Assembly: GCA_000165345.1 (NCBI GenBank)
Contig: CM000434.1
Location: forward strand, 992,001-1,056,000
Length of the DNA: 64,000 bases
Direction: 5' to 3'
Of this stretch, positions 1 through 64,000 are shown piece by piece. Under the pieces are notes generated by a model, which had not been told where the DNA came from, ran no database searches, and saw nothing but the letters and a program-made list of their open reading frames with translations. Made by a program: the position numbers and the translations under genes. Position 1 is the stretch's first letter. The number at the start of each line of letters is the position of its first letter.

Positions 1-251
1 GGTTTTGAATTAAATAACTTAGATTTATTGAAATTGAGGAGAATATTTCCGATTAAGCATTATATTATTTTTATGATAAATTTGTTTCTAAGAGTGAAAA
101 GATATGTATGTTATTAAATAATAATAAACCCTTAAAATAAGAATTATAATCGTAATTGCATCAATATATATTGCAATAATAAAAGTGTAAGACTAATTTT
201 TAATTATTAGCTTACCAGTACTTTTTAATCAAGGCTGTTTATTTTATTTGA

Positions 252-271
252 TTTTTTTTTTTTTTTTTTTT
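252..271. repeat. poly(T) homopolymer tract (~20 nt)
   Basis: Uninterrupted T run in 5' spacer. Confidence 0.9.
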
Positions 272-1153
272 AAGTTTAAATCACTCATTGCATTCCACCA
301 GACTTAGATGAAGGTAGAATAGGAGACAATTTGTAATAAAGAAAATATTAATGTATTTATTTTTATATGTTCAAGAAACCTTTATTAGTTTGGTTTTAGT
401 TAATGTTTAAGCCATTGAGATTTTGCTAATTGTGTAATTACTTTTTCAAAAAAAAAGTGAAATAGTATAAAAGCATATGAATGGGAGAATGAATAAAAAG
501 TTTCTTGATATAACTTTTAAAGTAAAACTTCATTAAAATAGTTGAACAAAAGATTAACACAAGTATAAAAGATAAAATTTGGGTGAATAATTAGAAGATT
601 TTATTTTTGCAGAAAAAAAAAGATGAATGATTTACTATTAATTTTTGCTTAAGCAATAAAATTCAATTATAAGAAGGAAGATCTACTAAAATTTTTGAAT
701 ATATTCTTAATATTTATGCAGTCCATTATTAAGAAAATCAAATATGAAACATTAATTTTTAAATTTTGATTTAGTTTGAAATGAAACTTGATGTTAATTT
801 CTTTCAGAAATAAAATTTAAAAGCTTCTCATAAGAGTATCTTTGAAGAAGTATTTTCATTTTTATTAAGTAGCATCTGGAAAATAAGAAATTCTCATTTT
901 TTTTTTGTATATATCATACATTTTAAAACTTAATTTTTCTATTTTCTCATTTTACCGCCATAATCAGAAATACATGTTATTCCTTTTTTCTATTAAAAAA
1001 TTGGTTTCTTGCTAGTAATTCTTTTTTAATAGTTTTATACTCCTTTTCATTAAAGATTAAGTTTTAAATTATTTCTAAATCAGTAAATTTTTTTTTCTTT
1101 GTTCTCATTTCTTTCAGAATTATACTAATTTGTTAGTATTTGACAACTCAAAC

Positions 1154-1174
1154 AGGCGGGCTGCCTTGCATGCA
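1154..1174. promoter_or_regulatory. E2F-like GC box (caggcgggc) plus TGCATGCA box upstream of MO25-like gene
   Basis: GC-rich islands in otherwise more than 75% AT spacer. Motif family recurs in nearly all 5' spacers of this window. Confidence 0.5.
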
Positions 1175-1548
1175 TTTAATTTGTATTGAGTTTTTTTGCA
1201 TCTGATTTTTTCCCCACATTGTACACGTAAGCGATTTCAATTACGTGTTTTTGCGGTAATTAAAATAATAACTATATGCCGGCATTTACATGCCAAATAA
1301 TTTTAAAAAGAAGTGTAGGATTGCATGTGGATGCATGCGAGTAGAATTAGCTGGTGAATAACAAGGAGAGTGCATTAATTAATTTTTGATATGAAAACTT
1401 AGAAGGTGGAAGAAGAGATAAAGTTGAATATATTAATTTTTAGATAGGGTATAAATGTATATTTATATATATTTATATTTTTAATTGACAGTAATGTTTT
1501 AGAGTTGAGCAGATAAGAATCCCATATTATTGCTAAAAGGTGTAATAA

Positions 1549-3110
1549 ATGTTGAACTGGATACATCTGCAAAAGAATTCATCAACTAATCTGGGAGCAG
1601 ATTATGATGATGATGGTAATTATTGCATAAATAATGATAATAAAAGTAATAATATAAGTGATAGTAATGGAATAATAAGTAAGATAGGCAAAAGCATTAT
1701 CGGCAACAATGTTGAAAAAGAGAAAAATAACTTAGAAAATGAAGAATACGAAAAAGTGAAAAGAAAGTTCTTGCAAGTTTGCAATGAAATTAACGTAAAT
1801 ATAATTAAATTAATAAATAGTGTATTAGTTAAAGACGAAGATAATATAGAAAAGTTAGAAAAAAGAGATGAAAGAGAAAAAATTTTTGAGAAAGTTATAA
1901 GTTATAGAAAAGACTTTAATAATATCTTTAGCACTGAAAAGAAGGAATTGAGTTTGAGAGGACCATTGGACGAAATTAAATTTATATTTCTTGATTTGGT
2001 GGATAAACAAGAAAAAGAATTGAATTTGTGGTTAAATGATAGGAATCAACAAAAAATGGAATGGAATGAAAGAGTTGAACGTATTTATAAACAAATATTC
2101 ACTTTATCTGAAATTTTCTGTGATTCTTTACTTCTAAACATAACATGTGTACTAGGATATGTTTCAATGGAAGAGCACTCTTTATGGGTAAGCATAATTT
2201 CTTTGCTTATTGTATTTGAAATAAGAAGTTGTCAGCATACAGTTTTATTAAAAGAAAATGAATTAATTAATGAAATTGATCAAGAAAATTTTGTAATACT
2301 TGAATGGCTTAATAAAAATTGTGATGAATTTTTTTCATTATTACTTAAACAATACTCAATAATTCCAATCACATATAAAATTGGAGAAGTACTTAGAGAT
2401 ATATCTACTATATTAAATCTTGCACAAGGTCCAGGAATTGTTGATAAACAAAATAATAAAACTTTCCCAATCTCAGAATCATTCAAGAATAAAAGTAATG
2501 AAATTGCAGAACATTTAATATATAAACAAGAAATCTTCACCAATTTAATTAAATTATCAGGAAATCAATGTTTTGACATATCTTCTGATTCTATTTCAAC
2601 TTTAAGGTGTTATTTATTTGTTTCACCTAAAATTACGAATGAATACATATTAAAGAATCAACAAGATTTTTTTTCAAATATATTCAAAATTCTAATCCAA
2701 TCAACTGAATATGTACCACAAAGGCATGGTTTAAGATTGTTAAATCAGTTATTATCATTAAAAGAACTCTCAAAAGTAATGACAGCATTTTCAAGTAACT
2801 GTGAATATCTCAAAATTTTTATGAATTTGATCACATCTCACTTAAATACTACTTCATTCGAAGCATTTCATATTTTTAAGCTTTTTGTTGCAAATCCCAA
2901 TAAATCACCAGGAATTCAAAAGATTTTATTTAAAAATAAAGATAAAATAGTTGAATTCCTAATTCATTTCCAAACTTCCAGAACTGATCCACAATTCATT
3001 TCAGATAAACAGGTAAGTCACTTACTTCACACATCAATTATTTTGCTAATAATAACCTTCTATTATTTCAGTTTGTAATTAATAAAATTAAAGATTTAAA
3101 AGCAATCTAA
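1549..3110 (+). CDS. MO25: MO25/Hym1 (calcium-binding protein 39)-like scaffold protein; two exons 1549..3012 and 3072..3110
   Basis: 509-aa ORF; C-terminal half aligns with MO25 family (…SFEAFHIFKLFVANPNK…KDKIVEFL…QTSRTDPQF). ORF read-through ends in junk, but splicing GTAAGT(3013)…AG(3071) in phase 0 restores the conserved MO25 C-terminus (SDKQ|FVINKIKDLKAI*, cf. human DEKTYLVKQIRDLK). Asn-rich N-terminal extension. Confidence 0.85.
3013..3071 (+). other. 59-nt spliceosomal intron of the MO25-like gene (GTAAGT donor, TTTCAG acceptor)
   Basis: cag|gtaagtc at 3010-3019 and ttatttcag|ttt at 3063-3074. Removal keeps frame and recreates the conserved MO25 C-terminal motif. Confidence 0.8.
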
Positions 3111-3144
3111 AATAATTCCTATTTTATATAACCATTTTTGCACA

Positions 3145-3158
3145 TTTTGGCGCCAAAA
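3145..3158. promoter_or_regulatory. perfect 14-bp E2F-type palindrome TTTTGGCGCCAAAA, 98 bp upstream of ATG 3256
   Basis: Exact palindrome. Located in the 145-bp spacer between genes. Confidence 0.6.
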
Positions 3159-3255
3159 TGTCACAGTGGGGAAGTCTGCGGTATTGCAAGAAATTACTAA
3201 AATAAAGAATTATACAAAAAAAGAAGTTTGTATTTGAAGTGATTATATTGACTTT

Positions 3256-6099
3256 ATGAGCACTTATAGTGTTTTTGAGCTTGGGAAACTGGATGAGAAG
3301 GATTTTTCTGCAATAGCATGGTTGAATAATGCATTAAGACGAAGAAATGTAACAGAAAATGGACGTCAATTGGAAGAAGAACTTCTTACAATTTCTCAAT
3401 CATGTATGTATACAATTACTGATTATAATGAACAAATTGAAACAAATATGGATGAAATAAATAACTTAATGACTAGTTTTATTTCTAAAAAAGAAGAAAA
3501 TAATAGAATTTGCAAAGAACTTAATTCAAAGATCAGTGAATTTTCTAATTTATTAATTTTAAATGAAGAAAAATACCTTAATAACAATAATATTGAAAAT
3601 ATATTATCTCTTTTTGAAAAGAAAGAAAAGCTTGAAACTGTTTCACAGATTCTAACAAATAACAGCAAATTTGAATTATTATTCAATGAAATTGAAAGTG
3701 TTCTAAATGACAAAGATACATTCTTATTATTAATTAAAGAACAAGGTCAAGATTTTCATGATATTATTAATAAGGTTTACTCTTTGAGACTTCTAGTCAG
3801 CAGTTTGGAATCAATACCAGAATTCTCTGCTAGAATAGAACGTTATAAAAGTCTTGAAAATACTATACTTAATATATTGGATGATTTCTTTCAAAGTAAA
3901 TTTACTAATGAAACTATTGAAGAAAATACTACTAATGAATTAATTCTAGTTTATTTCAAATTTGGTCATGAAACAAGATTATATAAGAAAACTATGAATA
4001 TTATTAATGAACAAATAGAACAGGTTTGGAAACTTTTATGGTCTTTAACTACTTTTGGATCACAAAATAAAGCATCAGAAATCGATCAATTTAAAAAAAT
4101 GGGCAAAAAAACAAATCAAAATGAAAAACATTCTTCTATTATCTTTCTTCCAGCTATTGAAGATTTAGAATCTGCCTATATTACACAAGATATATTCAGA
4201 ATTAGAGAAGATGAAGCTATTTCTAGATTCTTTTCATGGTTTTCTGAACTTATATGTTCAAGAAATCATATTATTGATCCAATATTATCAAGTAATCATA
4301 CTGCTATTACTATTTCAGAAGTTATCCAATCTATTATTCAGAAATTACTTGGAGTTTGTATTCCAGATATAAAAGAATTTATCAATATTGTAGTTAACTC
4401 AATCACAAGCTCTAAATTTATTTTTCCTGAAAATAATTCAGAAAGCTTTGAAATGGATTCAGATTCTATATTTGAAATGAATCATGATACAATATCAACA
4501 ATTGACGTTAAAGAAATTCGAACAATATGTGAAAGAATATGTAAATCAATCATTAATGGATTAGAACTTGTAATTATTCCTGATTTAAATAAACAAGGAA
4601 TATCAAATTTTATATCAAATCATTTGAATCAAGATCATCTTACTCATATTTCTGATATATTATTAATTAAAGGAAATTTTATACAATCACTTTTGCTTTG
4701 TGATATAGCATGGATTTTCCAAAGTATGAAAAACATTTCATCTAACTTAAAAACATTAATTATTAATCAGTCACCTGTTTCAGAGTATTCATCAGAAATT
4801 GAGTCTAAAAGTTCAATTTTAGTTGAAAGAATTGGAGTGTTACTTTCAAATGAAAGATTTGGTGATTATACACAACTTACTTTAATTCCTTTAGAAAATT
4901 ATATCATTTTCTTTATCTCAATTATTGATTACTCACTCAGATTTTTCCTTGAAAATGATTTAATTTACTTATTAAATCCTATTCAAAGTTCAGTTAGAAC
5001 TGAAACATTAAATTTGATTAAAAGTATTGAGAAGAAACAAAAGAATTCAAATCTGTTATTAACATCAGCTAATGTATTGGATAAAGATTTACTTTCATCA
5101 TGTTTTGCTTTTCATTTTTCATTAATGAAAACCAGAAAGATTTTTTATGATTTATTACAGACTTTAATAGTTCGTTGTAAATCAATATATTCTTCTTCAA
5201 CTGAATCAGAATCTCTTTTATCAAAGATATTTCATGATCAAATATGTTTTAATCAATATTCAATATTTCAAAGAATTCAAGAAACTATATCAGAATCTTT
5301 ATCTATTGAAATTCAAGCTATTCTTACTGGTCAAGAATCTTCTTTAAATCAGTCTAATTTTTTTGATAAATTTGGATCACAAATATTAATTTCTCAGATA
5401 CTCTCAGATTCTATTGATATTATTTCCCAATGTTGTTCATATCCAACTTTAGCATTTTTTGAAGGATATAACCGTCTTAATTCTTGGAGTAAAGAAAACA
5501 TTAATATTATTAAAGAAATTCATAATTTAAAAGATTCTAATGCACAATGTTTAGAAGAAGCTATAATATCCATTATCGAGAATTCAAGTATTCAACCATG
5601 TAGTTCTATTGTTTCTATTGGAGAATATTTATTAAATATTGTTGTAACTTTAGAATCTACATGTAATAATAATCCAGAGATGCAAAATCAAATAGAATCT
5701 GAAAATCTCATTCCAGAACTTGTTAAAAAGGTATCATATATTGTTGAAGATACATATAGACGTCAAATATTTGAAATTGAATACTTAAGTAAGCAAGGAT
5801 GCTTACAATTATATGTTGATTCTAAATATATTTTGAATATATTTGAGATACTTTTACTATATCATAAAAATCCTGAATTAGATAATTCTAATACTCAAAA
5901 AAAATTACAATCTGAAGAAATTATTCAAGATCATAAACAAAACAATAATGAGGTACCTGTTGGTAATGAAATTGTGTCTCTTAATAATGCTTTATTTATG
6001 ATCATCTCAAATACAACAATAGAATCTTCATCAAACAACAATCTTTTAGAATGGTATAATTCTTTGAAACAAAAGATAAAAAATACCGTCCAAGAATAA
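3256..6099 (+). CDS. hypothetical protein, 947 aa, Asn/Ile/Ser-rich, no confident domain (N-terminus weakly resembles CATCHR/COG-type tethering subunit N-termini)
   Basis: 2.8-kb uninterrupted ORF in AT-rich DNA. E2F-type palindrome ttttggcgccaaaa 100 bp upstream. Confidence 0.65.
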   Translation: MSTYSVFELGKLDEKDFSAIAWLNNALRRRNVTENGRQLEEELLTISQSCMYTITDYNEQIETNMDEINNLMTSFISKKEENNRICKELNSKISEFSNLLILNEEKYLNNNNIENILSLFEKKEKLETVSQILTNNSKFELLFNEIESVLNDKDTFLLLIKEQGQDFHDIINKVYSLRLLVSSLESIPEFSARIERYKSLENTILNILDDFFQSKFTNETIEENTTNELILVYFKFGHETRLYKKTMNIINEQIEQVWKLLWSLTTFGSQNKASEIDQFKKMGKKTNQNEKHSSIIFLPAIEDLESAYITQDIFRIREDEAISRFFSWFSELICSRNHIIDPILSSNHTAITISEVIQSIIQKLLGVCIPDIKEFINIVVNSITSSKFIFPENNSESFEMDSDSIFEMNHDTISTIDVKEIRTICERICKSIINGLELVIIPDLNKQGISNFISNHLNQDHLTHISDILLIKGNFIQSLLLCDIAWIFQSMKNISSNLKTLIINQSPVSEYSSEIESKSSILVERIGVLLSNERFGDYTQLTLIPLENYIIFFISIIDYSLRFFLENDLIYLLNPIQSSVRTETLNLIKSIEKKQKNSNLLLTSANVLDKDLLSSCFAFHFSLMKTRKIFYDLLQTLIVRCKSIYSSSTESESLLSKIFHDQICFNQYSIFQRIQETISESLSIEIQAILTGQESSLNQSNFFDKFGSQILISQILSDSIDIISQCCSYPTLAFFEGYNRLNSWSKENINIIKEIHNLKDSNAQCLEEAIISIIENSSIQPCSSIVSIGEYLLNIVVTLESTCNNNPEMQNQIESENLIPELVKKVSYIVEDTYRRQIFEIEYLSKQGCLQLYVDSKYILNIFEILLLYHKNPELDNSNTQKKLQSEEIIQDHKQNNNEVPVGNEIVSLNNALFMIISNTTIESSSNNNLLEWYNSLKQKIKNTVQE

Positions 6100-6189
6100 C
6101 TTTTAAGAATTGATAAACATTATAAAGTAATAACTATATTAATCAAGAAAGATCATCATACCTATTATCATTATTTTAATAATAATATA

Positions 6190-6921
6190 TTAAATAATAA
6201 ATTTCTGTCTATTTTGTATCTTATTTCTGAATTCATCATGTGCTTTTTCCCAAGCTTGAAGAAATTTTTTATTTCTTTCTTCTTTATTAGATGATGTAAA
6301 CCTATTAAACTTTGAAATATCTGTCTCGATACTCCCTTTAAAAATTCTTTTCCACCATAATCTAATACTTGTATTCAATTCTTTCTTTTCTAATTCTAAT
6401 ACTAACATTTTATTAATTATTCTCTTATTTTGAACTTTATCAAATGATTCTACATCTTTAATTGACCAAAATATTGTATTATCATCATATTTTACTTCAT
6501 ATTCAAATTTTTCAAATAGTATTGTCTCTAATCCATACATTATTGTAATACTGTTCTCTGTTACATTTATTTTGAAATCCTTACTTTGCATTTCTGGACT
6601 AATTTCTATCACTATTGTCAAATCATTTTCTGTCTGAGTCCAATAATAACTTTTTCCATTCTTAGATTTCCCCCCAAACACGTAATCGTTTAAAGATGAT
6701 ATCTTCTCCCGTGATACGTGTCCAGGTTCTATTTTTTTTAATTCGTCCACTGTTACATTAGACTTTACCTTATTATCTTCTTCACTTTCTATTTGACCTC
6801 CAATAGTAATTGAGTGAGGAGAGTCAAATCTAGTCACATTACACCTTGAACCAAACTTTTCTGACTCTTCGTCACTGCTAATTTCTATTTTATCCCATTT
6901 TGAATAGTCAATCCCTGACAT
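6190..6921 (-). CDS. NudC/CS (p23-like) domain protein
   Basis: 243 aa. N-terminal DYSKWDKIEISSDEE box, then a CS-domain core (YYWTQTENDLTIVIEI…FEYEVKYDDNTIFWSIKD) and a NudC-like C-terminal helix. Divergent promoter with two E2F-like sites at 6953-6986. Confidence 0.7.
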   Translation of the reverse strand: MSGIDYSKWDKIEISSDEESEKFGSRCNVTRFDSPHSITIGGQIESEEDNKVKSNVTVDELKKIEPGHVSREKISSLNDYVFGGKSKNGKSYYWTQTENDLTIVIEISPEMQSKDFKINVTENSITIMYGLETILFEKFEYEVKYDDNTIFWSIKDVESFDKVQNKRIINKMLVLELEKKELNTSIRLWWKRIFKGSIETDISKFNRFTSSNKEERNKKFLQAWEKAHDEFRNKIQNRQKFII

Positions 6922-6952
6922 CCTTCGGTATTCTATAATTTGTCAGCTGTTC

Positions 6953-6986
6953 ATGGCGCCAGAAAGTCGCATGACTTTGGCGCCAA
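6953..6986. promoter_or_regulatory. pair of E2F-like sites (atggcgccag / tttggcgccaa) in divergent promoter of NudC-like and GPN3 genes
   Basis: Two TGGCGCCA cores 23 bp apart between divergent start codons 6921(-) and 7185(+). Confidence 0.6.
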
Positions 6987-7184
6987 TACCAATCTGACTA
7001 TAAATAAGGGTAAAGGAAAAGTAAAGTTGAAAGAAAAGTGGAAAAAGAGAGTTTTGGAGGATTGAATGTGTATAAATTCTAATATTTTCAATAAAGGTTG
7101 AGGGAAGAAATCTAACAAGAGATCTTACTTTTTTTCTTCTTGCTATTTTAGAATTTAATAAGACTAATTAGTCTTTAAATAGCT

Positions 7185-7988
7185 ATGAGATTCGCTCAAC
7201 TTGTGGTAGGTCCAGCAGGATCAGGAAAATCAACATACTGCTCTACCATCCAAAAACATTGTGAAGTTATTGGCAGAACATGCCATGTAGTTAACCTGGA
7301 TCCAGCTGCAGAACACTTTAACTACGTATCTCAATTAGATATACGAGATTTAATTTCATTGAATGATGTAATGGAAGAGATTCATCTGGGTCCAAATGGA
7401 GGCCAAGTATTTGCTATGGAATACTTTATAGAGAATTTGGACTGGCTAGAAGAACAACTAAATAAGAATTTTGGTGATAATGACTATGTACTGTTTGATT
7501 GTCCTGGGCAAATCGAACTATTTACTCATCTTCCAGTAATGAGAATTCTAGTGACAGCATTGCAAAGATGGGATTTCAGGATTTGTGGTGTTTATTGTTT
7601 AGATGTTGGGTTTCTTACGGATGCAAGTAAGTTTGTAGCAGGATCTGTCTCAGCATTAAGTACAATGATACAACTTGAAATACCACATGTAAATGTTATT
7701 ACAAAATGTGATATAGTCCAGGATGAGAATCTTGTTTCTAGTTTCCTTCAAAAGGATTCTCTTACTCTAATTAGTGATCTTGAAAAGGTGACTCCAAGTC
7801 ATATAATGCCTTTAAATGTTGCTCTAGCCAATCTTCTTGAAGATTATAGCATTGTTTCTTATGTTCCTCTAAAGCCTGATGATGAGGACTCTGTATCAAA
7901 TGTACTATTAAGTATTGATATGAATCTTCAATTCCACGAAGAGCAAGATCCAACCATGAACTTTGATATTAATGGTGATGAATATTAG
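7185..7988 (+). CDS. GPN3: GPN-loop GTPase 3 (GPN3/ATPBD1C family)
   Basis: 267 aa. P-loop GPAGSGKST, GPN motif (HLGPNGG), DCPGQIELF. Collinear with human GPN3 over full length. Confidence 0.9.
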   Translation: MRFAQLVVGPAGSGKSTYCSTIQKHCEVIGRTCHVVNLDPAAEHFNYVSQLDIRDLISLNDVMEEIHLGPNGGQVFAMEYFIENLDWLEEQLNKNFGDNDYVLFDCPGQIELFTHLPVMRILVTALQRWDFRICGVYCLDVGFLTDASKFVAGSVSALSTMIQLEIPHVNVITKCDIVQDENLVSSFLQKDSLTLISDLEKVTPSHIMPLNVALANLLEDYSIVSYVPLKPDDEDSVSNVLLSIDMNLQFHEEQDPTMNFDINGDEY

Positions 7989-8274
7989 ATTTCCTATTAA
8001 AAATCATACTCTTATTTAAATAAGAAGTATTAATTTCTTATTTTGACTTCCAAATTTAGTTATCTTAAAAGCTATTTTTTGACTATTCAACTTTCTAGTC
8101 TTATTAATTCTTCTATTTACGTTTTTCCTTAGTTTCTTAACTTTTTACAATATTATTTTTGTAGACACTATTTTTTAAAATTATGACATGATTTAGACTT
8201 TTTATAGCCAAAAACTTCTCAATCCCACATCTAACATGGAAATCTTTTTAATTCTATTATTATTTGATATGGCA

Positions 8275-8301
8275 TTTCCCGCCAAATCCGCTTGGCGCCA
8301 T
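8275..8301. promoter_or_regulatory. E2F-like sites tttcccgccaaa and ttggcgccat upstream of secreted-protein gene
   Basis: Tandem GC cores ~160 bp upstream of ATG 8458. Confidence 0.55.
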
Positions 8302-8457
8302 ACGTGTCAAAATATTGATAACGGTACCTATGGTTAAATAGGAAGTTAATAATAAATCAAAATATAATTTTTTTTTTCAGTGGATAATTTAGAAAAGGAA
8401 AAATTAGGAGAGTTAAAGAAATTATAGAAAAGATTGTGAATTAAATAATGAGACCTC

Positions 8458-9828
8458 ATGAATAAACATAGAAATTTTTTAAGAAAGTTATGTTCTGGCC
8501 CGATATTATTATTAATAATTTTGAGCTTATCCAATAGTACTGAAGTGGATAAAGCTATTAATTTTAAAGAAAACTTACAATCAAAAGAATCAACATTTTC
8601 AACAGGGCTTAGAATACCAAATTATAATAATCATTCTGAAATTTGTAGATTATGTGGTTGTGACTCTACGAAGAATGTAAATGTAGAAGGTTTTAAATCT
8701 TTTACATGTAGTAACTGCAACAAATCCAAAATTCAAGAAGGAGATTGCATTTTGCAAGGAGCAATAAATGATTCAAACAATAACAAAACTGAACTAGTTC
8801 ATGGACTAGAAACTTCAGTTTTTGGAGATTATAGAAGTTTGTTCTTTGGGAAATCTGACTTTTTAACCAGTAGAAGCTATAGAAATAATCTATTGGCTCG
8901 TATTTTTGAACCAGAATTTACATGGGAAAATTTTTCACATGGAAGTATTAAAGATAATTGTAAAATATACAGAGATGAAAATGATGATTTTGAACATTTT
9001 AAGCTTAGTTTTACTTATACACTACATGGCGACCGAAATTGTACACGTCTTTTACTTCATTTTGTGAATAAACACACTGGAAGTACTCTATATAAGAATT
9101 TAAGTCCATTTAAAGAAATAGAAAGTGATTATGATTTAAATTCATTGATGGTTTTTAGGCATGATGATATCAAAGTTAGAGTAGATTCTCTTGAGAAGGT
9201 TAATCTTCACCAAGAATTCAATATCACTTCATACGACTCACCTCCCAAATTCCTATTTAGTTCTGAACAACAAGAATGGGTACCCGTTAGTTTACGGAAT
9301 CAAGAAATTATTGTTAATCCAAAAATTATTCATGAAAGGTTATTAATTATATTTCAGCTCATTAACTCCCAAAGTTCAACTCCAAGCTGCAAAATGGACA
9401 ATGTTAAAGTCGAAGTTGTTGTTCAATGTAAATCTGTAGCTTTCCCGCCAAACCCAAAATACAATAAGGATTTTGTTCAAGATAAACTTAAGAAAATGCA
9501 TTCTAAGTATGATGATAAAATTTTTAAGCTTTTCTTACAAAAATTTGAAGAAAAACTTATGCATGTTCTTGGCTCAATTCCTAATGCTCTACTCACTACA
9601 AATAGTAACAAGTTAATAACGAATACACCCTTGAGCAACTTTTCAATTCCTTGCAAAGAAGCTATTTATCTTGGCGATATTCCAAAGTTAATGACCAAAT
9701 TTAATTATACCTCTAAATTTAATGAACTTGCTAATTCTGGTTCCTATTCTACTTCAACACCAACTTTTGAAGATGTTGACGAAAATAAGCTTTTTAATGA
9801 CATCGAAGCTGCACTTAATACTAACTAA
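8458..9828 (+). CDS. secreted cysteine-rich hypothetical protein with N-terminal signal peptide
   Basis: 456 aa. Hydrophobic N-terminus (ILLLIILSLSNS), multiple Cys clusters (CRLCGCDS…CSNCNKS) and many N-glycosylation sequons. E2F-like sites at 8275-8301 upstream. Confidence 0.6.
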   Translation: MNKHRNFLRKLCSGPILLLIILSLSNSTEVDKAINFKENLQSKESTFSTGLRIPNYNNHSEICRLCGCDSTKNVNVEGFKSFTCSNCNKSKIQEGDCILQGAINDSNNNKTELVHGLETSVFGDYRSLFFGKSDFLTSRSYRNNLLARIFEPEFTWENFSHGSIKDNCKIYRDENDDFEHFKLSFTYTLHGDRNCTRLLLHFVNKHTGSTLYKNLSPFKEIESDYDLNSLMVFRHDDIKVRVDSLEKVNLHQEFNITSYDSPPKFLFSSEQQEWVPVSLRNQEIIVNPKIIHERLLIIFQLINSQSSTPSCKMDNVKVEVVVQCKSVAFPPNPKYNKDFVQDKLKKMHSKYDDKIFKLFLQKFEEKLMHVLGSIPNALLTTNSNKLITNTPLSNFSIPCKEAIYLGDIPKLMTKFNYTSKFNELANSGSYSTSTPTFEDVDENKLFNDIEAALNTN

Positions 9829-9920
9829 TCAAATCTATTCGTCTTAGATTTCTTTTATTATAATTCTAAACAAACAACAAACTAATATTTACATCTTCAA
9901 CTCTACATGCACTATTTAAA

Positions 9921-10115
9921 TTTTCCCGCCTAAAATTGCTCGTATTTTTTAGAAGTTAGAAAAATTAACGCTTTAGTTTAATAATTAGGATCTACCATGT
10001 ATATCAATGAATTTCTTCTCTTCCATTCTGTGAAAACTCTTTTTTCCTCTTCATACGAGAATTGAAGTAATCCTTTGATAATTTATAAGGGAGGGTGAAA
10101 AGTTAGTTTTGGCGG
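9921..10115. promoter_or_regulatory. E2F-like sites ttttcccgcc (9921-9930) and ttttggcgg (10107-10115) upstream of giant ORF
   Basis: GC cores in the spacer 9829-10242. Confidence 0.45.
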
Positions 10116-10242
10116 TTAACATGGCCTAAGACACCCCTCTGGGCCTGTGAGTATAAGAAAGACCAGGAGGCCATTAATAATAAGAAAAGTGTAAAAAAGA
10201 AGATCAGTCCTTTATGGATATTAAGGATTGATAGAGTAGTGC

Positions 10243-13200
10243 TTGATCATCCTAAAGGAGGCTTGCGTTAAAAAAAAGGACCAAATGGTTCGTAATGGTG
10301 ATCAAAGTCTTATAAACATATCATCTACAGACAAGTCTGATAAATGGGACTTGAAGCATAAAAATGAAGAAATTCCAACCAGAAAAGTGGTGGAGGAATC
10401 AAGTCTAGAATACTACGAGAGATCATCGCGCTCGGCCTCGCACTTTGGTAAGGTTTATAATGGACTATATCCAGTAGGTCCAAGATTACCAAGTTTCTCT
10501 TCATCCAATAAAAGAAGTAGGCTACAGAGTACATATAATGAGGATGAGTTCAGTTCCAGTTCAGCAAATAGTTCTGTTATAAATTCCGATGATAAAATGT
10601 ATATTGATTTTCCAATTCGAAATTTCTGGAAGATTGCAAAGACTCCTATAGACATGGAATCTCCCCAAATTGGGTATTGTCGAGGCTTTTATTATAGATT
10701 GTTAGTTCATCCCAGAGGAGGGAGTTGTAATGATTCTGAAAGCAGCTACTTGAGCGTGTTTTTGGAAGCACTTTACCATGAATCATATCCAGACGATTGG
10801 ATTTTTCCAAATGTTCGATTTCAACTTTCAGTTGTAAACTTTTTAGACCCCAAAGCAAATATCACGTCTTGGGCCCATTGGACATTTTCTCATGATGCAA
10901 TGAGTAGAGGATGGCATAAGATGGTTTCACATGTGAGACTCACTAGAGCTGCAGGTTTTGTTGATGACGAAGGAACCGTGTTAATTAGAGGTAGAGCTGA
11001 GCCTCCATTTCCGAGAATTTGGTCAAGATCTCCTAAATGTAGGCCATGGAGTATATGGGGTACCTTACCCTATAGAAATGCATCAGCATTGGCTCAGTAT
11101 AAGCCTTGTATTACCGGAACCCGCCAAGATCAGAACCAAGGCTGTTCTGATAAGCATGTTATTACAACAAATCTTTGTGCTTTTCATGAATTAGCAGAGA
11201 ATTCTAATAGAGGTCTTCTTTCTTGTAGAGCAGAATCACTATCTTCAGAAAGTTGTGGCATTTCTCAACATCAGTTAGAAGGCTCCTTATTAGTAGGGAG
11301 TACTCCTTTGTCAATTATGGATAGACTTTTATGGTCCAGTAGTAATTTGTTTGTTCCAACTTTAAGATCTCAGCTTAATGTGGACTTTGTTCCTGCATTT
11401 GTCCATTTGCTTTACCATATCAAAGAGTTTAGGAGGGCAATTTTCTCTTGGAACCCACGAATCCCTAAGAAATGTTCAACAAATCAAAATCCCAATTCTT
11501 CAGAAAGGTCAAAGAAGCATGATCCCAATCATTCTCCCGCCTCATTTATAGACCCCCAACAGCCACGTACATCCATTATTGAGGCTCTTCAGAAAACCTT
11601 TGCATATATGACTCTCTGGCCAATTGCCTATTCTGTCAAAAGATCTATCCGACATAGCTGGCAAGAAAGAATAGCCACAGATCCTTCTCTTGTGGACGAT
11701 TGGTGTTTCTCTAAATGTTGTAAATGTGGTGGTGAATTTGACTCTTATCCTAACAGTCCTGAAATGACTGACACTTCATCACTCCATACATCAAATAGCA
11801 GAAATGGCCGGCATTGTGCTTCCGATAAAAGTATTCCAACCCAGAGTTCTATTTTCAAAGAAAAGGAATGTCTCAGATGCAAATTACCTCCTGTTCCAGA
11901 TTGTTCTTGGATTATGAAAGCTTTATATATGAACGATTTACAAAGGATTGATGTTGCTGACCCTCTCATGCGCTTCCATTGCTTCATTTTTGGCGCCATT
12001 TATTTGGAGTCTGCACATGCAATTCTCCAGATTGCCGCGCATCACAGAAAGTCAATTCCACAGAATTTCAGGGGTTCAGAAAAGTTTGCCAATTTAGAGT
12101 CATCTGAAGGGAAGGATGAGTTTGAGAGATCCGAATTAACTGATGGTGAGTATAAAGAGTTTAGAGAGTCGGATGAAAGGAGTTTAGGATCACAAAGAAC
12201 TAGAGATCAGGAACAAAGTCGAGGCCAAGGCCGAGGTCAAGGTCAAAGCCAAAACCAAGATCAAGATCAAAACCAGTACTATGATCATGGACAAACACAA
12301 GGACGAGATATGAATATCTCAATCTCTTCTATTTTTGACTTAGAAGAGGATCTGAGAGTCCCAACAGAGTTTGATAATACTTGCAGAGTATTGTTTTCCA
12401 GTGTAGCTGAAGATGGAGGTGATTGCTTCTCTGACTACTCCACGTGCTGCCTTAGAGCTAAGCATATTCATTCAATCCCCAAAGCTATTGAGCATTATGC
12501 TCACAGATTTAAAAGATTCCCTGAAACACTTTTTATTTACTTCACTCCTCCAAAAAATGCCAAGAAGGGAGAGTTGTTTGACGTTCCTTTTAGGCTTGAA
12601 GCATCATTTTTATTGGAGAATTCCAATGTAAATGTAAATACAGGTATCGGAGTGGTTGATCAAGATTTTAAGGGTATAAAATCTGATAATCGTGGACAAA
12701 ACACTAATCAACAAGAGGATATTCAACCTCTTGTCACTGAACAATTCCAAGATGATGAAGTTATTGATGAAAGTACTCCAGACCTGAAAGGTAAAGTTAG
12801 AGGTAATAAAGAAGCAACAGGCTCTGAATCTGGTCAAAATACAACGAGCGTAGTTTTGGACAATAATGATTCTGCATTATGTGTTGAATCCAATGATGAA
12901 TACTCTTTAGAATACGTCTCAGAGGATGGATTTGATGAGAATCAGGACACCTCTATTCAATCTGATAGTCAGGACGATACAACAGGACATAAAAGTGATG
13001 TCAAATCTCCAAATTCTGAGAACTTCTTTGGATCTTCCAGCCAATATATGGAAAAATGGTACTCATTATATGGAGTGATCATTAAAGAAGGAGACGCTTC
13101 TGGAAGTAATTCTACAAGAAGTGTTCATCAACTTCTAATTAGACCTGAAGAAGATGGTCCATGGTTTAGAATTTGTGATGGTTTAGTTGAAAGACTTATA

Positions 13201-16200
13201 CCAAAGATTGAATTCACAGAGTGGAAATGTCATGGTGGATTCTTTTGTGCTGCTGCTGTATATATTGCTGAGGATTACATTGATTCAATTGCTGCAGGAG
13301 ACGTAATGGCTGATTGTGATATAAAGACTATTAACCCAAAGCTATATCAAGAGACTCTAGATCTTCTGGAAGTTTCTGAGGAAGAACTTCAGTATATCCC
13401 ATCTTGGGTATCTACACAAGTTAATACTTATGGTCCAAACAATGTACATTTGGAGATGCCTTCTTCAGAAGTTGATCATCTTGCAATGTGTGTAGATATT
13501 GCAAACGTTACTGTATGTGACTCAACAACATGTGTATTTGGACATCCTCTAATGGATGCTGGTTTATCAATTGATCCTTACTCTTTATGGATGCTTGTTG
13601 ATTATCGTTGGGGTTGGCCTTTAGTAAACAGCTACTTCCAACTCCAAGAACCTTTGGTTCAAGCTTTTTCAGCAGATCCTTCTGTTATACTTTCTGGGAG
13701 GACTATTCTCACTCCTTCAGCTCAAAAGCTACTCAATTCATTATCATTCAAATCTTTACGAGATTCTATACCAAAGTTTTGGAGCTTATTATTCGATATT
13801 ATGTTAGGACCAGATTTGGATTCTAAGGATCTTGATGCAATTCTACAAGTAGTTCCTCATCTTAGATCTCTATCTGCTAATATATTTCTTGAGATCCATA
13901 GGCTTTTGGAAGAATTTGGTATTTCTGAGGAATCTCAAGATCTTTTATTCTCCCAATCTGAGCTATACTCTGCTTTAGAACCTGATGTTAATCATTGTGA
14001 AATTAATAAAGATGATCTTCAAGATCAAGATCAAGATCAACAACATGATAAAGGCTGTCTAAAAGAGTATTTAAAGAATAACATTACAATCGAAGATAAA
14101 CTGGTACCTTATAATAAAGTAAAAATGATTTTATATCCTTCAATTCCTTCTCATCCTCCAAGCTTCCAACTAAATCAAAATGAAATCACTCCATCTTATA
14201 ATATTGCTCTAAACTTCATTAACAGGCTTCACATCCTTCTTTGGCCTCATCTTATACATTTTATCTATGAGCTTCTTCCTGTTGCAATTACTATCAGACT
14301 AAAAAGACTTCTTTTCAAGAGTAGTGACGACCTCTTATTTGATCCCAGACTTACTCCTGAAGATCTTTGTGCTAGATTCTTAACAGAATCCAAGTTTCTA
14401 TTAGAATCTAGCTGTTGTCCACTTAACTTGATTAGATTCTGTGATAACAAACAGCTTTTGAATGCTGCAATAAACCAGGTAGCAGCAGCTTTAGATATAC
14501 ATGGATCATCATATACAGCAGCTTCTTGTTCTTTATCTTGTCCTACTAATAGAATGATTGATAGATTTGCTTCAGAGCTTGGAAGTTCAAACTTTGTAGT
14601 CCCAATATTGGTATATATTACTCAAATATTACTTTCTGGAACATTATATAGAGTATCATCAAAATTACTTCCACCTGAAGCTTTGTATACTTGGCCTACA
14701 AGTTCTTCAAATCAAGAATCTTTGTCTTTAACAGGTATCGGGAATTTAATTAATCATAAAGATTCCACGCCTTCAAAACAGTCAACTGGATCAAAAAAGA
14801 GGAATTCTTCAAATAAGTCTTCTTCTGGTACAGCAAGTTCTAATGGATTAATTGTACCAAATCCACTCTCAGAAGCAATTCAACATCTTCAAGTGAATCA
14901 GGTATCATTCAGTCATATTGATCCTTATGTATTTATTCCTCTTCATACATTCCACGCTGTATCAACTCCTTTATTGGTAAACATCATCTTTGAAAATGAT
15001 CTTATAGGGAGGAAGTCTTTTGCATCTGAGAGTTTTCTATGTGCTTCCAGAGTCCTTCATGTAAATAGACTTGCAACAGTAAGACATTTATACTCAGCAA
15101 TAAGAAAAGTTCTATATCAACAATTTCTAGATACAAAGATTTCTAATAGTTTAGATACTCCAGATGTAACACCATTAGATACTCCTCAATCTAAGAATAA
15201 TAATGAACATAATACAATAGGAGGAAGACAACAATCTTCTGGTCATACTCATACTAATAAGAAGAATACAATATCAAATATTCCGATACCTATAGATTGT
15301 GAAGGTTTTGATTTAAGTTGGATACCAAGTAATCCATTGGATGTTTTCTGTCTTTACTCTTTAAGACCAGATACTGATCCAACAAGAAGAGGAAGACTTA
15401 AATATACTTATATGCAACCAAATGACTTTCTAGAGAATCATTATTATGGACCTCACAAATCTAATTATGTTACGTATTGTGATGTTGCAATTTTAATTTG
15501 TGTACCTCCAGAATTGAAGCTCCAAATACCTCCAGGATCTCAGAATTCGGATCATATAACAAAAAATTCTTCATCCCAAATGAATACAGTATCGGTATCT
15601 GGAGTAGGGGTACCGGGAAAAGCAGCAAGCTTAATGGGGTCAATATCAGCAGGAATTGGAGAATCTGATTCAGATTGTGCATGTTTGTATACTTGTCCAA
15701 GTCATATAGCTCATTCACCAGTATGTCAGAGTTCAAGGATGATAGAAAAGACTGTTCCAAAAATCGTCTCACCTTTATTCAAGGCTAAACTAATAGATCC
15801 TTTATGGTCAAGTACTAAATTCCCAATGAATGATGATTCAGTTGCTCCTCTTTTGATTTTTAAATGGTTTGATCAGACAACTTTGGATATTACACTGTTA
15901 AGTGCATCAATATGTGAAGCAAGAAAGTCTTTAAGAGATTGTATTGTTTCTTGGGTATTCCCTAGAGCAAGAAGAATGGGATTAATGCCTCAAAATTCTT
16001 CTAAAGAGACTCCAAATGCAGATGATTATACAGTTTTAGAGGAATGTCATATTAGAGTATGTCAAAATGTAAGAAGATGGACTTCATCAATAAAGAAAAT
16101 CAATAGAACAACAGGAGATGTATTTATTGTTCAAAAAAGATACAATAATTTGGGATCATCCCAACCTCTGATTTCTGATTGTTCATTTATATCACCCTTT

Positions 16201-19200
16201 ATATCAGCAGCATTATCATCTAATTCATATTCGGGTATTGTAGATGACTTTCCGCCTTCTCTTTCAAGGGATGAGTTATTAGCTATAATTACTAGTATGA
16301 ATACTAAGAAGATTAACCAGCTTGGGATCTTTAATACTCCAATTAAAGGTATATCAGGAAGCAATTCTCCAACAGTATTAGATCTAAAAAAGAATAGTTT
16401 GGATAGAACTTGGCCGATATCTGCATCTCCTATGGGAGGAGATCCTAAATTAACCTTTTCACAATTCTTTGATATTCTTAAGCATGGGGACGATTCTGGG
16501 GACTTTTTAGCATCCCAAATTGAGGATTTGGATATCTATTCATATCAGAATAGTAGTTGTAAGATTTCTATGGAAGATATTTCTTCATTAAAATCCGGTA
16601 CCGATCAAGGAAATTCATTGAATCAGGCAGAAAAAGGTAATCATTCTGTAACTGGAGTTAGTAATGAAACAACTTCAATAGATTTGAAGTCAGTTACAAC
16701 ATTTACTAATACAAATACAGTACAGATTTTAAATGCAAACAACTCTAATCAAAATGATTTATCTGCAATTTCTAGTAACTCTTTAATTGGAGGAACAGGA
16801 GTGGCGGGAACTTCTGGAGGTGGATCTAAGAAGAAGAAAAAAGCTTCCAAGAAGCTTCCTGGAATTCCATCACTACAGAAATCAAGCATTGTGAAGGCTT
16901 TAAATGCTCAGAGAAGACTAGAATCTCAATCTACAAGACTTGTAGATAATGATTCAGCTGATTTATCAGGATTGAGAGGGAGAGATCAAGGTCAAGATCA
17001 TGATCAAGATCTTGATCATGATCGGAGTCAGGGTCAGAATCAGAATCAGGATCAGGGTCAGGGTCAGGGTCAAGCCCAGGATCATGATCAGGATCAGGAT
17101 CAACATAGTAATCAGTATAATGAAGAGGAATCCAAACAGGATAATAAGGGAAATGAAAAACGCAAAGAAGGTCATAAAGAGAAGGATGTTGAAAGAAGTG
17201 ATATTAAAGTAAACAATTTATCTACAGCTTTGAAAAAGGATGCAAACTCTCCTGAATCTATGGATAAAGCTGGCTTGGAGGCTAAGCCTGATTCATCTTC
17301 TCCTTCTTCCTCCTTTTCTTATGGAACTGTATCTCTTAGACCAGAAAAGCTTCAGAAAGTTCCTGATGAACTTTTTGAAATCGCTCTTGAAAGCTTTTCT
17401 GGAGACTCATTCAGTGTCTCCAGCTTAGTTGGCCGTTTATTGGAGCGTGTTATATGCAGATTTTCTGAGATCTCAAATAGAAAAAAGGAAGACTCCTCAT
17501 CTCATATTTCTGAAACCTTTTCTGATTCTAATAATAGATCCGAATTCCTATTATGGATGAATGGATTAAATGATCTCGTATGTAACTTATCTTTGATTGG
17601 AGGTAGCAAAAAGATTGACCAAACTCTTATTCAAAGAGAAATCATACAACTCCTTAGAAGACTTCTCTCAACTGAGACAAGTTCTCAACAACTTTCTAGT
17701 GTTGCATCTGAAAGTCTTTCATCTATAATTAAATATTTAGAGGATGGAAATCTTGAGCCTTGTTTTAAATCAATAATTTACAATATTCCACAAGTTGGAT
17801 CAGGATCAAGATCATTAATATCGGTACCTGGTTTATTAAAAACGATACCCAAATATGGTAATAATTTTAATAAAGAATCATTTAATAATTATTATAATAA
17901 TATGTATAATATTTTAGTACCAGTACAACAAAGATCTGCTATTTTGTTCACAATATTATTAATTAAAAGTTTAACAATACTGTCTCCAAGTTCAATAATA
18001 GAGATGCATCTTGGATTACTTCCTAAGACGGATTATATAAGATCTAATTCATTAATTAAATCAACAGGTTATAAATCAATTAAGTCGTTTGTTTTGTTAG
18101 CATACTTTTTGAATGTTTTTGGAGTTAAAGATGCAATGGATGTTATTATTTCAATACAAGGAGTTAAAGGATTTGAGAATCTATTGATTAGGATGGCATC
18201 CTATACTATAGGCTTGAGACAATATGCAACTAGTAACTTTATTATAGAGAATATTGAAAAGCTTCATGATCATCATCCATCTTTAGATTGGGTATCGTCT
18301 TTAAGAATTACTGATAAGTTAGCAATCAGTGAGGAAGTTCTTAAGAAGACTTTGGAGACTATTTGTGATCATTTTTCTACAAAGAGTAATTCAGCTTTTG
18401 CTCAGAATAAGAAGACTTTGGATTTAATACAAAATGTTGAAGGAATTGTCAGATTCTCAGATATCAATGATTTTGCATATGAACAGGCTCAATTATTAGA
18501 AATGAGAAAAGTTGGAAAAGATTCTCCTCAAATATTAGTTAATAATGATGACTTATGTATAATACTTAAACCTCCTTTCTGGTATTGTCCAATAGAAGGT
18601 ACAGGGATGGATGAGGATGAACAAGATGAGGAGGATAAACAAGATGAACAAGAAGAAAGTGTAGAATATGAAGAAGAATTAGAATACAAAGAAGATGAAA
18701 CTGATGGTGATAAAATAGAAAATCAAAGAAATGATGACAAGAAAAGAAGAAAGGTAAAAAAGAAGCTTGATCATGATAATATCCAAGATGAAAACAATAA
18801 GGATGAGAAAACAGGTATAAGAAAAGATCTTAAGAATAAAGTATCGAGTATTATAATTAAAGAAGAAGATAATGATTCTGAAATTGAAGTTGAAAAAGAT
18901 AATAATAATAGTAATACTGATGAATTTGAGGAGATTCTAAATAGTGGAAGAATGGAAAGTATCTTGAACTTTTTGAAATTAAGATGTAAAGGAATAGGCT
19001 TAGATTTAAGAGGTAACGAGAAAATGATTAAAAGAATTGGATTAAAACTTGGAGTTGAGATTGGAGGTCCAATATTAATTTTAAAGAATGAAGATATGGA
19101 GAAATACTATAATAAGAATGAGATCTTGAATCAAATTCATTGTCAGTATATATTTTTATGCCATGGACAGATTCAGAATTCTTCTGATAGAAATGTCTCT

Positions 19201-21702
19201 TTATCAAATATTGTCTCAAATGCTTCAAATAGAATATTCTCAAAATGTCTTTCATCAGATGGAGGTGATTCTATTGCAAAATATAATGTTTGTGAACATA
19301 TCAAGTTTAAGAATTATAATAAAGGTTCTCCATCCACATTTTCTTTATGTACATGTATTTCAAAACCCGGTAACGTAAATAAGATTAGAGCTTATATGCA
19401 TCAAATTGGTCATACAATTGTTGGTGATTCTAAACATCTTGGTCAGAAACAACTAAGTTTGGATAGAAGATATTTTCCTAATATATTCTTTTATTGTACT
19501 CATTTGGAGATTCCTTTAATGCAAAATAATAATGTTAAAAAAGATGGTGATCATGAAATAGAGGAAAAGCGTGATGGGAATACAATAATATTGGATAGTA
19601 ATGCAATAATAAATAAAGAAAGTATTAAAGTTATGGCTCCAGTTTCAAGAGATATAATGGAACTTCTTGAGAATGATTTTGAAATTACAGAAAAGTTCTC
19701 AGATATGTACTTTTGTCATTTTTATAAGACTAATGTTGAACTTGAAAAGTTGGATAAAGCTGAAAAGACTTCACAAGTTACCCCTTCTGATGCTGATATA
19801 GAAACTAGAGTTGGGGATGATTTAGTAGAGTATAATGAAATTAAGGCTACAAATATGAAATCTGGTAATGTTATTATTAATGATGAAAAAGATAAAAGAA
19901 AATGTTCAGAAAGTACAGAAAATGATAATTTTGAGCCTCTTAGTATATCAAATACTCTGATAGCTTCTCTTCCTGGACTTGGATTTGGACTTACACCATT
20001 TCTTGGTATGCCTAATTCTCAATATGCTGCAAGTGTGAATTGTTCTCAAGATGAGAAATCATTGGAACGTAAACAAAACCAGCGATTATCATTATCTTCT
20101 TCTTCCTCCTCTTCTTCTTCCTCCTCTTCTTCCTCCTCTTCTTCTTCCTCCTCTTCTTCCTCCTCTTCCTCCTCTACTTCTTCTTCAGTTCATACTATGA
20201 TACCGCCAGATTCGGCTAGCTTATCTTCTCCAACTCCGGCATCAACTTTACATGCAAAGACAAATGCTGGAGTATTTACATCATTTGGATTTGGAAGGAA
20301 TTTTCTAACATCTTCTGTTGATAATTCAACAAACTCTGCAAGCATTGGAGGTGGGATTGGAAGAGTTGGAGGAGGAATTGGAAATATTAGAGGTGGAGGT
20401 ATATCATCTACTGGTGGTATGACAGTTAATAATACTGGTTTAAGGCATTTGGTATCTCAACACAACCAATCCGGAGGTGGAAATGGAGATGGAAGTAGTA
20501 TCATTAACAGCAATAGTAACAATAGTGGTAATAACAATAATAGTAGTTCTCTTCCTATAAAGACTCATCCAAGCTTGGTTTCTTGTCTTACAGAATTAAA
20601 CTCAAAATCAGATGGATCTGCACTGGGAATTGGACTAAGTACGAGCAATTTGGTGCCTGGAGGAGGAAATATCTTCCATCAACAAAACTTCATGCAGGGA
20701 ATAATGACAGGAGGAACAGGAGGAATAGGATTGGGAGGTATAGCAGGAAGTTTAGCAGGTGGAGCTGCAGGTGGGGTAACAGGTGGGGTTGCAGGCGGAG
20801 TGGCAGGTGGAGCTGCAGGAGGTTTAACAGGAGGTGGAGTAGCAGGAGTAGGAGTTTCACCATCACCAATTTTCCAACATCACGGGAACAATACAGCTGG
20901 AATTGTAAATAGTGGAAGATATGGAAGCTTAACAATGAACAGTGGTATTAGAATGGATGCAGGCACTGGTACGTTAGGTAATAATGCAGTACAAATGCAT
21001 CATCAACAGCATCAACAACAACAACAAAGTTCAGGGGCAAAACAGGGCTGGAATACTCAAGATCTGCTTCAAAATCCAAGATGGACTTCATCTGAAGTTA
21101 ATAACGATGGTTTTGGAGGTGGAGTCAATAGAATTGTAGGAGGAGGAGGAGGAGTCTCTGAAGAAATGAATGTAAATCAATGGAATAATGGAATTGGCGG
21201 GAATTTCAGAGCTTTAAACTCAAGAGGAATTAATAATTCTGGAGGATTAAACCTGTCAACAGTTAACTTGGTTACAGGAATAGGTATTGGCGGCAACATC
21301 GGTATCAATAGTAATATTGGTATTGGCAGTAATATTGGTAATGGAAATAGTACCACTGGATTAGGAAATATAAATGTAACAGAAGGTACCGGTATAACAA
21401 TTGGATCAGGAGTAACAATGGGACCAGGAGTAACAATAGGACCAGGAGTAACAATAGGACCAGGTTTATGGGGACAACATGCTGCCCAACAGCAACCCTC
21501 AATCATTGTTGATCCTCCGTCTCAGGGGAAACATTCGTCAATGCAACAACAAATTGGAGGAATTCCCAATATTGTCTCAAATCTACATGCCAAAAACATA
21601 CAAGACGGAATTAGTTCCCAAAGATTTGATACTTTTCCTCATGAAAGGGGTGAAACTACTGAGCATTTGGAATCTAGACAAGGAAAGAAATCTCCATTTT
21701 AA
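10243..21702 (+). CDS. giant multidomain protein (3819 aa): MATH domain + degenerate USP-like region + low-complexity tracts + C-terminal RluA-type pseudouridine synthase-like domain
   Basis: Single 11.46-kb ORF. MATH/TRAF-like block (YIDFPIRNFWKI…GFVDDEGTVLIRGRAEP). USP-like Cys-box and His-box analogues with catalytic residues not obviously conserved (…FVHLLYHIKEFRRAIF…; YSLYGVIIKEGDASG…WFRICDGLVERL). RluA motifs ILVNNDDLCIILKPPFWYCPIEG … QYIFLCHG … KIRAYMHQIGHTIVGD … FFYCTHLEIPL. In-frame microsatellites. Alternative start MVRNGD at 10285. Confidence 0.8.
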   Translation: MIILKEACVKKKDQMVRNGDQSLINISSTDKSDKWDLKHKNEEIPTRKVVEESSLEYYERSSRSASHFGKVYNGLYPVGPRLPSFSSSNKRSRLQSTYNEDEFSSSSANSSVINSDDKMYIDFPIRNFWKIAKTPIDMESPQIGYCRGFYYRLLVHPRGGSCNDSESSYLSVFLEALYHESYPDDWIFPNVRFQLSVVNFLDPKANITSWAHWTFSHDAMSRGWHKMVSHVRLTRAAGFVDDEGTVLIRGRAEPPFPRIWSRSPKCRPWSIWGTLPYRNASALAQYKPCITGTRQDQNQGCSDKHVITTNLCAFHELAENSNRGLLSCRAESLSSESCGISQHQLEGSLLVGSTPLSIMDRLLWSSSNLFVPTLRSQLNVDFVPAFVHLLYHIKEFRRAIFSWNPRIPKKCSTNQNPNSSERSKKHDPNHSPASFIDPQQPRTSIIEALQKTFAYMTLWPIAYSVKRSIRHSWQERIATDPSLVDDWCFSKCCKCGGEFDSYPNSPEMTDTSSLHTSNSRNGRHCASDKSIPTQSSIFKEKECLRCKLPPVPDCSWIMKALYMNDLQRIDVADPLMRFHCFIFGAIYLESAHAILQIAAHHRKSIPQNFRGSEKFANLESSEGKDEFERSELTDGEYKEFRESDERSLGSQRTRDQEQSRGQGRGQGQSQNQDQDQNQYYDHGQTQGRDMNISISSIFDLEEDLRVPTEFDNTCRVLFSSVAEDGGDCFSDYSTCCLRAKHIHSIPKAIEHYAHRFKRFPETLFIYFTPPKNAKKGELFDVPFRLEASFLLENSNVNVNTGIGVVDQDFKGIKSDNRGQNTNQQEDIQPLVTEQFQDDEVIDESTPDLKGKVRGNKEATGSESGQNTTSVVLDNNDSALCVESNDEYSLEYVSEDGFDENQDTSIQSDSQDDTTGHKSDVKSPNSENFFGSSSQYMEKWYSLYGVIIKEGDASGSNSTRSVHQLLIRPEEDGPWFRICDGLVERLIPKIEFTEWKCHGGFFCAAAVYIAEDYIDSIAAGDVMADCDIKTINPKLYQETLDLLEVSEEELQYIPSWVSTQVNTYGPNNVHLEMPSSEVDHLAMCVDIANVTVCDSTTCVFGHPLMDAGLSIDPYSLWMLVDYRWGWPLVNSYFQLQEPLVQAFSADPSVILSGRTILTPSAQKLLNSLSFKSLRDSIPKFWSLLFDIMLGPDLDSKDLDAILQVVPHLRSLSANIFLEIHRLLEEFGISEESQDLLFSQSELYSALEPDVNHCEINKDDLQDQDQDQQHDKGCLKEYLKNNITIEDKLVPYNKVKMILYPSIPSHPPSFQLNQNEITPSYNIALNFINRLHILLWPHLIHFIYELLPVAITIRLKRLLFKSSDDLLFDPRLTPEDLCARFLTESKFLLESSCCPLNLIRFCDNKQLLNAAINQVAAALDIHGSSYTAASCSLSCPTNRMIDRFASELGSSNFVVPILVYITQILLSGTLYRVSSKLLPPEALYTWPTSSSNQESLSLTGIGNLINHKDSTPSKQSTGSKKRNSSNKSSSGTASSNGLIVPNPLSEAIQHLQVNQVSFSHIDPYVFIPLHTFHAVSTPLLVNIIFENDLIGRKSFASESFLCASRVLHVNRLATVRHLYSAIRKVLYQQFLDTKISNSLDTPDVTPLDTPQSKNNNEHNTIGGRQQSSGHTHTNKKNTISNIPIPIDCEGFDLSWIPSNPLDVFCLYSLRPDTDPTRRGRLKYTYMQPNDFLENHYYGPHKSNYVTYCDVAILICVPPELKLQIPPGSQNSDHITKNSSSQMNTVSVSGVGVPGKAASLMGSISAGIGESDSDCACLYTCPSHIAHSPVCQSSRMIEKTVPKIVSPLFKAKLIDPLWSSTKFPMNDDSVAPLLIFKWFDQTTLDITLLSASICEARKSLRDCIVSWVFPRARRMGLMPQNSSKETPNADDYTVLEECHIRVCQNVRRWTSSIKKINRTTGDVFIVQKRYNNLGSSQPLISDCSFISPFISAALSSNSYSGIVDDFPPSLSRDELLAIITSMNTKKINQLGIFNTPIKGISGSNSPTVLDLKKNSLDRTWPISASPMGGDPKLTFSQFFDILKHGDDSGDFLASQIEDLDIYSYQNSSCKISMEDISSLKSGTDQGNSLNQAEKGNHSVTGVSNETTSIDLKSVTTFTNTNTVQILNANNSNQNDLSAISSNSLIGGTGVAGTSGGGSKKKKKASKKLPGIPSLQKSSIVKALNAQRRLESQSTRLVDNDSADLSGLRGRDQGQDHDQDLDHDRSQGQNQNQDQGQGQGQAQDHDQDQDQHSNQYNEEESKQDNKGNEKRKEGHKEKDVERSDIKVNNLSTALKKDANSPESMDKAGLEAKPDSSSPSSSFSYGTVSLRPEKLQKVPDELFEIALESFSGDSFSVSSLVGRLLERVICRFSEISNRKKEDSSSHISETFSDSNNRSEFLLWMNGLNDLVCNLSLIGGSKKIDQTLIQREIIQLLRRLLSTETSSQQLSSVASESLSSIIKYLEDGNLEPCFKSIIYNIPQVGSGSRSLISVPGLLKTIPKYGNNFNKESFNNYYNNMYNILVPVQQRSAILFTILLIKSLTILSPSSIIEMHLGLLPKTDYIRSNSLIKSTGYKSIKSFVLLAYFLNVFGVKDAMDVIISIQGVKGFENLLIRMASYTIGLRQYATSNFIIENIEKLHDHHPSLDWVSSLRITDKLAISEEVLKKTLETICDHFSTKSNSAFAQNKKTLDLIQNVEGIVRFSDINDFAYEQAQLLEMRKVGKDSPQILVNNDDLCIILKPPFWYCPIEGTGMDEDEQDEEDKQDEQEESVEYEEELEYKEDETDGDKIENQRNDDKKRRKVKKKLDHDNIQDENNKDEKTGIRKDLKNKVSSIIIKEEDNDSEIEVEKDNNNSNTDEFEEILNSGRMESILNFLKLRCKGIGLDLRGNEKMIKRIGLKLGVEIGGPILILKNEDMEKYYNKNEILNQIHCQYIFLCHGQIQNSSDRNVSLSNIVSNASNRIFSKCLSSDGGDSIAKYNVCEHIKFKNYNKGSPSTFSLCTCISKPGNVNKIRAYMHQIGHTIVGDSKHLGQKQLSLDRRYFPNIFFYCTHLEIPLMQNNNVKKDGDHEIEEKRDGNTIILDSNAIINKESIKVMAPVSRDIMELLENDFEITEKFSDMYFCHFYKTNVELEKLDKAEKTSQVTPSDADIETRVGDDLVEYNEIKATNMKSGNVIINDEKDKRKCSESTENDNFEPLSISNTLIASLPGLGFGLTPFLGMPNSQYAASVNCSQDEKSLERKQNQRLSLSSSSSSSSSSSSSSSSSSSSSSSSSSSTSSSVHTMIPPDSASLSSPTPASTLHAKTNAGVFTSFGFGRNFLTSSVDNSTNSASIGGGIGRVGGGIGNIRGGGISSTGGMTVNNTGLRHLVSQHNQSGGGNGDGSSIINSNSNNSGNNNNSSSLPIKTHPSLVSCLTELNSKSDGSALGIGLSTSNLVPGGGNIFHQQNFMQGIMTGGTGGIGLGGIAGSLAGGAAGGVTGGVAGGVAGGAAGGLTGGGVAGVGVSPSPIFQHHGNNTAGIVNSGRYGSLTMNSGIRMDAGTGTLGNNAVQMHHQQHQQQQQSSGAKQGWNTQDLLQNPRWTSSEVNNDGFGGGVNRIVGGGGGVSEEMNVNQWNNGIGGNFRALNSRGINNSGGLNLSTVNLVTGIGIGGNIGINSNIGIGSNIGNGNSTTGLGNINVTEGTGITIGSGVTMGPGVTIGPGVTIGPGLWGQHAAQQQPSIIVDPPSQGKHSSMQQQIGGIPNIVSNLHAKNIQDGISSQRFDTFPHERGETTEHLESRQGKKSPF
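12210..12275 (+). repeat. in-frame (GGY/CAA/GAT)n-type microsatellite encoding GQGRGQGQSQNQDQDQNQ in giant ORF
   Basis: caaggccgaggtcaaggtcaaagccaaaaccaagatcaagatcaaaaccag. Confidence 0.8.
16981..17105 (+). repeat. second in-frame GAT/CAG/GGT trinucleotide repeat (encodes DQGQDHDQDLDHD…QNQNQDQGQGQGQAQDHDQDQDQ) in giant ORF
   Basis: gatcaaggtcaagatcatgatcaagat…cagggtcagggtcagggtcaa. Confidence 0.8.
20092..20188 (+). repeat. (TCT/TCC)n microsatellite encoding a ~30-residue poly-serine tract in giant ORF
   Basis: tcttcttcttcctcctcttcttcttcctcc… continuous for ~95 nt. Confidence 0.9.
20707..20855 (+). repeat. Gly-rich GGxAGG hexapeptide-type repeat (ggtggggtaacaggtggggttgcaggcggagtggcagg…) in giant ORF
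   Basis: Repeated ggNgSNgcagg units encoding GGVAGGVAGGAAGGLTGGGVAGVG. Confidence 0.75.
21403..21465 (+). repeat. tandem 18-nt repeat (ggaccaggagtaacaata x ~3.5) encoding GPGVTI repeats
   Basis: ggatcaggagtaacaatg ggaccaggagtaacaata ggaccaggagtaacaata ggaccagg. Confidence 0.9.
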
Positions 21703-21850
21703 CAAGACAAAACAAAAAAATGTAACTTATAGCTTTTTCTTTTAAATTAAATATATATTTAAATTTGTCTCCCTTTTCTTTTTCTTTTTCTTCTTCTTCT
21801 TCTTCCTTATTTTTTTGGTCCTTTCAATATTTTGCATCCTCCATTTTTAC

Positions 21851-21884
21851 ATGCATGCAGAACTTTTGGCGCCACCCCACACTA
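21851..21884. promoter_or_regulatory. composite ATGCATGCA + E2F (ttttggcgccacc) + G-box-like (ccccacacta) module upstream of gene 22221
   Basis: Contiguous 34-nt GC-rich module. 20-mer almost identical to module at 53535-53558. Confidence 0.6.
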
Positions 21885-22220
21885 CCGGCATTGGATGCAT
21901 TTATTAGTAGTGGGCGAGGCACTCTAAGAGGTTTTTTTCTTTTTTTTTTTTATTATTTAAATTAAAATTCTAAAGTATTGGTAATAATAATCATAAAAAA
22001 AGTTTATATAATTATAACCACATTGATTAATATTTATTTCTAAATATTAATACTAATATTGTTTTCTATAAAATATCACTTCCTTGAATGTAATATTAAT
22101 ATCCTAATCTTCTTTCCCCTCTATATTAAAAATATTTCGAAAGAAGGGAATGAGGAAAAGTTGTTTAAGACATTAATAACTATTTGGAATAATTGTGTAT
22201 AAATAAGGGGGAAAAAAAGG

Positions 22221-24395
22221 ATGATTCCGAATGGATCAAAACTTGAGCTTGGAACTTTAGTATTAGGTTCTGAAACAGTAAGAAAAGGATGGAATGCATT
22301 TTCAACTTTAAATAATGCAATAGATGGAGTTAGAAAAGTGGCAAATGATGTAGTAGGATATAATAATTCAACAACAATAGGAAATGAGAATTATAAAGGA
22401 GAATTGGAAAATAATAAAATAGTAAGTATAATAGAGAAAATAGAAGTAGGACAGGTATATGGAAGATTAAAAAATGATTTAAAATTAATACAAATATTTG
22501 AAAGAGAAACAAAATCAATGGGAACTTTAGAAATTATTTCAATTAATAATAATTTAGACTTTTCATATTTAAATATAAGATGGAGACGAAAAATGGGTGA
22601 AAAATTAATTGATATACAAGGTAAAGATTCAAGCCTAAAATATAACTTAACAGCTGATGATGTAGGAACAATTATTATTATAGAAATATATCCAAAAGGA
22701 GAAGCAAATGATCCTTTAAATATTACATATTGTGAATTAGGACCTATAGAAATAGATGATACAACAAAGATATCTTTATCAAAATCTTTAAAAACAGGTC
22801 TTATTAGATTCCCTGTAGAAATTATAAAAGATGAATTTGAAAGCTTAATAAATCCAGAAAATTCTTCAAAAGAATTAAAAAATGATGAAGATTCAATAAT
22901 GACAAAAGATATTTTGGTAGTAACAAATGATGATGTTAAAGTAATTAAAAATGGAATGACAAGTTCAAATTCAAACTTTGAAAAGAAAATTGTATGGTCA
23001 GCAAAATACTTTGGTGGTAATATACATATTCAATTAAATCATCAATCATCATCTTGTCAAGAATTCACTCTTTGTTCTGGATACGATATTCATAAACAAA
23101 AGATATCAATTAAAACAACAAGTAGAAATGCTAGAGATATTGCAGCTTTAACAATTAGATGTTTAAATATTAGACACACAATATCATTAGAAGCTATAAT
23201 TGGAGGTGGAGTTTCCTGGATCCCAAAAAACTCAACAGTAAATGATTCAGATAATATGGAAATTGAAGAAAATAGAAAATTAAATATTTTTGCTTATATA
23301 GGACGTCTAGAAGATGAAATTGCAAATTTAGAGAATAACAAGGAAAAACTGAACGAAGATAAAAAACTTCTTCAAACTGAAAAAGCTATTTTAGAAAATG
23401 AATTAGCTGAGACAATTTCAGCTTATCAAGATATAATTTCTCAATATCAACAAGAAAAAGATACTAAAACCAATACTAACAAACAAACCAAAGAATTTAA
23501 CATAGAATTTGGGCTTGAAAAGAACACAGGAATTAAACAATCCAACAATAGTCCAAACAAAAAGTCGATTCAATCAAATTCAAATAATTCTCATAAATCT
23601 ACCTTACTACATGGTTACAGTGGTACCTATCCTATAAATAATTCAAAACAAGATGGATCTAGCAATTCAGAAAATAATAATAACTCACAGAAAAATGAAT
23701 CCATTCAACAAAATTCCACTGAAATTAATAAAATAATTGAAGAAAATGCTTCTCTTAAAGAGTCCATTTCTCAACTTAATAAAAAATTTGAAAATGAAAT
23801 TGGCGCCAAAGAGTCAATGGAGCGCATGCATGCAGAAATTGAAGAATTGCGCGGGAGATTGGAAAGGTCGGAAAAAGAAAAGGAAGACTATAAAAGATTA
23901 AATGAAAAATTAGATGGCGAAATCTTTGTTAAAAATCAAGAATTAGAGAGTATTAAGTTAGGACAATGTTTAAATTCGACTAGAAATATAGAAAAGATAC
24001 AGCAATTGGAAGATCGCATATTGGATCTTCAGAGTCAGAATTCTGAAAAACAACAAGCTATTCAAACTTTATCAACAGAAAAATCAAAGCTTCTAAAAGA
24101 CTTTTCATCATTAAAATTAGACTTTGATAAGCTTAAGGAGCAACATAATCAACTAAATAAGAGATACATAAGCTTAAATCTTGAGAATTCAAGAATTCAT
24201 GATCAAGAAAAATCATCAAAATTTGACAATGAACTCATGAATTCTGACTCTCAAAACAAAAATGACCAAGCTGTTGATATTACAAAACTAAAAAGTGAGC
24301 TTGAAGATTATAAGAAAACTAATTGTGAGCTTAACCAGACTATAACTCAACTTAAAACAAGAATACGAAGGTTAGCAATGATCAATTCTACTTAG
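22221..24395 (+). CDS. hypothetical protein, 724 aa, with C-terminal coiled-coil region
   Basis: Long ORF. C-terminal 300 aa heptad-rich (LEDRILDLQSQNSEKQQAIQTLSTEKSKLLKDF…). E2F/G-box/GCATGCA module 350 bp upstream. Confidence 0.65.
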   Translation: MIPNGSKLELGTLVLGSETVRKGWNAFSTLNNAIDGVRKVANDVVGYNNSTTIGNENYKGELENNKIVSIIEKIEVGQVYGRLKNDLKLIQIFERETKSMGTLEIISINNNLDFSYLNIRWRRKMGEKLIDIQGKDSSLKYNLTADDVGTIIIIEIYPKGEANDPLNITYCELGPIEIDDTTKISLSKSLKTGLIRFPVEIIKDEFESLINPENSSKELKNDEDSIMTKDILVVTNDDVKVIKNGMTSSNSNFEKKIVWSAKYFGGNIHIQLNHQSSSCQEFTLCSGYDIHKQKISIKTTSRNARDIAALTIRCLNIRHTISLEAIIGGGVSWIPKNSTVNDSDNMEIEENRKLNIFAYIGRLEDEIANLENNKEKLNEDKKLLQTEKAILENELAETISAYQDIISQYQQEKDTKTNTNKQTKEFNIEFGLEKNTGIKQSNNSPNKKSIQSNSNNSHKSTLLHGYSGTYPINNSKQDGSSNSENNNNSQKNESIQQNSTEINKIIEENASLKESISQLNKKFENEIGAKESMERMHAEIEELRGRLERSEKEKEDYKRLNEKLDGEIFVKNQELESIKLGQCLNSTRNIEKIQQLEDRILDLQSQNSEKQQAIQTLSTEKSKLLKDFSSLKLDFDKLKEQHNQLNKRYISLNLENSRIHDQEKSSKFDNELMNSDSQNKNDQAVDITKLKSELEDYKKTNCELNQTITQLKTRIRRLAMINST

Positions 24396-24546
24396 ATTTT
24401 AAACTTCTATCTTTTTCTTTAAGTCCAATTATCTCCAAATATTTATAAATCTATTTCTTATTTATTTATTATAGTTATTTAATTATTAAATAGTCCATTT
24501 ATTTATTTGTCCACCTTTTTTTACCTTTATATTTTGTGGCCTCACT

Positions 24547-24558
24547 TTTTGGCGCCAA
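24547..24558. promoter_or_regulatory. E2F-like site ttttggcgccaa, 60 bp upstream of TRAPPC8-like ATG
   Basis: TGGCGCCA core in spacer. Confidence 0.55.
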
Positions 24559-24618
24559 GTGTGAATATTCATCTTTAAAGCTTTATTATGAACAGAAATC
24601 TATAGTTATGCAGACAAA

Positions 24619-27600
24619 GTGAAGAATATGCAAAGGGATGTAAATTTGAGGAGATACATTCTCCAAGTATTTTCTTCTCCAAATGTCGTAGCATTTGCTT
24701 CTGAAAAAGCCAGGAATATATTGGATAATGAATTTGGAGTATCACTTAATTCATTATTAAGGCCTCTTGGCGTGGAATCACCTTCAAAGTTTCTATGGCC
24801 TCCAAATGAAACTTCTAAAAGAAGTGAAGAATATACTTTAGATTATAACTGGCAAAATAGAATATGTAGAGAAAGTTGTCCAGCCTTCTTGTCTTTAAAA
24901 GAGGTATTCCAAAATAAACCAAAAGGATCACCAAATATATGGACTCCTCAAAATACTATTGAGGAAATTACTATTACTATGCAAGATAAAGAATATAGAA
25001 ATGATCATTTTGAGGTTAGATTTATATCTCTTTGTGATCATGAAAAAATCATACCGGAAAATGATAATCAAACAATATATTGTACAAATTTGGAAGCAAT
25101 AAAGTCTTATGGAGACTTTATTAAACAATTTCCATATAATGATCTTATTTCATCTAGTCTCCTTTATAGTGGAGGAAAGCAATTTGAATCAATGTTTAAA
25201 GAGTTTCTACAAGATGATTTTGAAATTAATGTTAATGATGATGTTATAGAATTTAATAGTGAATTACCTTTTTGGTTTGAAAGATGGTTAGAAGCTTTTA
25301 ATGAAAAATTCAACTTTTTAAATCATGAAAGTATATCTCAGCCTATAGGGGGTATCGTATTTGTTGATATTTCAGAAGATGATCCAATAGAATCTATTAT
25401 TGAAATTACTAATTCACTTAAAACTGGTAAAAATTTTGAAAAACTTGGAGGAAATCCTGGATACTATCTTTTTGGTAAAAAAAGTCATTTAGGATTCATC
25501 AATCATTCTAATTATTTATCCGATACCTGTAAGATCACGAAACCACATTATTTACAAGAATCATATTTGAATGATTTTCCACTCATTTATATATTTATTA
25601 ACGATGAAAAGTCGAATTTTGATTTAATGGAAACTGATCATAATATTATTTCAAGCTTTAAACTTTCATTTCCAGAAAGTATTTGTTATATTTGGAACAT
25701 TAAAGGTCATAATGCTTTGGGAGAAATTCAAGATCCAAGTAAAATTGTTTGGCCTGGAACGTTTTCACATCCATTTAAGGATTTTAATCCAACATTTTCT
25801 GCTAATAGATTCTTTGATTGTAATGAAATGGAACAACTTAATAGCTTTATTATTGATTCAATCAAAAATAGCTTTGTTCCTTGGTTAGAAGATACTATTA
25901 ATAGACTATGTAATCATGTAATTCAGTCAAGAAAAGGACTAAAAAATCATCTAAGAATTCTTTGGAGAAGACCTAGAAATGATACTAGTTCAAATTCAGA
26001 TGGACTACTTTCTAATCTTGGAGTTGGTTCAACATTTAGTAATATAGAAGAAAGATCACAAATTTTTGAACATGAAATCTCACTTTTCTCTTCTAAATCT
26101 AGTTCAAATGGAAATAATAGTTATAAAGGATCAAATACATCTACATGTGTATATTATTCTTCAGGATCTCTTGAAGGTCAAACAAGATTAGTTGCAGATC
26201 TATGTTTAGTATCAGGAATTTATTCTCAATCAATACATTATTATAAGCAGATATTGTCAGAATATAAGTTGGATAAATCATTCTTACATATTGGATCAGC
26301 ATTTTTCTCAATGGCAATTGCTGAGATACTTTCAGATTTTGATCTTGAGACGGTAACTGAATATTGTACAAATTCTTCAAATTCATTCTTAAAAAGTACT
26401 GATGAAATTGGTACTATTTCTGCTATTAAATCACTATTATTTCTCAGTTTGGTGATTTTAAACTCATTCAATTATAAAAAGAGATCTCAAGATCATATTA
26501 CAACTCAGGATGTTAATTCTTTTATGATCAATAATGTATGTAAGAATATTGTAAATGCTTTATCAAAGATATCTAATGAATTTCAAATTTCCCAACCAAA
26601 TCTAAGACCAAGATCTCTTTTCTCAATTAATAAGATGGATTCTCAAGATCATTCAAAAGATTCCATTACTAATCAATATTTATCAGATCTTAAATCGATA
26701 TCCGATATATCAAATATTTATAGAGAAAATTGTATTTTAAGTATATTTGGAGTAATAAACTATGTAATTTCAAGAGTTTTGTATTTATCATCAAGCTTAT
26801 CAAATTTGAACTTTAGAATTCACTTAGATCCAATAAATCTTTCACATTGTTGGAGTATCCATACAGCTCAAGCTGCTCAAGTTTTTCAAGATCTTGGACT
26901 TTTTGGAATATCTCTTAAACATTATTTAACAATTCTTCTTCATATGGATAGATTTTCATATAAACATATTCATAGATACCTTAAATTAAATTCTGCAAGA
27001 CTTTGTCAAAAACTTTCTTTACTTGCTCAATCAACTTTACTTTATTCAAGCTTAATACTAGATATTATTAATGATAAGATCTCATCAAATAATGTGATCC
27101 ATTCTAATCAAAATTCTAACCCCGAAACTTTATGGTTTCAAACTAATGAATCCAACTCTTTATCATTAGTTAATGAACAAGAAATTGAAATCAGTTTAAT
27201 TTGCTATAGAGAATTCATTCGATCTTTTGTAATATATAAACAAGGAGGATTAAAATCTATTACTCCAAGTTCAGAACAAAATGAATTATTTTCAACAATT
27301 TTATCAAATAAATTTTCAAATTTATCACTTTCTCAAACTCCAAGTACATTCCTTAAAATCCCACTTCCTCTCCTACTTGCTGTTGGAGCAGTACTTATTC
27401 TTGAGACGGACTATGAATCACTATTTAAAGCATTTGGAAAGAAAGAAAACAATACAATAAATCAAACAAAATGTACTTGTAATGAAAAAATTCCAAATAT
27501 ACTTGATCAAAAAAAGTTTTGTAATCATTATTTTAAACCTATGAATATAGAGGTACCGGGTACCATATTAAGATCGAGATCACAAAATGAAAATTTTCAA

Positions 27601-30423
27601 GTTTCAGGACAGAATTTGTTTAAGCCAATAAGTCCAAAACACTATAACAATAGAAATGAAGATGATTTTCAGAATTTACTTGAAAAAGTTAACCGACTAT
27701 TAGATCATGATTCTTTTCTGGAAAGCTCAGAAGCTGCAGAACTTAGATCTCAGTATATTTTAAGACGAATTAAGGAGAATAACTGCATAAAAAACACTAA
27801 TCATAACCAACCTCCTTTGGTAAACCCATCCCATTTTTCCAACTCTATCAGATTTTCATTTATTGGTAAAGTTTGTAGTATTGAATTTTACCTTTATAAT
27901 CCTCTTTCATTTCCAATAGTTTGTGAATCTCTACAAATATGGGGTCATTTAAGACTTCATGATGGATCTACTGCTAATAACCATACTATTAAAGATACTG
28001 GTAACTATAATATTGATCAGCCATCTAAAGGAACAGTTTTCTTTGAAAAATCTATTATTCTTAATCCTAATGAAACAATAATCCAGAAACTTTCTGTTAT
28101 TCCTTTTGAAGCTGGAGAATTATTCCTTGTTGGTATTTCATTCCTTTTAGATGGAAAAATACCAATTAGACAAAACTTTGGAACTACTTATATTAATCTT
28201 GACAGACGAATCTCATCTAAAATTGCACAAAATGCAAACCTTAATTTTTCCAACTCCAATAAAGAACACTTTGGAATACAAAGAATTAATATTCTTGGGC
28301 ACTCAAATAGTTCAACCATACATTTTGGAAATATCTCACAAAAATTACTCAATTCTAATCTTTTAATTAATTTGTCTCAAGATCAAGGTATCGATAGGTA
28401 TCGTAATTCTCAAGATCCACATAAAATAAAAGATGATCCAATTGAAAAGAATTCACCTGTTTTATATTCAGGAGTTTCATATACAATTCCAATAAGTATA
28501 TCCAATGAAAAAAATAACACCAATACTTCTTTAAAGGGTTCTACTTTGTTAGTAATTCCACATTTTTCCAATAATTTTAATATCCAAATGAGTTATAAAA
28601 ATCCTCCTCCTGAAATGCATAACTCAACTATTAATTTTAATAATTCCGGTTGTATTTTTAAACTACCAAATATTGAATTTCAAAAAGATCATGAATTTTA
28701 TCTTACATTATGGGTCAACTCTCAATGTTCTGGTAATGTTTACTTTTTGTTACTTAATTCCAATAAGCCATATGAAAATCTTGGAGTATCTGGTGATATC
28801 CCTTTATCTTCATCGTCATCATTGTTATCTTCCCCATCTTCTTCTTCAAGATCTAAAACTAATAGAAGTATTGTATTTGCCAGCTTATGTTTCTATTTCA
28901 GGGATTCTGTATCAATGTCTTGTACTGTTTTACCAGGGGAAGAGGAAACATTAAACAAACTTCTGCTTAGAATTAGAAACCAAGTTCCTAAAGAATTATT
29001 AATTTATGATATCTCTGCCTATCCAAGTAAATGGGTTGAAAAATACGATACAGAATTAAAAACGAATATTATTCAACAAACCCCAACTTTAACGTTATCT
29101 TTAAAAAATAATTCATCCAAAGAGTTTCTTAATGGAAATTTTTCTTCAAGTTATCAAATTAAGAGAATACCTCCGAATGGAACTTACCAGATCTTTTTGA
29201 ATCTTGAAACCAAAGATAAAATTACTTTTTCTATTTCAAAAATTAACCTAGTATTATCATGGATACTTAATGAAAATGATCAATCTTTAGATCATATTCA
29301 TTCTAATCATCCTCTTTCTGGACAAATCTCTATATATAATATTAATCTATTCGATCCTTATTCGATACCTTTTAATGGTAACAAAAATGATCAAGATAAA
29401 TATCAACCACTCTCTATTTCTATTAATATTAAAGATATTGATAATTTATCTGATCATTCTCCATTAAATGGAGATATTCATCTTGTTGAGACTAATATTA
29501 CATTAACAAATATTACAATACATTCAATTATTATCTGTAGTTTAATATGTAATTCCAAATTTCTTACATCCCAAGGCCTCCAAGATGATCTTCTATTACC
29601 TTCAGAATCTATTATTCAAAATCAAAATAACCAAGAAAATTCTACTATTTTAACTCAAGATGATCAAAATTTCTATCTAAATCAATCTATTTCTTCAGCA
29701 TTAGAATCTGGTGAACTTAAATGGGTTGGACCAACTGTTACCCATATTCAATTATATCCAAGATCATCTAAAAGATTAAAATTGATAGCAGTTGTTCCAT
29801 TTAAAGGTATATTTTCAACAAATACAATACAATTATTGATTAGAGAGAAATATCCATTCTTTCCTAATTATATTAAAACTGGTAATAAAGGAGATCTCAA
29901 GAATTATACCCATAAAAACTATAATTATAATATATTCTTTTATATTAGTTATATGAATTGGATACCTAAAATATTTATAAATTCAAATGACAAACTAATT
30001 TCTAGGTACCCTATAAAAACTGATCAAGATTATCTAATCCATACATTTTCTTTTTCTAAAGGAAAATCAAGTTATAGTGATAAGAACAATAATAGAAGCC
30101 TACTTCCAGCTTATATAGAGAATAAGGCTAATTCTAATAAGAAAACTGGAATATATGAATCGGATACAAAATCCTCTATTGAAGCTAAATCTAAAGAAAA
30201 CCTATTTATCCAACAAGATCATATTAGTAATATTAATAAACTAAATATAACAATTCTTGATAAATGGCTTAAAAATAACGAAATAGCCTTCGATAATGGA
30301 GGTAACATTAAAATGATCAATAATTCTAATGTATATAAAACTGTAAATCTTCCCCAAAACTATCTAAAGAGGAGACTAATCGTCCAAAGATCTCATCAAT
30401 CTTACTTTCTCATTAGAATGTAG
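24619..30423 (+). CDS. TRAPP complex subunit TRAPPC8/Trs85-like protein
   Basis: 1934 aa. Signature block QTRLVADLCLVSGIYSQSIHYYKQILSEYKLDKSFLHIGSAFFSMAIAE matches the Trs85/TRAPPC8 core (RK.ADL.FL..DY.LA…Y…K.DF..D.A…A.EM). E2F site ttttggcgccaag at 24547. Confidence 0.65.
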   Translation: MKNMQRDVNLRRYILQVFSSPNVVAFASEKARNILDNEFGVSLNSLLRPLGVESPSKFLWPPNETSKRSEEYTLDYNWQNRICRESCPAFLSLKEVFQNKPKGSPNIWTPQNTIEEITITMQDKEYRNDHFEVRFISLCDHEKIIPENDNQTIYCTNLEAIKSYGDFIKQFPYNDLISSSLLYSGGKQFESMFKEFLQDDFEINVNDDVIEFNSELPFWFERWLEAFNEKFNFLNHESISQPIGGIVFVDISEDDPIESIIEITNSLKTGKNFEKLGGNPGYYLFGKKSHLGFINHSNYLSDTCKITKPHYLQESYLNDFPLIYIFINDEKSNFDLMETDHNIISSFKLSFPESICYIWNIKGHNALGEIQDPSKIVWPGTFSHPFKDFNPTFSANRFFDCNEMEQLNSFIIDSIKNSFVPWLEDTINRLCNHVIQSRKGLKNHLRILWRRPRNDTSSNSDGLLSNLGVGSTFSNIEERSQIFEHEISLFSSKSSSNGNNSYKGSNTSTCVYYSSGSLEGQTRLVADLCLVSGIYSQSIHYYKQILSEYKLDKSFLHIGSAFFSMAIAEILSDFDLETVTEYCTNSSNSFLKSTDEIGTISAIKSLLFLSLVILNSFNYKKRSQDHITTQDVNSFMINNVCKNIVNALSKISNEFQISQPNLRPRSLFSINKMDSQDHSKDSITNQYLSDLKSISDISNIYRENCILSIFGVINYVISRVLYLSSSLSNLNFRIHLDPINLSHCWSIHTAQAAQVFQDLGLFGISLKHYLTILLHMDRFSYKHIHRYLKLNSARLCQKLSLLAQSTLLYSSLILDIINDKISSNNVIHSNQNSNPETLWFQTNESNSLSLVNEQEIEISLICYREFIRSFVIYKQGGLKSITPSSEQNELFSTILSNKFSNLSLSQTPSTFLKIPLPLLLAVGAVLILETDYESLFKAFGKKENNTINQTKCTCNEKIPNILDQKKFCNHYFKPMNIEVPGTILRSRSQNENFQVSGQNLFKPISPKHYNNRNEDDFQNLLEKVNRLLDHDSFLESSEAAELRSQYILRRIKENNCIKNTNHNQPPLVNPSHFSNSIRFSFIGKVCSIEFYLYNPLSFPIVCESLQIWGHLRLHDGSTANNHTIKDTGNYNIDQPSKGTVFFEKSIILNPNETIIQKLSVIPFEAGELFLVGISFLLDGKIPIRQNFGTTYINLDRRISSKIAQNANLNFSNSNKEHFGIQRINILGHSNSSTIHFGNISQKLLNSNLLINLSQDQGIDRYRNSQDPHKIKDDPIEKNSPVLYSGVSYTIPISISNEKNNTNTSLKGSTLLVIPHFSNNFNIQMSYKNPPPEMHNSTINFNNSGCIFKLPNIEFQKDHEFYLTLWVNSQCSGNVYFLLLNSNKPYENLGVSGDIPLSSSSSLLSSPSSSSRSKTNRSIVFASLCFYFRDSVSMSCTVLPGEEETLNKLLLRIRNQVPKELLIYDISAYPSKWVEKYDTELKTNIIQQTPTLTLSLKNNSSKEFLNGNFSSSYQIKRIPPNGTYQIFLNLETKDKITFSISKINLVLSWILNENDQSLDHIHSNHPLSGQISIYNINLFDPYSIPFNGNKNDQDKYQPLSISINIKDIDNLSDHSPLNGDIHLVETNITLTNITIHSIIICSLICNSKFLTSQGLQDDLLLPSESIIQNQNNQENSTILTQDDQNFYLNQSISSALESGELKWVGPTVTHIQLYPRSSKRLKLIAVVPFKGIFSTNTIQLLIREKYPFFPNYIKTGNKGDLKNYTHKNYNYNIFFYISYMNWIPKIFINSNDKLISRYPIKTDQDYLIHTFSFSKGKSSYSDKNNNRSLLPAYIENKANSNKKTGIYESDTKSSIEAKSKENLFIQQDHISNINKLNITILDKWLKNNEIAFDNGGNIKMINNSNVYKTVNLPQNYLKRRLIVQRSHQSYFLIRM

Positions 30424-30485
30424 TCAAAAAGATCCACTTGATAATTTTAAGTACGAAATTTCCTGTTTTAAAATAAATTATTACT

Positions 30486-30506
30486 ATTATTATTATTATT
30501 ATTACT
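30486..30506. repeat. (ATT)7 microsatellite in 3' spacer
   Basis: tattattattattattattat. Confidence 0.85.
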
Positions 30507-30743
30507 TTCTACTAAAAAAAGAATCTAAAAGACTAAGGATGTGTATTAAAGCTAGAAATGCATGCATGCATGCAATTATAACGGTATCGATTAAACCAGC
30601 TTAAGAATTTTCTTTTCTTGAGGGTGAAAAAAAAAAATTCACTCCTAGATTATCTCATTTTCTGTTGTATTCCTTTCTTAGAGTGTTACAAAAGTCCTGA
30701 ATATACTAAACTTAGTAAACATGTAATTAAAAAAATCAATAAT

Positions 30744-31334
30744 TTATCGATTTGCTTTAGCAACACGTTCTACCTCATCCTTTCTCTTAATAGCATAGCT
30801 ATTTGGATTTTCCTTGGCACAGTTCATAATTTCATCAGCCAAGCATTCAGCAATGGTCTTGATGTTTCTGAAAGCCTGAGTACGAGCACCAGTACAAATA
30901 AGATAAATAGCTTGGTTGACACGTCTCAATGGTGAAACGTCAACAGCTTGACGTCTGACAGCACCAGCAGAACCAATACTAGTAGAATCTTCACGAGGAC
31001 CTCCATTCTTAACAGCATCTACAAAGACTTGAATTGGATTTTGATCAGTGACGAGATGAATAATATCAAAAGCAGCACGAACTATACGTATAGCCTGGTT
31101 CTTTTTACCATTGTTTCTACCATGCATCATTAAAGAACATACAAGTCTTTCAACAATTGGGCAAAGAGCCTTTCTAAAACGCTTAACTTGGTATCTACCT
31201 GCAGTAACTGGAGCATATACGCAAGCCTTGTCCTTGACGGCAATGTAATCTACAAGAGATAAGTCAGAAACATTGACATCGTCATAAGACCACTTGCCGA
31301 ATAATTTAACATCAGAAGTAGAGAAAGTTGCCAT
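30744..31334 (-). CDS. RPS5: 40S ribosomal protein S5 (uS7)
   Basis: 196 aa collinear with eukaryotic RPS5 throughout (KLFGKWS…[10 protein letters not shown]…[19 protein letters not shown]). Confidence 0.95.
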
Positions 31335-31650
31335 TTTGACTTCGTTTCTTAAACCAATTTTTTTAAATTAATTAATCCTTAAAAGTCTTTCCTTCTTAGT
31401 AAACTTGTACTAGAAATTCTCAACAAAGCTAATTCCTCTCAATTTAAAAAGCCTTTCTTGATTTATTTGTCAAATATTTTCTATTAGTTTTAATAGGTAG
31501 ACACGAAAATGTGTTTATTGAATAAATTTATTAATATTATTTTTTTAAAAAAATTTATTTTAAATTAAAAATTATTTATTTTATTTATTAATATTGTTTT
31601 ACTATGACTCGTCTAAATAAGCCGTCTCAAATATACATTCAGCGTGGAAT

Positions 31651-31673
31651 GCCCGCCTAAATTTTGGGCGGGC
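31651..31673. promoter_or_regulatory. near-palindromic double E2F half-site gcccgcctaaattttgggcgggc ~320 bp upstream of RPS5
   Basis: Inverted GGCGGG cores separated by taaatttt. Confidence 0.5.
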
Positions 31674-31741
31674 AGTTGGAATCATTAATATTAAATGTGG
31701 GAGAAAAAATTAAATGATTTTAATTAATTTGTTTAGAATAA

Positions 31742-32695
31742 TTAAAAATGATTATTAGTATTACTACTACTACTGCTATTACTACAATTTTTAGTATTTT
31801 GGTGATTACGCCTAGAATTTGGATAGATTCTTGTTGTAGTTCTTTCATTATCCTCTAAATGGTGTGAAGAGTTCCATTTAATACAAATACACACTCGTCT
31901 CGGATTATTTTGAGAATAGTCTTTGTGGCTAGTATCTTCATATTGTCTAATATTGTGGTCATACAATACAATCTGACTAATTGCGCAATTTTCACACGGG
32001 AAAATGGCAGACTCCTCTAAGGATGGGAGAGGACTTCTATGCATGAATAGTCTCTTCATTATCATATCTTGAAAAAGTCCATGACTAATTAGAATATTAG
32101 TATTTCCTTGATATTCGGTACCTTTTTTTTGCAAATCTTCGCAACTAATTTCCCATAATAATTCTGCAACTTTTTGTGCTCTCTCAGAGGCCTCTTTGAA
32201 AGTTTCTTGAGGTTTTCCCCACCACCCTTTTTCTGTGATCCTATCATCTAATTGAAAATTTGGGAATTCTTCCATTATTTCACTCCTTTTTTTCCCGCCA
32301 CAAACTTCTTTTGATTCTCTGGGACTATAGACATGTCTTCTGCCTTTAAAAACTCCTCCAACTTCACATAGATCTGGATTTACAAATACTGGAATACTAA
32401 GAATTTTCTGGATCTCATTTGCAGTCTCTAATGACCTTTGCATTGGCGAACAATAAATTGCTTTGAATGTTGGACTAGCCAAATTCATTGACTTCTGGTC
32501 TTCCCTTTCTTGTTTCCACACCTTAACACTTTCTGAAGCTAAATATAATCCAGTTTTTTCTGCCTGTATACGTCCTAACTCCGTTAATGTTGGATCTGGA
32601 ACTCTTTCATCACTATACTTTTCTCCTAAATCTGTTGAATCATTGTTATTGGTTGCATTGTTTGCTGACTCTGCATGCCTAATAAAAAACCACAT
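31742..32695 (-). CDS. histidine phosphatase superfamily (phosphoglycerate mutase-like) protein
   Basis: 317 aa. N-terminal catalytic RHAES (RHG-type) motif at residues 6-10 and a second His region (ILISHGLF). C-terminal basic/Ser-rich tail. Confidence 0.7.
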   Translation of the reverse strand: MWFFIRHAESANNATNNNDSTDLGEKYSDERVPDPTLTELGRIQAEKTGLYLASESVKVWKQEREDQKSMNLASPTFKAIYCSPMQRSLETANEIQKILSIPVFVNPDLCEVGGVFKGRRHVYSPRESKEVCGGKKRSEIMEEFPNFQLDDRITEKGWWGKPQETFKEASERAQKVAELLWEISCEDLQKKGTEYQGNTNILISHGLFQDMIMKRLFMHRSPLPSLEESAIFPCENCAISQIVLYDHNIRQYEDTSHKDYSQNNPRRVCICIKWNSSHHLEDNERTTTRIYPNSRRNHQNTKNCSNSSSSSNTNNHF

Positions 32696-32746
32696 TGATC
32701 CTATTCTCTAGTCTTAATCAATATTTTAAATTTCTTGATCAAGAAG

Positions 32747-33120
32747 TTGGCGCCAAATATATGCATGCTTTATTCTTCAAATCTATTAATATTTTCTACA
32801 TGTAAATCCTTTTCTAAGCCAAGTCTTTTTTTTGTAATAACTAATATTTTATACTCAAATATAAATTTCCACTCTAACGATATTTTTTGCCTTATTAACC
32901 TCTCAAACCTAATCCATTATGTTTTAACAACCCTATCAACTTCATATCCTTCTAATCAAACTCTAGAAACATCAATATTCTATCTCCTAATATACCCAAT
33001 ACCCTCCTATCTAAAGTTATTCCTCTAACTCCAATCTTCCTTGCATGCAAGTTCTTTATTCACTTTCTTTTATTATCCTCGAATTTATGTCTACCACACT
33101 TTAATAGTTTTGGCGGGAAA
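32747..33120. promoter_or_regulatory. divergent promoter (histidine phosphatase / myosin): ttggcgccaaat (32747), atgcatgc (32761), tgcatgca (33042), ttttggcgggaaa (33108)
   Basis: Four GC-rich motif occurrences in the 518-bp spacer between divergent ATGs. Confidence 0.55.
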
Positions 33121-33213
33121 GTCTACCAACATGTTAAAGGCTTTTTATTAATGGATAAAAGTAAATTTGATAAATAGAAAAGGCTGAATTACCTTTTTGA
33201 AAATTGGGAAAAG

Positions 33214-36200
33214 ATGGATCTCCAGTTAGAAAAAAAGGAAGTTCTAGAGAGCAGAAGTTTGGTTTGGGTAAAGCACCCAAAATTGGCTTGGGCTCCAGCC
33301 ACTATATTAAGAAGAGAGGAACAAGGTTTTGTGGCTAGAGTTGAGGATGGCTTAGAGGTAAAGATTACCAGTGAACATGCTGAGAAGCATTCTGTTCATA
33401 AATCTAGTTTATCTGGTATACCTAATCTTTTAGTTTTGGGAGATTATTGTGAGGGAGCTTTGTTACATAATGTAAGAACAAGGTATTACCAAGATAACAT
33501 ATATACTTGTATAGGAAATCTTATATTAATTAGTATCAATCCATATAAGGTAATCCCAGAGCTTTATGGTAGAAATCTGTTTAATTTATATAGAAATGGC
33601 TTAGAATCTGTGAACTCTATGAATTCTAGCCAAAAATCTGACGAGAATAAAAGTGACCAATACAGTGGACTACCTCCTCATATTTTTAAGATGGCTCAGA
33701 ATGCATATGACTCCTTATTTAAAGATAAGAAGAGTCAGAGCATTATAATTACTGGAGAAAGTGGAGCAGGGAAAACAGAAGCAACAAAGATCATTCTATG
33801 CTATTTAGCAAATATACAAAAATCTACATCCTCTTTTGATTTTACTGGTGGTCGTCCTAATTCTGCCTTAAGTCCCTCAATTTACTCATGTAATGCAAGT
33901 CCTATAAGTTTAGTTTCCCCAAAGACTGATGATTCTTCAATAGAGAATCTTGTGTTAAGAAGTAATCCTATCTTAGAAGCTTTTGGTAATGCAAAAACAA
34001 TAAGAAATGATAACTCATCTAGATTTGGAAAGTTCATAGAAATCTATTTTGATGCAACTGGGAAGTTAAGAGGAGCATCTATTTCGAACTACCTTTTAGA
34101 GAAATGTAGGCTTACAAACCAACAAGAAGGTGAAAGGAATTACCATATATTCTATTGTCTTGCAGCAGGAGTATCCAAAGGGATCTTCCCAGAATCAATT
34201 TCAGAAGAGCTTAATATTAAGTTTCAGGAAGATTTTGAGATCATTAGAGAGAACATTGAGATTCCAGGAAGAGATGATTGTTCTGAAATGAAGGAAGTTT
34301 TAGAGTGTTTAAAGTGTATTGGACTTTGTGAATCTGAAATTTTTGAGATCTTGAGAATATGTGCCGGTATACTACATCTTTGTAACTTTGATTTTATTCA
34401 AGAAAGTGCAAGTGATGCTCCGAAGGTACGAGATGACCAGATGGATTCTTTTAATTCAGCCTATAAATTACTTAAATTGGATCCAAATGAACTTTTGAAT
34501 GTATTTCAATGGAAGAAACTTAAAGATCCTGAGACAGGAAGAATTATAAGGATGCCAGTTTCATTAGAAGCAGCTTTTCAAACAAGAGACTCAATGGCAA
34601 AAGCAATATACTCGAAATTATTTGATTGGTTAGTTTTTAGAATTAATAAATCCATGACAAATGGATTGATGAATAATAATATTGGAGGAGGTACCGGACA
34701 AGATATTTTGTCTAAGAAGAATTTTTCAGGAAGATCAATAGGTCTTTTGGATATTTATGGTTTTGAAGTCTTTGATTGTAACTCTTTTGAACAATTTTGT
34801 ATTAACTTTAGTAACGAAAAGCTTCAACAACAGTTTAATCATCAGATGTTCCAAGAAGAACAACAAGTTTACGAAGGAGAAGGTATCGACTGGACAAGGA
34901 TTGATTTTATTGATAATAAGGTAATTATTGATTCTCTTGAAAAGAAGCCAAATGGTATTTTTCCACTATTAGATTCCGAATGTTTAATGCCTCAAGGATC
35001 AGATTCATCATTCTTAAATAAGATTTTAAAGTTGTCAGGAGATTCAAATAAGACTCATAATAGTAATCAGATAATTTATAAACCAAGTAAGATGTCAAAT
35101 AGCAGCTTTGCTGTTTCACATTATGCTGGTCCAGTAATTTACGATACCAGAGGATTTTTGGAGAAGAACAGAGATCAACTTCATTCAGATGTTACAGATC
35201 TTTTAAAGTTATCAGAATCATGTCTAATAATTGAATTATTTAATTCCAGACAATCAAATGAAAATTTAGCAAAAAGATCTTCAATTTCAAGATCCGGTAC
35301 CGGTATAAAATTGAGTGAAGATCAATCATCAAATGCAAATTCAAATACAATTAATCGACCAAAAGGAATTCTAGTAACAGTTAGTGGAGCTTTTAGAGAT
35401 CAGCTTAATGGACTGATTGAGACTTTGAATAGTACATCTCCAAGCTATATTAGGTGTATAAAGCCAAATAGTAGAAAGGCAGTGCATGAATTTGATAGCT
35501 TGGATGTATTACGTCAATTAAGATGTGCGGGTATGCTTGAGAGTATTAGGATTCGAAGATCTGGATACAGTGTAAGAAGAAAGTTTAAAGATTTTTATAA
35601 TAGATATAAGATCCTTTATCCCTCTTTTGAGTCTCACGACTTTACTGGAGCTAAGAATTACTCATTGATTTGTAGGAAGATCTTAGAGAAGTTTCAGAGT
35701 GATCTTCAGGAGGGTCTAAATGAGGAGGAAAGAAGAAAGTGGGATTATTCTTGGCAAATTGGAAAGACTCAAGTTTTTGTTAAAGATTCTTTACAAACTC
35801 ATCTAGAACATTCAGTATCTGAAGCTTGTCACAAATATTGTACAAGTATCTCAGCAACTTGGAGGATGTACAAAGCAAAGAAAGAGTATAAACAAATTAG
35901 AAAAGCTTCATTTAGTATCCAATCAAGATGGAGGTCATTCCAGATTAGGAAATCTTTCTTAGCAATTTTGGGATCTAGAATTCAAGCTGCAAGGGTTATT
36001 CAAAGGAGATATAGAGATCATTTGAAAATAAAGGAACAAATTAAACAGAAAGAAATCAGAAATATACCCGAATTGAATACGGTACCTAAAGATATTGATC
36101 ATGATCAAAAGGTACCGAAATTATTGGATAGAATTGAAAATCAAGATAATGATCAGAATTTATCGTCAAACTCAGTTCCAACAAATGTTTCAAGACTTTG

Positions 36201-37656
36201 GGAGATTTTGGATTCTTTACAGACAAATAGTGACAAAACTAGACAAGATCTAGAACAAAATAAGGAGGTAGTAGAGAGAAAGGATGAAGAGATTGCAAAT
36301 TCAAAGATAGAAATAGGATCACTCAAAGATAGAATAACTTTATATGAGGGCCAAATTAGCTCTTTAGAGTCAAAGATTAAGTTAATGGAATCTGAGCATA
36401 AAAGAATCATCAGTGATTTAGAATATAAGATGGAGATTTCAAAGATTTCTATGGAGACTGAGACTAGTAGGATTTCAGAATCCTATGAATCACAGAAATC
36501 TGATCTCAATAACAAGATCTTGGTTTTAGAGCAGAAAATAGAGGTTGAGAAGAACAGAGTATTGTATTTGGAAAGACTCTTAGAGCAATCTGATAAGGAT
36601 TTGTCAGCTCTTAGAAAGCAGTTTTCTGCAGAAATTGAGGATAGACAACATGAGAGAGAATATTGTATGAAAGAGACAGAAAGGTACCGTGAAACACAGG
36701 TAAAACTTCAAAGTCAGCTTTCCATTCTAGAGCAGTCCAGATTAGCCTCTTTGAAGAATGTAGAAGATCTGAATAAGTATAAAACAAGAACTCAAGAGCT
36801 TGAGAAGGAGAATTCTGCTCTAAGACAGGAACTTAGTGAAAAGAATGAACGAATTTCCCAGCTAGAGGCAGCAAATCAACAACTAAAGTCCTCAAAACAG
36901 TTGGGATCGCAAAAACTCGACCATAGTTACTCAACCATAATGAGTAGATCTGATATTTCTACATGTGAAGATGTTATTTCTCTAAGCGGAAGCGGAACTC
37001 CAAACTACTACCATATTCACCCTTCACAAAAGTCTTCAGCAAATTCTTTAAGGTTAGCAGAATTAGAAAACCAATACTCTGAACTTGTCGATATCAATAA
37101 CCAATTAAGAGAAAATGTTGATATCTTAGAGGACGATAAAGCAACCTTGCAAAAAAGGATTCTTGAACTTTTTGTTGAAAGAAGAGCATTAATGGACGAA
37201 AATAAGTCTTTAAATGTTAGAGTTCGTCAGAAATCTACACAAGTTGATGCCCTTAAATCTACTCTAACAGAACTCAGGAATACCGCTGAAAACAGTCTAA
37301 ATGAGATCAGAAGTGAATGGGAAAGTTGTGTTCAAAGACTAGAAGCTACTCAATATGCTTTAATGGAATCCAGCAAAGAATTGGAAGTAGTTCGATCAGA
37401 AAGAGACGAGCTTCTAGCTTGTCTAGATGATGTACAACACTTCACTGAAGCTACGATGAAAAGAAGACAAAGATCTCTAACTTCTTGCATCACCGCCAAT
37501 GATCCTGATCATATAACCGCTGAATCTTCTGAAATTCCAAGCTATATTCCTTACGATAACAATATAGACTCCTCGAACAATCTTAATATCATGAATACTC
37601 ACTCTCCTATGGTTAATTCTTATAGAAGAAAACATAATAAAGGTACAGAGAATTAA
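33214..37656 (+). CDS. myosin heavy chain (unconventional myosin with IQ region and long coiled-coil tail)
   Basis: 1480 aa. Motor-domain P-loop GESGAGKTE, switch I NDNSSRFGK, switch II LDIYGFE, IQ-like basic repeats, then a ~500-aa coiled coil. Confidence 0.9.
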   Translation: MDLQLEKKEVLESRSLVWVKHPKLAWAPATILRREEQGFVARVEDGLEVKITSEHAEKHSVHKSSLSGIPNLLVLGDYCEGALLHNVRTRYYQDNIYTCIGNLILISINPYKVIPELYGRNLFNLYRNGLESVNSMNSSQKSDENKSDQYSGLPPHIFKMAQNAYDSLFKDKKSQSIIITGESGAGKTEATKIILCYLANIQKSTSSFDFTGGRPNSALSPSIYSCNASPISLVSPKTDDSSIENLVLRSNPILEAFGNAKTIRNDNSSRFGKFIEIYFDATGKLRGASISNYLLEKCRLTNQQEGERNYHIFYCLAAGVSKGIFPESISEELNIKFQEDFEIIRENIEIPGRDDCSEMKEVLECLKCIGLCESEIFEILRICAGILHLCNFDFIQESASDAPKVRDDQMDSFNSAYKLLKLDPNELLNVFQWKKLKDPETGRIIRMPVSLEAAFQTRDSMAKAIYSKLFDWLVFRINKSMTNGLMNNNIGGGTGQDILSKKNFSGRSIGLLDIYGFEVFDCNSFEQFCINFSNEKLQQQFNHQMFQEEQQVYEGEGIDWTRIDFIDNKVIIDSLEKKPNGIFPLLDSECLMPQGSDSSFLNKILKLSGDSNKTHNSNQIIYKPSKMSNSSFAVSHYAGPVIYDTRGFLEKNRDQLHSDVTDLLKLSESCLIIELFNSRQSNENLAKRSSISRSGTGIKLSEDQSSNANSNTINRPKGILVTVSGAFRDQLNGLIETLNSTSPSYIRCIKPNSRKAVHEFDSLDVLRQLRCAGMLESIRIRRSGYSVRRKFKDFYNRYKILYPSFESHDFTGAKNYSLICRKILEKFQSDLQEGLNEEERRKWDYSWQIGKTQVFVKDSLQTHLEHSVSEACHKYCTSISATWRMYKAKKEYKQIRKASFSIQSRWRSFQIRKSFLAILGSRIQAARVIQRRYRDHLKIKEQIKQKEIRNIPELNTVPKDIDHDQKVPKLLDRIENQDNDQNLSSNSVPTNVSRLWEILDSLQTNSDKTRQDLEQNKEVVERKDEEIANSKIEIGSLKDRITLYEGQISSLESKIKLMESEHKRIISDLEYKMEISKISMETETSRISESYESQKSDLNNKILVLEQKIEVEKNRVLYLERLLEQSDKDLSALRKQFSAEIEDRQHEREYCMKETERYRETQVKLQSQLSILEQSRLASLKNVEDLNKYKTRTQELEKENSALRQELSEKNERISQLEAANQQLKSSKQLGSQKLDHSYSTIMSRSDISTCEDVISLSGSGTPNYYHIHPSQKSSANSLRLAELENQYSELVDINNQLRENVDILEDDKATLQKRILELFVERRALMDENKSLNVRVRQKSTQVDALKSTLTELRNTAENSLNEIRSEWESCVQRLEATQYALMESSKELEVVRSERDELLACLDDVQHFTEATMKRRQRSLTSCITANDPDHITAESSEIPSYIPYDNNIDSSNNLNIMNTHSPMVNSYRRKHNKGTEN

Positions 37657-38178
37657 TGCTTTTTTTTTTCTTTATAATCTTTCAAGTTACCTATATGCAT
37701 GCATGCAAATTCCTAGACGAGACGAGACGAACGTGTGAAAATATATCCATGCTTTAAAATTGAAAATTTAACTTTCAGATTTGATAGCTCTTGGAGCTGT
37801 AATATTGAAATGGTGATGACAATATTAATTTTAGAAAATAAATAAGTTTTTTTGATACTTTGTTAGTGAATAAATTAGTAGGAACATTTAGCTTTGATAC
37901 CTTAATCTATTTATATATGTTTTTGAATACGCGCCTTGTTTGAATCTGTCTCATATATTCCTTTTAATTTAAGAAGAAATTAATCAAAAAAAAAAAGGAG
38001 AGGAAGAAAGAAAGAAAACTAATCCTAAATATGTTCAAAAAACAAAAGGGAAATGAATATCTAGTAAACTCAATATTAAAATTACTCCACAAAAATCCAT
38101 TCGCATCCCATTGTTTGCAGTCTCACTCTACTTCCATGCAAGTATTTTTTATGGGCCCGCCATTTTAATCCACCCAAT

Positions 38179-38230
38179 CCCCACACTTAGATAATCTAAA
38201 AAGGGTTTCTCTTTTTGGCGGCAAACCCGC
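38179..38230. promoter_or_regulatory. G-box-like ccccacact (38179) and E2F-like tttttggcggcaaacccgc (38212) upstream of Rpt1
   Basis: GC cores ~200-240 bp upstream of ATG 38424. Confidence 0.5.
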
Positions 38231-38423
38231 ACCCCCCCATAATAATTTCTTTATATCCCACAAAAATTAATTAAATTGGTTAAAAGCTGAAAGAGGGATA
38301 GAGGAGAGGAGGGCGGTAAAAGGGGAAAAAGAATTAAAGAGGAGAAAAAGAAATAATGCAAAGAAAGGTTTGAATCCCAAAGAAAAGAGTGAAAGGAAGA
38401 AATCAAAGGGGAAATAAGGAAAA

Positions 38424-39722
38424 ATGGCAGTAAAGCCACAGATTAAAACAGAAAAAGATGGAGGAAAAGAAGAGGAAGACCAGTCTCGTCCTCTTGATCA
38501 AGTTGATATAGATATAATGAGAAAGTATGGAATGGGGCCATATGTGTCAAAGATTAAACAGGTGGAAACCGAGGTCAAAGATTTAATGTCAGCTATTTCA
38601 AAGCTGAATAGTATAAGAGAGTCAGATACAGGTTTGGCTCCTCCATCTCAATGGGATCTGGCAGCTGATAGACAAAATATGCAAATGGAACAGCCCTTAC
38701 AGGTCGCAAGATGCACAAAAATTATAGATGCTGGTACAGAGGAAGCAAAATATATGATCAACATTAAACAAATGGCCAAGTATGTAGTTGGACTAGGAGA
38801 TAAAGTTGCTCCAACTGATATAGAAGAAGGAATGAGAGTAGGTGTTGATCGTACCAAGTATAAGATTCAGATACCTTTACCACCAAAAATAGACCCCTCA
38901 GTTGCAATGATGACTGTAGAAGATAAACCTGATGTTACTTATAATGACATTGGAGGAGCAAAAGAGCAGTTGGAACGTCTAAGAGAAGTTGTGGAAATGC
39001 CTTTATTACATCCTGAGAGATTCGTACAATTAGGTATTGACCCGCCAAAAGGAGTATTATTGTATGGCCCTCCTGGTACTGGAAAGACTCTAACAGCAAG
39101 AGCCGTAGCAAATAGAACAGATGCATGTTTCATATGTGTTATTGGCTCCGAGTTGGTACAGAAATATGTTGGAGAAGGAGCAAGAATGGTTAGAGAACTT
39201 TTTAAATTAGCTAGAAGTAAGAAAGCATGTATATTGTTTATAGATGAAGTAGATGCAATAGGAGGAGCAAGAGGTGATGAAAGTGCTCATGGAGATCATG
39301 AGGTTCAAAGAACTATGCTTGAAATTGTGAATCAACTCGATGGATTTGATGCAAGAGGTAATATCAAGGTCCTTATGGCAACTAACAGGCCAGATACTTT
39401 GGATCCTGCTCTTCTTAGACCAGGAAGATTAGATAGAAAAGTTGAGTTCGGACTTCCAGATTTGGAAGGAAGAACCCAGATTTTTAGAATCCACGCTAAA
39501 GTAATGAGTATGGAAAGAGATATCAGATTTGAGCTCCTTTCTAGACTTTGTCCAAACTGTACAGGTGCCGATATAAGATCAGTCTGTACTGAAGCTGGAA
39601 TGTTTGCAATTAGAGCAAGAAGGAAAAGTATCAGTGAAAAAGATCTTTTGGATGCCATTAACAAAGTTGTTAAAGGTTACAAGAAGTTCTCTGCAACAGC
39701 AAAGTATATGGTTTACAATTAA
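38424..39722 (+). CDS. RPT1: 26S proteasome regulatory ATPase subunit Rpt1 (PSMC2/S7 orthologue)
   Basis: 432 aa, near full-length collinear with human PSMC2 (…[16 protein letters not shown]…GPPGTGKTL…[11 protein letters not shown] identical C-terminus). Confidence 0.95.
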
Positions 39723-39811
39723 AAATTACAAGGATGATGCAAGTAAATATCAAAAGAAGAAAATAGCAATAATAATAATAAAACTTAAGTTAAATATAAG
39801 AATATACCATT

Positions 39812-40519
39812 CTAGTAGTCATTCATTGCATTGTATCCATAATACTCGTTTTTAAGATTTTGATACTCATACCAAGTATCCTCCTCAAAATCTTTTTCAG
39901 CTCTTAACTTTCTATATCTTTGAGCATATGCAATAAAAGCTACCAACAATAGAAATATACCTCCCAAAGCTATAGCAAATGAGACGCTTGGCTGTGGAAC
40001 TGGATAATATCCAACACTATTGATTATTCCAAATGCTTCGTTCATCAAGAATGCATATAGACATAATGTTAGTGAACATATCAAAAAAGCAGCGAAACTG
40101 AAGGCTGTGGATAATCTCAAGCTTGAAATGTTACTCCTTAAGGAGCAAATCATTGCTCCTGTTAACATTCCGCATGTTATTGCCAAAACTATAGCTGTAG
40201 CATATGAGATATTCTTTACGATTCTATATGCATCACACTTGTGCGAGTACCAAATACATAATGGGGATGAGCAAGTCAAACCAAGTGCAAGCTTTCCTGC
40301 TGTTATACATGCAATTTCCCAAACCTCATTGTGTGACTGTGTCCTTCTGCCTATTACTGTTAAGAGCCCCCAATAACGTGGGTAGGGATAAAACCCCTTC
40401 CCTGCTGCATTATATAGCCAAGAAGATAGAAATATACTCATCATTAAAAGTACCATAGATCCAACACTAGCTGATAGTGCTGCTATATTTAAATCGAACT
40501 TTCCCTTTTTTTTTGCCAT
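39812..40519 (-). CDS. four-transmembrane PMP22/claudin-like small membrane protein
   Basis: 235 aa. Four predicted TM helices. First extracellular loop contains WGLL…C. Acidic/Tyr-rich cytosolic tail. E2F-like gtttggcgggc at 40582 upstream. Confidence 0.55.
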   Translation of the reverse strand: MAKKKGKFDLNIAALSASVGSMVLLMMSIFLSSWLYNAAGKGFYPYPRYWGLLTVIGRRTQSHNEVWEIACITAGKLALGLTCSSPLCIWYSHKCDAYRIVKNISYATAIVLAITCGMLTGAMICSLRSNISSLRLSTAFSFAAFLICSLTLCLYAFLMNEAFGIINSVGYYPVPQPSVSFAIALGGIFLLLVAFIAYAQRYRKLRAEKDFEEDTWYEYQNLKNEYYGYNAMNDY

Positions 40520-40581
40520 CTCGAATTACACTCTTCTATTCTTCATTTTAACTTAGAAAATGCATGAGTTAATCAACTGGT

Positions 40582-40592
40582 GTTTGGCGGGC
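40582..40592. promoter_or_regulatory. E2F-like gtttggcgggc, 63 bp upstream of 4-TM protein gene (minus strand)
   Basis: GGCGGG core just 5' of start codon 40519(-). Confidence 0.5.
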
Positions 40593-41140
40593 TTTTCCCA
40601 AGAAAAGTAATATTGGCACACGGAAATAAATTAAATAATAATAATTTTTGTGTGGCCAAAGTAAAAGTTAAAAATGAATGTGTGAAATATCTATTTAGTA
40701 AAATAAAAGGATTTGGTTTTACATTAGTTTTGGTTTTTTTAGTATTTATTATGTACGGTAGCATTGGTAGTGTATTGTACAATCAATAATTATATATTAA
40801 TAGTAAATACCAAATTCCAGAAATGAGTTGATTTTACTCTGTTAAGTTTTCTGAGAGGCTTTTATTGAATAAATTTACTTCATTTAGTTTATTAAAGATT
40901 CTGAAGAAATATAACTTAGGGTCTTATATTTCGAATAATTTTAAATATTAGATGTTCTGAATGAGAATTTAAATATTAGTAGTGAAATAAAATAGTTTCT
41001 GAGTATGTCCAAAGCATTATTATATTGGATTTACTTGATTTTTGGGAAAAAATCAAATAATATTGAATAATTGGTGATCTTAAAATGCTCTCTATAAGAA
41101 GTACCAATAAAAAGAAATAGGAAATAAATGGAGTTAACAA

Positions 41141-42811
41141 TTAACCATCAAGAATTTTGAGGAAAAGCCCACGTAAAAATGACTCAGCTTCAGTGTCAAG
41201 AATTTGAATCAAAATATTAATGGTTTCTTGAATCAAATTTTTTGAAGAGAATTTTTCAATGATAAAATTGGTAATAGTATTCAAAGCATTTGGATCAGAT
41301 TCACCAATAATACGTTTCATTTCCAATTCAACATATTCTTTATAATTCTCAAATTGGACTGATTTTAATATATTTTTCCAATTTTCTGCAGAAAATACCT
41401 CTTCTTTGCTATTAACTAAATGATTAATATCTTTCATCAGATTAAGAGAAGAACTAGAAGACGAGTTGTTATTACTTCCATCAATATTATTAATATTTTC
41501 AAGACTTTCAATAGGATTTTCAAATTGATGTTTCTGAAATTTGGGTAAATTAATAGAAATCTTTTCCATATTAGTATTATTGAAAACACTGTTGTTTTGA
41601 GTTCCAGTATTTAGAGTATTATTTGCTTCTTTTTTAATGGATTTATTAGGACTAAGAATGTTTTCAAAGTATTTGTGAGGTTTATTGGGGCTAAATGAAA
41701 TAGATTCAGCCCTGGACTTTGAGTTAGCATCACTTTCATGATCATAAATTTCTGAATCAATATTATAATCAGAATGAGAATAATCCAGTTGCTTTGACTG
41801 AATCAATTCTTTATCAGATTGAATAATCTCAGAAATCATATCAAAAGTTTTCTTATTGGAGGATGATATGAACTTAAAATTATGATAAGATTCTTGCAAG
41901 ATATCAAGCAAATATCTAAATGTTAAATCATTAGAAATGTCCATCTTTTCTGGAAATAACTTAACAAGTTCATATAGTTCATCATCTAATTCTTGTAGCT
42001 TTTTCTCAAACTTTTTATTTTTTTCCTCAAATCTTTTCATTCTTAATTTCTCCTTTGGGTTTTGTGGGAACCCAATTAGTACTCCACTCTTGTGCATTTG
42101 TGAACTTATCCCTGAGTCATCTAAATTTGAATATGAAATTCTCTTGTTATTTCTTTCTTGATCATCATTGTTTGAACTTTTATTATCGCCATGCTCTGTA
42201 GATGTTTGTTCTTGTTCTGAATCCAATTCAAATGTCATCCCTGCCAATAAACGCTGAATTGATATTCTCAGTTTTGAATCTGAAGTTGAAAGTTCATTAA
42301 GTATCGTTTCAATTGTACAATCTCCCCCTCTATGCTTCAGTAACTCATTAATTCGATTACTTTGCCATTTTGCTATTTCTTTATCAATTCCATGCTGGTA
42401 CTTTACTAACAACTGTCCACCTGAAATCTTTATTCCATTCAAAGCACTAACTGCATTTATAACACCTTCTGGAGAATCAAACTCACATAAACCAAAAGAT
42501 GAAAGCTTCTTTGTTGTTGGATCCTCCTGACGGCTCCATCTCAAAATCGTACCGCATTCACTTAGTAACTTTCGAATGTGTGTATTTGTGACTTGAGCTG
42601 GAATCTTCCCAACATATACCGTTGTCATTCCTGGTGTTGCATTTGAGTCAATTCCAATTTCCTTTGACTTTGAATTAATATTTGACCATTTTGAATTCTG
42701 AAAAGCTATTGATTGACTCTTTATTACCCCCCTTCCTTGGTTTGATAACCCCAATCCATGATAACGAGTTTTTGTCGTTTCATCCTTCTTACTTGGATTC
42801 TGATTTGACAT
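41141..42811 (-). CDS. RRM-domain RNA-binding protein with C-terminal PWI-like domain (RBM25/Snu71-type splicing factor)
   Basis: 556 aa. RRM (TVYVGKIPAQVTNTHIRKLLSECGTI…FGLCEFDSPEGVINAVSALNG), central ER/K-rich region, C-terminal PWI-like helix bundle. Confidence 0.7.
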   Translation of the reverse strand: MSNQNPSKKDETTKTRYHGLGLSNQGRGVIKSQSIAFQNSKWSNINSKSKEIGIDSNATPGMTTVYVGKIPAQVTNTHIRKLLSECGTILRWSRQEDPTTKKLSSFGLCEFDSPEGVINAVSALNGIKISGGQLLVKYQHGIDKEIAKWQSNRINELLKHRGGDCTIETILNELSTSDSKLRISIQRLLAGMTFELDSEQEQTSTEHGDNKSSNNDDQERNNKRISYSNLDDSGISSQMHKSGVLIGFPQNPKEKLRMKRFEEKNKKFEKKLQELDDELYELVKLFPEKMDISNDLTFRYLLDILQESYHNFKFISSSNKKTFDMISEIIQSDKELIQSKQLDYSHSDYNIDSEIYDHESDANSKSRAESISFSPNKPHKYFENILSPNKSIKKEANNTLNTGTQNNSVFNNTNMEKISINLPKFQKHQFENPIESLENINNIDGSNNNSSSSSSLNLMKDINHLVNSKEEVFSAENWKNILKSVQFENYKEYVELEMKRIIGESDPNALNTITNFIIEKFSSKNLIQETINILIQILDTEAESFLRGLFLKILDG

Positions 42812-43077
42812 TTATTATTGCTCTTAGCTTCCTTATCAAAGAAAAATTAGTAACATCCAGTACAAGTATTACAACTATCTCAGTTTCTTTGTTAGTTTTC
42901 CTCTACTCAAAGTCCAATACCTCTTGATATTAATTTCCAAATAAAATTCTCTTTTTTGAATTTAGCTATTTTCAAAAAAAGGATTACCAAATTGTATCAA
43001 TTAGCTCAACTTATTCATTAAAAAATACTGCAAATATAATTTAACTAATTAATGTAAGCATATTGACATTTTTTTGT

Positions 43078-43530
43078 CGTGCCGCCAAATTTCCATTTGT
43101 ATTTTATTATTTTAAATTATATACACTCGTTGCTGCTAAGCTATTGATTCTTTGACAATAAAAAAAAGTTAAATTTTACAAGCAGTTCTCTGCTTTTGAT
43201 CATACAATCAAGCTTATTCCGCCTTGATATTTCTTTATTATCATTTCTTCTCTTTTTCTTTTTGTTTAATTCACGATTTTTTTTTTCTCTTTTATTATCT
43301 TCATTTAAAATGCCAACATAAATATTTTTATAAAATTTCAAAAATCTGCATTTCCACATTAATACGTAATTATTTCTGCATGCAAACACCGGCACGCTGA
43401 CAATTATTTAATGAAAAATTTTGTTTGTTTGCATGTAATGCCGGTATATTAATTAGGAAAAAAAAAATGTGCGCCTAATTCGAAAATTATTTTCTGTAAT
43501 TTATTATTAATCAGGTTCGATTCCCACACT
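43078..43530. promoter_or_regulatory. divergent promoter (RRM gene / PP2A B'' gene): cgtgccgccaaatttcc (43078), gcatgcaaacaccgg (43378), cccacacta (43522)
   Basis: E2F-like, AP2-like and G-box-like elements in 880-bp spacer. Confidence 0.5.
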
Positions 43531-43693
43531 ACCCATTTTTTTATTATTTTGAGTGGATGAGGGGCCACACAGTGAAATTTTGCCCTCTTTATTTTTTGCT
43601 TGTTTACATGTTAAATATTTGGGAGGGTAGGAGGCAAGAAAAAAAAACAATTAAAATAAAAATTGCCTCATTAATAACTTTAATGGAGTCAAT

Positions 43694-45184
43694 ATGAATC
43701 ATGTCACTGCTTTCTTGGAGCGAATGGATGACCTTTCAAGAAAGAATTACATAGAAAGAAATGGAAAGGGAAAATTATTCGATTTACTAAGGAAAACTGC
43801 TACCCAGATTTCTTTAAAAAATCAACTTTTTTATACAGAATATAAAACAGGGAAAACTTTAACTTTCTTTGAGGAACTTAATAGAAGCTTTCCCATTATC
43901 TGTTTGTTATTATTTGAAAGAAGAGTAAGGTCAAAATCAGACGGAATTGTAGTTAGATATAAAGAGTTTAGAAGATGTAGAGATCATTGCCCTGAAATTT
44001 TTAGTCAATTCTTAACCCCGTCTATGTATGCAAAGATGTTCAAAGATTGTTATGGGTTTATTTCTCCAACAAAGTTCATTAATACATGTCTAAAAATACT
44101 TTATACTTTCCAAATCAGATCAGAACTGGGATATATTAATCCCATGGAAGAAGTGATCACATACTACGATTTCTTATATTGGATAAAAAACTCTATTCGA
44201 GAGAATTCTGAGACAAAACTGGGCCTTGTAAGACAATTTTCTATAAATCATCCTAATTTTGAGAACTTTTATGCTAATTATGTAATAGAAAGAATAATTT
44301 TTTTTTCTGGTTCAAAGAATAGTATAATAAGAATTCAAGATCTAATTTCTTCCGATCAATTTGCAAGGTTCCTAGAATTAAGACTTGCTGATACTTCAGA
44401 ATCTGAAAATCCATTTAATCCTCAGCTAATTTTTCAAATATTTGAGTGGTTTGAGTACAGAACCAAATCAATTAATACAGAACAAAATGGTCAATTCACT
44501 AATGAAGATAGTGAAGACCAAAACCAGAATCTATCAGTTGGAAACTTTGAAGATAAGCTATTTTTACCAGAAATGCTTCAGCAATTACTTATGGACTTTG
44601 AATACATTATTCCAATCTTTGTAATTTATAGAATTTTTGAGGTTCATTCAGAAAATTGTAAGTCTATAACTGATTCTAATGGACAAACAAGAACTGCTAT
44701 AGGAATTAAGACAGTTTTTAAAGTATTGTTTTCATTAGAATTCAGAGAATCACCGCAATCAATCAATTGGTTTTGGAATATTTTAGATCTAAATGAGACA
44801 GGATATATTGACCAATCAGTAATTAGCTGTTTCTGGAAGAGTATGGTTGCAAGTATCGAACAAATCTATTCAATTGAATCTCTACCTCTTTTTGAACATA
44901 TAAGTGATGAGATTTTTGATATGATTTGTCCTGGAGAATTGAATGGTAAAATTTACAAGAAGGCTTTTAAAGATTCTCCTATGGCTTCAACAGTAATTTC
45001 CTATCTTTGTGACCCAAAAGCTTTCATTGCAATTGAAATGAGAGAGGAAATTATCGCTCAGAATGCTTCAAGAAATTTAGAAGACAACCAAACCAGTCTT
45101 GATCTCGAAAAACCTTCATATAACGACTCTGAGTCAAATTCAGATACAATAGATTGCTCTCAAGAATCTATCAGTGTTACTTAG
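43694..45184 (+). CDS. protein phosphatase 2A regulatory subunit B'' (PR72/PR130 family)-like, EF-hand region
   Basis: 496 aa. Block WFWNILDLNETGYIDQSVISCFWKSMV…FDMICPGELNGKIYKKAFKD matches the B'' EF-hand core (WFRCLDLDGDGVLS…EL..F…DM..P…G.I.L.DLK). Confidence 0.65.
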   Translation: MNHVTAFLERMDDLSRKNYIERNGKGKLFDLLRKTATQISLKNQLFYTEYKTGKTLTFFEELNRSFPIICLLLFERRVRSKSDGIVVRYKEFRRCRDHCPEIFSQFLTPSMYAKMFKDCYGFISPTKFINTCLKILYTFQIRSELGYINPMEEVITYYDFLYWIKNSIRENSETKLGLVRQFSINHPNFENFYANYVIERIIFFSGSKNSIIRIQDLISSDQFARFLELRLADTSESENPFNPQLIFQIFEWFEYRTKSINTEQNGQFTNEDSEDQNQNLSVGNFEDKLFLPEMLQQLLMDFEYIIPIFVIYRIFEVHSENCKSITDSNGQTRTAIGIKTVFKVLFSLEFRESPQSINWFWNILDLNETGYIDQSVISCFWKSMVASIEQIYSIESLPLFEHISDEIFDMICPGELNGKIYKKAFKDSPMASTVISYLCDPKAFIAIEMREEIIAQNASRNLEDNQTSLDLEKPSYNDSESNSDTIDCSQESISVT

Positions 45185-45386
45185 ATTTTTTTTTTTTTTT
45201 ACTTTATAATTAGCATAGAATTATTCATTAAACCGTTAATACTTGACTCTTTTTTTAGTGCTAAAATAAAAATGAATCAGATCATTTAAAAAAAAACATT
45301 TTAAATACTCATTTATCAATATACAAATACAAAAAAAAAACTTCAAATAATATTTATTTGATGCATATGAAAATCCTACTTAAACC

Positions 45387-47120
45387 TTACCTAAATGTAG
45401 AGGGAGCAAAATTTGGGTACTGGGGATTTTGTCTTGGGTCAGAGGAATAGTTATTAAACTGTCTTGCAGTAGAAATTTGTTGTGCTTGACCCATTTTATG
45501 AGGTAAATTATTAACTTGAGAAAAATTTGCAATCCTAACATTAACGCTGGGTTGAGGATTACTCGGTCTAAAATTGGTTTCGTAATTGCTAATTCGAATT
45601 GCATTAAATGTGTTAGTACTAACATTTGGATTTGATGAACAAGTTTGGTGATATATATTAGGTATTTCAACTCTTTGATTATTGTTAGAATTGTTCGGAA
45701 AGATTACCTGAGACTTAGGAGGAGCAAGTCTATATGTGATTGTATTGGTAGTATGTGGCTCATTATTTATGGGTATAGAGGTATTATATATAGTAGATTC
45801 AATATCTTGGGTCTTTTTTGGGGTTGCTGCTCTTACTCCGTTTGATTCTGTTTGTACTCTTTCATTATTTGTAGTAGTATTTGTTGCCTTATTGCTTGTA
45901 TGTTCATTAGATTCTTCAGTATCTGCTGATTGCTCCATCTCCTTATACCATTGTGTAATTAATGGATAAGACATAACAGCTTGAAAAAGATCATGTAATT
46001 TTGGGAATTCTTCGAGTAGTTTTTCTGTAGAAACATCATTCTCATTTAGGAATTTGGAATTTTCTTTGATTAGAATAGAATCATCATAAATAATACTGAA
46101 TAAGAAAAGCTCAGAATAGCTTGGGCAATTACACAATTGTCTTGGGACTTCTTTACCTTCTGCTGTAGTAGAATCCAAAGCAATAGCTTCGCCTTTTAAT
46201 GGAATAAATGGATTTGCAGAAAAATTGGACAAAATAGCTTCAACAGATTTAAAGAATTTTCTTCTAGATTTCAGATAATTCTTATAGTAATTATCATCAG
46301 AAACTGCAGCTCCAGAGGTCTTTTTTGTATCTTCAATAATTTTGTTAATATTTCTACTGAAGTTTGTCATTCTAGAACTGTTCAAATCTGTTTCAGTAGC
46401 TTCTTCTTTTGTATCTTGGAACATTTTACTTTCGGAAATTTTCTCAAGTATTGCAAGAAGCAGCTCATTTCTCCACTCAGAAAGGGTTTCAGAAAATATA
46501 TCCAAAGCATAGTCCCTATATGCATCAATTCCATACTCACCTATCTTTTTGGCAATATATCTCAAAGTAGGAACAGTACCAAATAAATGAAACTTATTGT
46601 TATGTATGATCAATGGATAAGAAAATCCAGAATCTTGATCAACTGAGGAAGAATAAACACCAATATTAATGTTCTCATCATTCAATGAAATATTAACAAA
46701 TGAGTGCTTAATTTGCTTGCAAAGCATAAAGAATCGGATTGCCCCACCAAGTCCTACATATTTTCCTAGATCATAATAATGAGCAACAACACTTCCAATA
46801 TCAGTGATAGAAACAATTTGCTTCATTCCAGAAATTGAAGTATATGCTGCAGTTGTAAAGTTTGGAATACTTGGAGAAAATTGGGAATAATCCATTGGGT
46901 TTACAAAATTATTTCCTCTTTGATAAATATCCTTTGGAGAAACCCCATGCAAATTCTGATATGAAACAAATCTATTTCCATTACCTTGTACACCCCAATA
47001 GTGAGGGTCATTGCCTTGATTAGGTATGTTTGCTTCTCCTGTCATATTTTCCCTCTGATTTCTTCCCATATTCAACAAGTTTGCCAGCCCTGAAGTCCAG
47101 GAATTTATTGTATTATTCAT
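45387..47120 (-). CDS. GST-fold (thioredoxin-like N + helical C domain) protein with N/Q-rich N- and C-terminal extensions
   Basis: 577 aa. Central region shows GST-like betaalphabeta (KQIVSITDIGSVVAHYYDL…), the GTVPTLRYIAKKIGEYG motif, and a C-terminal helix EFPKLHDLFQAVMSYPLITQWYKEM. Flanked by Asn/Gln/Pro-rich low complexity. Confidence 0.55.
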   Translation of the reverse strand: MNNTINSWTSGLANLLNMGRNQRENMTGEANIPNQGNDPHYWGVQGNGNRFVSYQNLHGVSPKDIYQRGNNFVNPMDYSQFSPSIPNFTTAAYTSISGMKQIVSITDIGSVVAHYYDLGKYVGLGGAIRFFMLCKQIKHSFVNISLNDENINIGVYSSSVDQDSGFSYPLIIHNNKFHLFGTVPTLRYIAKKIGEYGIDAYRDYALDIFSETLSEWRNELLLAILEKISESKMFQDTKEEATETDLNSSRMTNFSRNINKIIEDTKKTSGAAVSDDNYYKNYLKSRRKFFKSVEAILSNFSANPFIPLKGEAIALDSTTAEGKEVPRQLCNCPSYSELFLFSIIYDDSILIKENSKFLNENDVSTEKLLEEFPKLHDLFQAVMSYPLITQWYKEMEQSADTEESNEHTSNKATNTTTNNERVQTESNGVRAATPKKTQDIESTIYNTSIPINNEPHTTNTITYRLAPPKSQVIFPNNSNNNQRVEIPNIYHQTCSSNPNVSTNTFNAIRISNYETNFRPSNPQPSVNVRIANFSQVNNLPHKMGQAQQISTARQFNNYSSDPRQNPQYPNFAPSTFR

Positions 47121-47493
47121 TTTCCCACTTGTAATTATTTTTAAAGATACTGAGCAATGCTTTATAGTTTTTAAAAGTCAAGAAAATCCACAGTCCATCC
47201 ATGTACATGGGTATTGCATCCCCAATGATAATTACTTTAAGTTTAATTTTTGTTTGAGCGCGCTTAGTGTGGATTATAATGTTGAGATCTTTAATTAATC
47301 AATTCAGAAAATTATATATTATTTGTGATTGCACCCCTCCTTGTTCAAATAAAAACTTTCATACAATATTTCAATTATTTACATAAAACTCTTATCTTTC
47401 TTTAATTTCCGTTTTAATATAACCCTTTTTTTTGCTTGTATTATTTTTTTTCTTCTAATTTAATTTAATGTTATAAATATTAATTTAAAAAAT

Positions 47494-47818
47494 CATGTGG
47501 ACATTGCATGAATTTTTCTTTTCAACATGCAATAATTCTTATTGCTAATCGCCGGTATAGAAAAAATTCACTTACTCACATTTACACGTATGCAACTGGC
47601 ATGCATGCAATTACAATGCAAGCTCATGTGGACAAATAAATTATTAAAAAAAACAATGTACAAGGTTCTAAAAAAATCTTAAATTCAATATAATTTTAAC
47701 TGCTTTATTTATTTTCTATAATTTTTAATTAAACAAGAAAAAACAATTTTTAAGTTTTTTTCAAATATATTTGCAAAGTATCACCTCAAATAATTTGAGA
47801 AAAAAAAATGCGGGAAAG
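47494..47818. promoter_or_regulatory. divergent promoter (GST-like / ProRS): catgtggacattgcatgaattttt (47494), ggcatgcatgcaa (47598), tgcgggaaag (47809)
   Basis: Motif cluster in 850-bp spacer. 24-mer shared with 58683-58704. Confidence 0.5.
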
Positions 47819-47971
47819 CTGCTTTATATGGGAATTGTCCCAATTTTATTAGTCAAATTGAAATGAAACCCGTAATAATTATTTAAAAAAAAAAAGCCAT
47901 CAAAAAATAAATTTATTAAAAGTACCAAAAGAAATAATAAACAACTAAAAGTTATAGAATTTAAGATAAAG

Positions 47972-50038
47972 ATGTCAGTGGATGAAAAACTATACTCCGA
48001 GGTATTAGATCAATTGAGCAAGCTCTCTATAAACTATTCTAAGTTTGATCATGATGCTACCCCAAATATGGAATCTATGGTGGAAGTGCTTAAAGAGCAG
48101 GCAGAAAAACACAATACTGACTTTGCAAAAAATCTATTAATAAAATCAAAAGGTAACGAAGGCTTATTTTTTGTTTTGGCACACCACGAAACCGATACGA
48201 AAATGAAGAACCTTGGGCAGATCTTTGGTGTGAGTGGAAACAAGCTTAGATTAGCTGATGAAGATGTTTTAAATGATACTCTTAAGGTAAAAAGGGGATG
48301 CTTAACTCCTTTATCTTTAATATTTGAGAAATCTGGAGGAATTCAAGTTTACTTTGATGAATGTCTTAAAGACAAGAAAGTATTTGTACATCCACTAACC
48401 AATACTGAAAGCTTTTCAATCCATATTAATGACATTGTAAAATTTGCTGAATCATGTGGAAAGAAAGTTAAATGGTTTTCTATGGATAATTTAGAGGAAC
48501 AGAAACCTGCAGGAAAGCCTGAAGAATCTAAGGAAAACGAAAGTTTGCTTGGAATTACAGCAGACAAAATAACTTCTTTTGCAGACTGGTATTCCCAAGT
48601 TATAGTAAAGTCTGAAATGATTGAATACTATGATATCTCTGGGTGTTACATATTACGCCCATGGAGTTACTTTATTTGGGAAACAATTCAAAGCGTTTTC
48701 GATCAGAAAATCAAACAACATGATGTACAAAATGCCTATTTCCCCATTTTTGTAACCCAAAAAAAGTTAGAAACTGAAAAAGATCACGTTGAAGGATTCT
48801 CTCCTGAAGTTGCATGGGTAACTAAATCAGGAAAATCAGATTTAGCCGAGCCAATAGCTATCCGTCCAACATCTGAAACAATCATGTATCCATATTTTGC
48901 CAAATGGATTAGATCCCATAGGGATTTGCCACTTAAGATTAATCAATGGACTTCCATTGTAAGATGGGAATTTAAGCATCCAACTCCATTCATCAGAACA
49001 CGTGAATTTTTATGGCAAGAAGGACATACAGCCCATTCTACTAGAAAAGAGGCTTTAGAAATGGTTGACATCATTTTAAATGAATATGCATCTATTTATG
49101 AAGATTTATTGGCAACTCCTGTAGTTAAAGGTACCAAATCTGAGAATGAAAAATTCCCTGGGGGTGATATAACTAAATCAATTGAAGGATTCATTCCAGA
49201 AATTGGTCGCGCTGTTCAGGCTGCAACTTCTCATTTACTTGGACAAAACTTTAGCAAAATGTTTGGTGTTGAATTTGAAGATGAAAAAGGAAACAAAGAA
49301 TATGCACATCAAACTTCTTGGGGCTTAACTACAAGAGCTATTGGTGTTATGATTATGACACATGGAGATAATAAAGGTTTAGTATTGCCACCTAAGGTTG
49401 CACCTGTACAAGTTATTATTATTCCCATCATTTTTAAAACCGTTATCACTGAGGAACAGAAGAAAATCTGCAATGAAGTGGAGTGTATTTTGAAGAAGGC
49501 TGGGGTTAGAGTAAAGATCGATGATAGATCTAACTATACTCCTGGCTGGAAATATAACCATTGGGAAGTTAAAGGTGTATGCTTGAGATTTGAAGTTGGA
49601 CCGCGTGATATCGAAAAGAGAAGTGTTCGTGTTGTTGTTAGAGATAATATGGAGAAAATGGATATTCCAATTTCCGAATTGGAATCAAAGATACCAAAGT
49701 TGTTGGAAGAATTCCAAAATAGACTGTTATTTAAGGCCAAACAACGACAAAATGAATCTATCATAAGAGTTGATACATTTGACAAAGTTATGGATACACT
49801 GAACCAAAAGAAGATGGTTATAGCTCCTTGGTGTGAGGATGTATCATGCGAGGAAGAAATTAAAAAGGAAACTGCAAGACTTAGTTTGGATAATGAAGAC
49901 AATCAGTCCATGACCGGTGCAATGAAATCCTTGTGTATACCTAATGATCAAATATTTAAAATAGAAGAAGGAAAAACAAAGTGTTTCTTCTGTGATAAAC
50001 TCGCAAAGAAATTTACACTATTTGGAAGAAGTTACTAA
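47972..50038 (+). CDS. prolyl-tRNA synthetase (class II) with N-terminal YbaK/ProX-like editing-type domain
   Basis: 688 aa. Class II motifs, eukaryote/archaeal-type ProRS C-terminal zinc-binding domain ending …FTLFGRSY*. ~200-aa N-terminal YbaK-like domain typical of apicomplexan ProRS. Confidence 0.95.
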   Translation: MSVDEKLYSEVLDQLSKLSINYSKFDHDATPNMESMVEVLKEQAEKHNTDFAKNLLIKSKGNEGLFFVLAHHETDTKMKNLGQIFGVSGNKLRLADEDVLNDTLKVKRGCLTPLSLIFEKSGGIQVYFDECLKDKKVFVHPLTNTESFSIHINDIVKFAESCGKKVKWFSMDNLEEQKPAGKPEESKENESLLGITADKITSFADWYSQVIVKSEMIEYYDISGCYILRPWSYFIWETIQSVFDQKIKQHDVQNAYFPIFVTQKKLETEKDHVEGFSPEVAWVTKSGKSDLAEPIAIRPTSETIMYPYFAKWIRSHRDLPLKINQWTSIVRWEFKHPTPFIRTREFLWQEGHTAHSTRKEALEMVDIILNEYASIYEDLLATPVVKGTKSENEKFPGGDITKSIEGFIPEIGRAVQAATSHLLGQNFSKMFGVEFEDEKGNKEYAHQTSWGLTTRAIGVMIMTHGDNKGLVLPPKVAPVQVIIIPIIFKTVITEEQKKICNEVECILKKAGVRVKIDDRSNYTPGWKYNHWEVKGVCLRFEVGPRDIEKRSVRVVVRDNMEKMDIPISELESKIPKLLEEFQNRLLFKAKQRQNESIIRVDTFDKVMDTLNQKKMVIAPWCEDVSCEEEIKKETARLSLDNEDNQSMTGAMKSLCIPNDQIFKIEEGKTKCFFCDKLAKKFTLFGRSY

Positions 50039-50207
50039 TACTTTGGACTTTATGGCTTTTAAAATTGTATTAAAAAGTTAAGGAATTAAAAAAAGCAAAA
50101 ACCATATCAAGCATTACATTTATTAATCATTTTTTTTTCCTTTTCAAATATACAATTTTACTATAACTACCAAAGTGCTAAAGTTTAGCTTAAGAGATAA
50201 AGATATT

Positions 50208-53200
50208 CTACCAATTAAGATCAAGCCTTTTGATTTGCTCCCCAATAGAATTCACATCCTTTCTAACTTTGGTTCTTCTATAAAATATAGGGCAATCTCT
50301 TGAAGTACAAATAATATCTTGGAAAGCACTTCCTTGGCACCTTTGGCACTGAGTCCAGAGTGAATTATATTCAATTTCTTTTTCTCTGAATTCATGAAGT
50401 TTATTAATAAGTACCGAACATTCCATATTTTCTTGTTTGGAACAATCTTTACAAAGTGGACCTTCCTTTATAATTGTTTTACAATTCATACACTGAAGAC
50501 CCTTCTTTACAAATCCTGCTAGAGCGCCTCCTGTAACACTCAAAACAGTTACAGATCTTGTATGGCTTCCTGAAAAGAGTTTTTCAGGATCCTTCATGAC
50601 TCCTTCAAAAACTCGAATTACTGAAGATTTTAGTGTATCTACATAATGTTGTGTATCAATTGCGAGATTATTTTCGAGTACATATAATGGATCTTCAGCG
50701 CGATCATATTGAGGCTGACCTTTAGCACCTTTAATTACTACATAAGAGACTCTGTCTCCAATATTTGGTGCAGATCCTGGGTCTCTTAATTTAAGCCTTT
50801 TTGCTAACTCAACATGAGCGAGTTTTGCAGTATAATCATCTTTTCCAAGACTCTTACTAACTACCAACAAAGACAAGTCTATTTTATTCTTTAGTAAGTC
50901 TGAAATTACATTTCTGGTATATTGTTTGGCTGCTTCAACATCTTTATCAACTAGAATCTTCTTTAAGACAGTATCAACCACTTTTTGTACAAGAAGACAG
51001 TTATCTCTTCTAACAGTCTCAATTCCCTTACAATCAATTCTCTCATGGAATTGTGGATTCTTAAAAAGTACTCCAGCATATCTTTTTTTATTCATCAATA
51101 AGAATGGACAATATACTTTTTCAAATTCTAATTTAATTGGTTTTACAAAGAGCTTACTTATTGAAGTTGCAGCTTCCAAACCAAGTTTCATTGCTTCTCC
51201 AATATCTGATACTCCAAACTGAATCATTACAGAATCTGTGTCACCATAAACAACTTTGGCATCAGCAGAATAACCATTTTCTTTTCTATATATCTTTTCA
51301 ACCTCATTTTTGGTAATATCAATCATTGCTCTACCATATGAAGTAATACTTGTTGAAAGTTCCAAGCATGGAAGTTGGCCTCCAGCCACTGCACCAGTAT
51401 ATCCATAAACACTATTTGCTGAAGTCTTTAAAGCAAGTTGTCTACCATTTAAAATAGAGATTAATGTTGGATCAGTTGCTTCCTCCATTTCTTTTTTGGC
51501 TTTCTTTCTTGCAGCTATAAGCTCTTCAACAATTAATGGAAGTATACCCTTTCTGACTGAAGATAATACAAAAGAATGACCAGTTGGAGAAGTCTTTCTT
51601 AAATCTTCTGGTACATTTTTAAGATTAAGTGGAGGAATTAGTGTAGAATAGCAAATATTGTGAGCAATCATAATTGAGGGATACAAAGAAGCAAAATCTA
51701 AAGTAGAAATTGGGTCCTTATAAAATCCTTTTAAAGGTTCTAATACAGTTGCTCCTTCATATTGGTTATCCCCATCAGATTGATTCTTTACTGTTGGCAT
51801 CAAGAAGTTGGTAGACTTACATTTCCTCAAGATTTGGCTTGTAACTTTAATTTGTTGGCCTCTACTTAGCAAAATATCTATTGTGGTACCCGTTACTCTT
51901 GCCATTTCTATAATATTTGGGAATAATTTCAAATGTTTCATAAGCCTTAATGGAAGTATTGAATCTTTGAGACAATATATTGCAATTCTCTTTCTTGTTT
52001 CAGGATTTCCATCTTGTAAGCCTCTAATCATTGAATAATGAACATCTTCTTTTTGTTCTTTTAGAAAGTTTGTGGAAACGTAGTTCAAAGAATAGCTTTT
52101 TAATTTGTGCTCTCTACGAATAGTCTCCAAAATATCCCATAGAATCCTTCCTTCAATATTAATCAATTTACTCTCATGAGTTCCAAATGCTCTGGATGAA
52201 AATCTGGTATCTTTACTTGTAATTTTTGTTTTAGCTAGCCTTGTAAAGAAGAAAAAATCATTCAATTGGAATAATTTAGCTCTTTCTAATAGGTAATTCA
52301 TATCAAAATTGATGCAATTATAACCTGTAATGACATCTGGATCTAATGCCAATAAAAAATCCTTCCATGCTAATAACATATCTTTTTCAGACTCAAACCA
52401 AAATACAAAAGCTTCAGCTACTGATGCACATTCTTTGAGAGTAAATATTACATTACAAATGGATTCAGGGCTATCTAGAAGTGTTACTACTGAAGATATT
52501 TGGATAACAGAATCTTTATGTGGCTCTGGAAATCCTACTCCAGACTCTGTAATGCATTCAATATCAAAAGAAAGTATTCTTATTGGTGGTAAAGTTGCCC
52601 ATTTCCCTGAGCTTCCAAGCACTATCAAATCGTCATAGAAAAGATCCATTTCTATTTGGCATGAACTAATTCTTTGAAATGGGCTTATCCTTACAAAACC
52701 TGCATCTTTAAAATCAAATTCTTGTCCTCCAAGTCTAATATACGATTTTTGCTTCGGTATCGATACCCATGATCCGGTACTTAAATCTCTATCAATTAAA
52801 TATCTTAGAATAAAAGGTATATTTGCTTCGTAAGCTTGAGGAATACAATCTAAATTCCCATTTTCTATCATAGATCTACAGGTGGGAACTAAGTTTGGTA
52901 GTTGTAGAGTGATTTTGTAGAACTGGGAATCTTCTATTTCTGAATCGCCTTTGTAATGCATTATTGATTCTTTTTTTAAAACTTGTACATTAAGGACATT
53001 TTTTCCTTCTGTTGCTCCTAATCCACTTTCAATTTGAGTTTTAATCTTTTCTGGATTAGGAGGTGTGCTTTTAGGTACTTCACAGTAGAGATAAGGAAAG
53101 AAACAGTGAATATTTATTAAAACTGTTATTCCGGTGCTGGTTGACCCAAATAGTTGTATTATTGGTGTTTCAATGTTGTCTTGGTTAGTCTTATTAGAAA

Positions 53201-53462
53201 ATACATTGTAAGAGCTTGAATTATACTTTTCATAAAACTCAGGTGATGGATTTTGGGAAGGAAATTTCCCAGTTGAAAACTTGGCATCCAATATGCAAAA
53301 GTCTAAATTATCATCTTTTGAAATATTCCCACATTGTGGATCAAGACTAACTTTGTTTCTTCTCCATCTATCCAGACAATTCTCAAAAAGCTTCCGAGAA
53401 GCTTCTGCATTCTCTTGGGTGAATCCTATGGTAGAAATTATTTCTTCCCCCTTTTCCATCAT
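50208..53462 (-). CDS. POLD1: DNA polymerase delta catalytic subunit (family B)
   Basis: 1084 aa. Exonuclease motifs (FDIE, YNCINFD), polymerase motifs (DFASLYPSIM, KxxxNSxYG, YGDTDS), C-terminal CysA/CysB zinc modules. Collinear with human POLD1. Confidence 0.95.
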   Translation of the reverse strand: MMEKGEEIISTIGFTQENAEASRKLFENCLDRWRRNKVSLDPQCGNISKDDNLDFCILDAKFSTGKFPSQNPSPEFYEKYNSSSYNVFSNKTNQDNIETPIIQLFGSTSTGITVLINIHCFFPYLYCEVPKSTPPNPEKIKTQIESGLGATEGKNVLNVQVLKKESIMHYKGDSEIEDSQFYKITLQLPNLVPTCRSMIENGNLDCIPQAYEANIPFILRYLIDRDLSTGSWVSIPKQKSYIRLGGQEFDFKDAGFVRISPFQRISSCQIEMDLFYDDLIVLGSSGKWATLPPIRILSFDIECITESGVGFPEPHKDSVIQISSVVTLLDSPESICNVIFTLKECASVAEAFVFWFESEKDMLLAWKDFLLALDPDVITGYNCINFDMNYLLERAKLFQLNDFFFFTRLAKTKITSKDTRFSSRAFGTHESKLINIEGRILWDILETIRREHKLKSYSLNYVSTNFLKEQKEDVHYSMIRGLQDGNPETRKRIAIYCLKDSILPLRLMKHLKLFPNIIEMARVTGTTIDILLSRGQQIKVTSQILRKCKSTNFLMPTVKNQSDGDNQYEGATVLEPLKGFYKDPISTLDFASLYPSIMIAHNICYSTLIPPLNLKNVPEDLRKTSPTGHSFVLSSVRKGILPLIVEELIAARKKAKKEMEEATDPTLISILNGRQLALKTSANSVYGYTGAVAGGQLPCLELSTSITSYGRAMIDITKNEVEKIYRKENGYSADAKVVYGDTDSVMIQFGVSDIGEAMKLGLEAATSISKLFVKPIKLEFEKVYCPFLLMNKKRYAGVLFKNPQFHERIDCKGIETVRRDNCLLVQKVVDTVLKKILVDKDVEAAKQYTRNVISDLLKNKIDLSLLVVSKSLGKDDYTAKLAHVELAKRLKLRDPGSAPNIGDRVSYVVIKGAKGQPQYDRAEDPLYVLENNLAIDTQHYVDTLKSSVIRVFEGVMKDPEKLFSGSHTRSVTVLSVTGGALAGFVKKGLQCMNCKTIIKEGPLCKDCSKQENMECSVLINKLHEFREKEIEYNSLWTQCQRCQGSAFQDIICTSRDCPIFYRRTKVRKDVNSIGEQIKRLDLNW

Positions 53463-53534
53463 CTTTGTTTCTTAATACCCCCTGTTTTCTTTTTTTATTT
53501 TGACAAGAGAAAACTCCTTTAGTTTAAGGCAAGC

Positions 53535-53558
53535 AAAAGGCGCCACCTCCCCACACTA
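53535..53558. promoter_or_regulatory. E2F + G-box module aaaaggcgccacctccccacacta in 233-bp bidirectional promoter of DNA pol delta and RecQ
   Basis: Only GC-rich element between divergent ATGs 53462(-) and 53696(+). Near-identical to 21864-21884. Confidence 0.65.
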
Positions 53559-53695
53559 TGTTAATTCTTATTGAAATGAATTATTTAAAATATAGTCAAT
53601 TTTATGTTTTTAGGTATTTTTGCATCAAGAAAAAAGGGACAAGAGTATTATTTCTTTTTTCCTTTAATATTGTGAGAAATAATATAACCCAATAA

Positions 53696-56668
53696 ATGGA
53701 AGATGAATCAGAATTTCAAGAAACTCATAAGAGTAGTTTAGAGTCGGAATTAAGATGGTATAAGGAGAATTTTGAACAAATAAAAAACGATTTACTCTCT
53801 AAATTGAATAAAGGCAGAAGTTCTAACTCAGAAATATCATGTGTGCTGCAAAATGAAACAAACAATATCGGTAAAATCTTTTTCGGAAAACCTATCAGAG
53901 ACTTTTCCTCGTTTTCCAATGTAATTCGAAATGTTTCAAAAAAAATTACCTTCAATAGTGATAGCCATGCATGCACACACCCGCATGCAAACACCGGTAT
54001 TGAAAATACATACGTGGCAGAGATTTCGGATAATCATGTGGACAACATAATTAGTAATCACAAAAAAGTTGAAGAGTTGTGTAAGGAAGAGAATGAAGAT
54101 GAAGTTATAGAATTGAAAGTATTGGGATGTGGAGGAAGGGAAGTAGAGGAGATTGTATCAAGCTCATCTTCTAGCAAGGAGAATTTATATACAATTTTGA
54201 ATATCCTGCCAAATTCTGACTTTTCAACGGTTAAAACAAAGTCCAGAAAGAATACAACAAAGAAAAGCTCTTCAAACGAGAAAAAGTTATTGAATTGCAG
54301 GAGAAAAGTTCAGGTCAATGAGAAGGACCAAGATTGGGAAAGGGAAGATTTTGAATGGTCAGAGGATATGAAAAGAATCAATGAGCAAGTTTTTGGCAAT
54401 GAATCATTTAGGTCAAATCAAAGACAGATAATGAATGCAGTGGTTTCTCAAAGGGACGTTTTTGTTATGATGCCAACAGGAGGAGGAAAGTCACTTTGTT
54501 TCCAGCTTCCTGGCCTTTTAAAATATAACAACCCTGCAAGTGTGACGGTGGTTATCATGCCCTTAGTTGCACTTATGGTTGACCAAATTGAACAGTTGAA
54601 TATACTCGGCATTAAATGTGCAAGTTTGAATAGTAATCAGTCTGCAGATGAGTTGAATCATATTACATCCTTACTGAAGAAGGGAGATCCTGAAACATGT
54701 CCTGCCTTTCTATTTGTAACTCCCGAAAAGCTTAAGCATTCAAAGACTTTGTTTTCACTACTAAAGCAAATTAATGATGAATCAAGATTATTAAGATTTG
54801 CAATTGATGAGGCTCATTGTGTTTGTCAATGGGGATTTGACTTTAGACCTGACTATATTCAACTTTGTAAACTCAGAGAAGAGTTCCCAAATGTCCCGAT
54901 AATAGCATTAACTGCCACTGCCACTCATAGTATTTTGAGTGATGTAATTAAACAACTAAAGATGCGATCTCCTGCTATCTTTAGTCTTTCTTTTGACAGA
55001 CCAAATCTAAAATATGAGGTAAGAGCTAAAAGTGGAAGTAAAAAAAAGATGCTCAATGAGATCTGTGAGCTGCTTAGATCTCCACGGTTTTGTAGATCAA
55101 CAAGTATTATCTACTGTTTGAGCAGAAATGAGTGCGAAGAAGTCTCCAAAGATTTGAACAAGGAAGGAATTTCTGCAACATATTACCATGGATCCATGAA
55201 AGAAGATAAGCGGAATCTGGCACAAAGAAGATGGATGAATGACGAAAAGCAGGTCATGGTAGCAACCATAGCATTTGGAATGGGAATCAATAAAAAAGAT
55301 GTTAGACTTGTGATTCATCTATCCATGCCAAAATCCCTTGAAAACTATTACCAAGAAAGTGGTAGAGCTGGAAGAGATGGACTAGAGTCTAAATGTATAT
55401 TATATTACTCTTACAAAGATGTCTCTAGATTACAAACTTTAGCAGGAGTTAACATTGAAAAACCTTCCAAAAAGTATTATACCTCCAAGAATAACTCTTC
55501 AAATAACAAATCCACAATTGATGGACTTTTAGGTATGGTGAAATATTGTGAAGAACAATATAAATGCAGAAGAACAATGATTCTAAGCCATTTTGGAGAG
55601 GATTTTAAAGGAAAATGTAAGGTTAAATGCGATAATTGTATGAGATCTGAATTAGAAAAGCCGACTAACATTAATGTGGAAGGTCTTGCTCGTCAAGTCT
55701 TTCACTCAGTAAGAATGAGCCTTCAAGAACAGGCAAGAGCTACAAAAACCTATGGATTTTTAACTTTATCTAGCTTAGCAGAAATCTTAAAAGGAAAGAA
55801 AAAGAAAGATAAGCAATCAAAAGGCTCCCTTAAAGACTGTATTGGTCTTCTTAATGATACAAATATTTGGAAGCCAGGAAATCTGCAAAGATTCCTGCAT
55901 TTGTTTATTATTAATCAGCTTTTTTCTGAGAATTTGGTTCAACTCAAAAATGGAGTATCAGTTGCTTCTCTTAAAATTGATAAACAAGCAGAAAAACAAG
56001 ATATCTATGAACTCGACTTTTCTTGTTTCAAAGCCTTACAGTTAGAGTCCATCTACTCTACTCCAATTCCAGAATCAAATAATGTTAATTTGGGCCATAA
56101 TATTAACTCATCTCTTTCCTTGTATTCTTTTAACTCAAAACAATCTTCTTCAGATATTAATTTTGCTAATAATGGCTTAATATCTAACTCTAACAACATA
56201 GAGAACTTGAATCACGATAAGAATCTCAAGGAATCCAGAAGAAAAAGACAATTCATTGATAAAGGATCTCCCCATTCAATAGTTAAGAAGAAGCAGGCAA
56301 ATTTGATGTATCAAGAATCTAACAGTGAAAATGAACAGCTTAAAGATTTTAGAAATCAATTACTTTTACTAAGAAGAAACTTAGCTGCAGAGTTTGGAAT
56401 CTCTAATACCAACTCTATTGCATCAAAGGAAGCTATTGATGCTCTTGTTGAGAATCTCCCGCTTTCATTAGATGCTCTTAAAACACTTCCTGGATGGGGC
56501 GCAAGGCAAAAACTTGAAAGATTTGGTCTCAGATTCATCTCAAAGGTCAGAGATTTTGTTGATTCCAAGTCAACCAATATGTTTTATACCGAAAAGAATT
56601 ATACTTGTCCAATTGACCTTATTAATCCTGAAGATCTGGACAAAGAACTAGATCTTATTTGGCAATAA
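53696..56668 (+). CDS. RecQ-family ATP-dependent DNA helicase
   Basis: 990 aa. Helicase core (MPTGGGKSLCFQLPG, DEAHCVCQWGFDFRPDY, RQ-C zinc region), C-terminal HRDC-like domain. Non-conserved 220-aa N-terminal extension. Alternative in-frame ATG at 54368. Confidence 0.9.
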   Translation: MEDESEFQETHKSSLESELRWYKENFEQIKNDLLSKLNKGRSSNSEISCVLQNETNNIGKIFFGKPIRDFSSFSNVIRNVSKKITFNSDSHACTHPHANTGIENTYVAEISDNHVDNIISNHKKVEELCKEENEDEVIELKVLGCGGREVEEIVSSSSSSKENLYTILNILPNSDFSTVKTKSRKNTTKKSSSNEKKLLNCRRKVQVNEKDQDWEREDFEWSEDMKRINEQVFGNESFRSNQRQIMNAVVSQRDVFVMMPTGGGKSLCFQLPGLLKYNNPASVTVVIMPLVALMVDQIEQLNILGIKCASLNSNQSADELNHITSLLKKGDPETCPAFLFVTPEKLKHSKTLFSLLKQINDESRLLRFAIDEAHCVCQWGFDFRPDYIQLCKLREEFPNVPIIALTATATHSILSDVIKQLKMRSPAIFSLSFDRPNLKYEVRAKSGSKKKMLNEICELLRSPRFCRSTSIIYCLSRNECEEVSKDLNKEGISATYYHGSMKEDKRNLAQRRWMNDEKQVMVATIAFGMGINKKDVRLVIHLSMPKSLENYYQESGRAGRDGLESKCILYYSYKDVSRLQTLAGVNIEKPSKKYYTSKNNSSNNKSTIDGLLGMVKYCEEQYKCRRTMILSHFGEDFKGKCKVKCDNCMRSELEKPTNINVEGLARQVFHSVRMSLQEQARATKTYGFLTLSSLAEILKGKKKKDKQSKGSLKDCIGLLNDTNIWKPGNLQRFLHLFIINQLFSENLVQLKNGVSVASLKIDKQAEKQDIYELDFSCFKALQLESIYSTPIPESNNVNLGHNINSSLSLYSFNSKQSSSDINFANNGLISNSNNIENLNHDKNLKESRRKRQFIDKGSPHSIVKKKQANLMYQESNSENEQLKDFRNQLLLLRRNLAAEFGISNTNSIASKEAIDALVENLPLSLDALKTLPGWGARQKLERFGLRFISKVRDFVDSKSTNMFYTEKNYTCPIDLINPEDLDKELDLIWQ

Positions 56669-56947
56669 CTTATCATAGTTATCTCTAATTTGCTTAATTA
56701 AACTATTTTTCTTATAAGTCTCTTTAACCAGATAATCATAATATTTATTCTTTACTAGAATCCATTTAATGTTATTAATATGGCAATTTGGCGGGAATTT
56801 TATGCAATTCTTATTTGTTGTGCATGGCCTCGTTTGGCGCCCAGTCTGTGTATAAATGAGGTATAATGTTCAACTTGTATTTTAATAGAAGTTGTTGGTT
56901 CAAATTTGTAGATCCAAAGTTCGTTATGATCTTATTGCATTTCCAAG

Positions 56948-57952
56948 CTAGGGATCAATGGGTTGTTTATTCAACAAGATTCCATTGAAAGATACACATA
57001 GTTTGTTGACGGATTGTCCATGTTCTAAAAAGCTGGTATTTTGTGTTTTAGATCTACTATGATATTTTGGAGCTGGAGAGAACTCTACTAAAGGGTAATT
57101 CTCAAGCTTTTTTCCTCTGAATGAAATGGTTTCTATTGATCTTCGATGTCTAAAATTGTATTTATCTTTAGTCTCAAGCTCTATTCGATCTTTATTTTTG
57201 TTAACTAAATTAGTCTCCTCTTCACTATTGGAGGAATTCTCATCATTAGAAACTTCTAAGCAGCTTGAATCAGAAGTGCAAAGATCAGTGTTTGATTCTG
57301 AGCTTATTAATAAAATTGGCTCTTCGTTCACTTGAGTATATTTACAAACATTAATTTCTTCTTGGATATTATTCGAGAAATAATGTTTAATTTTTGTCTT
57401 GAGATTATTTGCTGAGCTGTTCAGTGAATCTATTTTGTTTAATAAATCTAATTTATCTTTTTGAGAAGGCTTTTCTTTCTTTGAGATTGATATTTCCTTC
57501 AAAATATTATTTGTTTTTTTAACAAGATTGGAGTCACTTTTTCCTTCGAAAAGTTTACAACTAATCCTAAAATGAGTACAATTCTTGAAAATATAGTTTA
57601 ATTTCCTTAGTTCAAGTGTATGAAAGTGGACATCCTCCAACTCACAATCATTCTTAAGACTTATGAAAGCAAGAAACATCTTTGAGTAAGAAAGCACTAA
57701 AAATTTGTAATAAGCATCAAGTTTGTTCATGTTTGTAATTCTTTGTATTTCACTACTCATTGTTATTTTATAAGCATTGGATTCATTTCTCAAGCTAATT
57801 TCCCTGAATATATTTCCAAGTTTATTTTCAATCCTTTCACTGCATTTTTGTGAGCTTTCTGTGACTTTTCTTTCCTTATTATTTTTGAGCTTTTGTAAAA
57901 CTAAATTGTTATGTTTATAGCCATCAAAAGCTATTTTGTCAGAAATCTCCAT
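56948..57952 (-). CDS. hypothetical protein, 334 aa, Lys/Asn/Ser-rich, no recognisable domain
   Basis: 1-kb uninterrupted ORF on minus strand in 70% AT DNA. No homology recognised. Confidence 0.5.
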   Translation of the reverse strand: MEISDKIAFDGYKHNNLVLQKLKNNKERKVTESSQKCSERIENKLGNIFREISLRNESNAYKITMSSEIQRITNMNKLDAYYKFLVLSYSKMFLAFISLKNDCELEDVHFHTLELRKLNYIFKNCTHFRISCKLFEGKSDSNLVKKTNNILKEISISKKEKPSQKDKLDLLNKIDSLNSSANNLKTKIKHYFSNNIQEEINVCKYTQVNEEPILLISSESNTDLCTSDSSCLEVSNDENSSNSEEETNLVNKNKDRIELETKDKYNFRHRRSIETISFRGKKLENYPLVEFSPAPKYHSRSKTQNTSFLEHGQSVNKLCVSFNGILLNKQPIDP

Positions 57953-58024
57953 GTTTTTACTTTGTTCCTTCCTTTCACTCTAAATTAATCCTTGAATTTT
58001 AAAATTTATATGTATAAACAAAAA

Positions 58025-58065
58025 TATATGAATATATATATTAACCCAATATATATATTCATATA
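58025..58065. repeat. perfect 18-bp inverted repeat (tatatgaatatatatatt / aatatatatattcatata) with 5-bp spacer aaccc
   Basis: Arms are exact reverse complements. Lies 72 bp upstream of minus-strand ATG 57952 in a 1-kb divergent spacer. Confidence 0.9.
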
Positions 58066-58964
58066 AATATATATATTGGATTAATATGTAAGTTTATTAA
58101 AAAACATTATTTTTTGAGAAAGCCAGAATGAATTCTAGAGCTTTTCAATTGAAGAAAGAAAGCGAAATGTATACAATTTGAATATTTTGACAAATTTTAA
58201 TCTTCATGTAAGTTTTAATTAATTTACCGGTACTTTTGCCTTGTCATTAATATGTGCACCCGAGTGTGCACACAGCATTGCCTCGATGTGATTTCAAAAG
58301 AATTATTAAAAATAATAATTGAGTGAAAATCTGGCAAATTTAAGACATGTCTACACAAATATTTTGAGTAATCTTTTCTTTTCCCGTCAAATGCTTAATT
58401 TCATATTCATCAACCATTTTCTTTCACCCAAATATGTAATCCTATGTGGGCAATATTAAATTAATTTAATAGAATTTTTCGTATTCAACAAGTAATGAAC
58501 TTTTTAAGACTAAATTAAGTTTTGATATTATTTCTATCGCAAATACCTAAATAAATATTTACTAGCTTACTCTACAATTCGACTTTAGTTGTTTTATCTC
58601 CTATCTTTTTCTCCACCCCAATTTTTTTTTTTATTTAATTGTTGACATTTACCGGTACATGCAATTTTGCTTGCATGAAATTCATGTGGATAATGCATGA
58701 ATTTAGAAAAAAAATATTCAATACCGGTGAAGGATTTAATGTGGATGCATGCAATAATGTTATTATGGGACTAAGTAGAGGAAATTTTCGTCAAATAATG
58801 AATGAGAAAAAAAATAAGTAGAAAGTGGAAAAGGAAAATAGGAATAATTATTGTTAATTTTGTATATTAGTGTAGAAAATAATATACATATATGTAAAAG
58901 AGAACAAAAAGAGTTAGGTTTTTTTTAAGAGTTTAACCATAGTTGTTGATTTTTATTAAAAAAT

Positions 58965-60242
58965 TTGAATAAGATTATTAAAGAAGAGCCAATGTCTGAA
59001 AAGAATATTATACCATTTCAGGAGGAAGAGACGAATAATGAAAAAAAGTTGGGAGTTTATGAAAAACAGGATTTGAGTGAAAGGAGGAAAGAGCTTTGGA
59101 TAATTTCAAAAAGTCTTGGGGCAATTACATTGGTATCTGCAGTAATGAATCTGGTTTTGGTTGGGATAATGATATTTATGGTAAACAGCCTAATTAAAGG
59201 CATAATATCAGAACATTCCAGGCAAATAGCAATTCAAAAGGGGATGTTATCAAACTTTATTGAAAGGAATTCAAGAATAGAAAAAAGTGTTCATAATGAA
59301 AGGATGAATTTTAACGATCATTGGAGGAAAGGAGCTGGAATACTTCCATTAAATATGCTTTACAATGCGCCATTAAAAAGTCTAGAGAATGTAGATGCTA
59401 TCATACTAGAGTTTGATGAACCAGAACAAATCGAATCTGGAAATCAAGAGAAAAAAATTAAAGGAAAAAGGCACCAGCATATGTATCATGTTGAATCCAT
59501 TACAAGAGAAGTTTCAGTAGAAGAGATGGAAGGAGGAAAACATAAAAAAAAAGAGGAAGCTGTATTAAAGTTTAACTTAACCAATCAAGGTACACTCACT
59601 GTTTATAAGGATAAAGCTATTTTAAGAGATAGGTTAGGAAACAAAGTGCATGAACTTTTCTTTGAATCAGAAAATCAAACTCATGAATATCAAAGCAAAG
59701 AAGCGGAAAAATTGCTCAGATCCGACTCAAAAGACGAGGAAAATGAAAAACAAGGTCACATACAACCTAATAATAGAAAGCTTATATCTTCCAATTCACA
59801 CAAGCACTCAGCATCCCATTCTTTGAAAACTCAAAGTGGTTATATGGCAGCTGTATGTAAATATGGATGCGGAGAAATGGGAGTAACCTACCCCTATTAC
59901 TATCGCCCCTTCTTTGGATATGGATTTCCTTTACTAGGTACTGAACCGTATTTCCAAAGTGGATATGGAGGTAATGTTGAAACTGCCATGAATAATAATA
60001 TGTTCAACCCTGAATCAGCTGGTCCTCGTCCTCCAGGAGTACAAGCAACTCCACAAACTTCACCATTTGCAATGGGCGAAAATCCATATAGCTATCCATA
60101 CTCATCTAGCCCAGGAGGAGGATACTATTATTACTATAACTTCTACCCTCCACCTCCCCCAATGCAACCAGAACCGTTCCCATATTACGAAGAAAGCTAT
60201 TACAATATTCCCCAAAATAACACAGAAGAAGAAGAAGAATAA
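58965..60242 (+). CDS. type II single-pass membrane protein with Tyr/Pro/Gly-rich C-terminus
   Basis: 425 aa. One TM helix (AITLVSAVMNLVLVGIMIFMV) near the N-terminus. C-terminal 120 aa extremely rich in Tyr/Pro/Gly (YPYYYRPFFGYGFP…GGGYYYYYNFYPPPPPMQPEPFPYY), acidic tail. Confidence 0.6.
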   Translation: MNKIIKEEPMSEKNIIPFQEEETNNEKKLGVYEKQDLSERRKELWIISKSLGAITLVSAVMNLVLVGIMIFMVNSLIKGIISEHSRQIAIQKGMLSNFIERNSRIEKSVHNERMNFNDHWRKGAGILPLNMLYNAPLKSLENVDAIILEFDEPEQIESGNQEKKIKGKRHQHMYHVESITREVSVEEMEGGKHKKKEEAVLKFNLTNQGTLTVYKDKAILRDRLGNKVHELFFESENQTHEYQSKEAEKLLRSDSKDEENEKQGHIQPNNRKLISSNSHKHSASHSLKTQSGYMAAVCKYGCGEMGVTYPYYYRPFFGYGFPLLGTEPYFQSGYGGNVETAMNNNMFNPESAGPRPPGVQATPQTSPFAMGENPYSYPYSSSPGGGYYYYYNFYPPPPPMQPEPFPYYEESYYNIPQNNTEEEEE

Positions 60243-60387
60243 TCCCCTCCTTCTCCCCACATATCCTCTATCAAGTCTTTATCTAAGCAGAATAATAATA
60301 AATTCTCTCTGTAAAACGATTGCCGCCAATACTATGACTACCCATTTTGCATGTACCAGTCATTTGTTAACTTTGACGTGTTTATTA

Positions 60388-60401
60388 TTGGCGCCAAATT
60401 T
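60388..60401. promoter_or_regulatory. E2F palindrome ttggcgccaaattt 54 bp upstream of small Tim ATG
   Basis: TGGCGCCA core. Supports reality of the 95-aa gene. Confidence 0.55.
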
Positions 60402-60454
60402 CTAAGGTTAAAAAAGAAATCGAGGGAATAAAGTTGAAAAGAAAAGGACTAATC

Positions 60455-60742
60455 ATGGAGGGAGAAAAGGAGAACAGTTCTATTCAGGCTATTGAAAAAC
60501 TTCAACTACTGCAAAGAGTTGTAGAATCACAGAAGATGATGGCAAAGTTGACTTCTAGGTGTTATAAGAAGTGTGTTGTGGGAGGATCAGGAGGTGGAGG
60601 AAAGAGTCTAACGAGGAAAGAGAAACTTTGTTTGTGGAACTGTGCCCAGAACTTTCTTGAGAGTTCGGAATTCGTTGCTTCAAGAATCACGATGGTGGAA
60701 GATACGTCTTTATCCAATCAAAAGGACTCGGAGAAGTCTTAA
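60455..60742 (+). CDS. small Tim (Tim8/Tim13 family) mitochondrial/mitosomal intermembrane-space chaperone
   Basis: 95 aa from first ATG (the ORF track starts at an in-frame TTG at 60434). Twin CX3C motifs (CYKKC … 18 aa … CLWNC) with the family-typical GG…L…E.C spacing. E2F palindrome ttggcgccaaattt at 60388-60401 immediately upstream. Confidence 0.65.
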   Translation: MEGEKENSSIQAIEKLQLLQRVVESQKMMAKLTSRCYKKCVVGGSGGGGKSLTRKEKLCLWNCAQNFLESSEFVASRITMVEDTSLSNQKDSEKS

Positions 60743-61013
60743 AGCTAAATAACAAAAAAGCCCAAAAATAGAAATTATCTCAAATCTAATACTTTAATAA
60801 TATAAATAACCTCTTACTACGATTAAATTATTGAACAACCACTTAATAATGTTTGAAAAAAAAGAAAAGCCGAGAGATATGTTCAACAAATTGGTTCGAA
60901 TCTATCACTATGTATCATATTGGTACTTCAACTTAGAGATTACTTATATTCGAGTTATCAAATTCAAATCAAAACAACGGATTCATCAATCGCAGCTCCC
61001 AATATTAAATTAA

Positions 61014-64000
61014 TCAATGGTATGTTGCGGCTTCTCTCCACATGACAAAGTTCTCAATAATTCCATCTCTTTCACTCTTTGATTTTGCTTTTAATGAAAG
61101 TTCCATACCCTGTGGCTGGTCTTCTGATGGTGGCCCAACTACTACAAAGCAAGTAGGTCCAGTAATCTTCCTTGGTTCTACCATATTTGCAGCCTTCAAA
61201 ACCGTACTTTGGAGGCCTTTCCAAATGTTTCTAATCTTTCCAATTGGCAAGGAGTTATTGAAATCATTATCTTTAGTACCAACCTTCCATTCAAGTTTGT
61301 ACAAGTCTTGAGAAGCTCTCCATGTAAACTCATCTCTTGACTTCCCATCCAAAACTATCTTAAGTTTTCCACCGTTTCTCAAGAAGTCTTTGGTCTCCTT
61401 TGGCAAATCTTGTACACCATTTGGATAAGGTTCAACATTCCAATGAGTAATATCGAAGTCAAATTCACCACAAAGAACTGATAAAGCTGAGTAATCACCA
61501 GACATTATGGCTGTGCTTACACCTGTGACGAAGTCCTTTCTTGCTCCTTTTGCTTTAGAAGCTGAATTTTCTAAAGCATTTCTAAAGTCATCATTTACTA
61601 TTCCTGGAACTAAATCTAACGCGTATTTGCTCAAGAATGAAATATACTGACATATCAAAGCAGTAGAATCCATATCAGAAGCAAAAATTGTCATTACTTT
61701 GCTCATTACATTCACAGTTTCACTGTTTGCTATTGATTCAATACATAAATTCTCAGAAAGTAAATAAGCCATAATACCAAATCCAGCTCTCATTAAACGA
61801 AGATGTCTTCCATTCTCCTCCTTGTGAATTGCATGATTCACAGATTTTACAATTGCATTGCAATCATTCACATCCAACTGGCAAACTTGGTATCCTTTTG
61901 GTGCATCAGCTGCACTATATTCTGAGTCTGGGCTTCCTGAATAAAGAAGTCCAAGCAATACACGAATAGCTTCTACAAGAACAAGAGTCTGATCTGAGCT
62001 ATTCTTGATAGATTCACAAATTGACTGTGCTCCACCAATACTAAGGAAGTCTAAAGCATTGCTTGGATCTGACATACAACGACGAAGGAGTCTGAAAGCT
62101 GCAATCTTAAGATCTGAACTACCTTCTTTACCTTCAACAATGCTAATAATAACTCTATATATACCAGCAGAAACCAAGTAATCCATTTGTTCAGGAACTG
62201 AAGTCTGATATGATAAAAGATGAATAGCAGAGGTCATTAATCCTGTATCATAATCGTTCTTTAGTAATTGTTTAATTACTATATCAGTTCCATTTGCCTT
62301 AAAGAAGTCTGCTGCATTACTTGGACTTCTACAAAGCATTGAAAGAACATCGAAACATAATCTCTTGATGTCTGGATCATCTCCTGGAGCGTTTAATACT
62401 AAATTCAACAATGGTTGAATTAAAATATTAAATGAAGCTAATTGACTTGCCTCATTCTCAGATGCAATATTACATAAAGTACGTAATTCCATCAAAATTG
62501 TTTCTTTTGGTAAGTTGGAAGAAACTTCTAATAAATGATTGAAAACTTTCTCTATATGACTTGAAGCGAAAACTGCGATATTTGGAGTGTATAAACACAT
62601 ATTTGCTACAGCTTTTAATACTGACATAAAAGCCCTTGTTGCGATTCTTTCTTGCTCTCCATTATAAGAGTTTAAGAATTGAACAATTAATGCAGGGATA
62701 CCAGAAGATCCAAGTTCTTTCTTTGTTTCGTCTTTCTTGTATCCAAGATTTACAATCAAAACACCCAAAGAATTTATTACATCCCAATAGCCAATGTAAG
62801 AATTAAACAAAGACTTTATAATTTCTGGACCTTTTGATTTGGTAAAGATTTGTTTATTATTGGTATGTTGAATGGTTAAATTTGCTAAAGCTAAACAACC
62901 ATTTGTTACTGTTGGAGAAATCTGTTCTGGTGGCATCTTGATTGAAGCTCTAAGTAACTCACATATTGAATCAATACCACCATTCTCTCCAATTTCTGAT
63001 TTAATATTTGGAATAATTGCAAGAGAACCCAACAAATACAAAACATCTGGAAGAACTCCAATATCATTCTTTGCTTTAATGATTGCAATCAATCTCTTTA
63101 ATACATTTGCATTCAATAAAGCGCTAACAAAGTCATCAGACACAATTCTTCTTAAAGCTCTAAATACATGTCTCAAGATATTTAAAGAGTACTTTTTATT
63201 ATCATAGGCTTCCCAAATTGAAAGCAATATATCAAGCATTGAGGTTCCTACGAAGAGTTGTCTGCTAACAGCAATTTTCTCAACCAGTTGGATGCGTACA
63301 ATCAATAATTCTTCTTTTTTTGCTTCATCCATTGGACTTGCGTGGATTTCCTGAACAAAATCACAACATATCTGAGCAGTACCTGGTGCTGTTGCACATT
63401 GAATCGCTGCTTTATCAGACTTTGCAATATCAATGAGACCACTTGCAATAGCTTGTTTTGTATCACAATCTTGATTTTGAATATTTAATAACATAGTTTT
63501 TGGCCATTGGTTATCAACCAAATATTCAACATCTTCAGGAATGCTTGATATTACTTGAGCAGCCATACATCCAAATTTAAAATCAATGGAAGTTGGTCCA
63601 TCCATTTTTTGAGTAACAAGCTGAGACATTGTTTGAACAAGATACTCTAACTTCTCAGCTACAGCTGTTGACTCTGTAATACTGAGAGAAAGTCCTTCAG
63701 CTTCTCTACGTTTGAGCATATCATACACAACCTTGAGTGAAAGTTCTGCTGGTATATCAGAAGCCATGGTATTTGTAATCTCTTCAACCTTTGCCTTCAA
63801 AGCTTGTCCAAATTCATCACCATAATAATCTCCAAGCTGTGAAATTGCATTAAGTATATCATCAGTACATTGATTTTGGGACATCTCTACACCCATTCCT
63901 TGAATCTGAGCGAGATTAAGCATTAAATCAGCAACTGCATCAGCTGCATATGGATCAGCTGTTACTACTGGTAATGCAGAAGTTGCAAGAATTGGGAGTA
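61014..64000 (-). CDS. armadillo/HEAT-like repeat protein with C-terminal PH-like domain (5' end of gene lies beyond window; reading frame stays open upstream of Met at 63923)
   Basis: At least 969 aa. Repeated amphipathic helical repeats, C-terminal beta-rich PH-like segment (EFTWRASQDLYKLEWKV…CFVVVG…IIENFVMW). Minus-strand frame has no stop between 63924 and 64000, so N-terminus is probably truncated by the window edge. Confidence 0.6.
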   Translation of the reverse strand, partial: LPILATSALPVVTADPYAADAVADLMLNLAQIQGMGVEMSQNQCTDDILNAISQLGDYYGDEFGQALKAKVEEITNTMASDIPAELSLKVVYDMLKRREAEGLSLSITESTAVAEKLEYLVQTMSQLVTQKMDGPTSIDFKFGCMAAQVISSIPEDVEYLVDNQWPKTMLLNIQNQDCDTKQAIASGLIDIAKSDKAAIQCATAPGTAQICCDFVQEIHASPMDEAKKEELLIVRIQLVEKIAVSRQLFVGTSMLDILLSIWEAYDNKKYSLNILRHVFRALRRIVSDDFVSALLNANVLKRLIAIIKAKNDIGVLPDVLYLLGSLAIIPNIKSEIGENGGIDSICELLRASIKMPPEQISPTVTNGCLALANLTIQHTNNKQIFTKSKGPEIIKSLFNSYIGYWDVINSLGVLIVNLGYKKDETKKELGSSGIPALIVQFLNSYNGEQERIATRAFMSVLKAVANMCLYTPNIAVFASSHIEKVFNHLLEVSSNLPKETILMELRTLCNIASENEASQLASFNILIQPLLNLVLNAPGDDPDIKRLCFDVLSMLCRSPSNAADFFKANGTDIVIKQLLKNDYDTGLMTSAIHLLSYQTSVPEQMDYLVSAGIYRVIISIVEGKEGSSDLKIAAFRLLRRCMSDPSNALDFLSIGGAQSICESIKNSSDQTLVLVEAIRVLLGLLYSGSPDSEYSAADAPKGYQVCQLDVNDCNAIVKSVNHAIHKEENGRHLRLMRAGFGIMAYLLSENLCIESIANSETVNVMSKVMTIFASDMDSTALICQYISFLSKYALDLVPGIVNDDFRNALENSASKAKGARKDFVTGVSTAIMSGDYSALSVLCGEFDFDITHWNVEPYPNGVQDLPKETKDFLRNGGKLKIVLDGKSRDEFTWRASQDLYKLEWKVGTKDNDFNNSLPIGKIRNIWKGLQSTVLKAANMVEPRKITGPTCFVVVGPPSEDQPQGMELSLKAKSKSERDGIIENFVMWREAATYH

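Follow-up and report, generated by a model that had tools for sequence, protein, structure and literature searches.

In Cryptosporidium, the promoter motifs AP2_1 and AP2_2 have been described from non-coding DNA upstream of genes (Oberstaller 2013, 2014). They are bound by ApiAP2 proteins such as cgd2_3490, according to De Silva (2008) as cited in Oberstaller, and four AP2 domains are published as binding TGCAT and four as binding CACACA. A third motif, A[T/A]G[T/A]GGA.A, was reported together with AP2_1 upstream of class II oocyst-wall genes (Oberstaller 2013), and E2F/AP2_1 promoters of antisense lncRNAs are known from C. parvum (Li et al. 2021). Published surveys of promoter motifs and AP2 targets in Cryptosporidium have been directed at intergenic DNA only, with coding sequence deliberately excluded. 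In animals, transcription-factor sites, enhancers and synonymous constraint elements within exons have a second function at the nucleotide level, revealed by suppressed synonymous change. In budding yeast, intragenic promoters yield N-terminally truncated isoforms, for example in meiosis.

A block of about 105 bases, located 270-350 bp inside the ORF of a Cryptosporidium RecQ helicase and 3' of its start codon, resembles each of these systems in part. Like the AP2_1/AP2_2 systems, it has exact consensus matches co-occurring with A[T/A]G[T/A]GGA.A, and it is conserved in the manner of a true intergenic module, beyond neutral expectation; it differs from them in lying inside an ORF, though upstream of the neighbouring DNA polymerase delta gene and of an in-frame ATG at 54368. 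With the animal elements it shares the suppression of synonymous change, but it belongs to a protist whose genome measures 9 Mb and has spacers of about 0.2-1 kb, and it would be a compact promoter-type element beside a divergent promoter, not a long-range enhancer. The likeness to yeast consists in a compact genome, transcription-factor motifs within an ORF and a downstream in-frame ATG before the catalytic domain; upstream out-of-frame ATGs and the loss of 17 residues, however, disfavour efficient production of a shorter isoform, and in comparison with both the animal and the yeast cases the RecQ block is known from its sequence. We conclude that it is a conserved predicted transcription-factor-binding module embedded in coding sequence. 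Very probably it also acts as a gene-control element, because promoter motifs are shared and silent codon positions are unchanged across species; as such it would be an exonic regulatory element, of a kind already known. A literature search on coding-embedded regulatory elements in Cryptosporidium gave nothing specific.

The stretch of DNA analysed (the window) comprises 64,000 nucleotides of chromosome 6 from Cryptosporidium of the parvum/hominis group, in which RecQ and DNA polymerase delta are divergent neighbours separated by an intergenic spacer of 233 bp (Table 1). An island with an E2F site and a G-box is the only conserved one in this spacer and is kept as far as C. felis. The N-terminal extension of RecQ had been called non-conserved in the earlier note; this is wrong, as each of the nine Cryptosporidium orthologues compared has the extension, much alike in length and with L19, W21, G64, S72, I77 and S81 invariant. 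Judged by these orthologues it is truly coding genus-wide, and a mis-annotated 5' UTR is ruled out by the open frame, the similar length and the partial conservation in nine species.

Table 1. Positions of the RecQ module, its constituent words and neighbouring features in the window
Feature	Position	Strand	Remarks
RecQ/BLM helicase CDS (cgd6_4420 / CPATCC_0016040)	53696..56668	+	990 aa; Pfam DEAD, Helicase_C, RecQ_Zn_bind
DNA polymerase delta catalytic subunit (cgd6_4410), divergent neighbour of RecQ	50208..53462	-	ATG 504-582 bp from module
E2F site GGCGCC and G-box CCCCACAC in pol delta/RecQ spacer	53539..53556	.	Published motif identities
Antisense lncRNA Cp_lnc_287, passing through module	53756..56622	-	Sequence taken from supplementary file 1 of Li et al. 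2021
Entire conserved module embedded in coding sequence, RecQ codons 82-116	53937..54044	.	Supported by silent-site run and nucleotide identity
A8 tract, then TTACC (AAAAAAAATTACC)	53938..53950	+	K82, K83 and I84 codon-identical from window species to C. canis
TGCATGCA (AP2_1) overlapping GCACAC/CACACA (AP2_2)	53968..53980	.	Fits BGCATGCAH and GCACAC (Oberstaller 2013)
Second AP2_1 site fused to CCGG word (CGCATGCAAACACCGGTAT)	53982..54000	.	Its 15-mer equals intergenic 43378-43392
TACGTGGCA (ACGT-core word)	54011..54019	+	Weakest element of module
AATCATGTGGACA, containing ATGTGGACA	54032..54044	+	13-mer equals 47491-47503; fits A[T/A]G[T/A]GGA.A
First downstream in-frame ATG of RecQ (M225)	54368..54370	+	Met from window species to C. 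felis

The words of the module are TGCATGCA overlapping GCACAC, a second GCATGCA fused to ACACCGGTAT, TACGTGG, and CATGTGGACA. Their identity as motifs is established: AP2_1 is matched exactly to consensus twice (TGCATGCAC at 53968-53976 and CGCATGCAA at 53982-53990) and AP2_2 once (53973-53978). Under the overlapping AP2_1/AP2_2 site, GCA TGC ACA is invariant in six species; His91 has become Ser in C. canis (CAT to AGT), yet the T that completes TGCATGCA is retained. Beneath the second AP2_1 site, CAT GCA AAC ACC GGT is kept, with a single change each in chipmunk genotype I and one further species, and all three non-coding copies of CCGGTAT in the window fall within modules of the same kind. 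The ACGT-core word TACGTGGCA is kept in the window species, C. tyzzeri, one further species and C. canis; C. meleagridis and chipmunk genotype I have lost it. ACGT words are present also in window modules M1, M2 and M5. As for the last word, CATGTGGAC is kept in C. meleagridis, chipmunk genotype I and one further species, and ATGTGGA in C. tyzzeri and C. canis. A literature search combining 'ATGTGGA' with Cryptosporidium returned primer sequences only, the relevant mention being that of Oberstaller (2013). The A8 tract involves AAA codons, for which the background rate of codon identity is 0.12, and a poly-T/A motif is enriched in the open chromatin of Cryptosporidium (Xiao 2025).

Recurrence of these words in true promoters is likewise established. 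The same combination is found in four intergenic modules (1167-1340, 43353-43447, 47491-47635 and 58651-58753), which sit 210-480 bp upstream of + strand ATGs and up to about 800 bp from - strand ATGs. The module at 58651-58753 is conserved as deeply as that in RecQ, from the window species to C. canis. In the 53 kb of coding DNA the vocabulary occurs once, as the RecQ module. GCATGCA has 32 occurrences in the window, where 3.5 would be expected, and GCATGC is present at 1.28 per kb of non-coding DNA versus 0.094 per kb of ORFs, with two of its five coding copies inside the RecQ module. The window has five clusters in which at least three of the four word types fall within 120 bp (four intergenic, the fifth being the RecQ module), versus 0.125 in shuffles, a count that is partly circular since the CCGG and ACGT words were defined post hoc from these modules. 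Every string quoted in the earlier note is present, either where it was placed or one base away: the first letter of ccatgcatgcacacacccgcatgcaaacaccgg is at 53965, the two GCATGCA boxes lie at 53969-53975 (inside the full palindrome TGCATGCA, 53968-53975) and 53983-53989, and the 15-mer GCATGCAAACACCGG is indeed shared with the promoter at 43378, occurring exactly twice (43378 and 53983; three matches with up to two mismatches versus 0.03 expected in the window). The exact repetition of the 13-mer AATCATGTGGACA also holds (47491-47503 and 54032-54044; 0.00 expected), the first copy having previously been placed one base off, at 47492-47504. That the words are promoter-type motifs, and functional ones instead of accidents, is supported by their fit to published motifs, their recurrence in four intergenic modules and their invariance at synonymous sites.

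Strong synonymous constraint on the block is established by a codon comparison across four divergent lineages (the window species, chipmunk genotype I, one further species and C. canis), between which silent sites elsewhere are near saturation. Over 1485 columns, only 0.20-0.23 of amino-acid-identical codons are also codon-identical, and the longest codon-identical run in RecQ and pol delta outside the module is 5; within the module, 12 of 12 consecutive amino-acid-identical degenerate codons are codon-identical. Runs of 12 were reached in 0 of 20000 permutations (P below 5e-5), and synonymous substitution in the module is significantly below the gene background. In the 30 nt at 53969-53998, four-species nucleotide identity is 83% versus an amino-acid identity of 60%, and the nucleotide identity of the module equals that of the invariant helicase core, the protein here being only about 31% identical four ways. 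That short A/T-rich or palindromic words have merely fallen by chance in a coding region would agree with the presence of single 6-7-mers (ATGTGGA, CCGGTAT) in other ORFs of the window, but it is effectively refuted by the exact 13-mer and 15-mer repeats expected 0.00-0.03 times, by the excess of clusters over shuffles and by the permutation result.

It is very unlikely that the constraint has a non-transcriptional cause, such as an RNA structure in the RecQ mRNA or its antisense transcript, a second reading frame overlapping the first, or a conserved peptide HACTHxHANTG that needs particular codons. Partial conservation of H-A-C-T-H-x-H-A-N-T-G does extend from the window species to C. canis, but the nucleotides outlast the amino acids, with motif bases persisting through H91S, H95Q and P96S/L, and the invariant third positions go beyond any constraint of the peptide, the background identity for GGT, ACA and GCA codons being 0.00-0.18. 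The +2 frame and one antisense frame are open across the module in five species, but these frames are short and have no conserved start codon, and dual coding is unlikely. RNA structure was rejected, as the single strands of 53930-54050 fold no better than shuffles do (z-scores of -0.34 for the + strand and -1.24 for the - strand) and no Rfam family was found in 53300-54700, where a sub-threshold hit to KCNQ1OT1_1 (21 bits versus a gathering threshold of 70, at 53308-53464) is biologically irrelevant. The conserved words, moreover, are those of intergenic promoters.

If the module acts in transcription, it may drive + strand initiation about 100-300 bp downstream, giving either a shorter RecQ mRNA translated from M225 or a regulatory transcript. 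The M225 product would be the helicase core without the N-terminal region, probably stage-specific. Such an internal start is possible but on the doubtful side. The next in-frame ATG is at 54368, as had been claimed; the module lies 324-400 bp and ATGTGGA 332 bp upstream of it, to be compared with 210-480 bp and 224-477 bp, respectively, between the intergenic modules and + strand ATGs. The polar order shared with those modules, an ACGT word followed by a gene-proximal ATGTGGA, is directed into RecQ, an argument from orientation that is based on just four other modules. M225 is present in the module-bearing lineages and in C. felis, where the module is degenerate, whereas the species without the module, C. 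ryanae, C. xiaoi, C. andersoni and C. serpentis, have Leu in its place; human BLM has Met at the aligned position. Against an M225 isoform, most species have out-of-frame ATGs shortly before M225, at CDS nt 622 and 659, the former beginning an ORF of 17 codons that extends over the M225 ATG, and there are further out-of-frame ATGs upstream. M225 had been thought to sit exactly at the start of the conserved core, but homology to the crystallised human BLM core begins at N208, 17 residues upstream. Initiation at M225 would retain helicase motif 0 and everything downstream while removing N208-D224 (DWERxDFEWS), residues that are conserved genus-wide and aligned to that core. Between the module and M225 there is also no conserved proximal E2F/G-box, and silent-site runs do not recur there. 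A protein collection searched for exact copies of the M225-to-stop product gave no record, a negative that carries no information, since gene prediction on genomic contigs would not yield such a protein. A literature search on Cryptosporidium RecQ and meiosis gave nothing specific.

The published short-read lncRNA set contains antisense RNA alone at the RecQ gene (Li et al. 2021), and both TGCATGCA and the CCGG core are palindromic. The AP2 sites might initiate or tune transcription on the - strand that leads from the block across the spacer and into pol delta, or they might modulate the antisense lncRNA Cp_lnc_287; the products would be a pol delta RNA with a long leader or an antisense RNA across the 5' end of RecQ. 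Among motifs upstream of lncRNAs in C. parvum, AP2_1 and E2F take the first two places (Li et al. 2021), and the RecQ locus is alike in having AP2_1 sites and a documented antisense lncRNA, which overlaps the module on the - strand. Antisense control by the module nevertheless appears unlikely. When the sequence of Cp_lnc_287 was placed on the window by locating both its ends, its start fell at 56622, at the 3' end of RecQ, next to two E2F sites (56787-56797 and 56833-56842) that constitute its own candidate promoter. The module is thus inside the body of the lncRNA and not within ~100 bp upstream of its 5' end, and Cp_lnc_287 was ruled out as a transcript driven by the module because its 5' end maps 2.6 kb away. 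Cp_lnc_287, which was assembled from short reads, indicates no 5' end near 54050, and the sole directional word faces the opposite way.

We tentatively prefer, with somewhat less than even confidence, to regard the module as the distal part of the divergent pol delta/RecQ promoter. That the motifs could be distal elements for pol delta had been offered earlier as the alternative to an internal RecQ start, and it is at least as likely. The double-stranded DNA would be read twice, once as RecQ codons from a poorly conserved part of the protein and once as factor-binding sites. Candidate binders are the TGCAT-binding AP2 proteins cgd2_3490, cgd1_3520, cgd8_3230 and cgd5_4250 and AP2 proteins binding CACACA/GCACAC, and the ATGTGGA and CCGG words may be recognised by further putative sequence-specific factors. 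With just E2F and the G-box in a short spacer, the AP2 module would be accommodated in the neighbouring coding sequence and would act on pol delta from about -500, and possibly on full-length RecQ too. Factor binding, an effect on transcription and the identity of the controlled transcript are what we infer for the block. An argument against this reading is that peaks of ATAC-seq in C. parvum sporozoites contain E2F motifs and no AP2 motifs (Xiao 2025), so any activity of the module must be at another stage.

The composition of the short spacer, whose one conserved island is E2F plus G-box, is consistent with a distal role for the module, as is a second cluster embedded in coding sequence (23800-23858), located upstream of a gene whose spacer measures 225 bp. 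In C. ryanae, TACGTA, ATACCGGTT and TGCAT are present in the spacer, which is 679 bp long, and none of them in the 5' coding region of RecQ, but these words are short enough to occur by chance. Broad expression cluster 7 contains both pol delta and RecQ (Li 2021), but they are separated in fine-grained clusters 45 and 112 (Oberstaller 2013). Distance and orientation also argue against a distal pol delta element: the module lies 504-582 bp away from the ATG of pol delta, at the upper end of the distances found for the other modules, and ATGTGGA, the sole directional word, faces away from pol delta at the RecQ-downstream end of the module, whereas in the other four modules it occupies the end closest to the ATG of a gene.

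The second coding-embedded cluster, composed of E2F and AP2_1 words, has the same silent-site conservation: informative codons are conserved in 11 of 11 cases under motif words and in 0 of 6 between them. Coding-embedded modules may therefore be general. It is somewhat unlikely that deeply conserved promoter modules within coding sequence are systematic in the compacted Cryptosporidium genome and drive stage-specific internal or neighbour-directed transcripts, among them a core-only RecQ isoform; RecQ/BLM would then be made without its N-terminal partner-binding region at a particular stage of the life cycle. If regulatory modules are common inside neighbouring ORFs, predictions of AP2 and E2F targets would be incomplete, some 'silent' polymorphisms would not be silent, and the regulation of a neighbour, here the essential DNA polymerase delta, could be upset by knock-in designs and by transgenes that are recoded or truncated. 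Internal and antisense transcripts have lately been reported in Cryptosporidium from long reads, and the locus is relevant to how they are initiated. The 105-bp block offers a clean test case, in which synonymous recoding could separate the protein function from the DNA function. The 53 kb of ORFs in the window contain two such modules, a density that would scale to a few hundred genome-wide.

The window has a G+C content of about 30%, with long, closely packed ORFs that lack introns, and the start codons of RecQ (cgd6_4420) and the divergent gene for the DNA polymerase delta catalytic subunit are 233 bp apart. The 90% protein cluster to which RecQ belongs contains proteins named "RecQ bloom helicase" from C. 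parvum, C. hominis, C. tyzzeri and C. meleagridis. Nine Cryptosporidium orthologues (those of the window, chipmunk genotype I, Cryptosporidium sp., C. canis, C. felis, C. ryanae, C. xiaoi, C. andersoni and C. serpentis) have lengths of 960 to 1013 amino acids and can be aligned from the first methionine, which rules out a mis-called 5' UTR. The N-terminal extension, described in an earlier note as non-conserved, has invariant residues scattered along it in this alignment. Among four species, residues 1-207 have 34% amino acid identity and residues 208-990 have 72%; judging from these alignments, the extension is faster-evolving than the core, yet translated. Nor does the conserved core begin exactly at M225, the first downstream in-frame ATG (54368) and the proposed start of a shorter isoform: residues N208-D224 (NE.D.DWER.DFEWSED) are conserved throughout the genus and align with the crystallised core of human BLM.

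Codons 82-116 of RecQ (53937-54044) contain a block of promoter-type words, in which every motif string quoted by the earlier note was found, at most one base from its coordinates, including a 33-mer that starts at 53965. The 15-mer said to be shared with the promoter at 43378, GCATGCAAACACCGG, has exact copies in the window only at 43378 and 53983 (3 matches versus 0.03 expected if up to two mismatches are allowed), and the 13-mer shared with the prolyl-tRNA synthetase promoter, AATCATGTGGACA, has exact copies at 47491 and 54032 (versus 0.00 expected in the window). GCATGCA is present 32 times in the window versus 3.5 expected. By a simple ORF-based partition, GCATGC is 14-fold denser in non-coding DNA (1.28/kb) than in ORFs (0.094/kb), and the block holds two of its five coding copies in the window. 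The order of words in the block is TGCATGCAC overlapping GCACACAC, next CGCATGCAA and later ATGTGGACA, an exact fit to A[T/A]G[T/A]GGA.A, which is an unassigned word that, in published work, accompanies AP2_1 in the upstream regions of class II oocyst-wall genes. In published work on C. parvum, AP2_1 is BGCATGCAH, a target of cgd2_3490 and of three further AP2 domains that recognise TGCAT, and AP2_2 is GCACAC, with four AP2 domains that bind CACACA. Because its words match these published motifs, the block is, by sequence, composed of known Cryptosporidium promoter vocabulary.

Features of the window (positions in window coordinates)
Feature	Position	Strand	Remarks
Prolyl-tRNA synthetase	47972-50038
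DNA polymerase delta catalytic subunit (cgd6_4410)	50208-53462	-	Divergent from RecQ
E2F site and G-box	53539-53556		GGCGCCA(N2-3)CCCCACAC; sole conserved island of the 233-bp spacer
RecQ/BLM-type helicase CDS	53696-56668	+	ORF, 990 aa
GCATGCA, copy 1	53969		Within full palindrome TGCATGCA (53968-53975)
GCATGCA, copy 2	53983
Module M5	1167-1340		TGCATGCA, ACACGTAAG, TTACGTG, TGCCGGCAT, GCATGTGGATGCATGCG
Module M1	43353-43447		TCCACAT, ATACGTAAT, TGCATGCAAACACCGGCAC, TTGCATGTAATGCCGGTAT
Module M2	47491-47635		AATCATGTGGACATTGCATGAATTT, CGCCGGTAT, ACACGTATGCA, GCATGCATGCA, CTCATGTGGACA
Module M4	58651-58753		TACCGGTACATGCA, TTCATGTGGATAATGCATGAATTT, ATACCGGTG, AATGTGGATGCATGCA
Second coding-embedded cluster	23800-23858		Inside coiled-coil protein ORF 22221-24395 (+)
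TTGGCGCCAA	23800		Perfect E2F palindrome, second cluster
GCATGCATGCA	23824		AP2_1, second cluster
TTGCGCGGGAGA	23847		E2F-like, second cluster

The words of the block are found together at other GCATGCA loci, as four intergenic modules (M1, M2, M4 and M5), each with ATGTGGA at one end; CCGGTAT has three non-coding copies in the window, all of them inside these modules. The adjacent genes are mixed (Mo25-like, an RRM protein, prolyl-tRNA synthetase and several without Pfam domains), and M1, M2 and M4 lie in spacers of about 0.85-1.04 kb. With a cluster defined as three or more of the four word types (GCATGC, RCCGGY, ATGTGGA, TACGT) inside 120 bp, there are 5 clusters in 64 kb versus 0.125 in shuffles, a count that is partly circular in that the CCGG and ACGT words, but not the GCATGC and ATGTGGA components, were set after the loci had been viewed. 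Four clusters lie in 10.9 kb of non-coding DNA, and one, the RecQ block, in 53.1 kb of ORFs. Longer strings are also common to modules (TCATGTGGAYAWTGCATGAATTT in M2 and M4, ATGTGGATGCATGC in M4 and M5), which suggests composite sites.

The order of the pol delta and RecQ genes is kept across the orthologous loci compared (C. tyzzeri, C. meleagridis, chipmunk genotype I, Cryptosporidium sp., C. canis, C. felis, C. ryanae and C. andersoni). The block reads CAT GCA TGC ACA CAC CCG CAT GCA AAC ACC GGT ATT ... TAC GTG GCA ... CAT GTG GAC in the window species and AGT GCA TGC ACA CAA TCG CAT GCA AAC ACC GGT ATA ... TAC GTG GCA ... AAT GTG GAT in C. canis, and one motif base is changed in each of chipmunk genotype I and Cryptosporidium sp. 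His91 is replaced by Ser in C. canis with retention of the third-position T that completes TGCATGCA, and His95 and Pro96 are also altered while the motif bases persist. Among informative columns (amino acid identical and degenerate in the window species, chipmunk genotype I, Cryptosporidium sp. and C. canis), the background of codon identity is 22.5% in RecQ (612 columns) and 19.6% in pol delta (873 columns). Codons 82-115 contain 12 consecutive informative columns (K82, K83, I84, A92, C93, T94, A98, N99, G101, Y106, A108, V115), all codon-identical; the longest such run elsewhere in the two genes is 5, and a run of 12 was reached in none of 20000 permutations (naive probability about 7e-9 per position, 1e-5 corrected over all start positions). 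The conserved codons have a low background identity (GGT 0/19, ACA 0.07, AAA 0.12, GCA 0.18). Over the 30 nt at 53969-53998, four-species identity is 83% for nucleotides and 60% for amino acids, the former as high as in the best-conserved windows of the invariant helicase core, whose amino acid identity is 90-100%. The intergenic module M4, as positive control, matches the block both in the species that keep it and in the depth of its conservation, the rest of its spacer being barely alignable.

In C. felis the block is degenerate (ACATGCAAATGCATGT, then AATGTGGGGAGTCATGCAGAG), and no version of it was found in the RecQ orthologues of C. ryanae and C. andersoni. Its least stable element is the ACGT word, which C. 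meleagridis and chipmunk genotype I have lost. A G-box-like word, TGTGGGG/T, is located just 5' of CATGTGGAC in chipmunk genotype I, Cryptosporidium sp., C. canis and C. felis, and is removed by a 5-codon deletion in the parvum group; a fuller form, (A/G/T)TGTGGG(G/T), was noted in the same four lineages at about CDS nt 340-360.

Several explanations of this constraint were considered. Peptide constraint is unable to fix third codon positions, and chance is excluded by the repeat, cluster and silent-site figures. The folding energy of the block lies inside the shuffle distribution on both strands (z = -0.34, -1.24), and an Rfam search at the block gave no meaningful match. In five species the block is traversed by two open alternative frames; neither is long or has a conserved start, and with the nucleotides conserved every frame would seem to be so. 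With RNA structure, dual coding, peptide constraint and chance set aside, the block very probably has a nucleotide-level function as double-stranded DNA, that is, predicted binding of promoter factors. By sequence and conservation its words belong to the AP2_1 and AP2_2 families, but they lie outside the usual location of such words, non-coding DNA upstream of a gene. The block can be grouped with exonic transcription-factor sites and synonymous constraint elements. In the literature on Cryptosporidium, no account of regulatory modules embedded in coding sequence was found; the published motif surveys, by their own statement, did not search coding regions.

The words of the second coding-embedded cluster were fixed from the window sequence before the C. 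ubiquitum and C. canis orthologues were fetched. Among these three species, 11 of 11 informative codons under the words are identical, including six-fold degenerate Arg and Leu codons, versus 0 of 6 between the words (gene baseline 0.26; naive probability 4.5e-7). RecQ is therefore not the only ORF with conserved promoter words inside it. The second cluster lies 1.58 kb from the start of its own gene, and the next co-directional gene (TRAPPC8-like) follows about 0.8 kb downstream of it; both coding-embedded clusters adjoin unusually short spacers, of 233 bp at RecQ and of 225 bp for the TRAPPC8-like gene's own spacer.

As to which transcript the block serves, the evidence is split. The E2F/G-box island of the pol delta/RecQ spacer, 400 bp to the left of the block, persists out to C. 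felis, and C. ryanae has it too (L009 4619-4636); in this organism, published work gives E2F with G-box as the usual signature of a replication gene. Tentatively, the block could be a distal module of the divergent promoter, whose target would be pol delta (from positions -504 to -582) and perhaps RecQ too. The short spacer and the existence of the second cluster favour this assignment, as does, weakly, the placement of the words in C. ryanae, where TACGTA, ATACCGGTT and TGCAT are next to the E2F/G-box in a 679-bp spacer and a check of the RecQ 5' coding region for block words found none.

It is rather doubtful that the block is an internal sense promoter, although its geometry would suit one: ATGTGGA is 332 bp upstream of the ATG at 54368, compared with 224-477 bp from + strand ATGs in M5, M4 and M2. 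ATGTGGA is also gene-proximal in all five modules, following the ACGT word where present, on the + strand in M2, the block, M4 and M5 and on the - strand in M1, and M225 and the block co-occur across lineages. However, out-of-frame ATGs at CDS nt 622 and 659 shortly precede M225, a start at M225 would drop 17 conserved core residues, and a conserved proximal element sought 3' of the block is absent. An internal sense promoter here would belong with intragenic promoters that yield truncated isoforms.

Antisense control is improbable: Cp_lnc_287, annotated as antisense to CPATCC_0016040 (RecQ) by Li et al. 2021, maps to 53756-56622 on the - strand, through the block, but its 5' end is 2.6 kb away, beside two E2F sites in a convergent spacer. 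Expression data do not discriminate among the divergent, internal and antisense assignments: pol delta and RecQ share the broad RNA-seq cluster 7 and fall into separate fine RT-PCR clusters (45 and 112). Published sporozoite ATAC-seq peaks contain E2F motifs and not AP2 motifs, which would place any AP2-dependent activity at other stages. Such modules might prove to be a general answer to the crowding of promoters in this compact genome, or might give rise to isoforms.

The two E2F sites downstream of RecQ, TTTGGCGGGAA and TTTGGCGCCC (56787-56797, 56833-56842; 3'-3' spacer), are likely the promoter of Cp_lnc_287, as they lie 165-220 bp upstream, on the - strand, of its 5' end. That end is overlapped by the final 60 nt of the RecQ CDS (56606-56665), where four-species nucleotide identity is the highest of the gene (0.82) and 6 of 8 silent sites are kept; this may be another dual-use segment. 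In the spacer 57953-58991, otherwise poorly alignable, TGCACCCGAGTGTGCACACAG (about 58230-58250) is perfectly kept from the window species to C. canis; it includes AP2_2-type GCACAC words and adjoins a conserved CGGTACT. A GCATGCATGCATGCAT run at 30559-30574, three and a half AP2_1 units, lies between the end of a + ORF (30423) and the stop of a - ORF (30744), apparently a 3'-3' spacer, and therefore may be part of an unannotated small gene (ORF 30618..30935) or of the promoter of an antisense RNA. GCATGCA at 32672-32678 lies 17-23 nt within the listed ORF 31742..32695 (-), with two further copies in the adjoining spacer, and the true start codon of this ORF may be further downstream.

What the first reader, a model, noticed from the sequence alone, without database searches (positions are those of the whole stretch)
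56787..56843. Two E2F-like sites in a convergent 3'-3' spacer; candidate unannotated transcript
tttggcgggaa (56787) and tttggcgccca (56833) lie between the RecQ stop (56668) and the 3' end of minus-strand gene 56948-57952, where no 5' end of an ORF of at least 60 aa exists. Elsewhere these motifs are almost exclusively in 5' regions. This could mark the promoter of a lncRNA/antisense RNA or a small intron-containing gene missed by ORF scanning.
Basis: inference. Interest (0 to 1): 0.5.

Follow-up and report, generated by a model that had tools for sequence, protein, structure and literature searches.

The report
Likely promoter of known RecQ antisense RNA
The two E2F-type motifs are real and conserved, and they most likely form the promoter of an already published Cryptosporidium parvum long non-coding RNA (Cp_lnc_287) that runs antisense across the RecQ helicase gene, so this is an ordinary example of a known kind of element.

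Summary
The window is Cryptosporidium parvum chromosome 6. The genes are RecQ (cgd6_4420 by inference), cgd6_4430 and DNA polymerase delta.

**Observation.** TTTGGCGSS occurs 18 times in the window against 0.14 expected. This is the only one of seven convergent spacers that carries it.

**What the spacer is not.** It encodes no conserved ORF, no Rfam family and no unusually stable RNA fold.

**The transcript already exists.** Cp_lnc_287 (CPATCC_0016043; Li et al. 2021) is identical to the minus strand of 53756-56622. It is 2867 nt, unspliced, and antisense to almost the whole RecQ gene. Its assembled 5' end lies 165 nt and 211 nt downstream of the two sites, which is outside the 100 bp those authors scanned for motifs.

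**Fit to the known promoter motif.** Read on the minus strand, site 1 (TTCCCGCCAAA) matches their lncRNA-upstream E2F/DP1 consensus 11/11, and site 2 matches 10/11.

**Conservation.** Site 1 is the most conserved 11-mer in the spacer (rank 1 of 269). Together with adjacent TGCATG-type elements, it recurs at the same place in most of the intestinal-clade species compared.

**Verdict.** The start site is unmapped. Interest is low.

The parts
56787..56797 (.). E2F-like site 1: TTTGGCGGGAA on the plus strand, TTCCCGCCAAA on the minus strand (GGCGGG core)
   Evidence: The sequence is. It is one of 18 strict matches against 0.14 expected. It matches the lncRNA-upstream E2F/DP1 consensus TTSSCGCCWAA of Li et al., sheet S3, 11/11. 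It is the most conserved 11-mer of the spacer (rank 1 of 269) and is identical in chipmunk genotype I and C. ubiquitum, where mean identity is 0.58. It is also present in the L015 species.
56833..56843 (.). E2F-like site 2: TTTGGCGCCCA on the plus strand, TGGGCGCCAAA on the minus strand (palindromic GGCGCC core)
   Evidence: The sequence is. It matches TTSSCGCCWAA 10/11 on the minus strand. It is kept in C. hominis and C. meleagridis and in the L015 species as TTTGGCGCCAAA. It is degenerate in chipmunk genotype I and C. ubiquitum. Conservation rank is 71 of 269.
56799..56809 (-). Degenerate ApiAP2_1-like element next to site 1: AATTGCATAAA on the minus strand
   Evidence: It matches ANTTGCATGYA, Motif 2 of Li et al. 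sheet S3, 9/11. The aligned position reads AATTGCATGCAATT in C. meleagridis (a perfect match), TGCATGAAG in chipmunk genotype I, TTCATGCAA in C. ubiquitum and TGCATGCAC in C. felis.
56821..56826 (.). TGCATG element between the two E2F sites
   Evidence: GCATG starts at 56822. The aligned TGCATG is kept in C. hominis, chipmunk genotype I, C. ubiquitum and the L015 species. GCATGCA itself has 32 matches in the window against 3.5 expected.
53756..56622 (-). Published antisense lncRNA Cp_lnc_287 (alias CPATCC_0016043), the transcript the motifs most likely drive
   Evidence: The FASTA sequence from Li et al. 2021 DataSheet_1 equals the reverse complement of window 53756-56622 exactly. It is 2867 nt with no intron, and its longest ATG ORF is 73 aa (ends mapped). 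Sheet S5 gives the sense gene as CPATCC_0016040 (r = 0.25), the upstream gene as CPATCC_0016050 (r = 0.25) and the downstream gene as CPATCC_0016030 (r = 0.40). It is also listed in sheets S7, S8 and S9.
53696..56668 (+). RecQ/BLM-type helicase CDS (CPATCC_0016040; cgd6_4420 by inference from neighbouring IDs), the sense partner of the lncRNA
   Evidence: The ORF is. Pfam hits are DEAD, Helicase_C, RecQ_Zn_bind and HRDC. Sheet S9 names it 'RecQ bloom helicase'.
56948..57952 (-). cgd6_4430 CDS (CPATCC_0016050 by inference): a hypothetical protein, and the same-strand gene upstream of the lncRNA
   Evidence: The ORF is. An exact protein match lies on BX526834.1. Orthologues are named CHM_6g4430 and cmbei_6004430.
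56880..56947 (-). Decayed C-terminal tail of cgd6_4430, which forms the right-hand part of the spacer
   Evidence: In the CDS frame, downstream of the TAG, the sequence reads LGNAIRS*RTLDLQI*TNNF. Intact chipmunk genotype I reads QLGNAMKAQKIVESANLGRNLI.

Best explanation
The two E2F-type sites (GGCGGG and GGCGCC cores), with two TGCATG-type (ApiAP2_1-like) elements between them, form a compact RNA polymerase II promoter module. Read on the minus strand, the locus is an ordinary tandem arrangement for this genome:

- cgd6_4430 stop at 56948
- about 105 nt of 3' region
- E2F site 2
- TGCATG
- AATTGCATAAA
- E2F site 1
- transcription start somewhere between about 56785 and 56622
- the 2.9-kb unspliced polyadenylated lncRNA Cp_lnc_287, which runs antisense across almost the whole RecQ gene

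**Shown here:** the motifs, their enrichment and their conservation; the identity of the published lncRNA with the minus strand of 53756-56622; and the absence of coding or structured-RNA signals in the spacer.

**Taken from the literature:** this motif class is enriched upstream of C. parvum lncRNAs and in open chromatin.

**Inferred:** that an E2F/DP heterodimer binds here, that the lncRNA starts here rather than continuing from cgd6_4430, and what the antisense RNA does. C. parvum lacks Dicer and Argonaute. Any effect on RecQ would therefore come from transcriptional interference, from chromatin or R-loop effects, or from effects at the sense mRNA's 3' end.
For: 1. **Transcript.** A published minus-strand lncRNA has its 5' end 165 nt (site 1) and 211 nt (site 2) downstream of the motifs. 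Its sequence is an exact match to the window.
2. **Uniqueness in the window.** By the order of aliases in sheet S5, it is the only lncRNA of that data set falling in this window. Its start abuts the only one of seven convergent spacers with E2F sites.
3. **Known motif class.** Li et al. found E2F/DP1 (TTSSCGCCWAA) and ApiAP2 (ANTTGCATGYA) as the top two motifs upstream of lncRNAs: 93 lncRNAs had E2F only and 17 had both. Site 1 matches 11/11 and site 2 matches 10/11.
4. **Conservation.** Site 1 is the best conserved 11-mer of the spacer. The E2F plus CATG module sits 119-127 nt after the RecQ stop in C. hominis, chipmunk genotype I, C. ubiquitum and the L015 species. It is also present in C. 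felis and in the L010 species, where it overlaps the annotated 3' end of the 4430 orthologue. C. meleagridis has a mutated site 1 but keeps site 2 and a perfect ApiAP2 site.
5. **Independent expression.** The lncRNA's expression correlates only at r = 0.25 with the same-strand upstream gene. It also passed the authors' read-through filter.
6. **Geometry.** E2F sites in true tandem spacers of this window lie 53-347 nt from the next ATG, so the distances here are in the normal range.
7. **Open chromatin.** E2F is the dominant motif in ATAC-seq open chromatin of sporozoites.
Against: - No transcription start site is mapped. The 5' end at 56622 comes from short-read assembly.
- Both sites lie outside the 100 bp that Li et al. 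scanned, and the lncRNA is not in their motif sheet.
- The motifs are close to palindromic, and the geometry is symmetrical. They lie 119 nt and 165 nt after the RecQ stop, and about 105 nt and 151 nt after the cgd6_4430 stop. Direction therefore cannot be read from the sequence.
- The module is absent from C. canis, C. ryanae, C. xiaoi and C. andersoni. Li et al. nevertheless report RecQ antisense expression in the distant C. baileyi and in P. falciparum. Antisense transcription of RecQ therefore does not strictly need this module.
- E2F/DP binding to such sites has not been shown experimentally in Cryptosporidium.
Confidence: 0.6

Rival explanations
1. Read-through, or a polycistron-like transcript. 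The minus-strand RNA over RecQ is mainly a 3' extension of the cgd6_4430 transcript. The E2F sites then sit in an internal spacer of that long transcript rather than acting as its start.
For: cgd6_4430 and Cp_lnc_287 are on the same strand and 326 nt apart. Xiao et al. report that 160 of 201 internal spacers of polycistronic transcripts carry an E2F motif, so such spacers can be transcribed through. Li et al. say short reads separate lncRNAs poorly from read-through.
Against: The transcript passed the authors' read-through filter, which removed transcripts less than 50 bp from the upstream CDS that were always co-transcribed with it. Correlation with the upstream gene is only 0.25, and it is listed among uncorrelated lncRNAs. 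This rival does not explain why site 1 is the most conserved element of the spacer. Xiao et al. also describe internal monocistronic transcripts alongside the polycistronic ones, so this rival and the best explanation can both be true.
Confidence: 0.15
2. The module fires rightwards, alone or bidirectionally. It would give a plus-strand transcript starting near 56.85-56.95 kb, antisense to cgd6_4430.
For: The motifs are nearly palindromic. A TATAAA lies at 56851-56856 just right of site 2. More than half of ATAC regulatory peaks are annotated as bidirectional, and Li et al. propose bidirectional promoters.
Against: No lncRNA antisense to CPATCC_0016050 appears in sheet S5. Plus-strand 20-mers at 57000 and about 57210 are absent from the held lncRNA FASTA. 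The TATAAA is not conserved beyond C. hominis. The FASTA was cut when stored, and the 766-lncRNA CpBGF annotation could not be consulted, so absence is not proven.
Confidence: 0.1
3. The sites form a 3'-located regulatory or boundary element for the protein-coding genes, producing no transcript of their own. Examples would be a downstream E2F input to RecQ (a DNA-repair gene), or a nucleosome-free region that helps terminate the two convergent genes.
For: E2F motifs in C. parvum are enriched near DNA-metabolism and DNA-repair genes. The module keeps a constant distance from the RecQ stop in five species.
Against: RecQ already has a GGCGCC site in its own 5' spacer, at 53539. No downstream E2F enhancer is described in this organism in the papers read. 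An adjacent transcript exists that explains the module more simply.
Confidence: 0.08
4. The spacer holds a small protein-coding exon or gene. The candidate is the 73-codon stop-free frame on the minus strand at 56649-56870, in which site 1 would encode Phe-Pro-Pro-Asn.
For: A stop-free run of 73 codons is uncommon in 30% G+C sequence. It is present in both C. parvum and C. hominis.
Against: It has no ATG. The frame is interrupted or shifted in C. meleagridis, chipmunk genotype I and C. ubiquitum, while the motif itself stays conserved in a different frame. It has no Pfam match at E up to 1. No gene is called there in any of the 15 loci fetched, although in L010 a 69-aa ORF call overlaps the equivalent spacer.
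Confidence: 0.02
5. The sites are chance occurrences or non-functional leftovers.
For: Four strict sites also lie inside ORFs without an obvious role.
Against: The window expectation is 0.14. There are two sites within 57 nt. Site 1 is the conservation peak of the spacer, and the module recurs in unalignable species.
Confidence: 0.02

Closest known systems
Cp_lnc_287 / CPATCC_0016043, natural antisense lncRNA of the RecQ helicase gene (Li et al. 2021, PMC7840661)
   Same: It is the same locus. The published sequence is identical to the minus strand of window 53756-56622. It is detected in oocysts, sporozoites and at 24-48 h (VST 6.9-7.5), and also detected in C. hominis and C. baileyi.
   Different: The paper gives no promoter motif for it, because both E2F sites lie 165-211 nt upstream of the assembled 5' end, outside the 100-bp scan. 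The link between motifs and transcript, and the cross-species conservation of the motif, are added here.
E2F/DP1-type and ApiAP2_1-type cis elements of C. parvum promoters (Bankier 2003; Oberstaller 2013, PMC3734150; Xiao 2025 preprint)
   Same: The cores GGCGGG and [C/G]GCGC[G/C] flanked by T/A runs are the most abundant upstream motifs, and were first noticed on this very chromosome 6. E2F and GCATG elements co-occur within 40 nt at five other places in the window, four of them in 5'-containing spacers (6976, 21865, 32749, 40583).
   Different: Here the module has no protein-coding 5' end on either side. The TGCATG-type element next to site 1 is degenerate in C. parvum itself (TTATGCAA).
Antisense RNA XLOC_003015 over the P. 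falciparum RecQ orthologue PF3D7_0918600 (Broadbent 2015, as listed in Li et al. sheet S9)
   Same: It is an antisense transcript over the orthologous helicase gene.
   Different: Plasmodium has no E2F/DP factors, and no sequence similarity was detected between the two lncRNAs. The promoters therefore cannot be homologous.
Antisense transcription from nucleosome-depleted 3' ends of genes (the P. falciparum model of Siegel 2014, as discussed by Li et al.)
   Same: [quoted passage not shown]
   Different: Here a specific, conserved transcription-factor motif is present, rather than promiscuous initiation.

Membership tests
C. parvum E2F/DP1-type cis element | Sequence match to the consensus (TTSSCGCCWAA; cores GGCGGG or [C/G]GCGC[G/C]) | tested here: met
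   Site 1 matches 11/11 with a GGCGGG core. Site 2 matches 10/11 with a GGCGCC core.
C. parvum E2F/DP1-type cis element | Over-represented and confined mostly to non-coding, 5'-proximal DNA | tested here: met
   There are 18 matches against 0.14 expected. Density is 0.08 per kb in CDS against 1.1-2.1 per kb in spacers.
C. parvum E2F/DP1-type cis element | Bound by E2F/DP proteins, or lying in open chromatin | not testable with these tools
   No ChIP or ATAC coordinates were available; the preprint's supplements are not held. Binding has not been validated in this genus.
C. parvum E2F/DP1-type cis element | Evolutionary constraint on the site | tested here: met
   Site 1 is rank 1 of 269 11-mers and is identical in chipmunk genotype I and C. 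ubiquitum. It is present in C. hominis, the L015 and L010 species and C. felis. It is lost in C. canis and absent from C. ryanae, C. xiaoi and C. andersoni.
Promoter of a C. parvum natural antisense lncRNA (Li et al. 2021 class) | A non-coding transcript longer than 200 nt on the strand opposite a protein-coding gene, adjacent to the element | tested here: met
   The published Cp_lnc_287 equals the minus strand of 53756-56622, with a longest ATG ORF of 73 aa. The RNA-seq itself was not re-analysed here.
Promoter of a C. parvum natural antisense lncRNA (Li et al. 2021 class) | Motif within 100 bp upstream of the transcript's 5' end (the criterion used in the paper) | tested here: not met
   The sites lie 165 nt and 211 nt upstream of the assembled 5' end at 56622. 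The lncRNA is absent from sheet S3. The 5' end is a short-read estimate.
Promoter of a C. parvum natural antisense lncRNA (Li et al. 2021 class) | Initiation independent of the same-strand upstream gene | tested here: inconclusive
   r = 0.25 with CPATCC_0016050, and it passed the read-through filter. There are no 5'-end data.
Small or intron-containing protein-coding gene | Open reading frame conserved in related species, or a recognisable domain | tested here: not met
   The 73-codon frame is broken in three species. There is no Pfam match. There is no ORF of 60 aa or more.
Structured small RNA (snoRNA, snRNA, tRNA and the like) | Match to a covariance model, or a fold more stable than shuffled sequence | tested here: not met
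   Rfam gives nothing at gathering score in the window, and nothing at E up to 1 in 56500-57100. There is no tRNA. The fold z-score is -0.82.

The most novel reading that the evidence does not exclude
E2F/DP controls RecQ from both ends. A GGCGCC site sits in the RecQ/DNA-polymerase-delta divergent promoter (53539), and a conserved E2F module at the 3' end drives a full-length antisense RNA. The same cell-cycle factor would then switch the helicase gene on and also limit or time it by antisense transcription. This would be a conserved sense/antisense circuit for a genome-stability gene in an organism without RNAi. P. falciparum, which lacks E2F, has independently kept antisense transcription of its RecQ orthologue.
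Probability: 0.1. Interest if true: 0.5.

Novelty: already known. Interest (0 to 1): 0.2.

Why it matters
This result has little wider significance. It shows that an apparently misplaced promoter motif in a 3'-3' spacer is explained by a lncRNA gene that older annotations lack.

It also adds a small correction to the published picture. A 100-bp upstream scan anchored on short-read 5' ends misses promoter motifs such as these. The share of C. parvum lncRNAs with E2F-type promoters (about half in Li et al.) is therefore probably an underestimate.

The conserved site gives a precise target of two GGCG cores. Mutating them would test whether the RecQ antisense RNA has any function.

Tried and rejected
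1. **Small gene or exon.** A 73-codon stop-free frame on the minus strand (56649-56870) looked coding, and site 1 would encode FPPN. It was rejected because the frame is not kept in C. meleagridis, chipmunk genotype I or C. ubiquitum, and it has no Pfam match.
2. **A 3' intron joining cgd6_4430 to that frame.** I found no plausible GT donor by eye, and five in-frame stops intervene. The stretch after the stop is instead a decayed C-terminal tail.
3. **Structured RNA.** Rfam at gathering score and at E up to 1, ARAGORN, and a fold z-score were all negative.
4. **Plus-strand lncRNA antisense to cgd6_4430.** It is not in Li et al.'s FASTA or tables. The file was truncated when stored.
5. **Other out-of-place motif sites.** I asked whether the sites at 9444, 11989, 23802, 30565 and 39041 also mark published lncRNAs. 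No match was found 400 nt to either side.
6. **ATAC, Iso-Seq or sncRNA coordinates.** None could be obtained for this locus, because no supplementary files are held for PMC11761812, PMC12179316 or PMC9465071.
7. **Direction from motif orientation.** Asymmetric sites occur in both orientations relative to genes in this window, so orientation is uninformative.
8. **The module in distant species.** It is absent from C. ryanae, C. xiaoi and C. andersoni.

Full report
**Provenance.** The 334-aa protein encoded at 56948-57952 (-) is found unchanged on BX526834.1, which I recognise as C. parvum chromosome 6 (Bankier et al. 2003). It is also on a further NCBI assembly and on Logan contigs that carry the same gene order. 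Its orthologues are named CHM_6g4430 and cmbei_6004430, so the gene is cgd6_4430. The 990-aa ORF at 53696-56668 (+) carries DEAD, Helicase_C, RecQ_Zn_bind and HRDC domains. The 1084-aa ORF to its left is DNA polymerase delta. The window has about 30% G+C and long intron-free ORFs.

**Observation.** Both motifs are at the stated coordinates. They lie in the 279-nt spacer between two stop codons, and no ORF of 60 aa or more begins there.

- TTTGGCGSS occurs 18 times against 0.14 expected, and TTGGCGC occurs 16 times against 0.70.
- I built a gene map from the long ORFs plus the Tim10 gene. On that map, 12 of the other 16 strict matches lie in spacers containing a 5' end, 4 lie inside ORFs, and none lies in the other six convergent spacers.

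The motif is the E2F-like element long known in this genome, with cores GGCGGG and [C/G]GCGC[G/C]. It was first noticed on chromosome 6 itself.

**What the spacer is not.**

- *Not a structured RNA.* There is no tRNA and no Rfam family, even at E up to 1. The RNA fold is no more stable than shuffled sequence (z = -0.82).
- *Not a coding exon.* A 73-codon stop-free frame on the minus strand (56649-56870) at first looked like an exon, with site 1 encoding Phe-Pro-Pro-Asn. It has no ATG. It is interrupted or shifted in C. meleagridis, chipmunk genotype I and C. ubiquitum, while the motif persists in another frame. It has no Pfam match.
- *Partly a dead gene tail.* The right-hand 70 nt of the spacer is the decayed C-terminal tail of cgd6_4430. 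After the TAG the same frame still reads LGNAIRS*RTLDLQI*TNNF, against QLGNAMKAQKIVESANLGRNLI in the intact chipmunk genotype I orthologue.

**What is there: a published transcript.** I searched the supplementary FASTA of Li et al. 2021 (PMC7840661) with 20-mers from both sides and both strands. This gave one hit, Cp_lnc_287(-).

- *Identity.* Its full sequence equals the reverse complement of window 53756-56622. It is 2867 nt, collinear, with a longest ATG ORF of 73 aa.
- *Position.* It is antisense to nearly the whole RecQ CDS. Its assembled 5' end is 165 nt from site 1 and 211 nt from site 2, on the downstream side in minus-strand terms.
- *Expression (sheet S5).* The alias is CPATCC_0016043. 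VST expression is 6.9-7.5 at all five stages. Correlation is 0.25 with the sense gene, 0.25 with the upstream same-strand gene and 0.40 with the downstream gene.
- *Other listings.* It is among the lncRNAs uncorrelated with neighbours (S7). It is among the 167 also detected in C. hominis and C. baileyi (S8). It is among the 10 whose P. falciparum orthologue also has an antisense RNA (S9).
- *Annotation status.* That set of lncRNAs was carried into the IOWA-ATCC annotation and used for the CpBGF one. I did not see this locus in either.
- *Why no motif was reported for it.* Li et al. report E2F/DP1 (TTSSCGCCWAA) and ApiAP2 (ANTTGCATGYA) as the top motifs within 100 bp upstream of lncRNAs. Cp_lnc_287 is not in that sheet, as expected, because its sites lie beyond 100 bp.
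- *Fit to their consensus.* On the minus strand, site 1 is TTCCCGCCAAA (11/11), site 2 is TGGGCGCCAAA (10/11), and the element next to site 1 is AATTGCATAAA (9/11).

**Conservation.** I fetched the syntenic locus (polymerase delta, RecQ, convergent 4430 orthologue) from eleven other Cryptosporidium genomes or assemblies.

| Species | Site 1 | Site 2 | CATG-type elements |
|---|---|---|---|
| C. hominis | kept, 119-122 nt after the RecQ stop | kept | TGCATG kept |
| Chipmunk genotype I | kept, 119-122 nt | degenerate | kept |
| C. ubiquitum | kept, 124-127 nt | degenerate | kept |
| L015 species (Logan SRR18693150) | TTTGGCGGGGA, about 122 nt | TTTGGCGCCAAA at about 169 nt | one TGCATG kept; element next to site 1 reads TACATGTA (10/11) |
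| C. meleagridis | mutated (TTTGGGGGGAA) | kept | perfect AATTGCATGCAATT |
| C. felis | GGCGCCAAT | not seen | TGCATGCA |
| L010 species (Logan SRR31860986) | GGGCGGGAAATGCATG, inside the annotated 3' end of the 4430 orthologue | not seen | adjacent |
| C. canis (47% G+C) | absent | absent | none next to the RecQ 3' end |
| C. ryanae, C. xiaoi, C. andersoni | absent | absent | none next to the RecQ 3' end |

In the five-species alignment, the site 1 11-mer is the most conserved of 269 windows. Identity is 0.98 overall, and 1.0 in the two distant species, whose mean is 0.58. Site 2 ranks 71st. Site 1 is therefore under constraint as DNA and not as coding sequence. Site 2 looks younger, or subject to turnover.

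**Mechanism.** Seen from the minus strand, this 'convergent' spacer is a normal tandem spacer. It runs: upstream gene stop, about 105-150 nt, E2F and TGCATG elements, next transcript. In the true 5'-containing spacers of this window, E2F sites lie 53-347 nt before the start codon they most plausibly serve. GCATG elements accompany them within 40 nt at five other places, four of which are 5'-containing spacers.

The most likely reading (confidence 0.6) is that the module is the promoter of Cp_lnc_287, presumably read by the parasite's E2F/DP factors. The true start probably lies upstream of the short-read 5' end.

- *Inferred, not shown:* factor binding, the start site, and any effect on RecQ.
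- *Possible modes of action:* C. parvum lacks Dicer and Argonaute. Transcriptional interference, chromatin or R-loop effects, or effects on the sense 3' end are the candidate mechanisms.

**Rivals.**

- *Read-through from cgd6_4430.* The two are on the same strand, and E2F motifs are common in internal spacers of polycistronic transcripts. The low correlation, the authors' filter and the conservation argue against it as the whole story.
This cannot be excluded from sequence, but it has no reported transcript.
- *A 3' regulatory element without its own transcript.* This is possible but unnecessary.
- *Coding and chance explanations.* Both are contradicted.

**Caveat.** RecQ antisense RNA is reported in C. 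baileyi and P. falciparum. The E2F module is missing from the distant Cryptosporidium species I could examine. The module is therefore a clade-level solution and not a universal requirement.

**Comparison and novelty.** The transcript, the motif class and the general rule that E2F and ApiAP2 motifs sit upstream of C. parvum antisense lncRNAs are all published. Two things are added here: the assignment of these two sites to this lncRNA, which the 100-bp scan missed, and the demonstration that site 1 is the conservation peak of the spacer across the intestinal clade.

The one membership criterion that fails is 'motif within 100 bp of the 5' end'. It depends on an uncertain short-read 5' end. This lowers confidence but does not change the kind of element.

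**Verdict.** The finding is already known in kind and in transcript, and interest is low (0.2). The most novel reading not excluded is an E2F-driven sense/antisense circuit on RecQ, using the GGCGCC at 53539 plus this module. I give it about 10%.

Noticed in passing
window 56880-56950 (minus strand): cgd6_4430 ends at a TAG where the chipmunk genotype I and C. ubiquitum orthologues continue (K/Q). The next 70 nt or so still read as a recognisable tail riddled with stops. This is a recent C-terminal truncation in C. parvum and C. hominis. C. meleagridis is annotated as 326 aa with a different end.
   Followed up: partly
window 30559-30574, in the convergent spacer 30424-30743: GCATGCATGCATGCA, a triple ApiAP2_1-type site, lies in another 3'-3' spacer with no gene 5' end nearby. 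It could be another antisense promoter. No matching lncRNA was found in the held part of the Li et al. FASTA.
   Followed up: partly
window 9444, 11989, 23802 and 39041: Four strict E2F-like sites lie inside long ORFs. The one at 23802 is followed by GCATGCATGCA at 23824-23834, which makes a full promoter-like module about 800 nt before the next gene's ATG. No published lncRNA was found 400 nt to either side.
   Followed up: partly
window 53539-53544: The 233-nt divergent spacer shared by RecQ and DNA polymerase delta contains a single palindromic GGCGCC. RecQ is therefore flanked by E2F-type sites at both ends.
   Followed up: no
window 53968-53989 (inside the RecQ CDS, about 270 nt after its ATG): Two GCATGCA elements 15 nt apart lie within coding sequence, close to the 3' end of Cp_lnc_287 at 53756.
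   Followed up: no
window 56649-56870 (minus strand): A 73-codon stop-free frame without an ATG is shared by C. parvum and C. hominis only. It overlaps the last 20 nt of the RecQ CDS. It is judged non-coding.
   Followed up: yes
L008 (C. canis) against the other loci: The C. canis locus has 47% G+C against about 30% in the others. Its RecQ-4430 spacer is only 87 nt, and it has lost the E2F module. This is a strong compositional shift within the clade.
   Followed up: no
window 56697-56702 (+) and 56881-56886 (-): ATTAAA hexamers lie 29 nt after the RecQ stop and 62 nt after the cgd6_4430 stop. The first is kept as (T)ATTAAA in all five alignable species. They are possible poly(A) signals and would place both mRNA 3' ends outside the E2F module. 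This is inference only.
   Followed up: no
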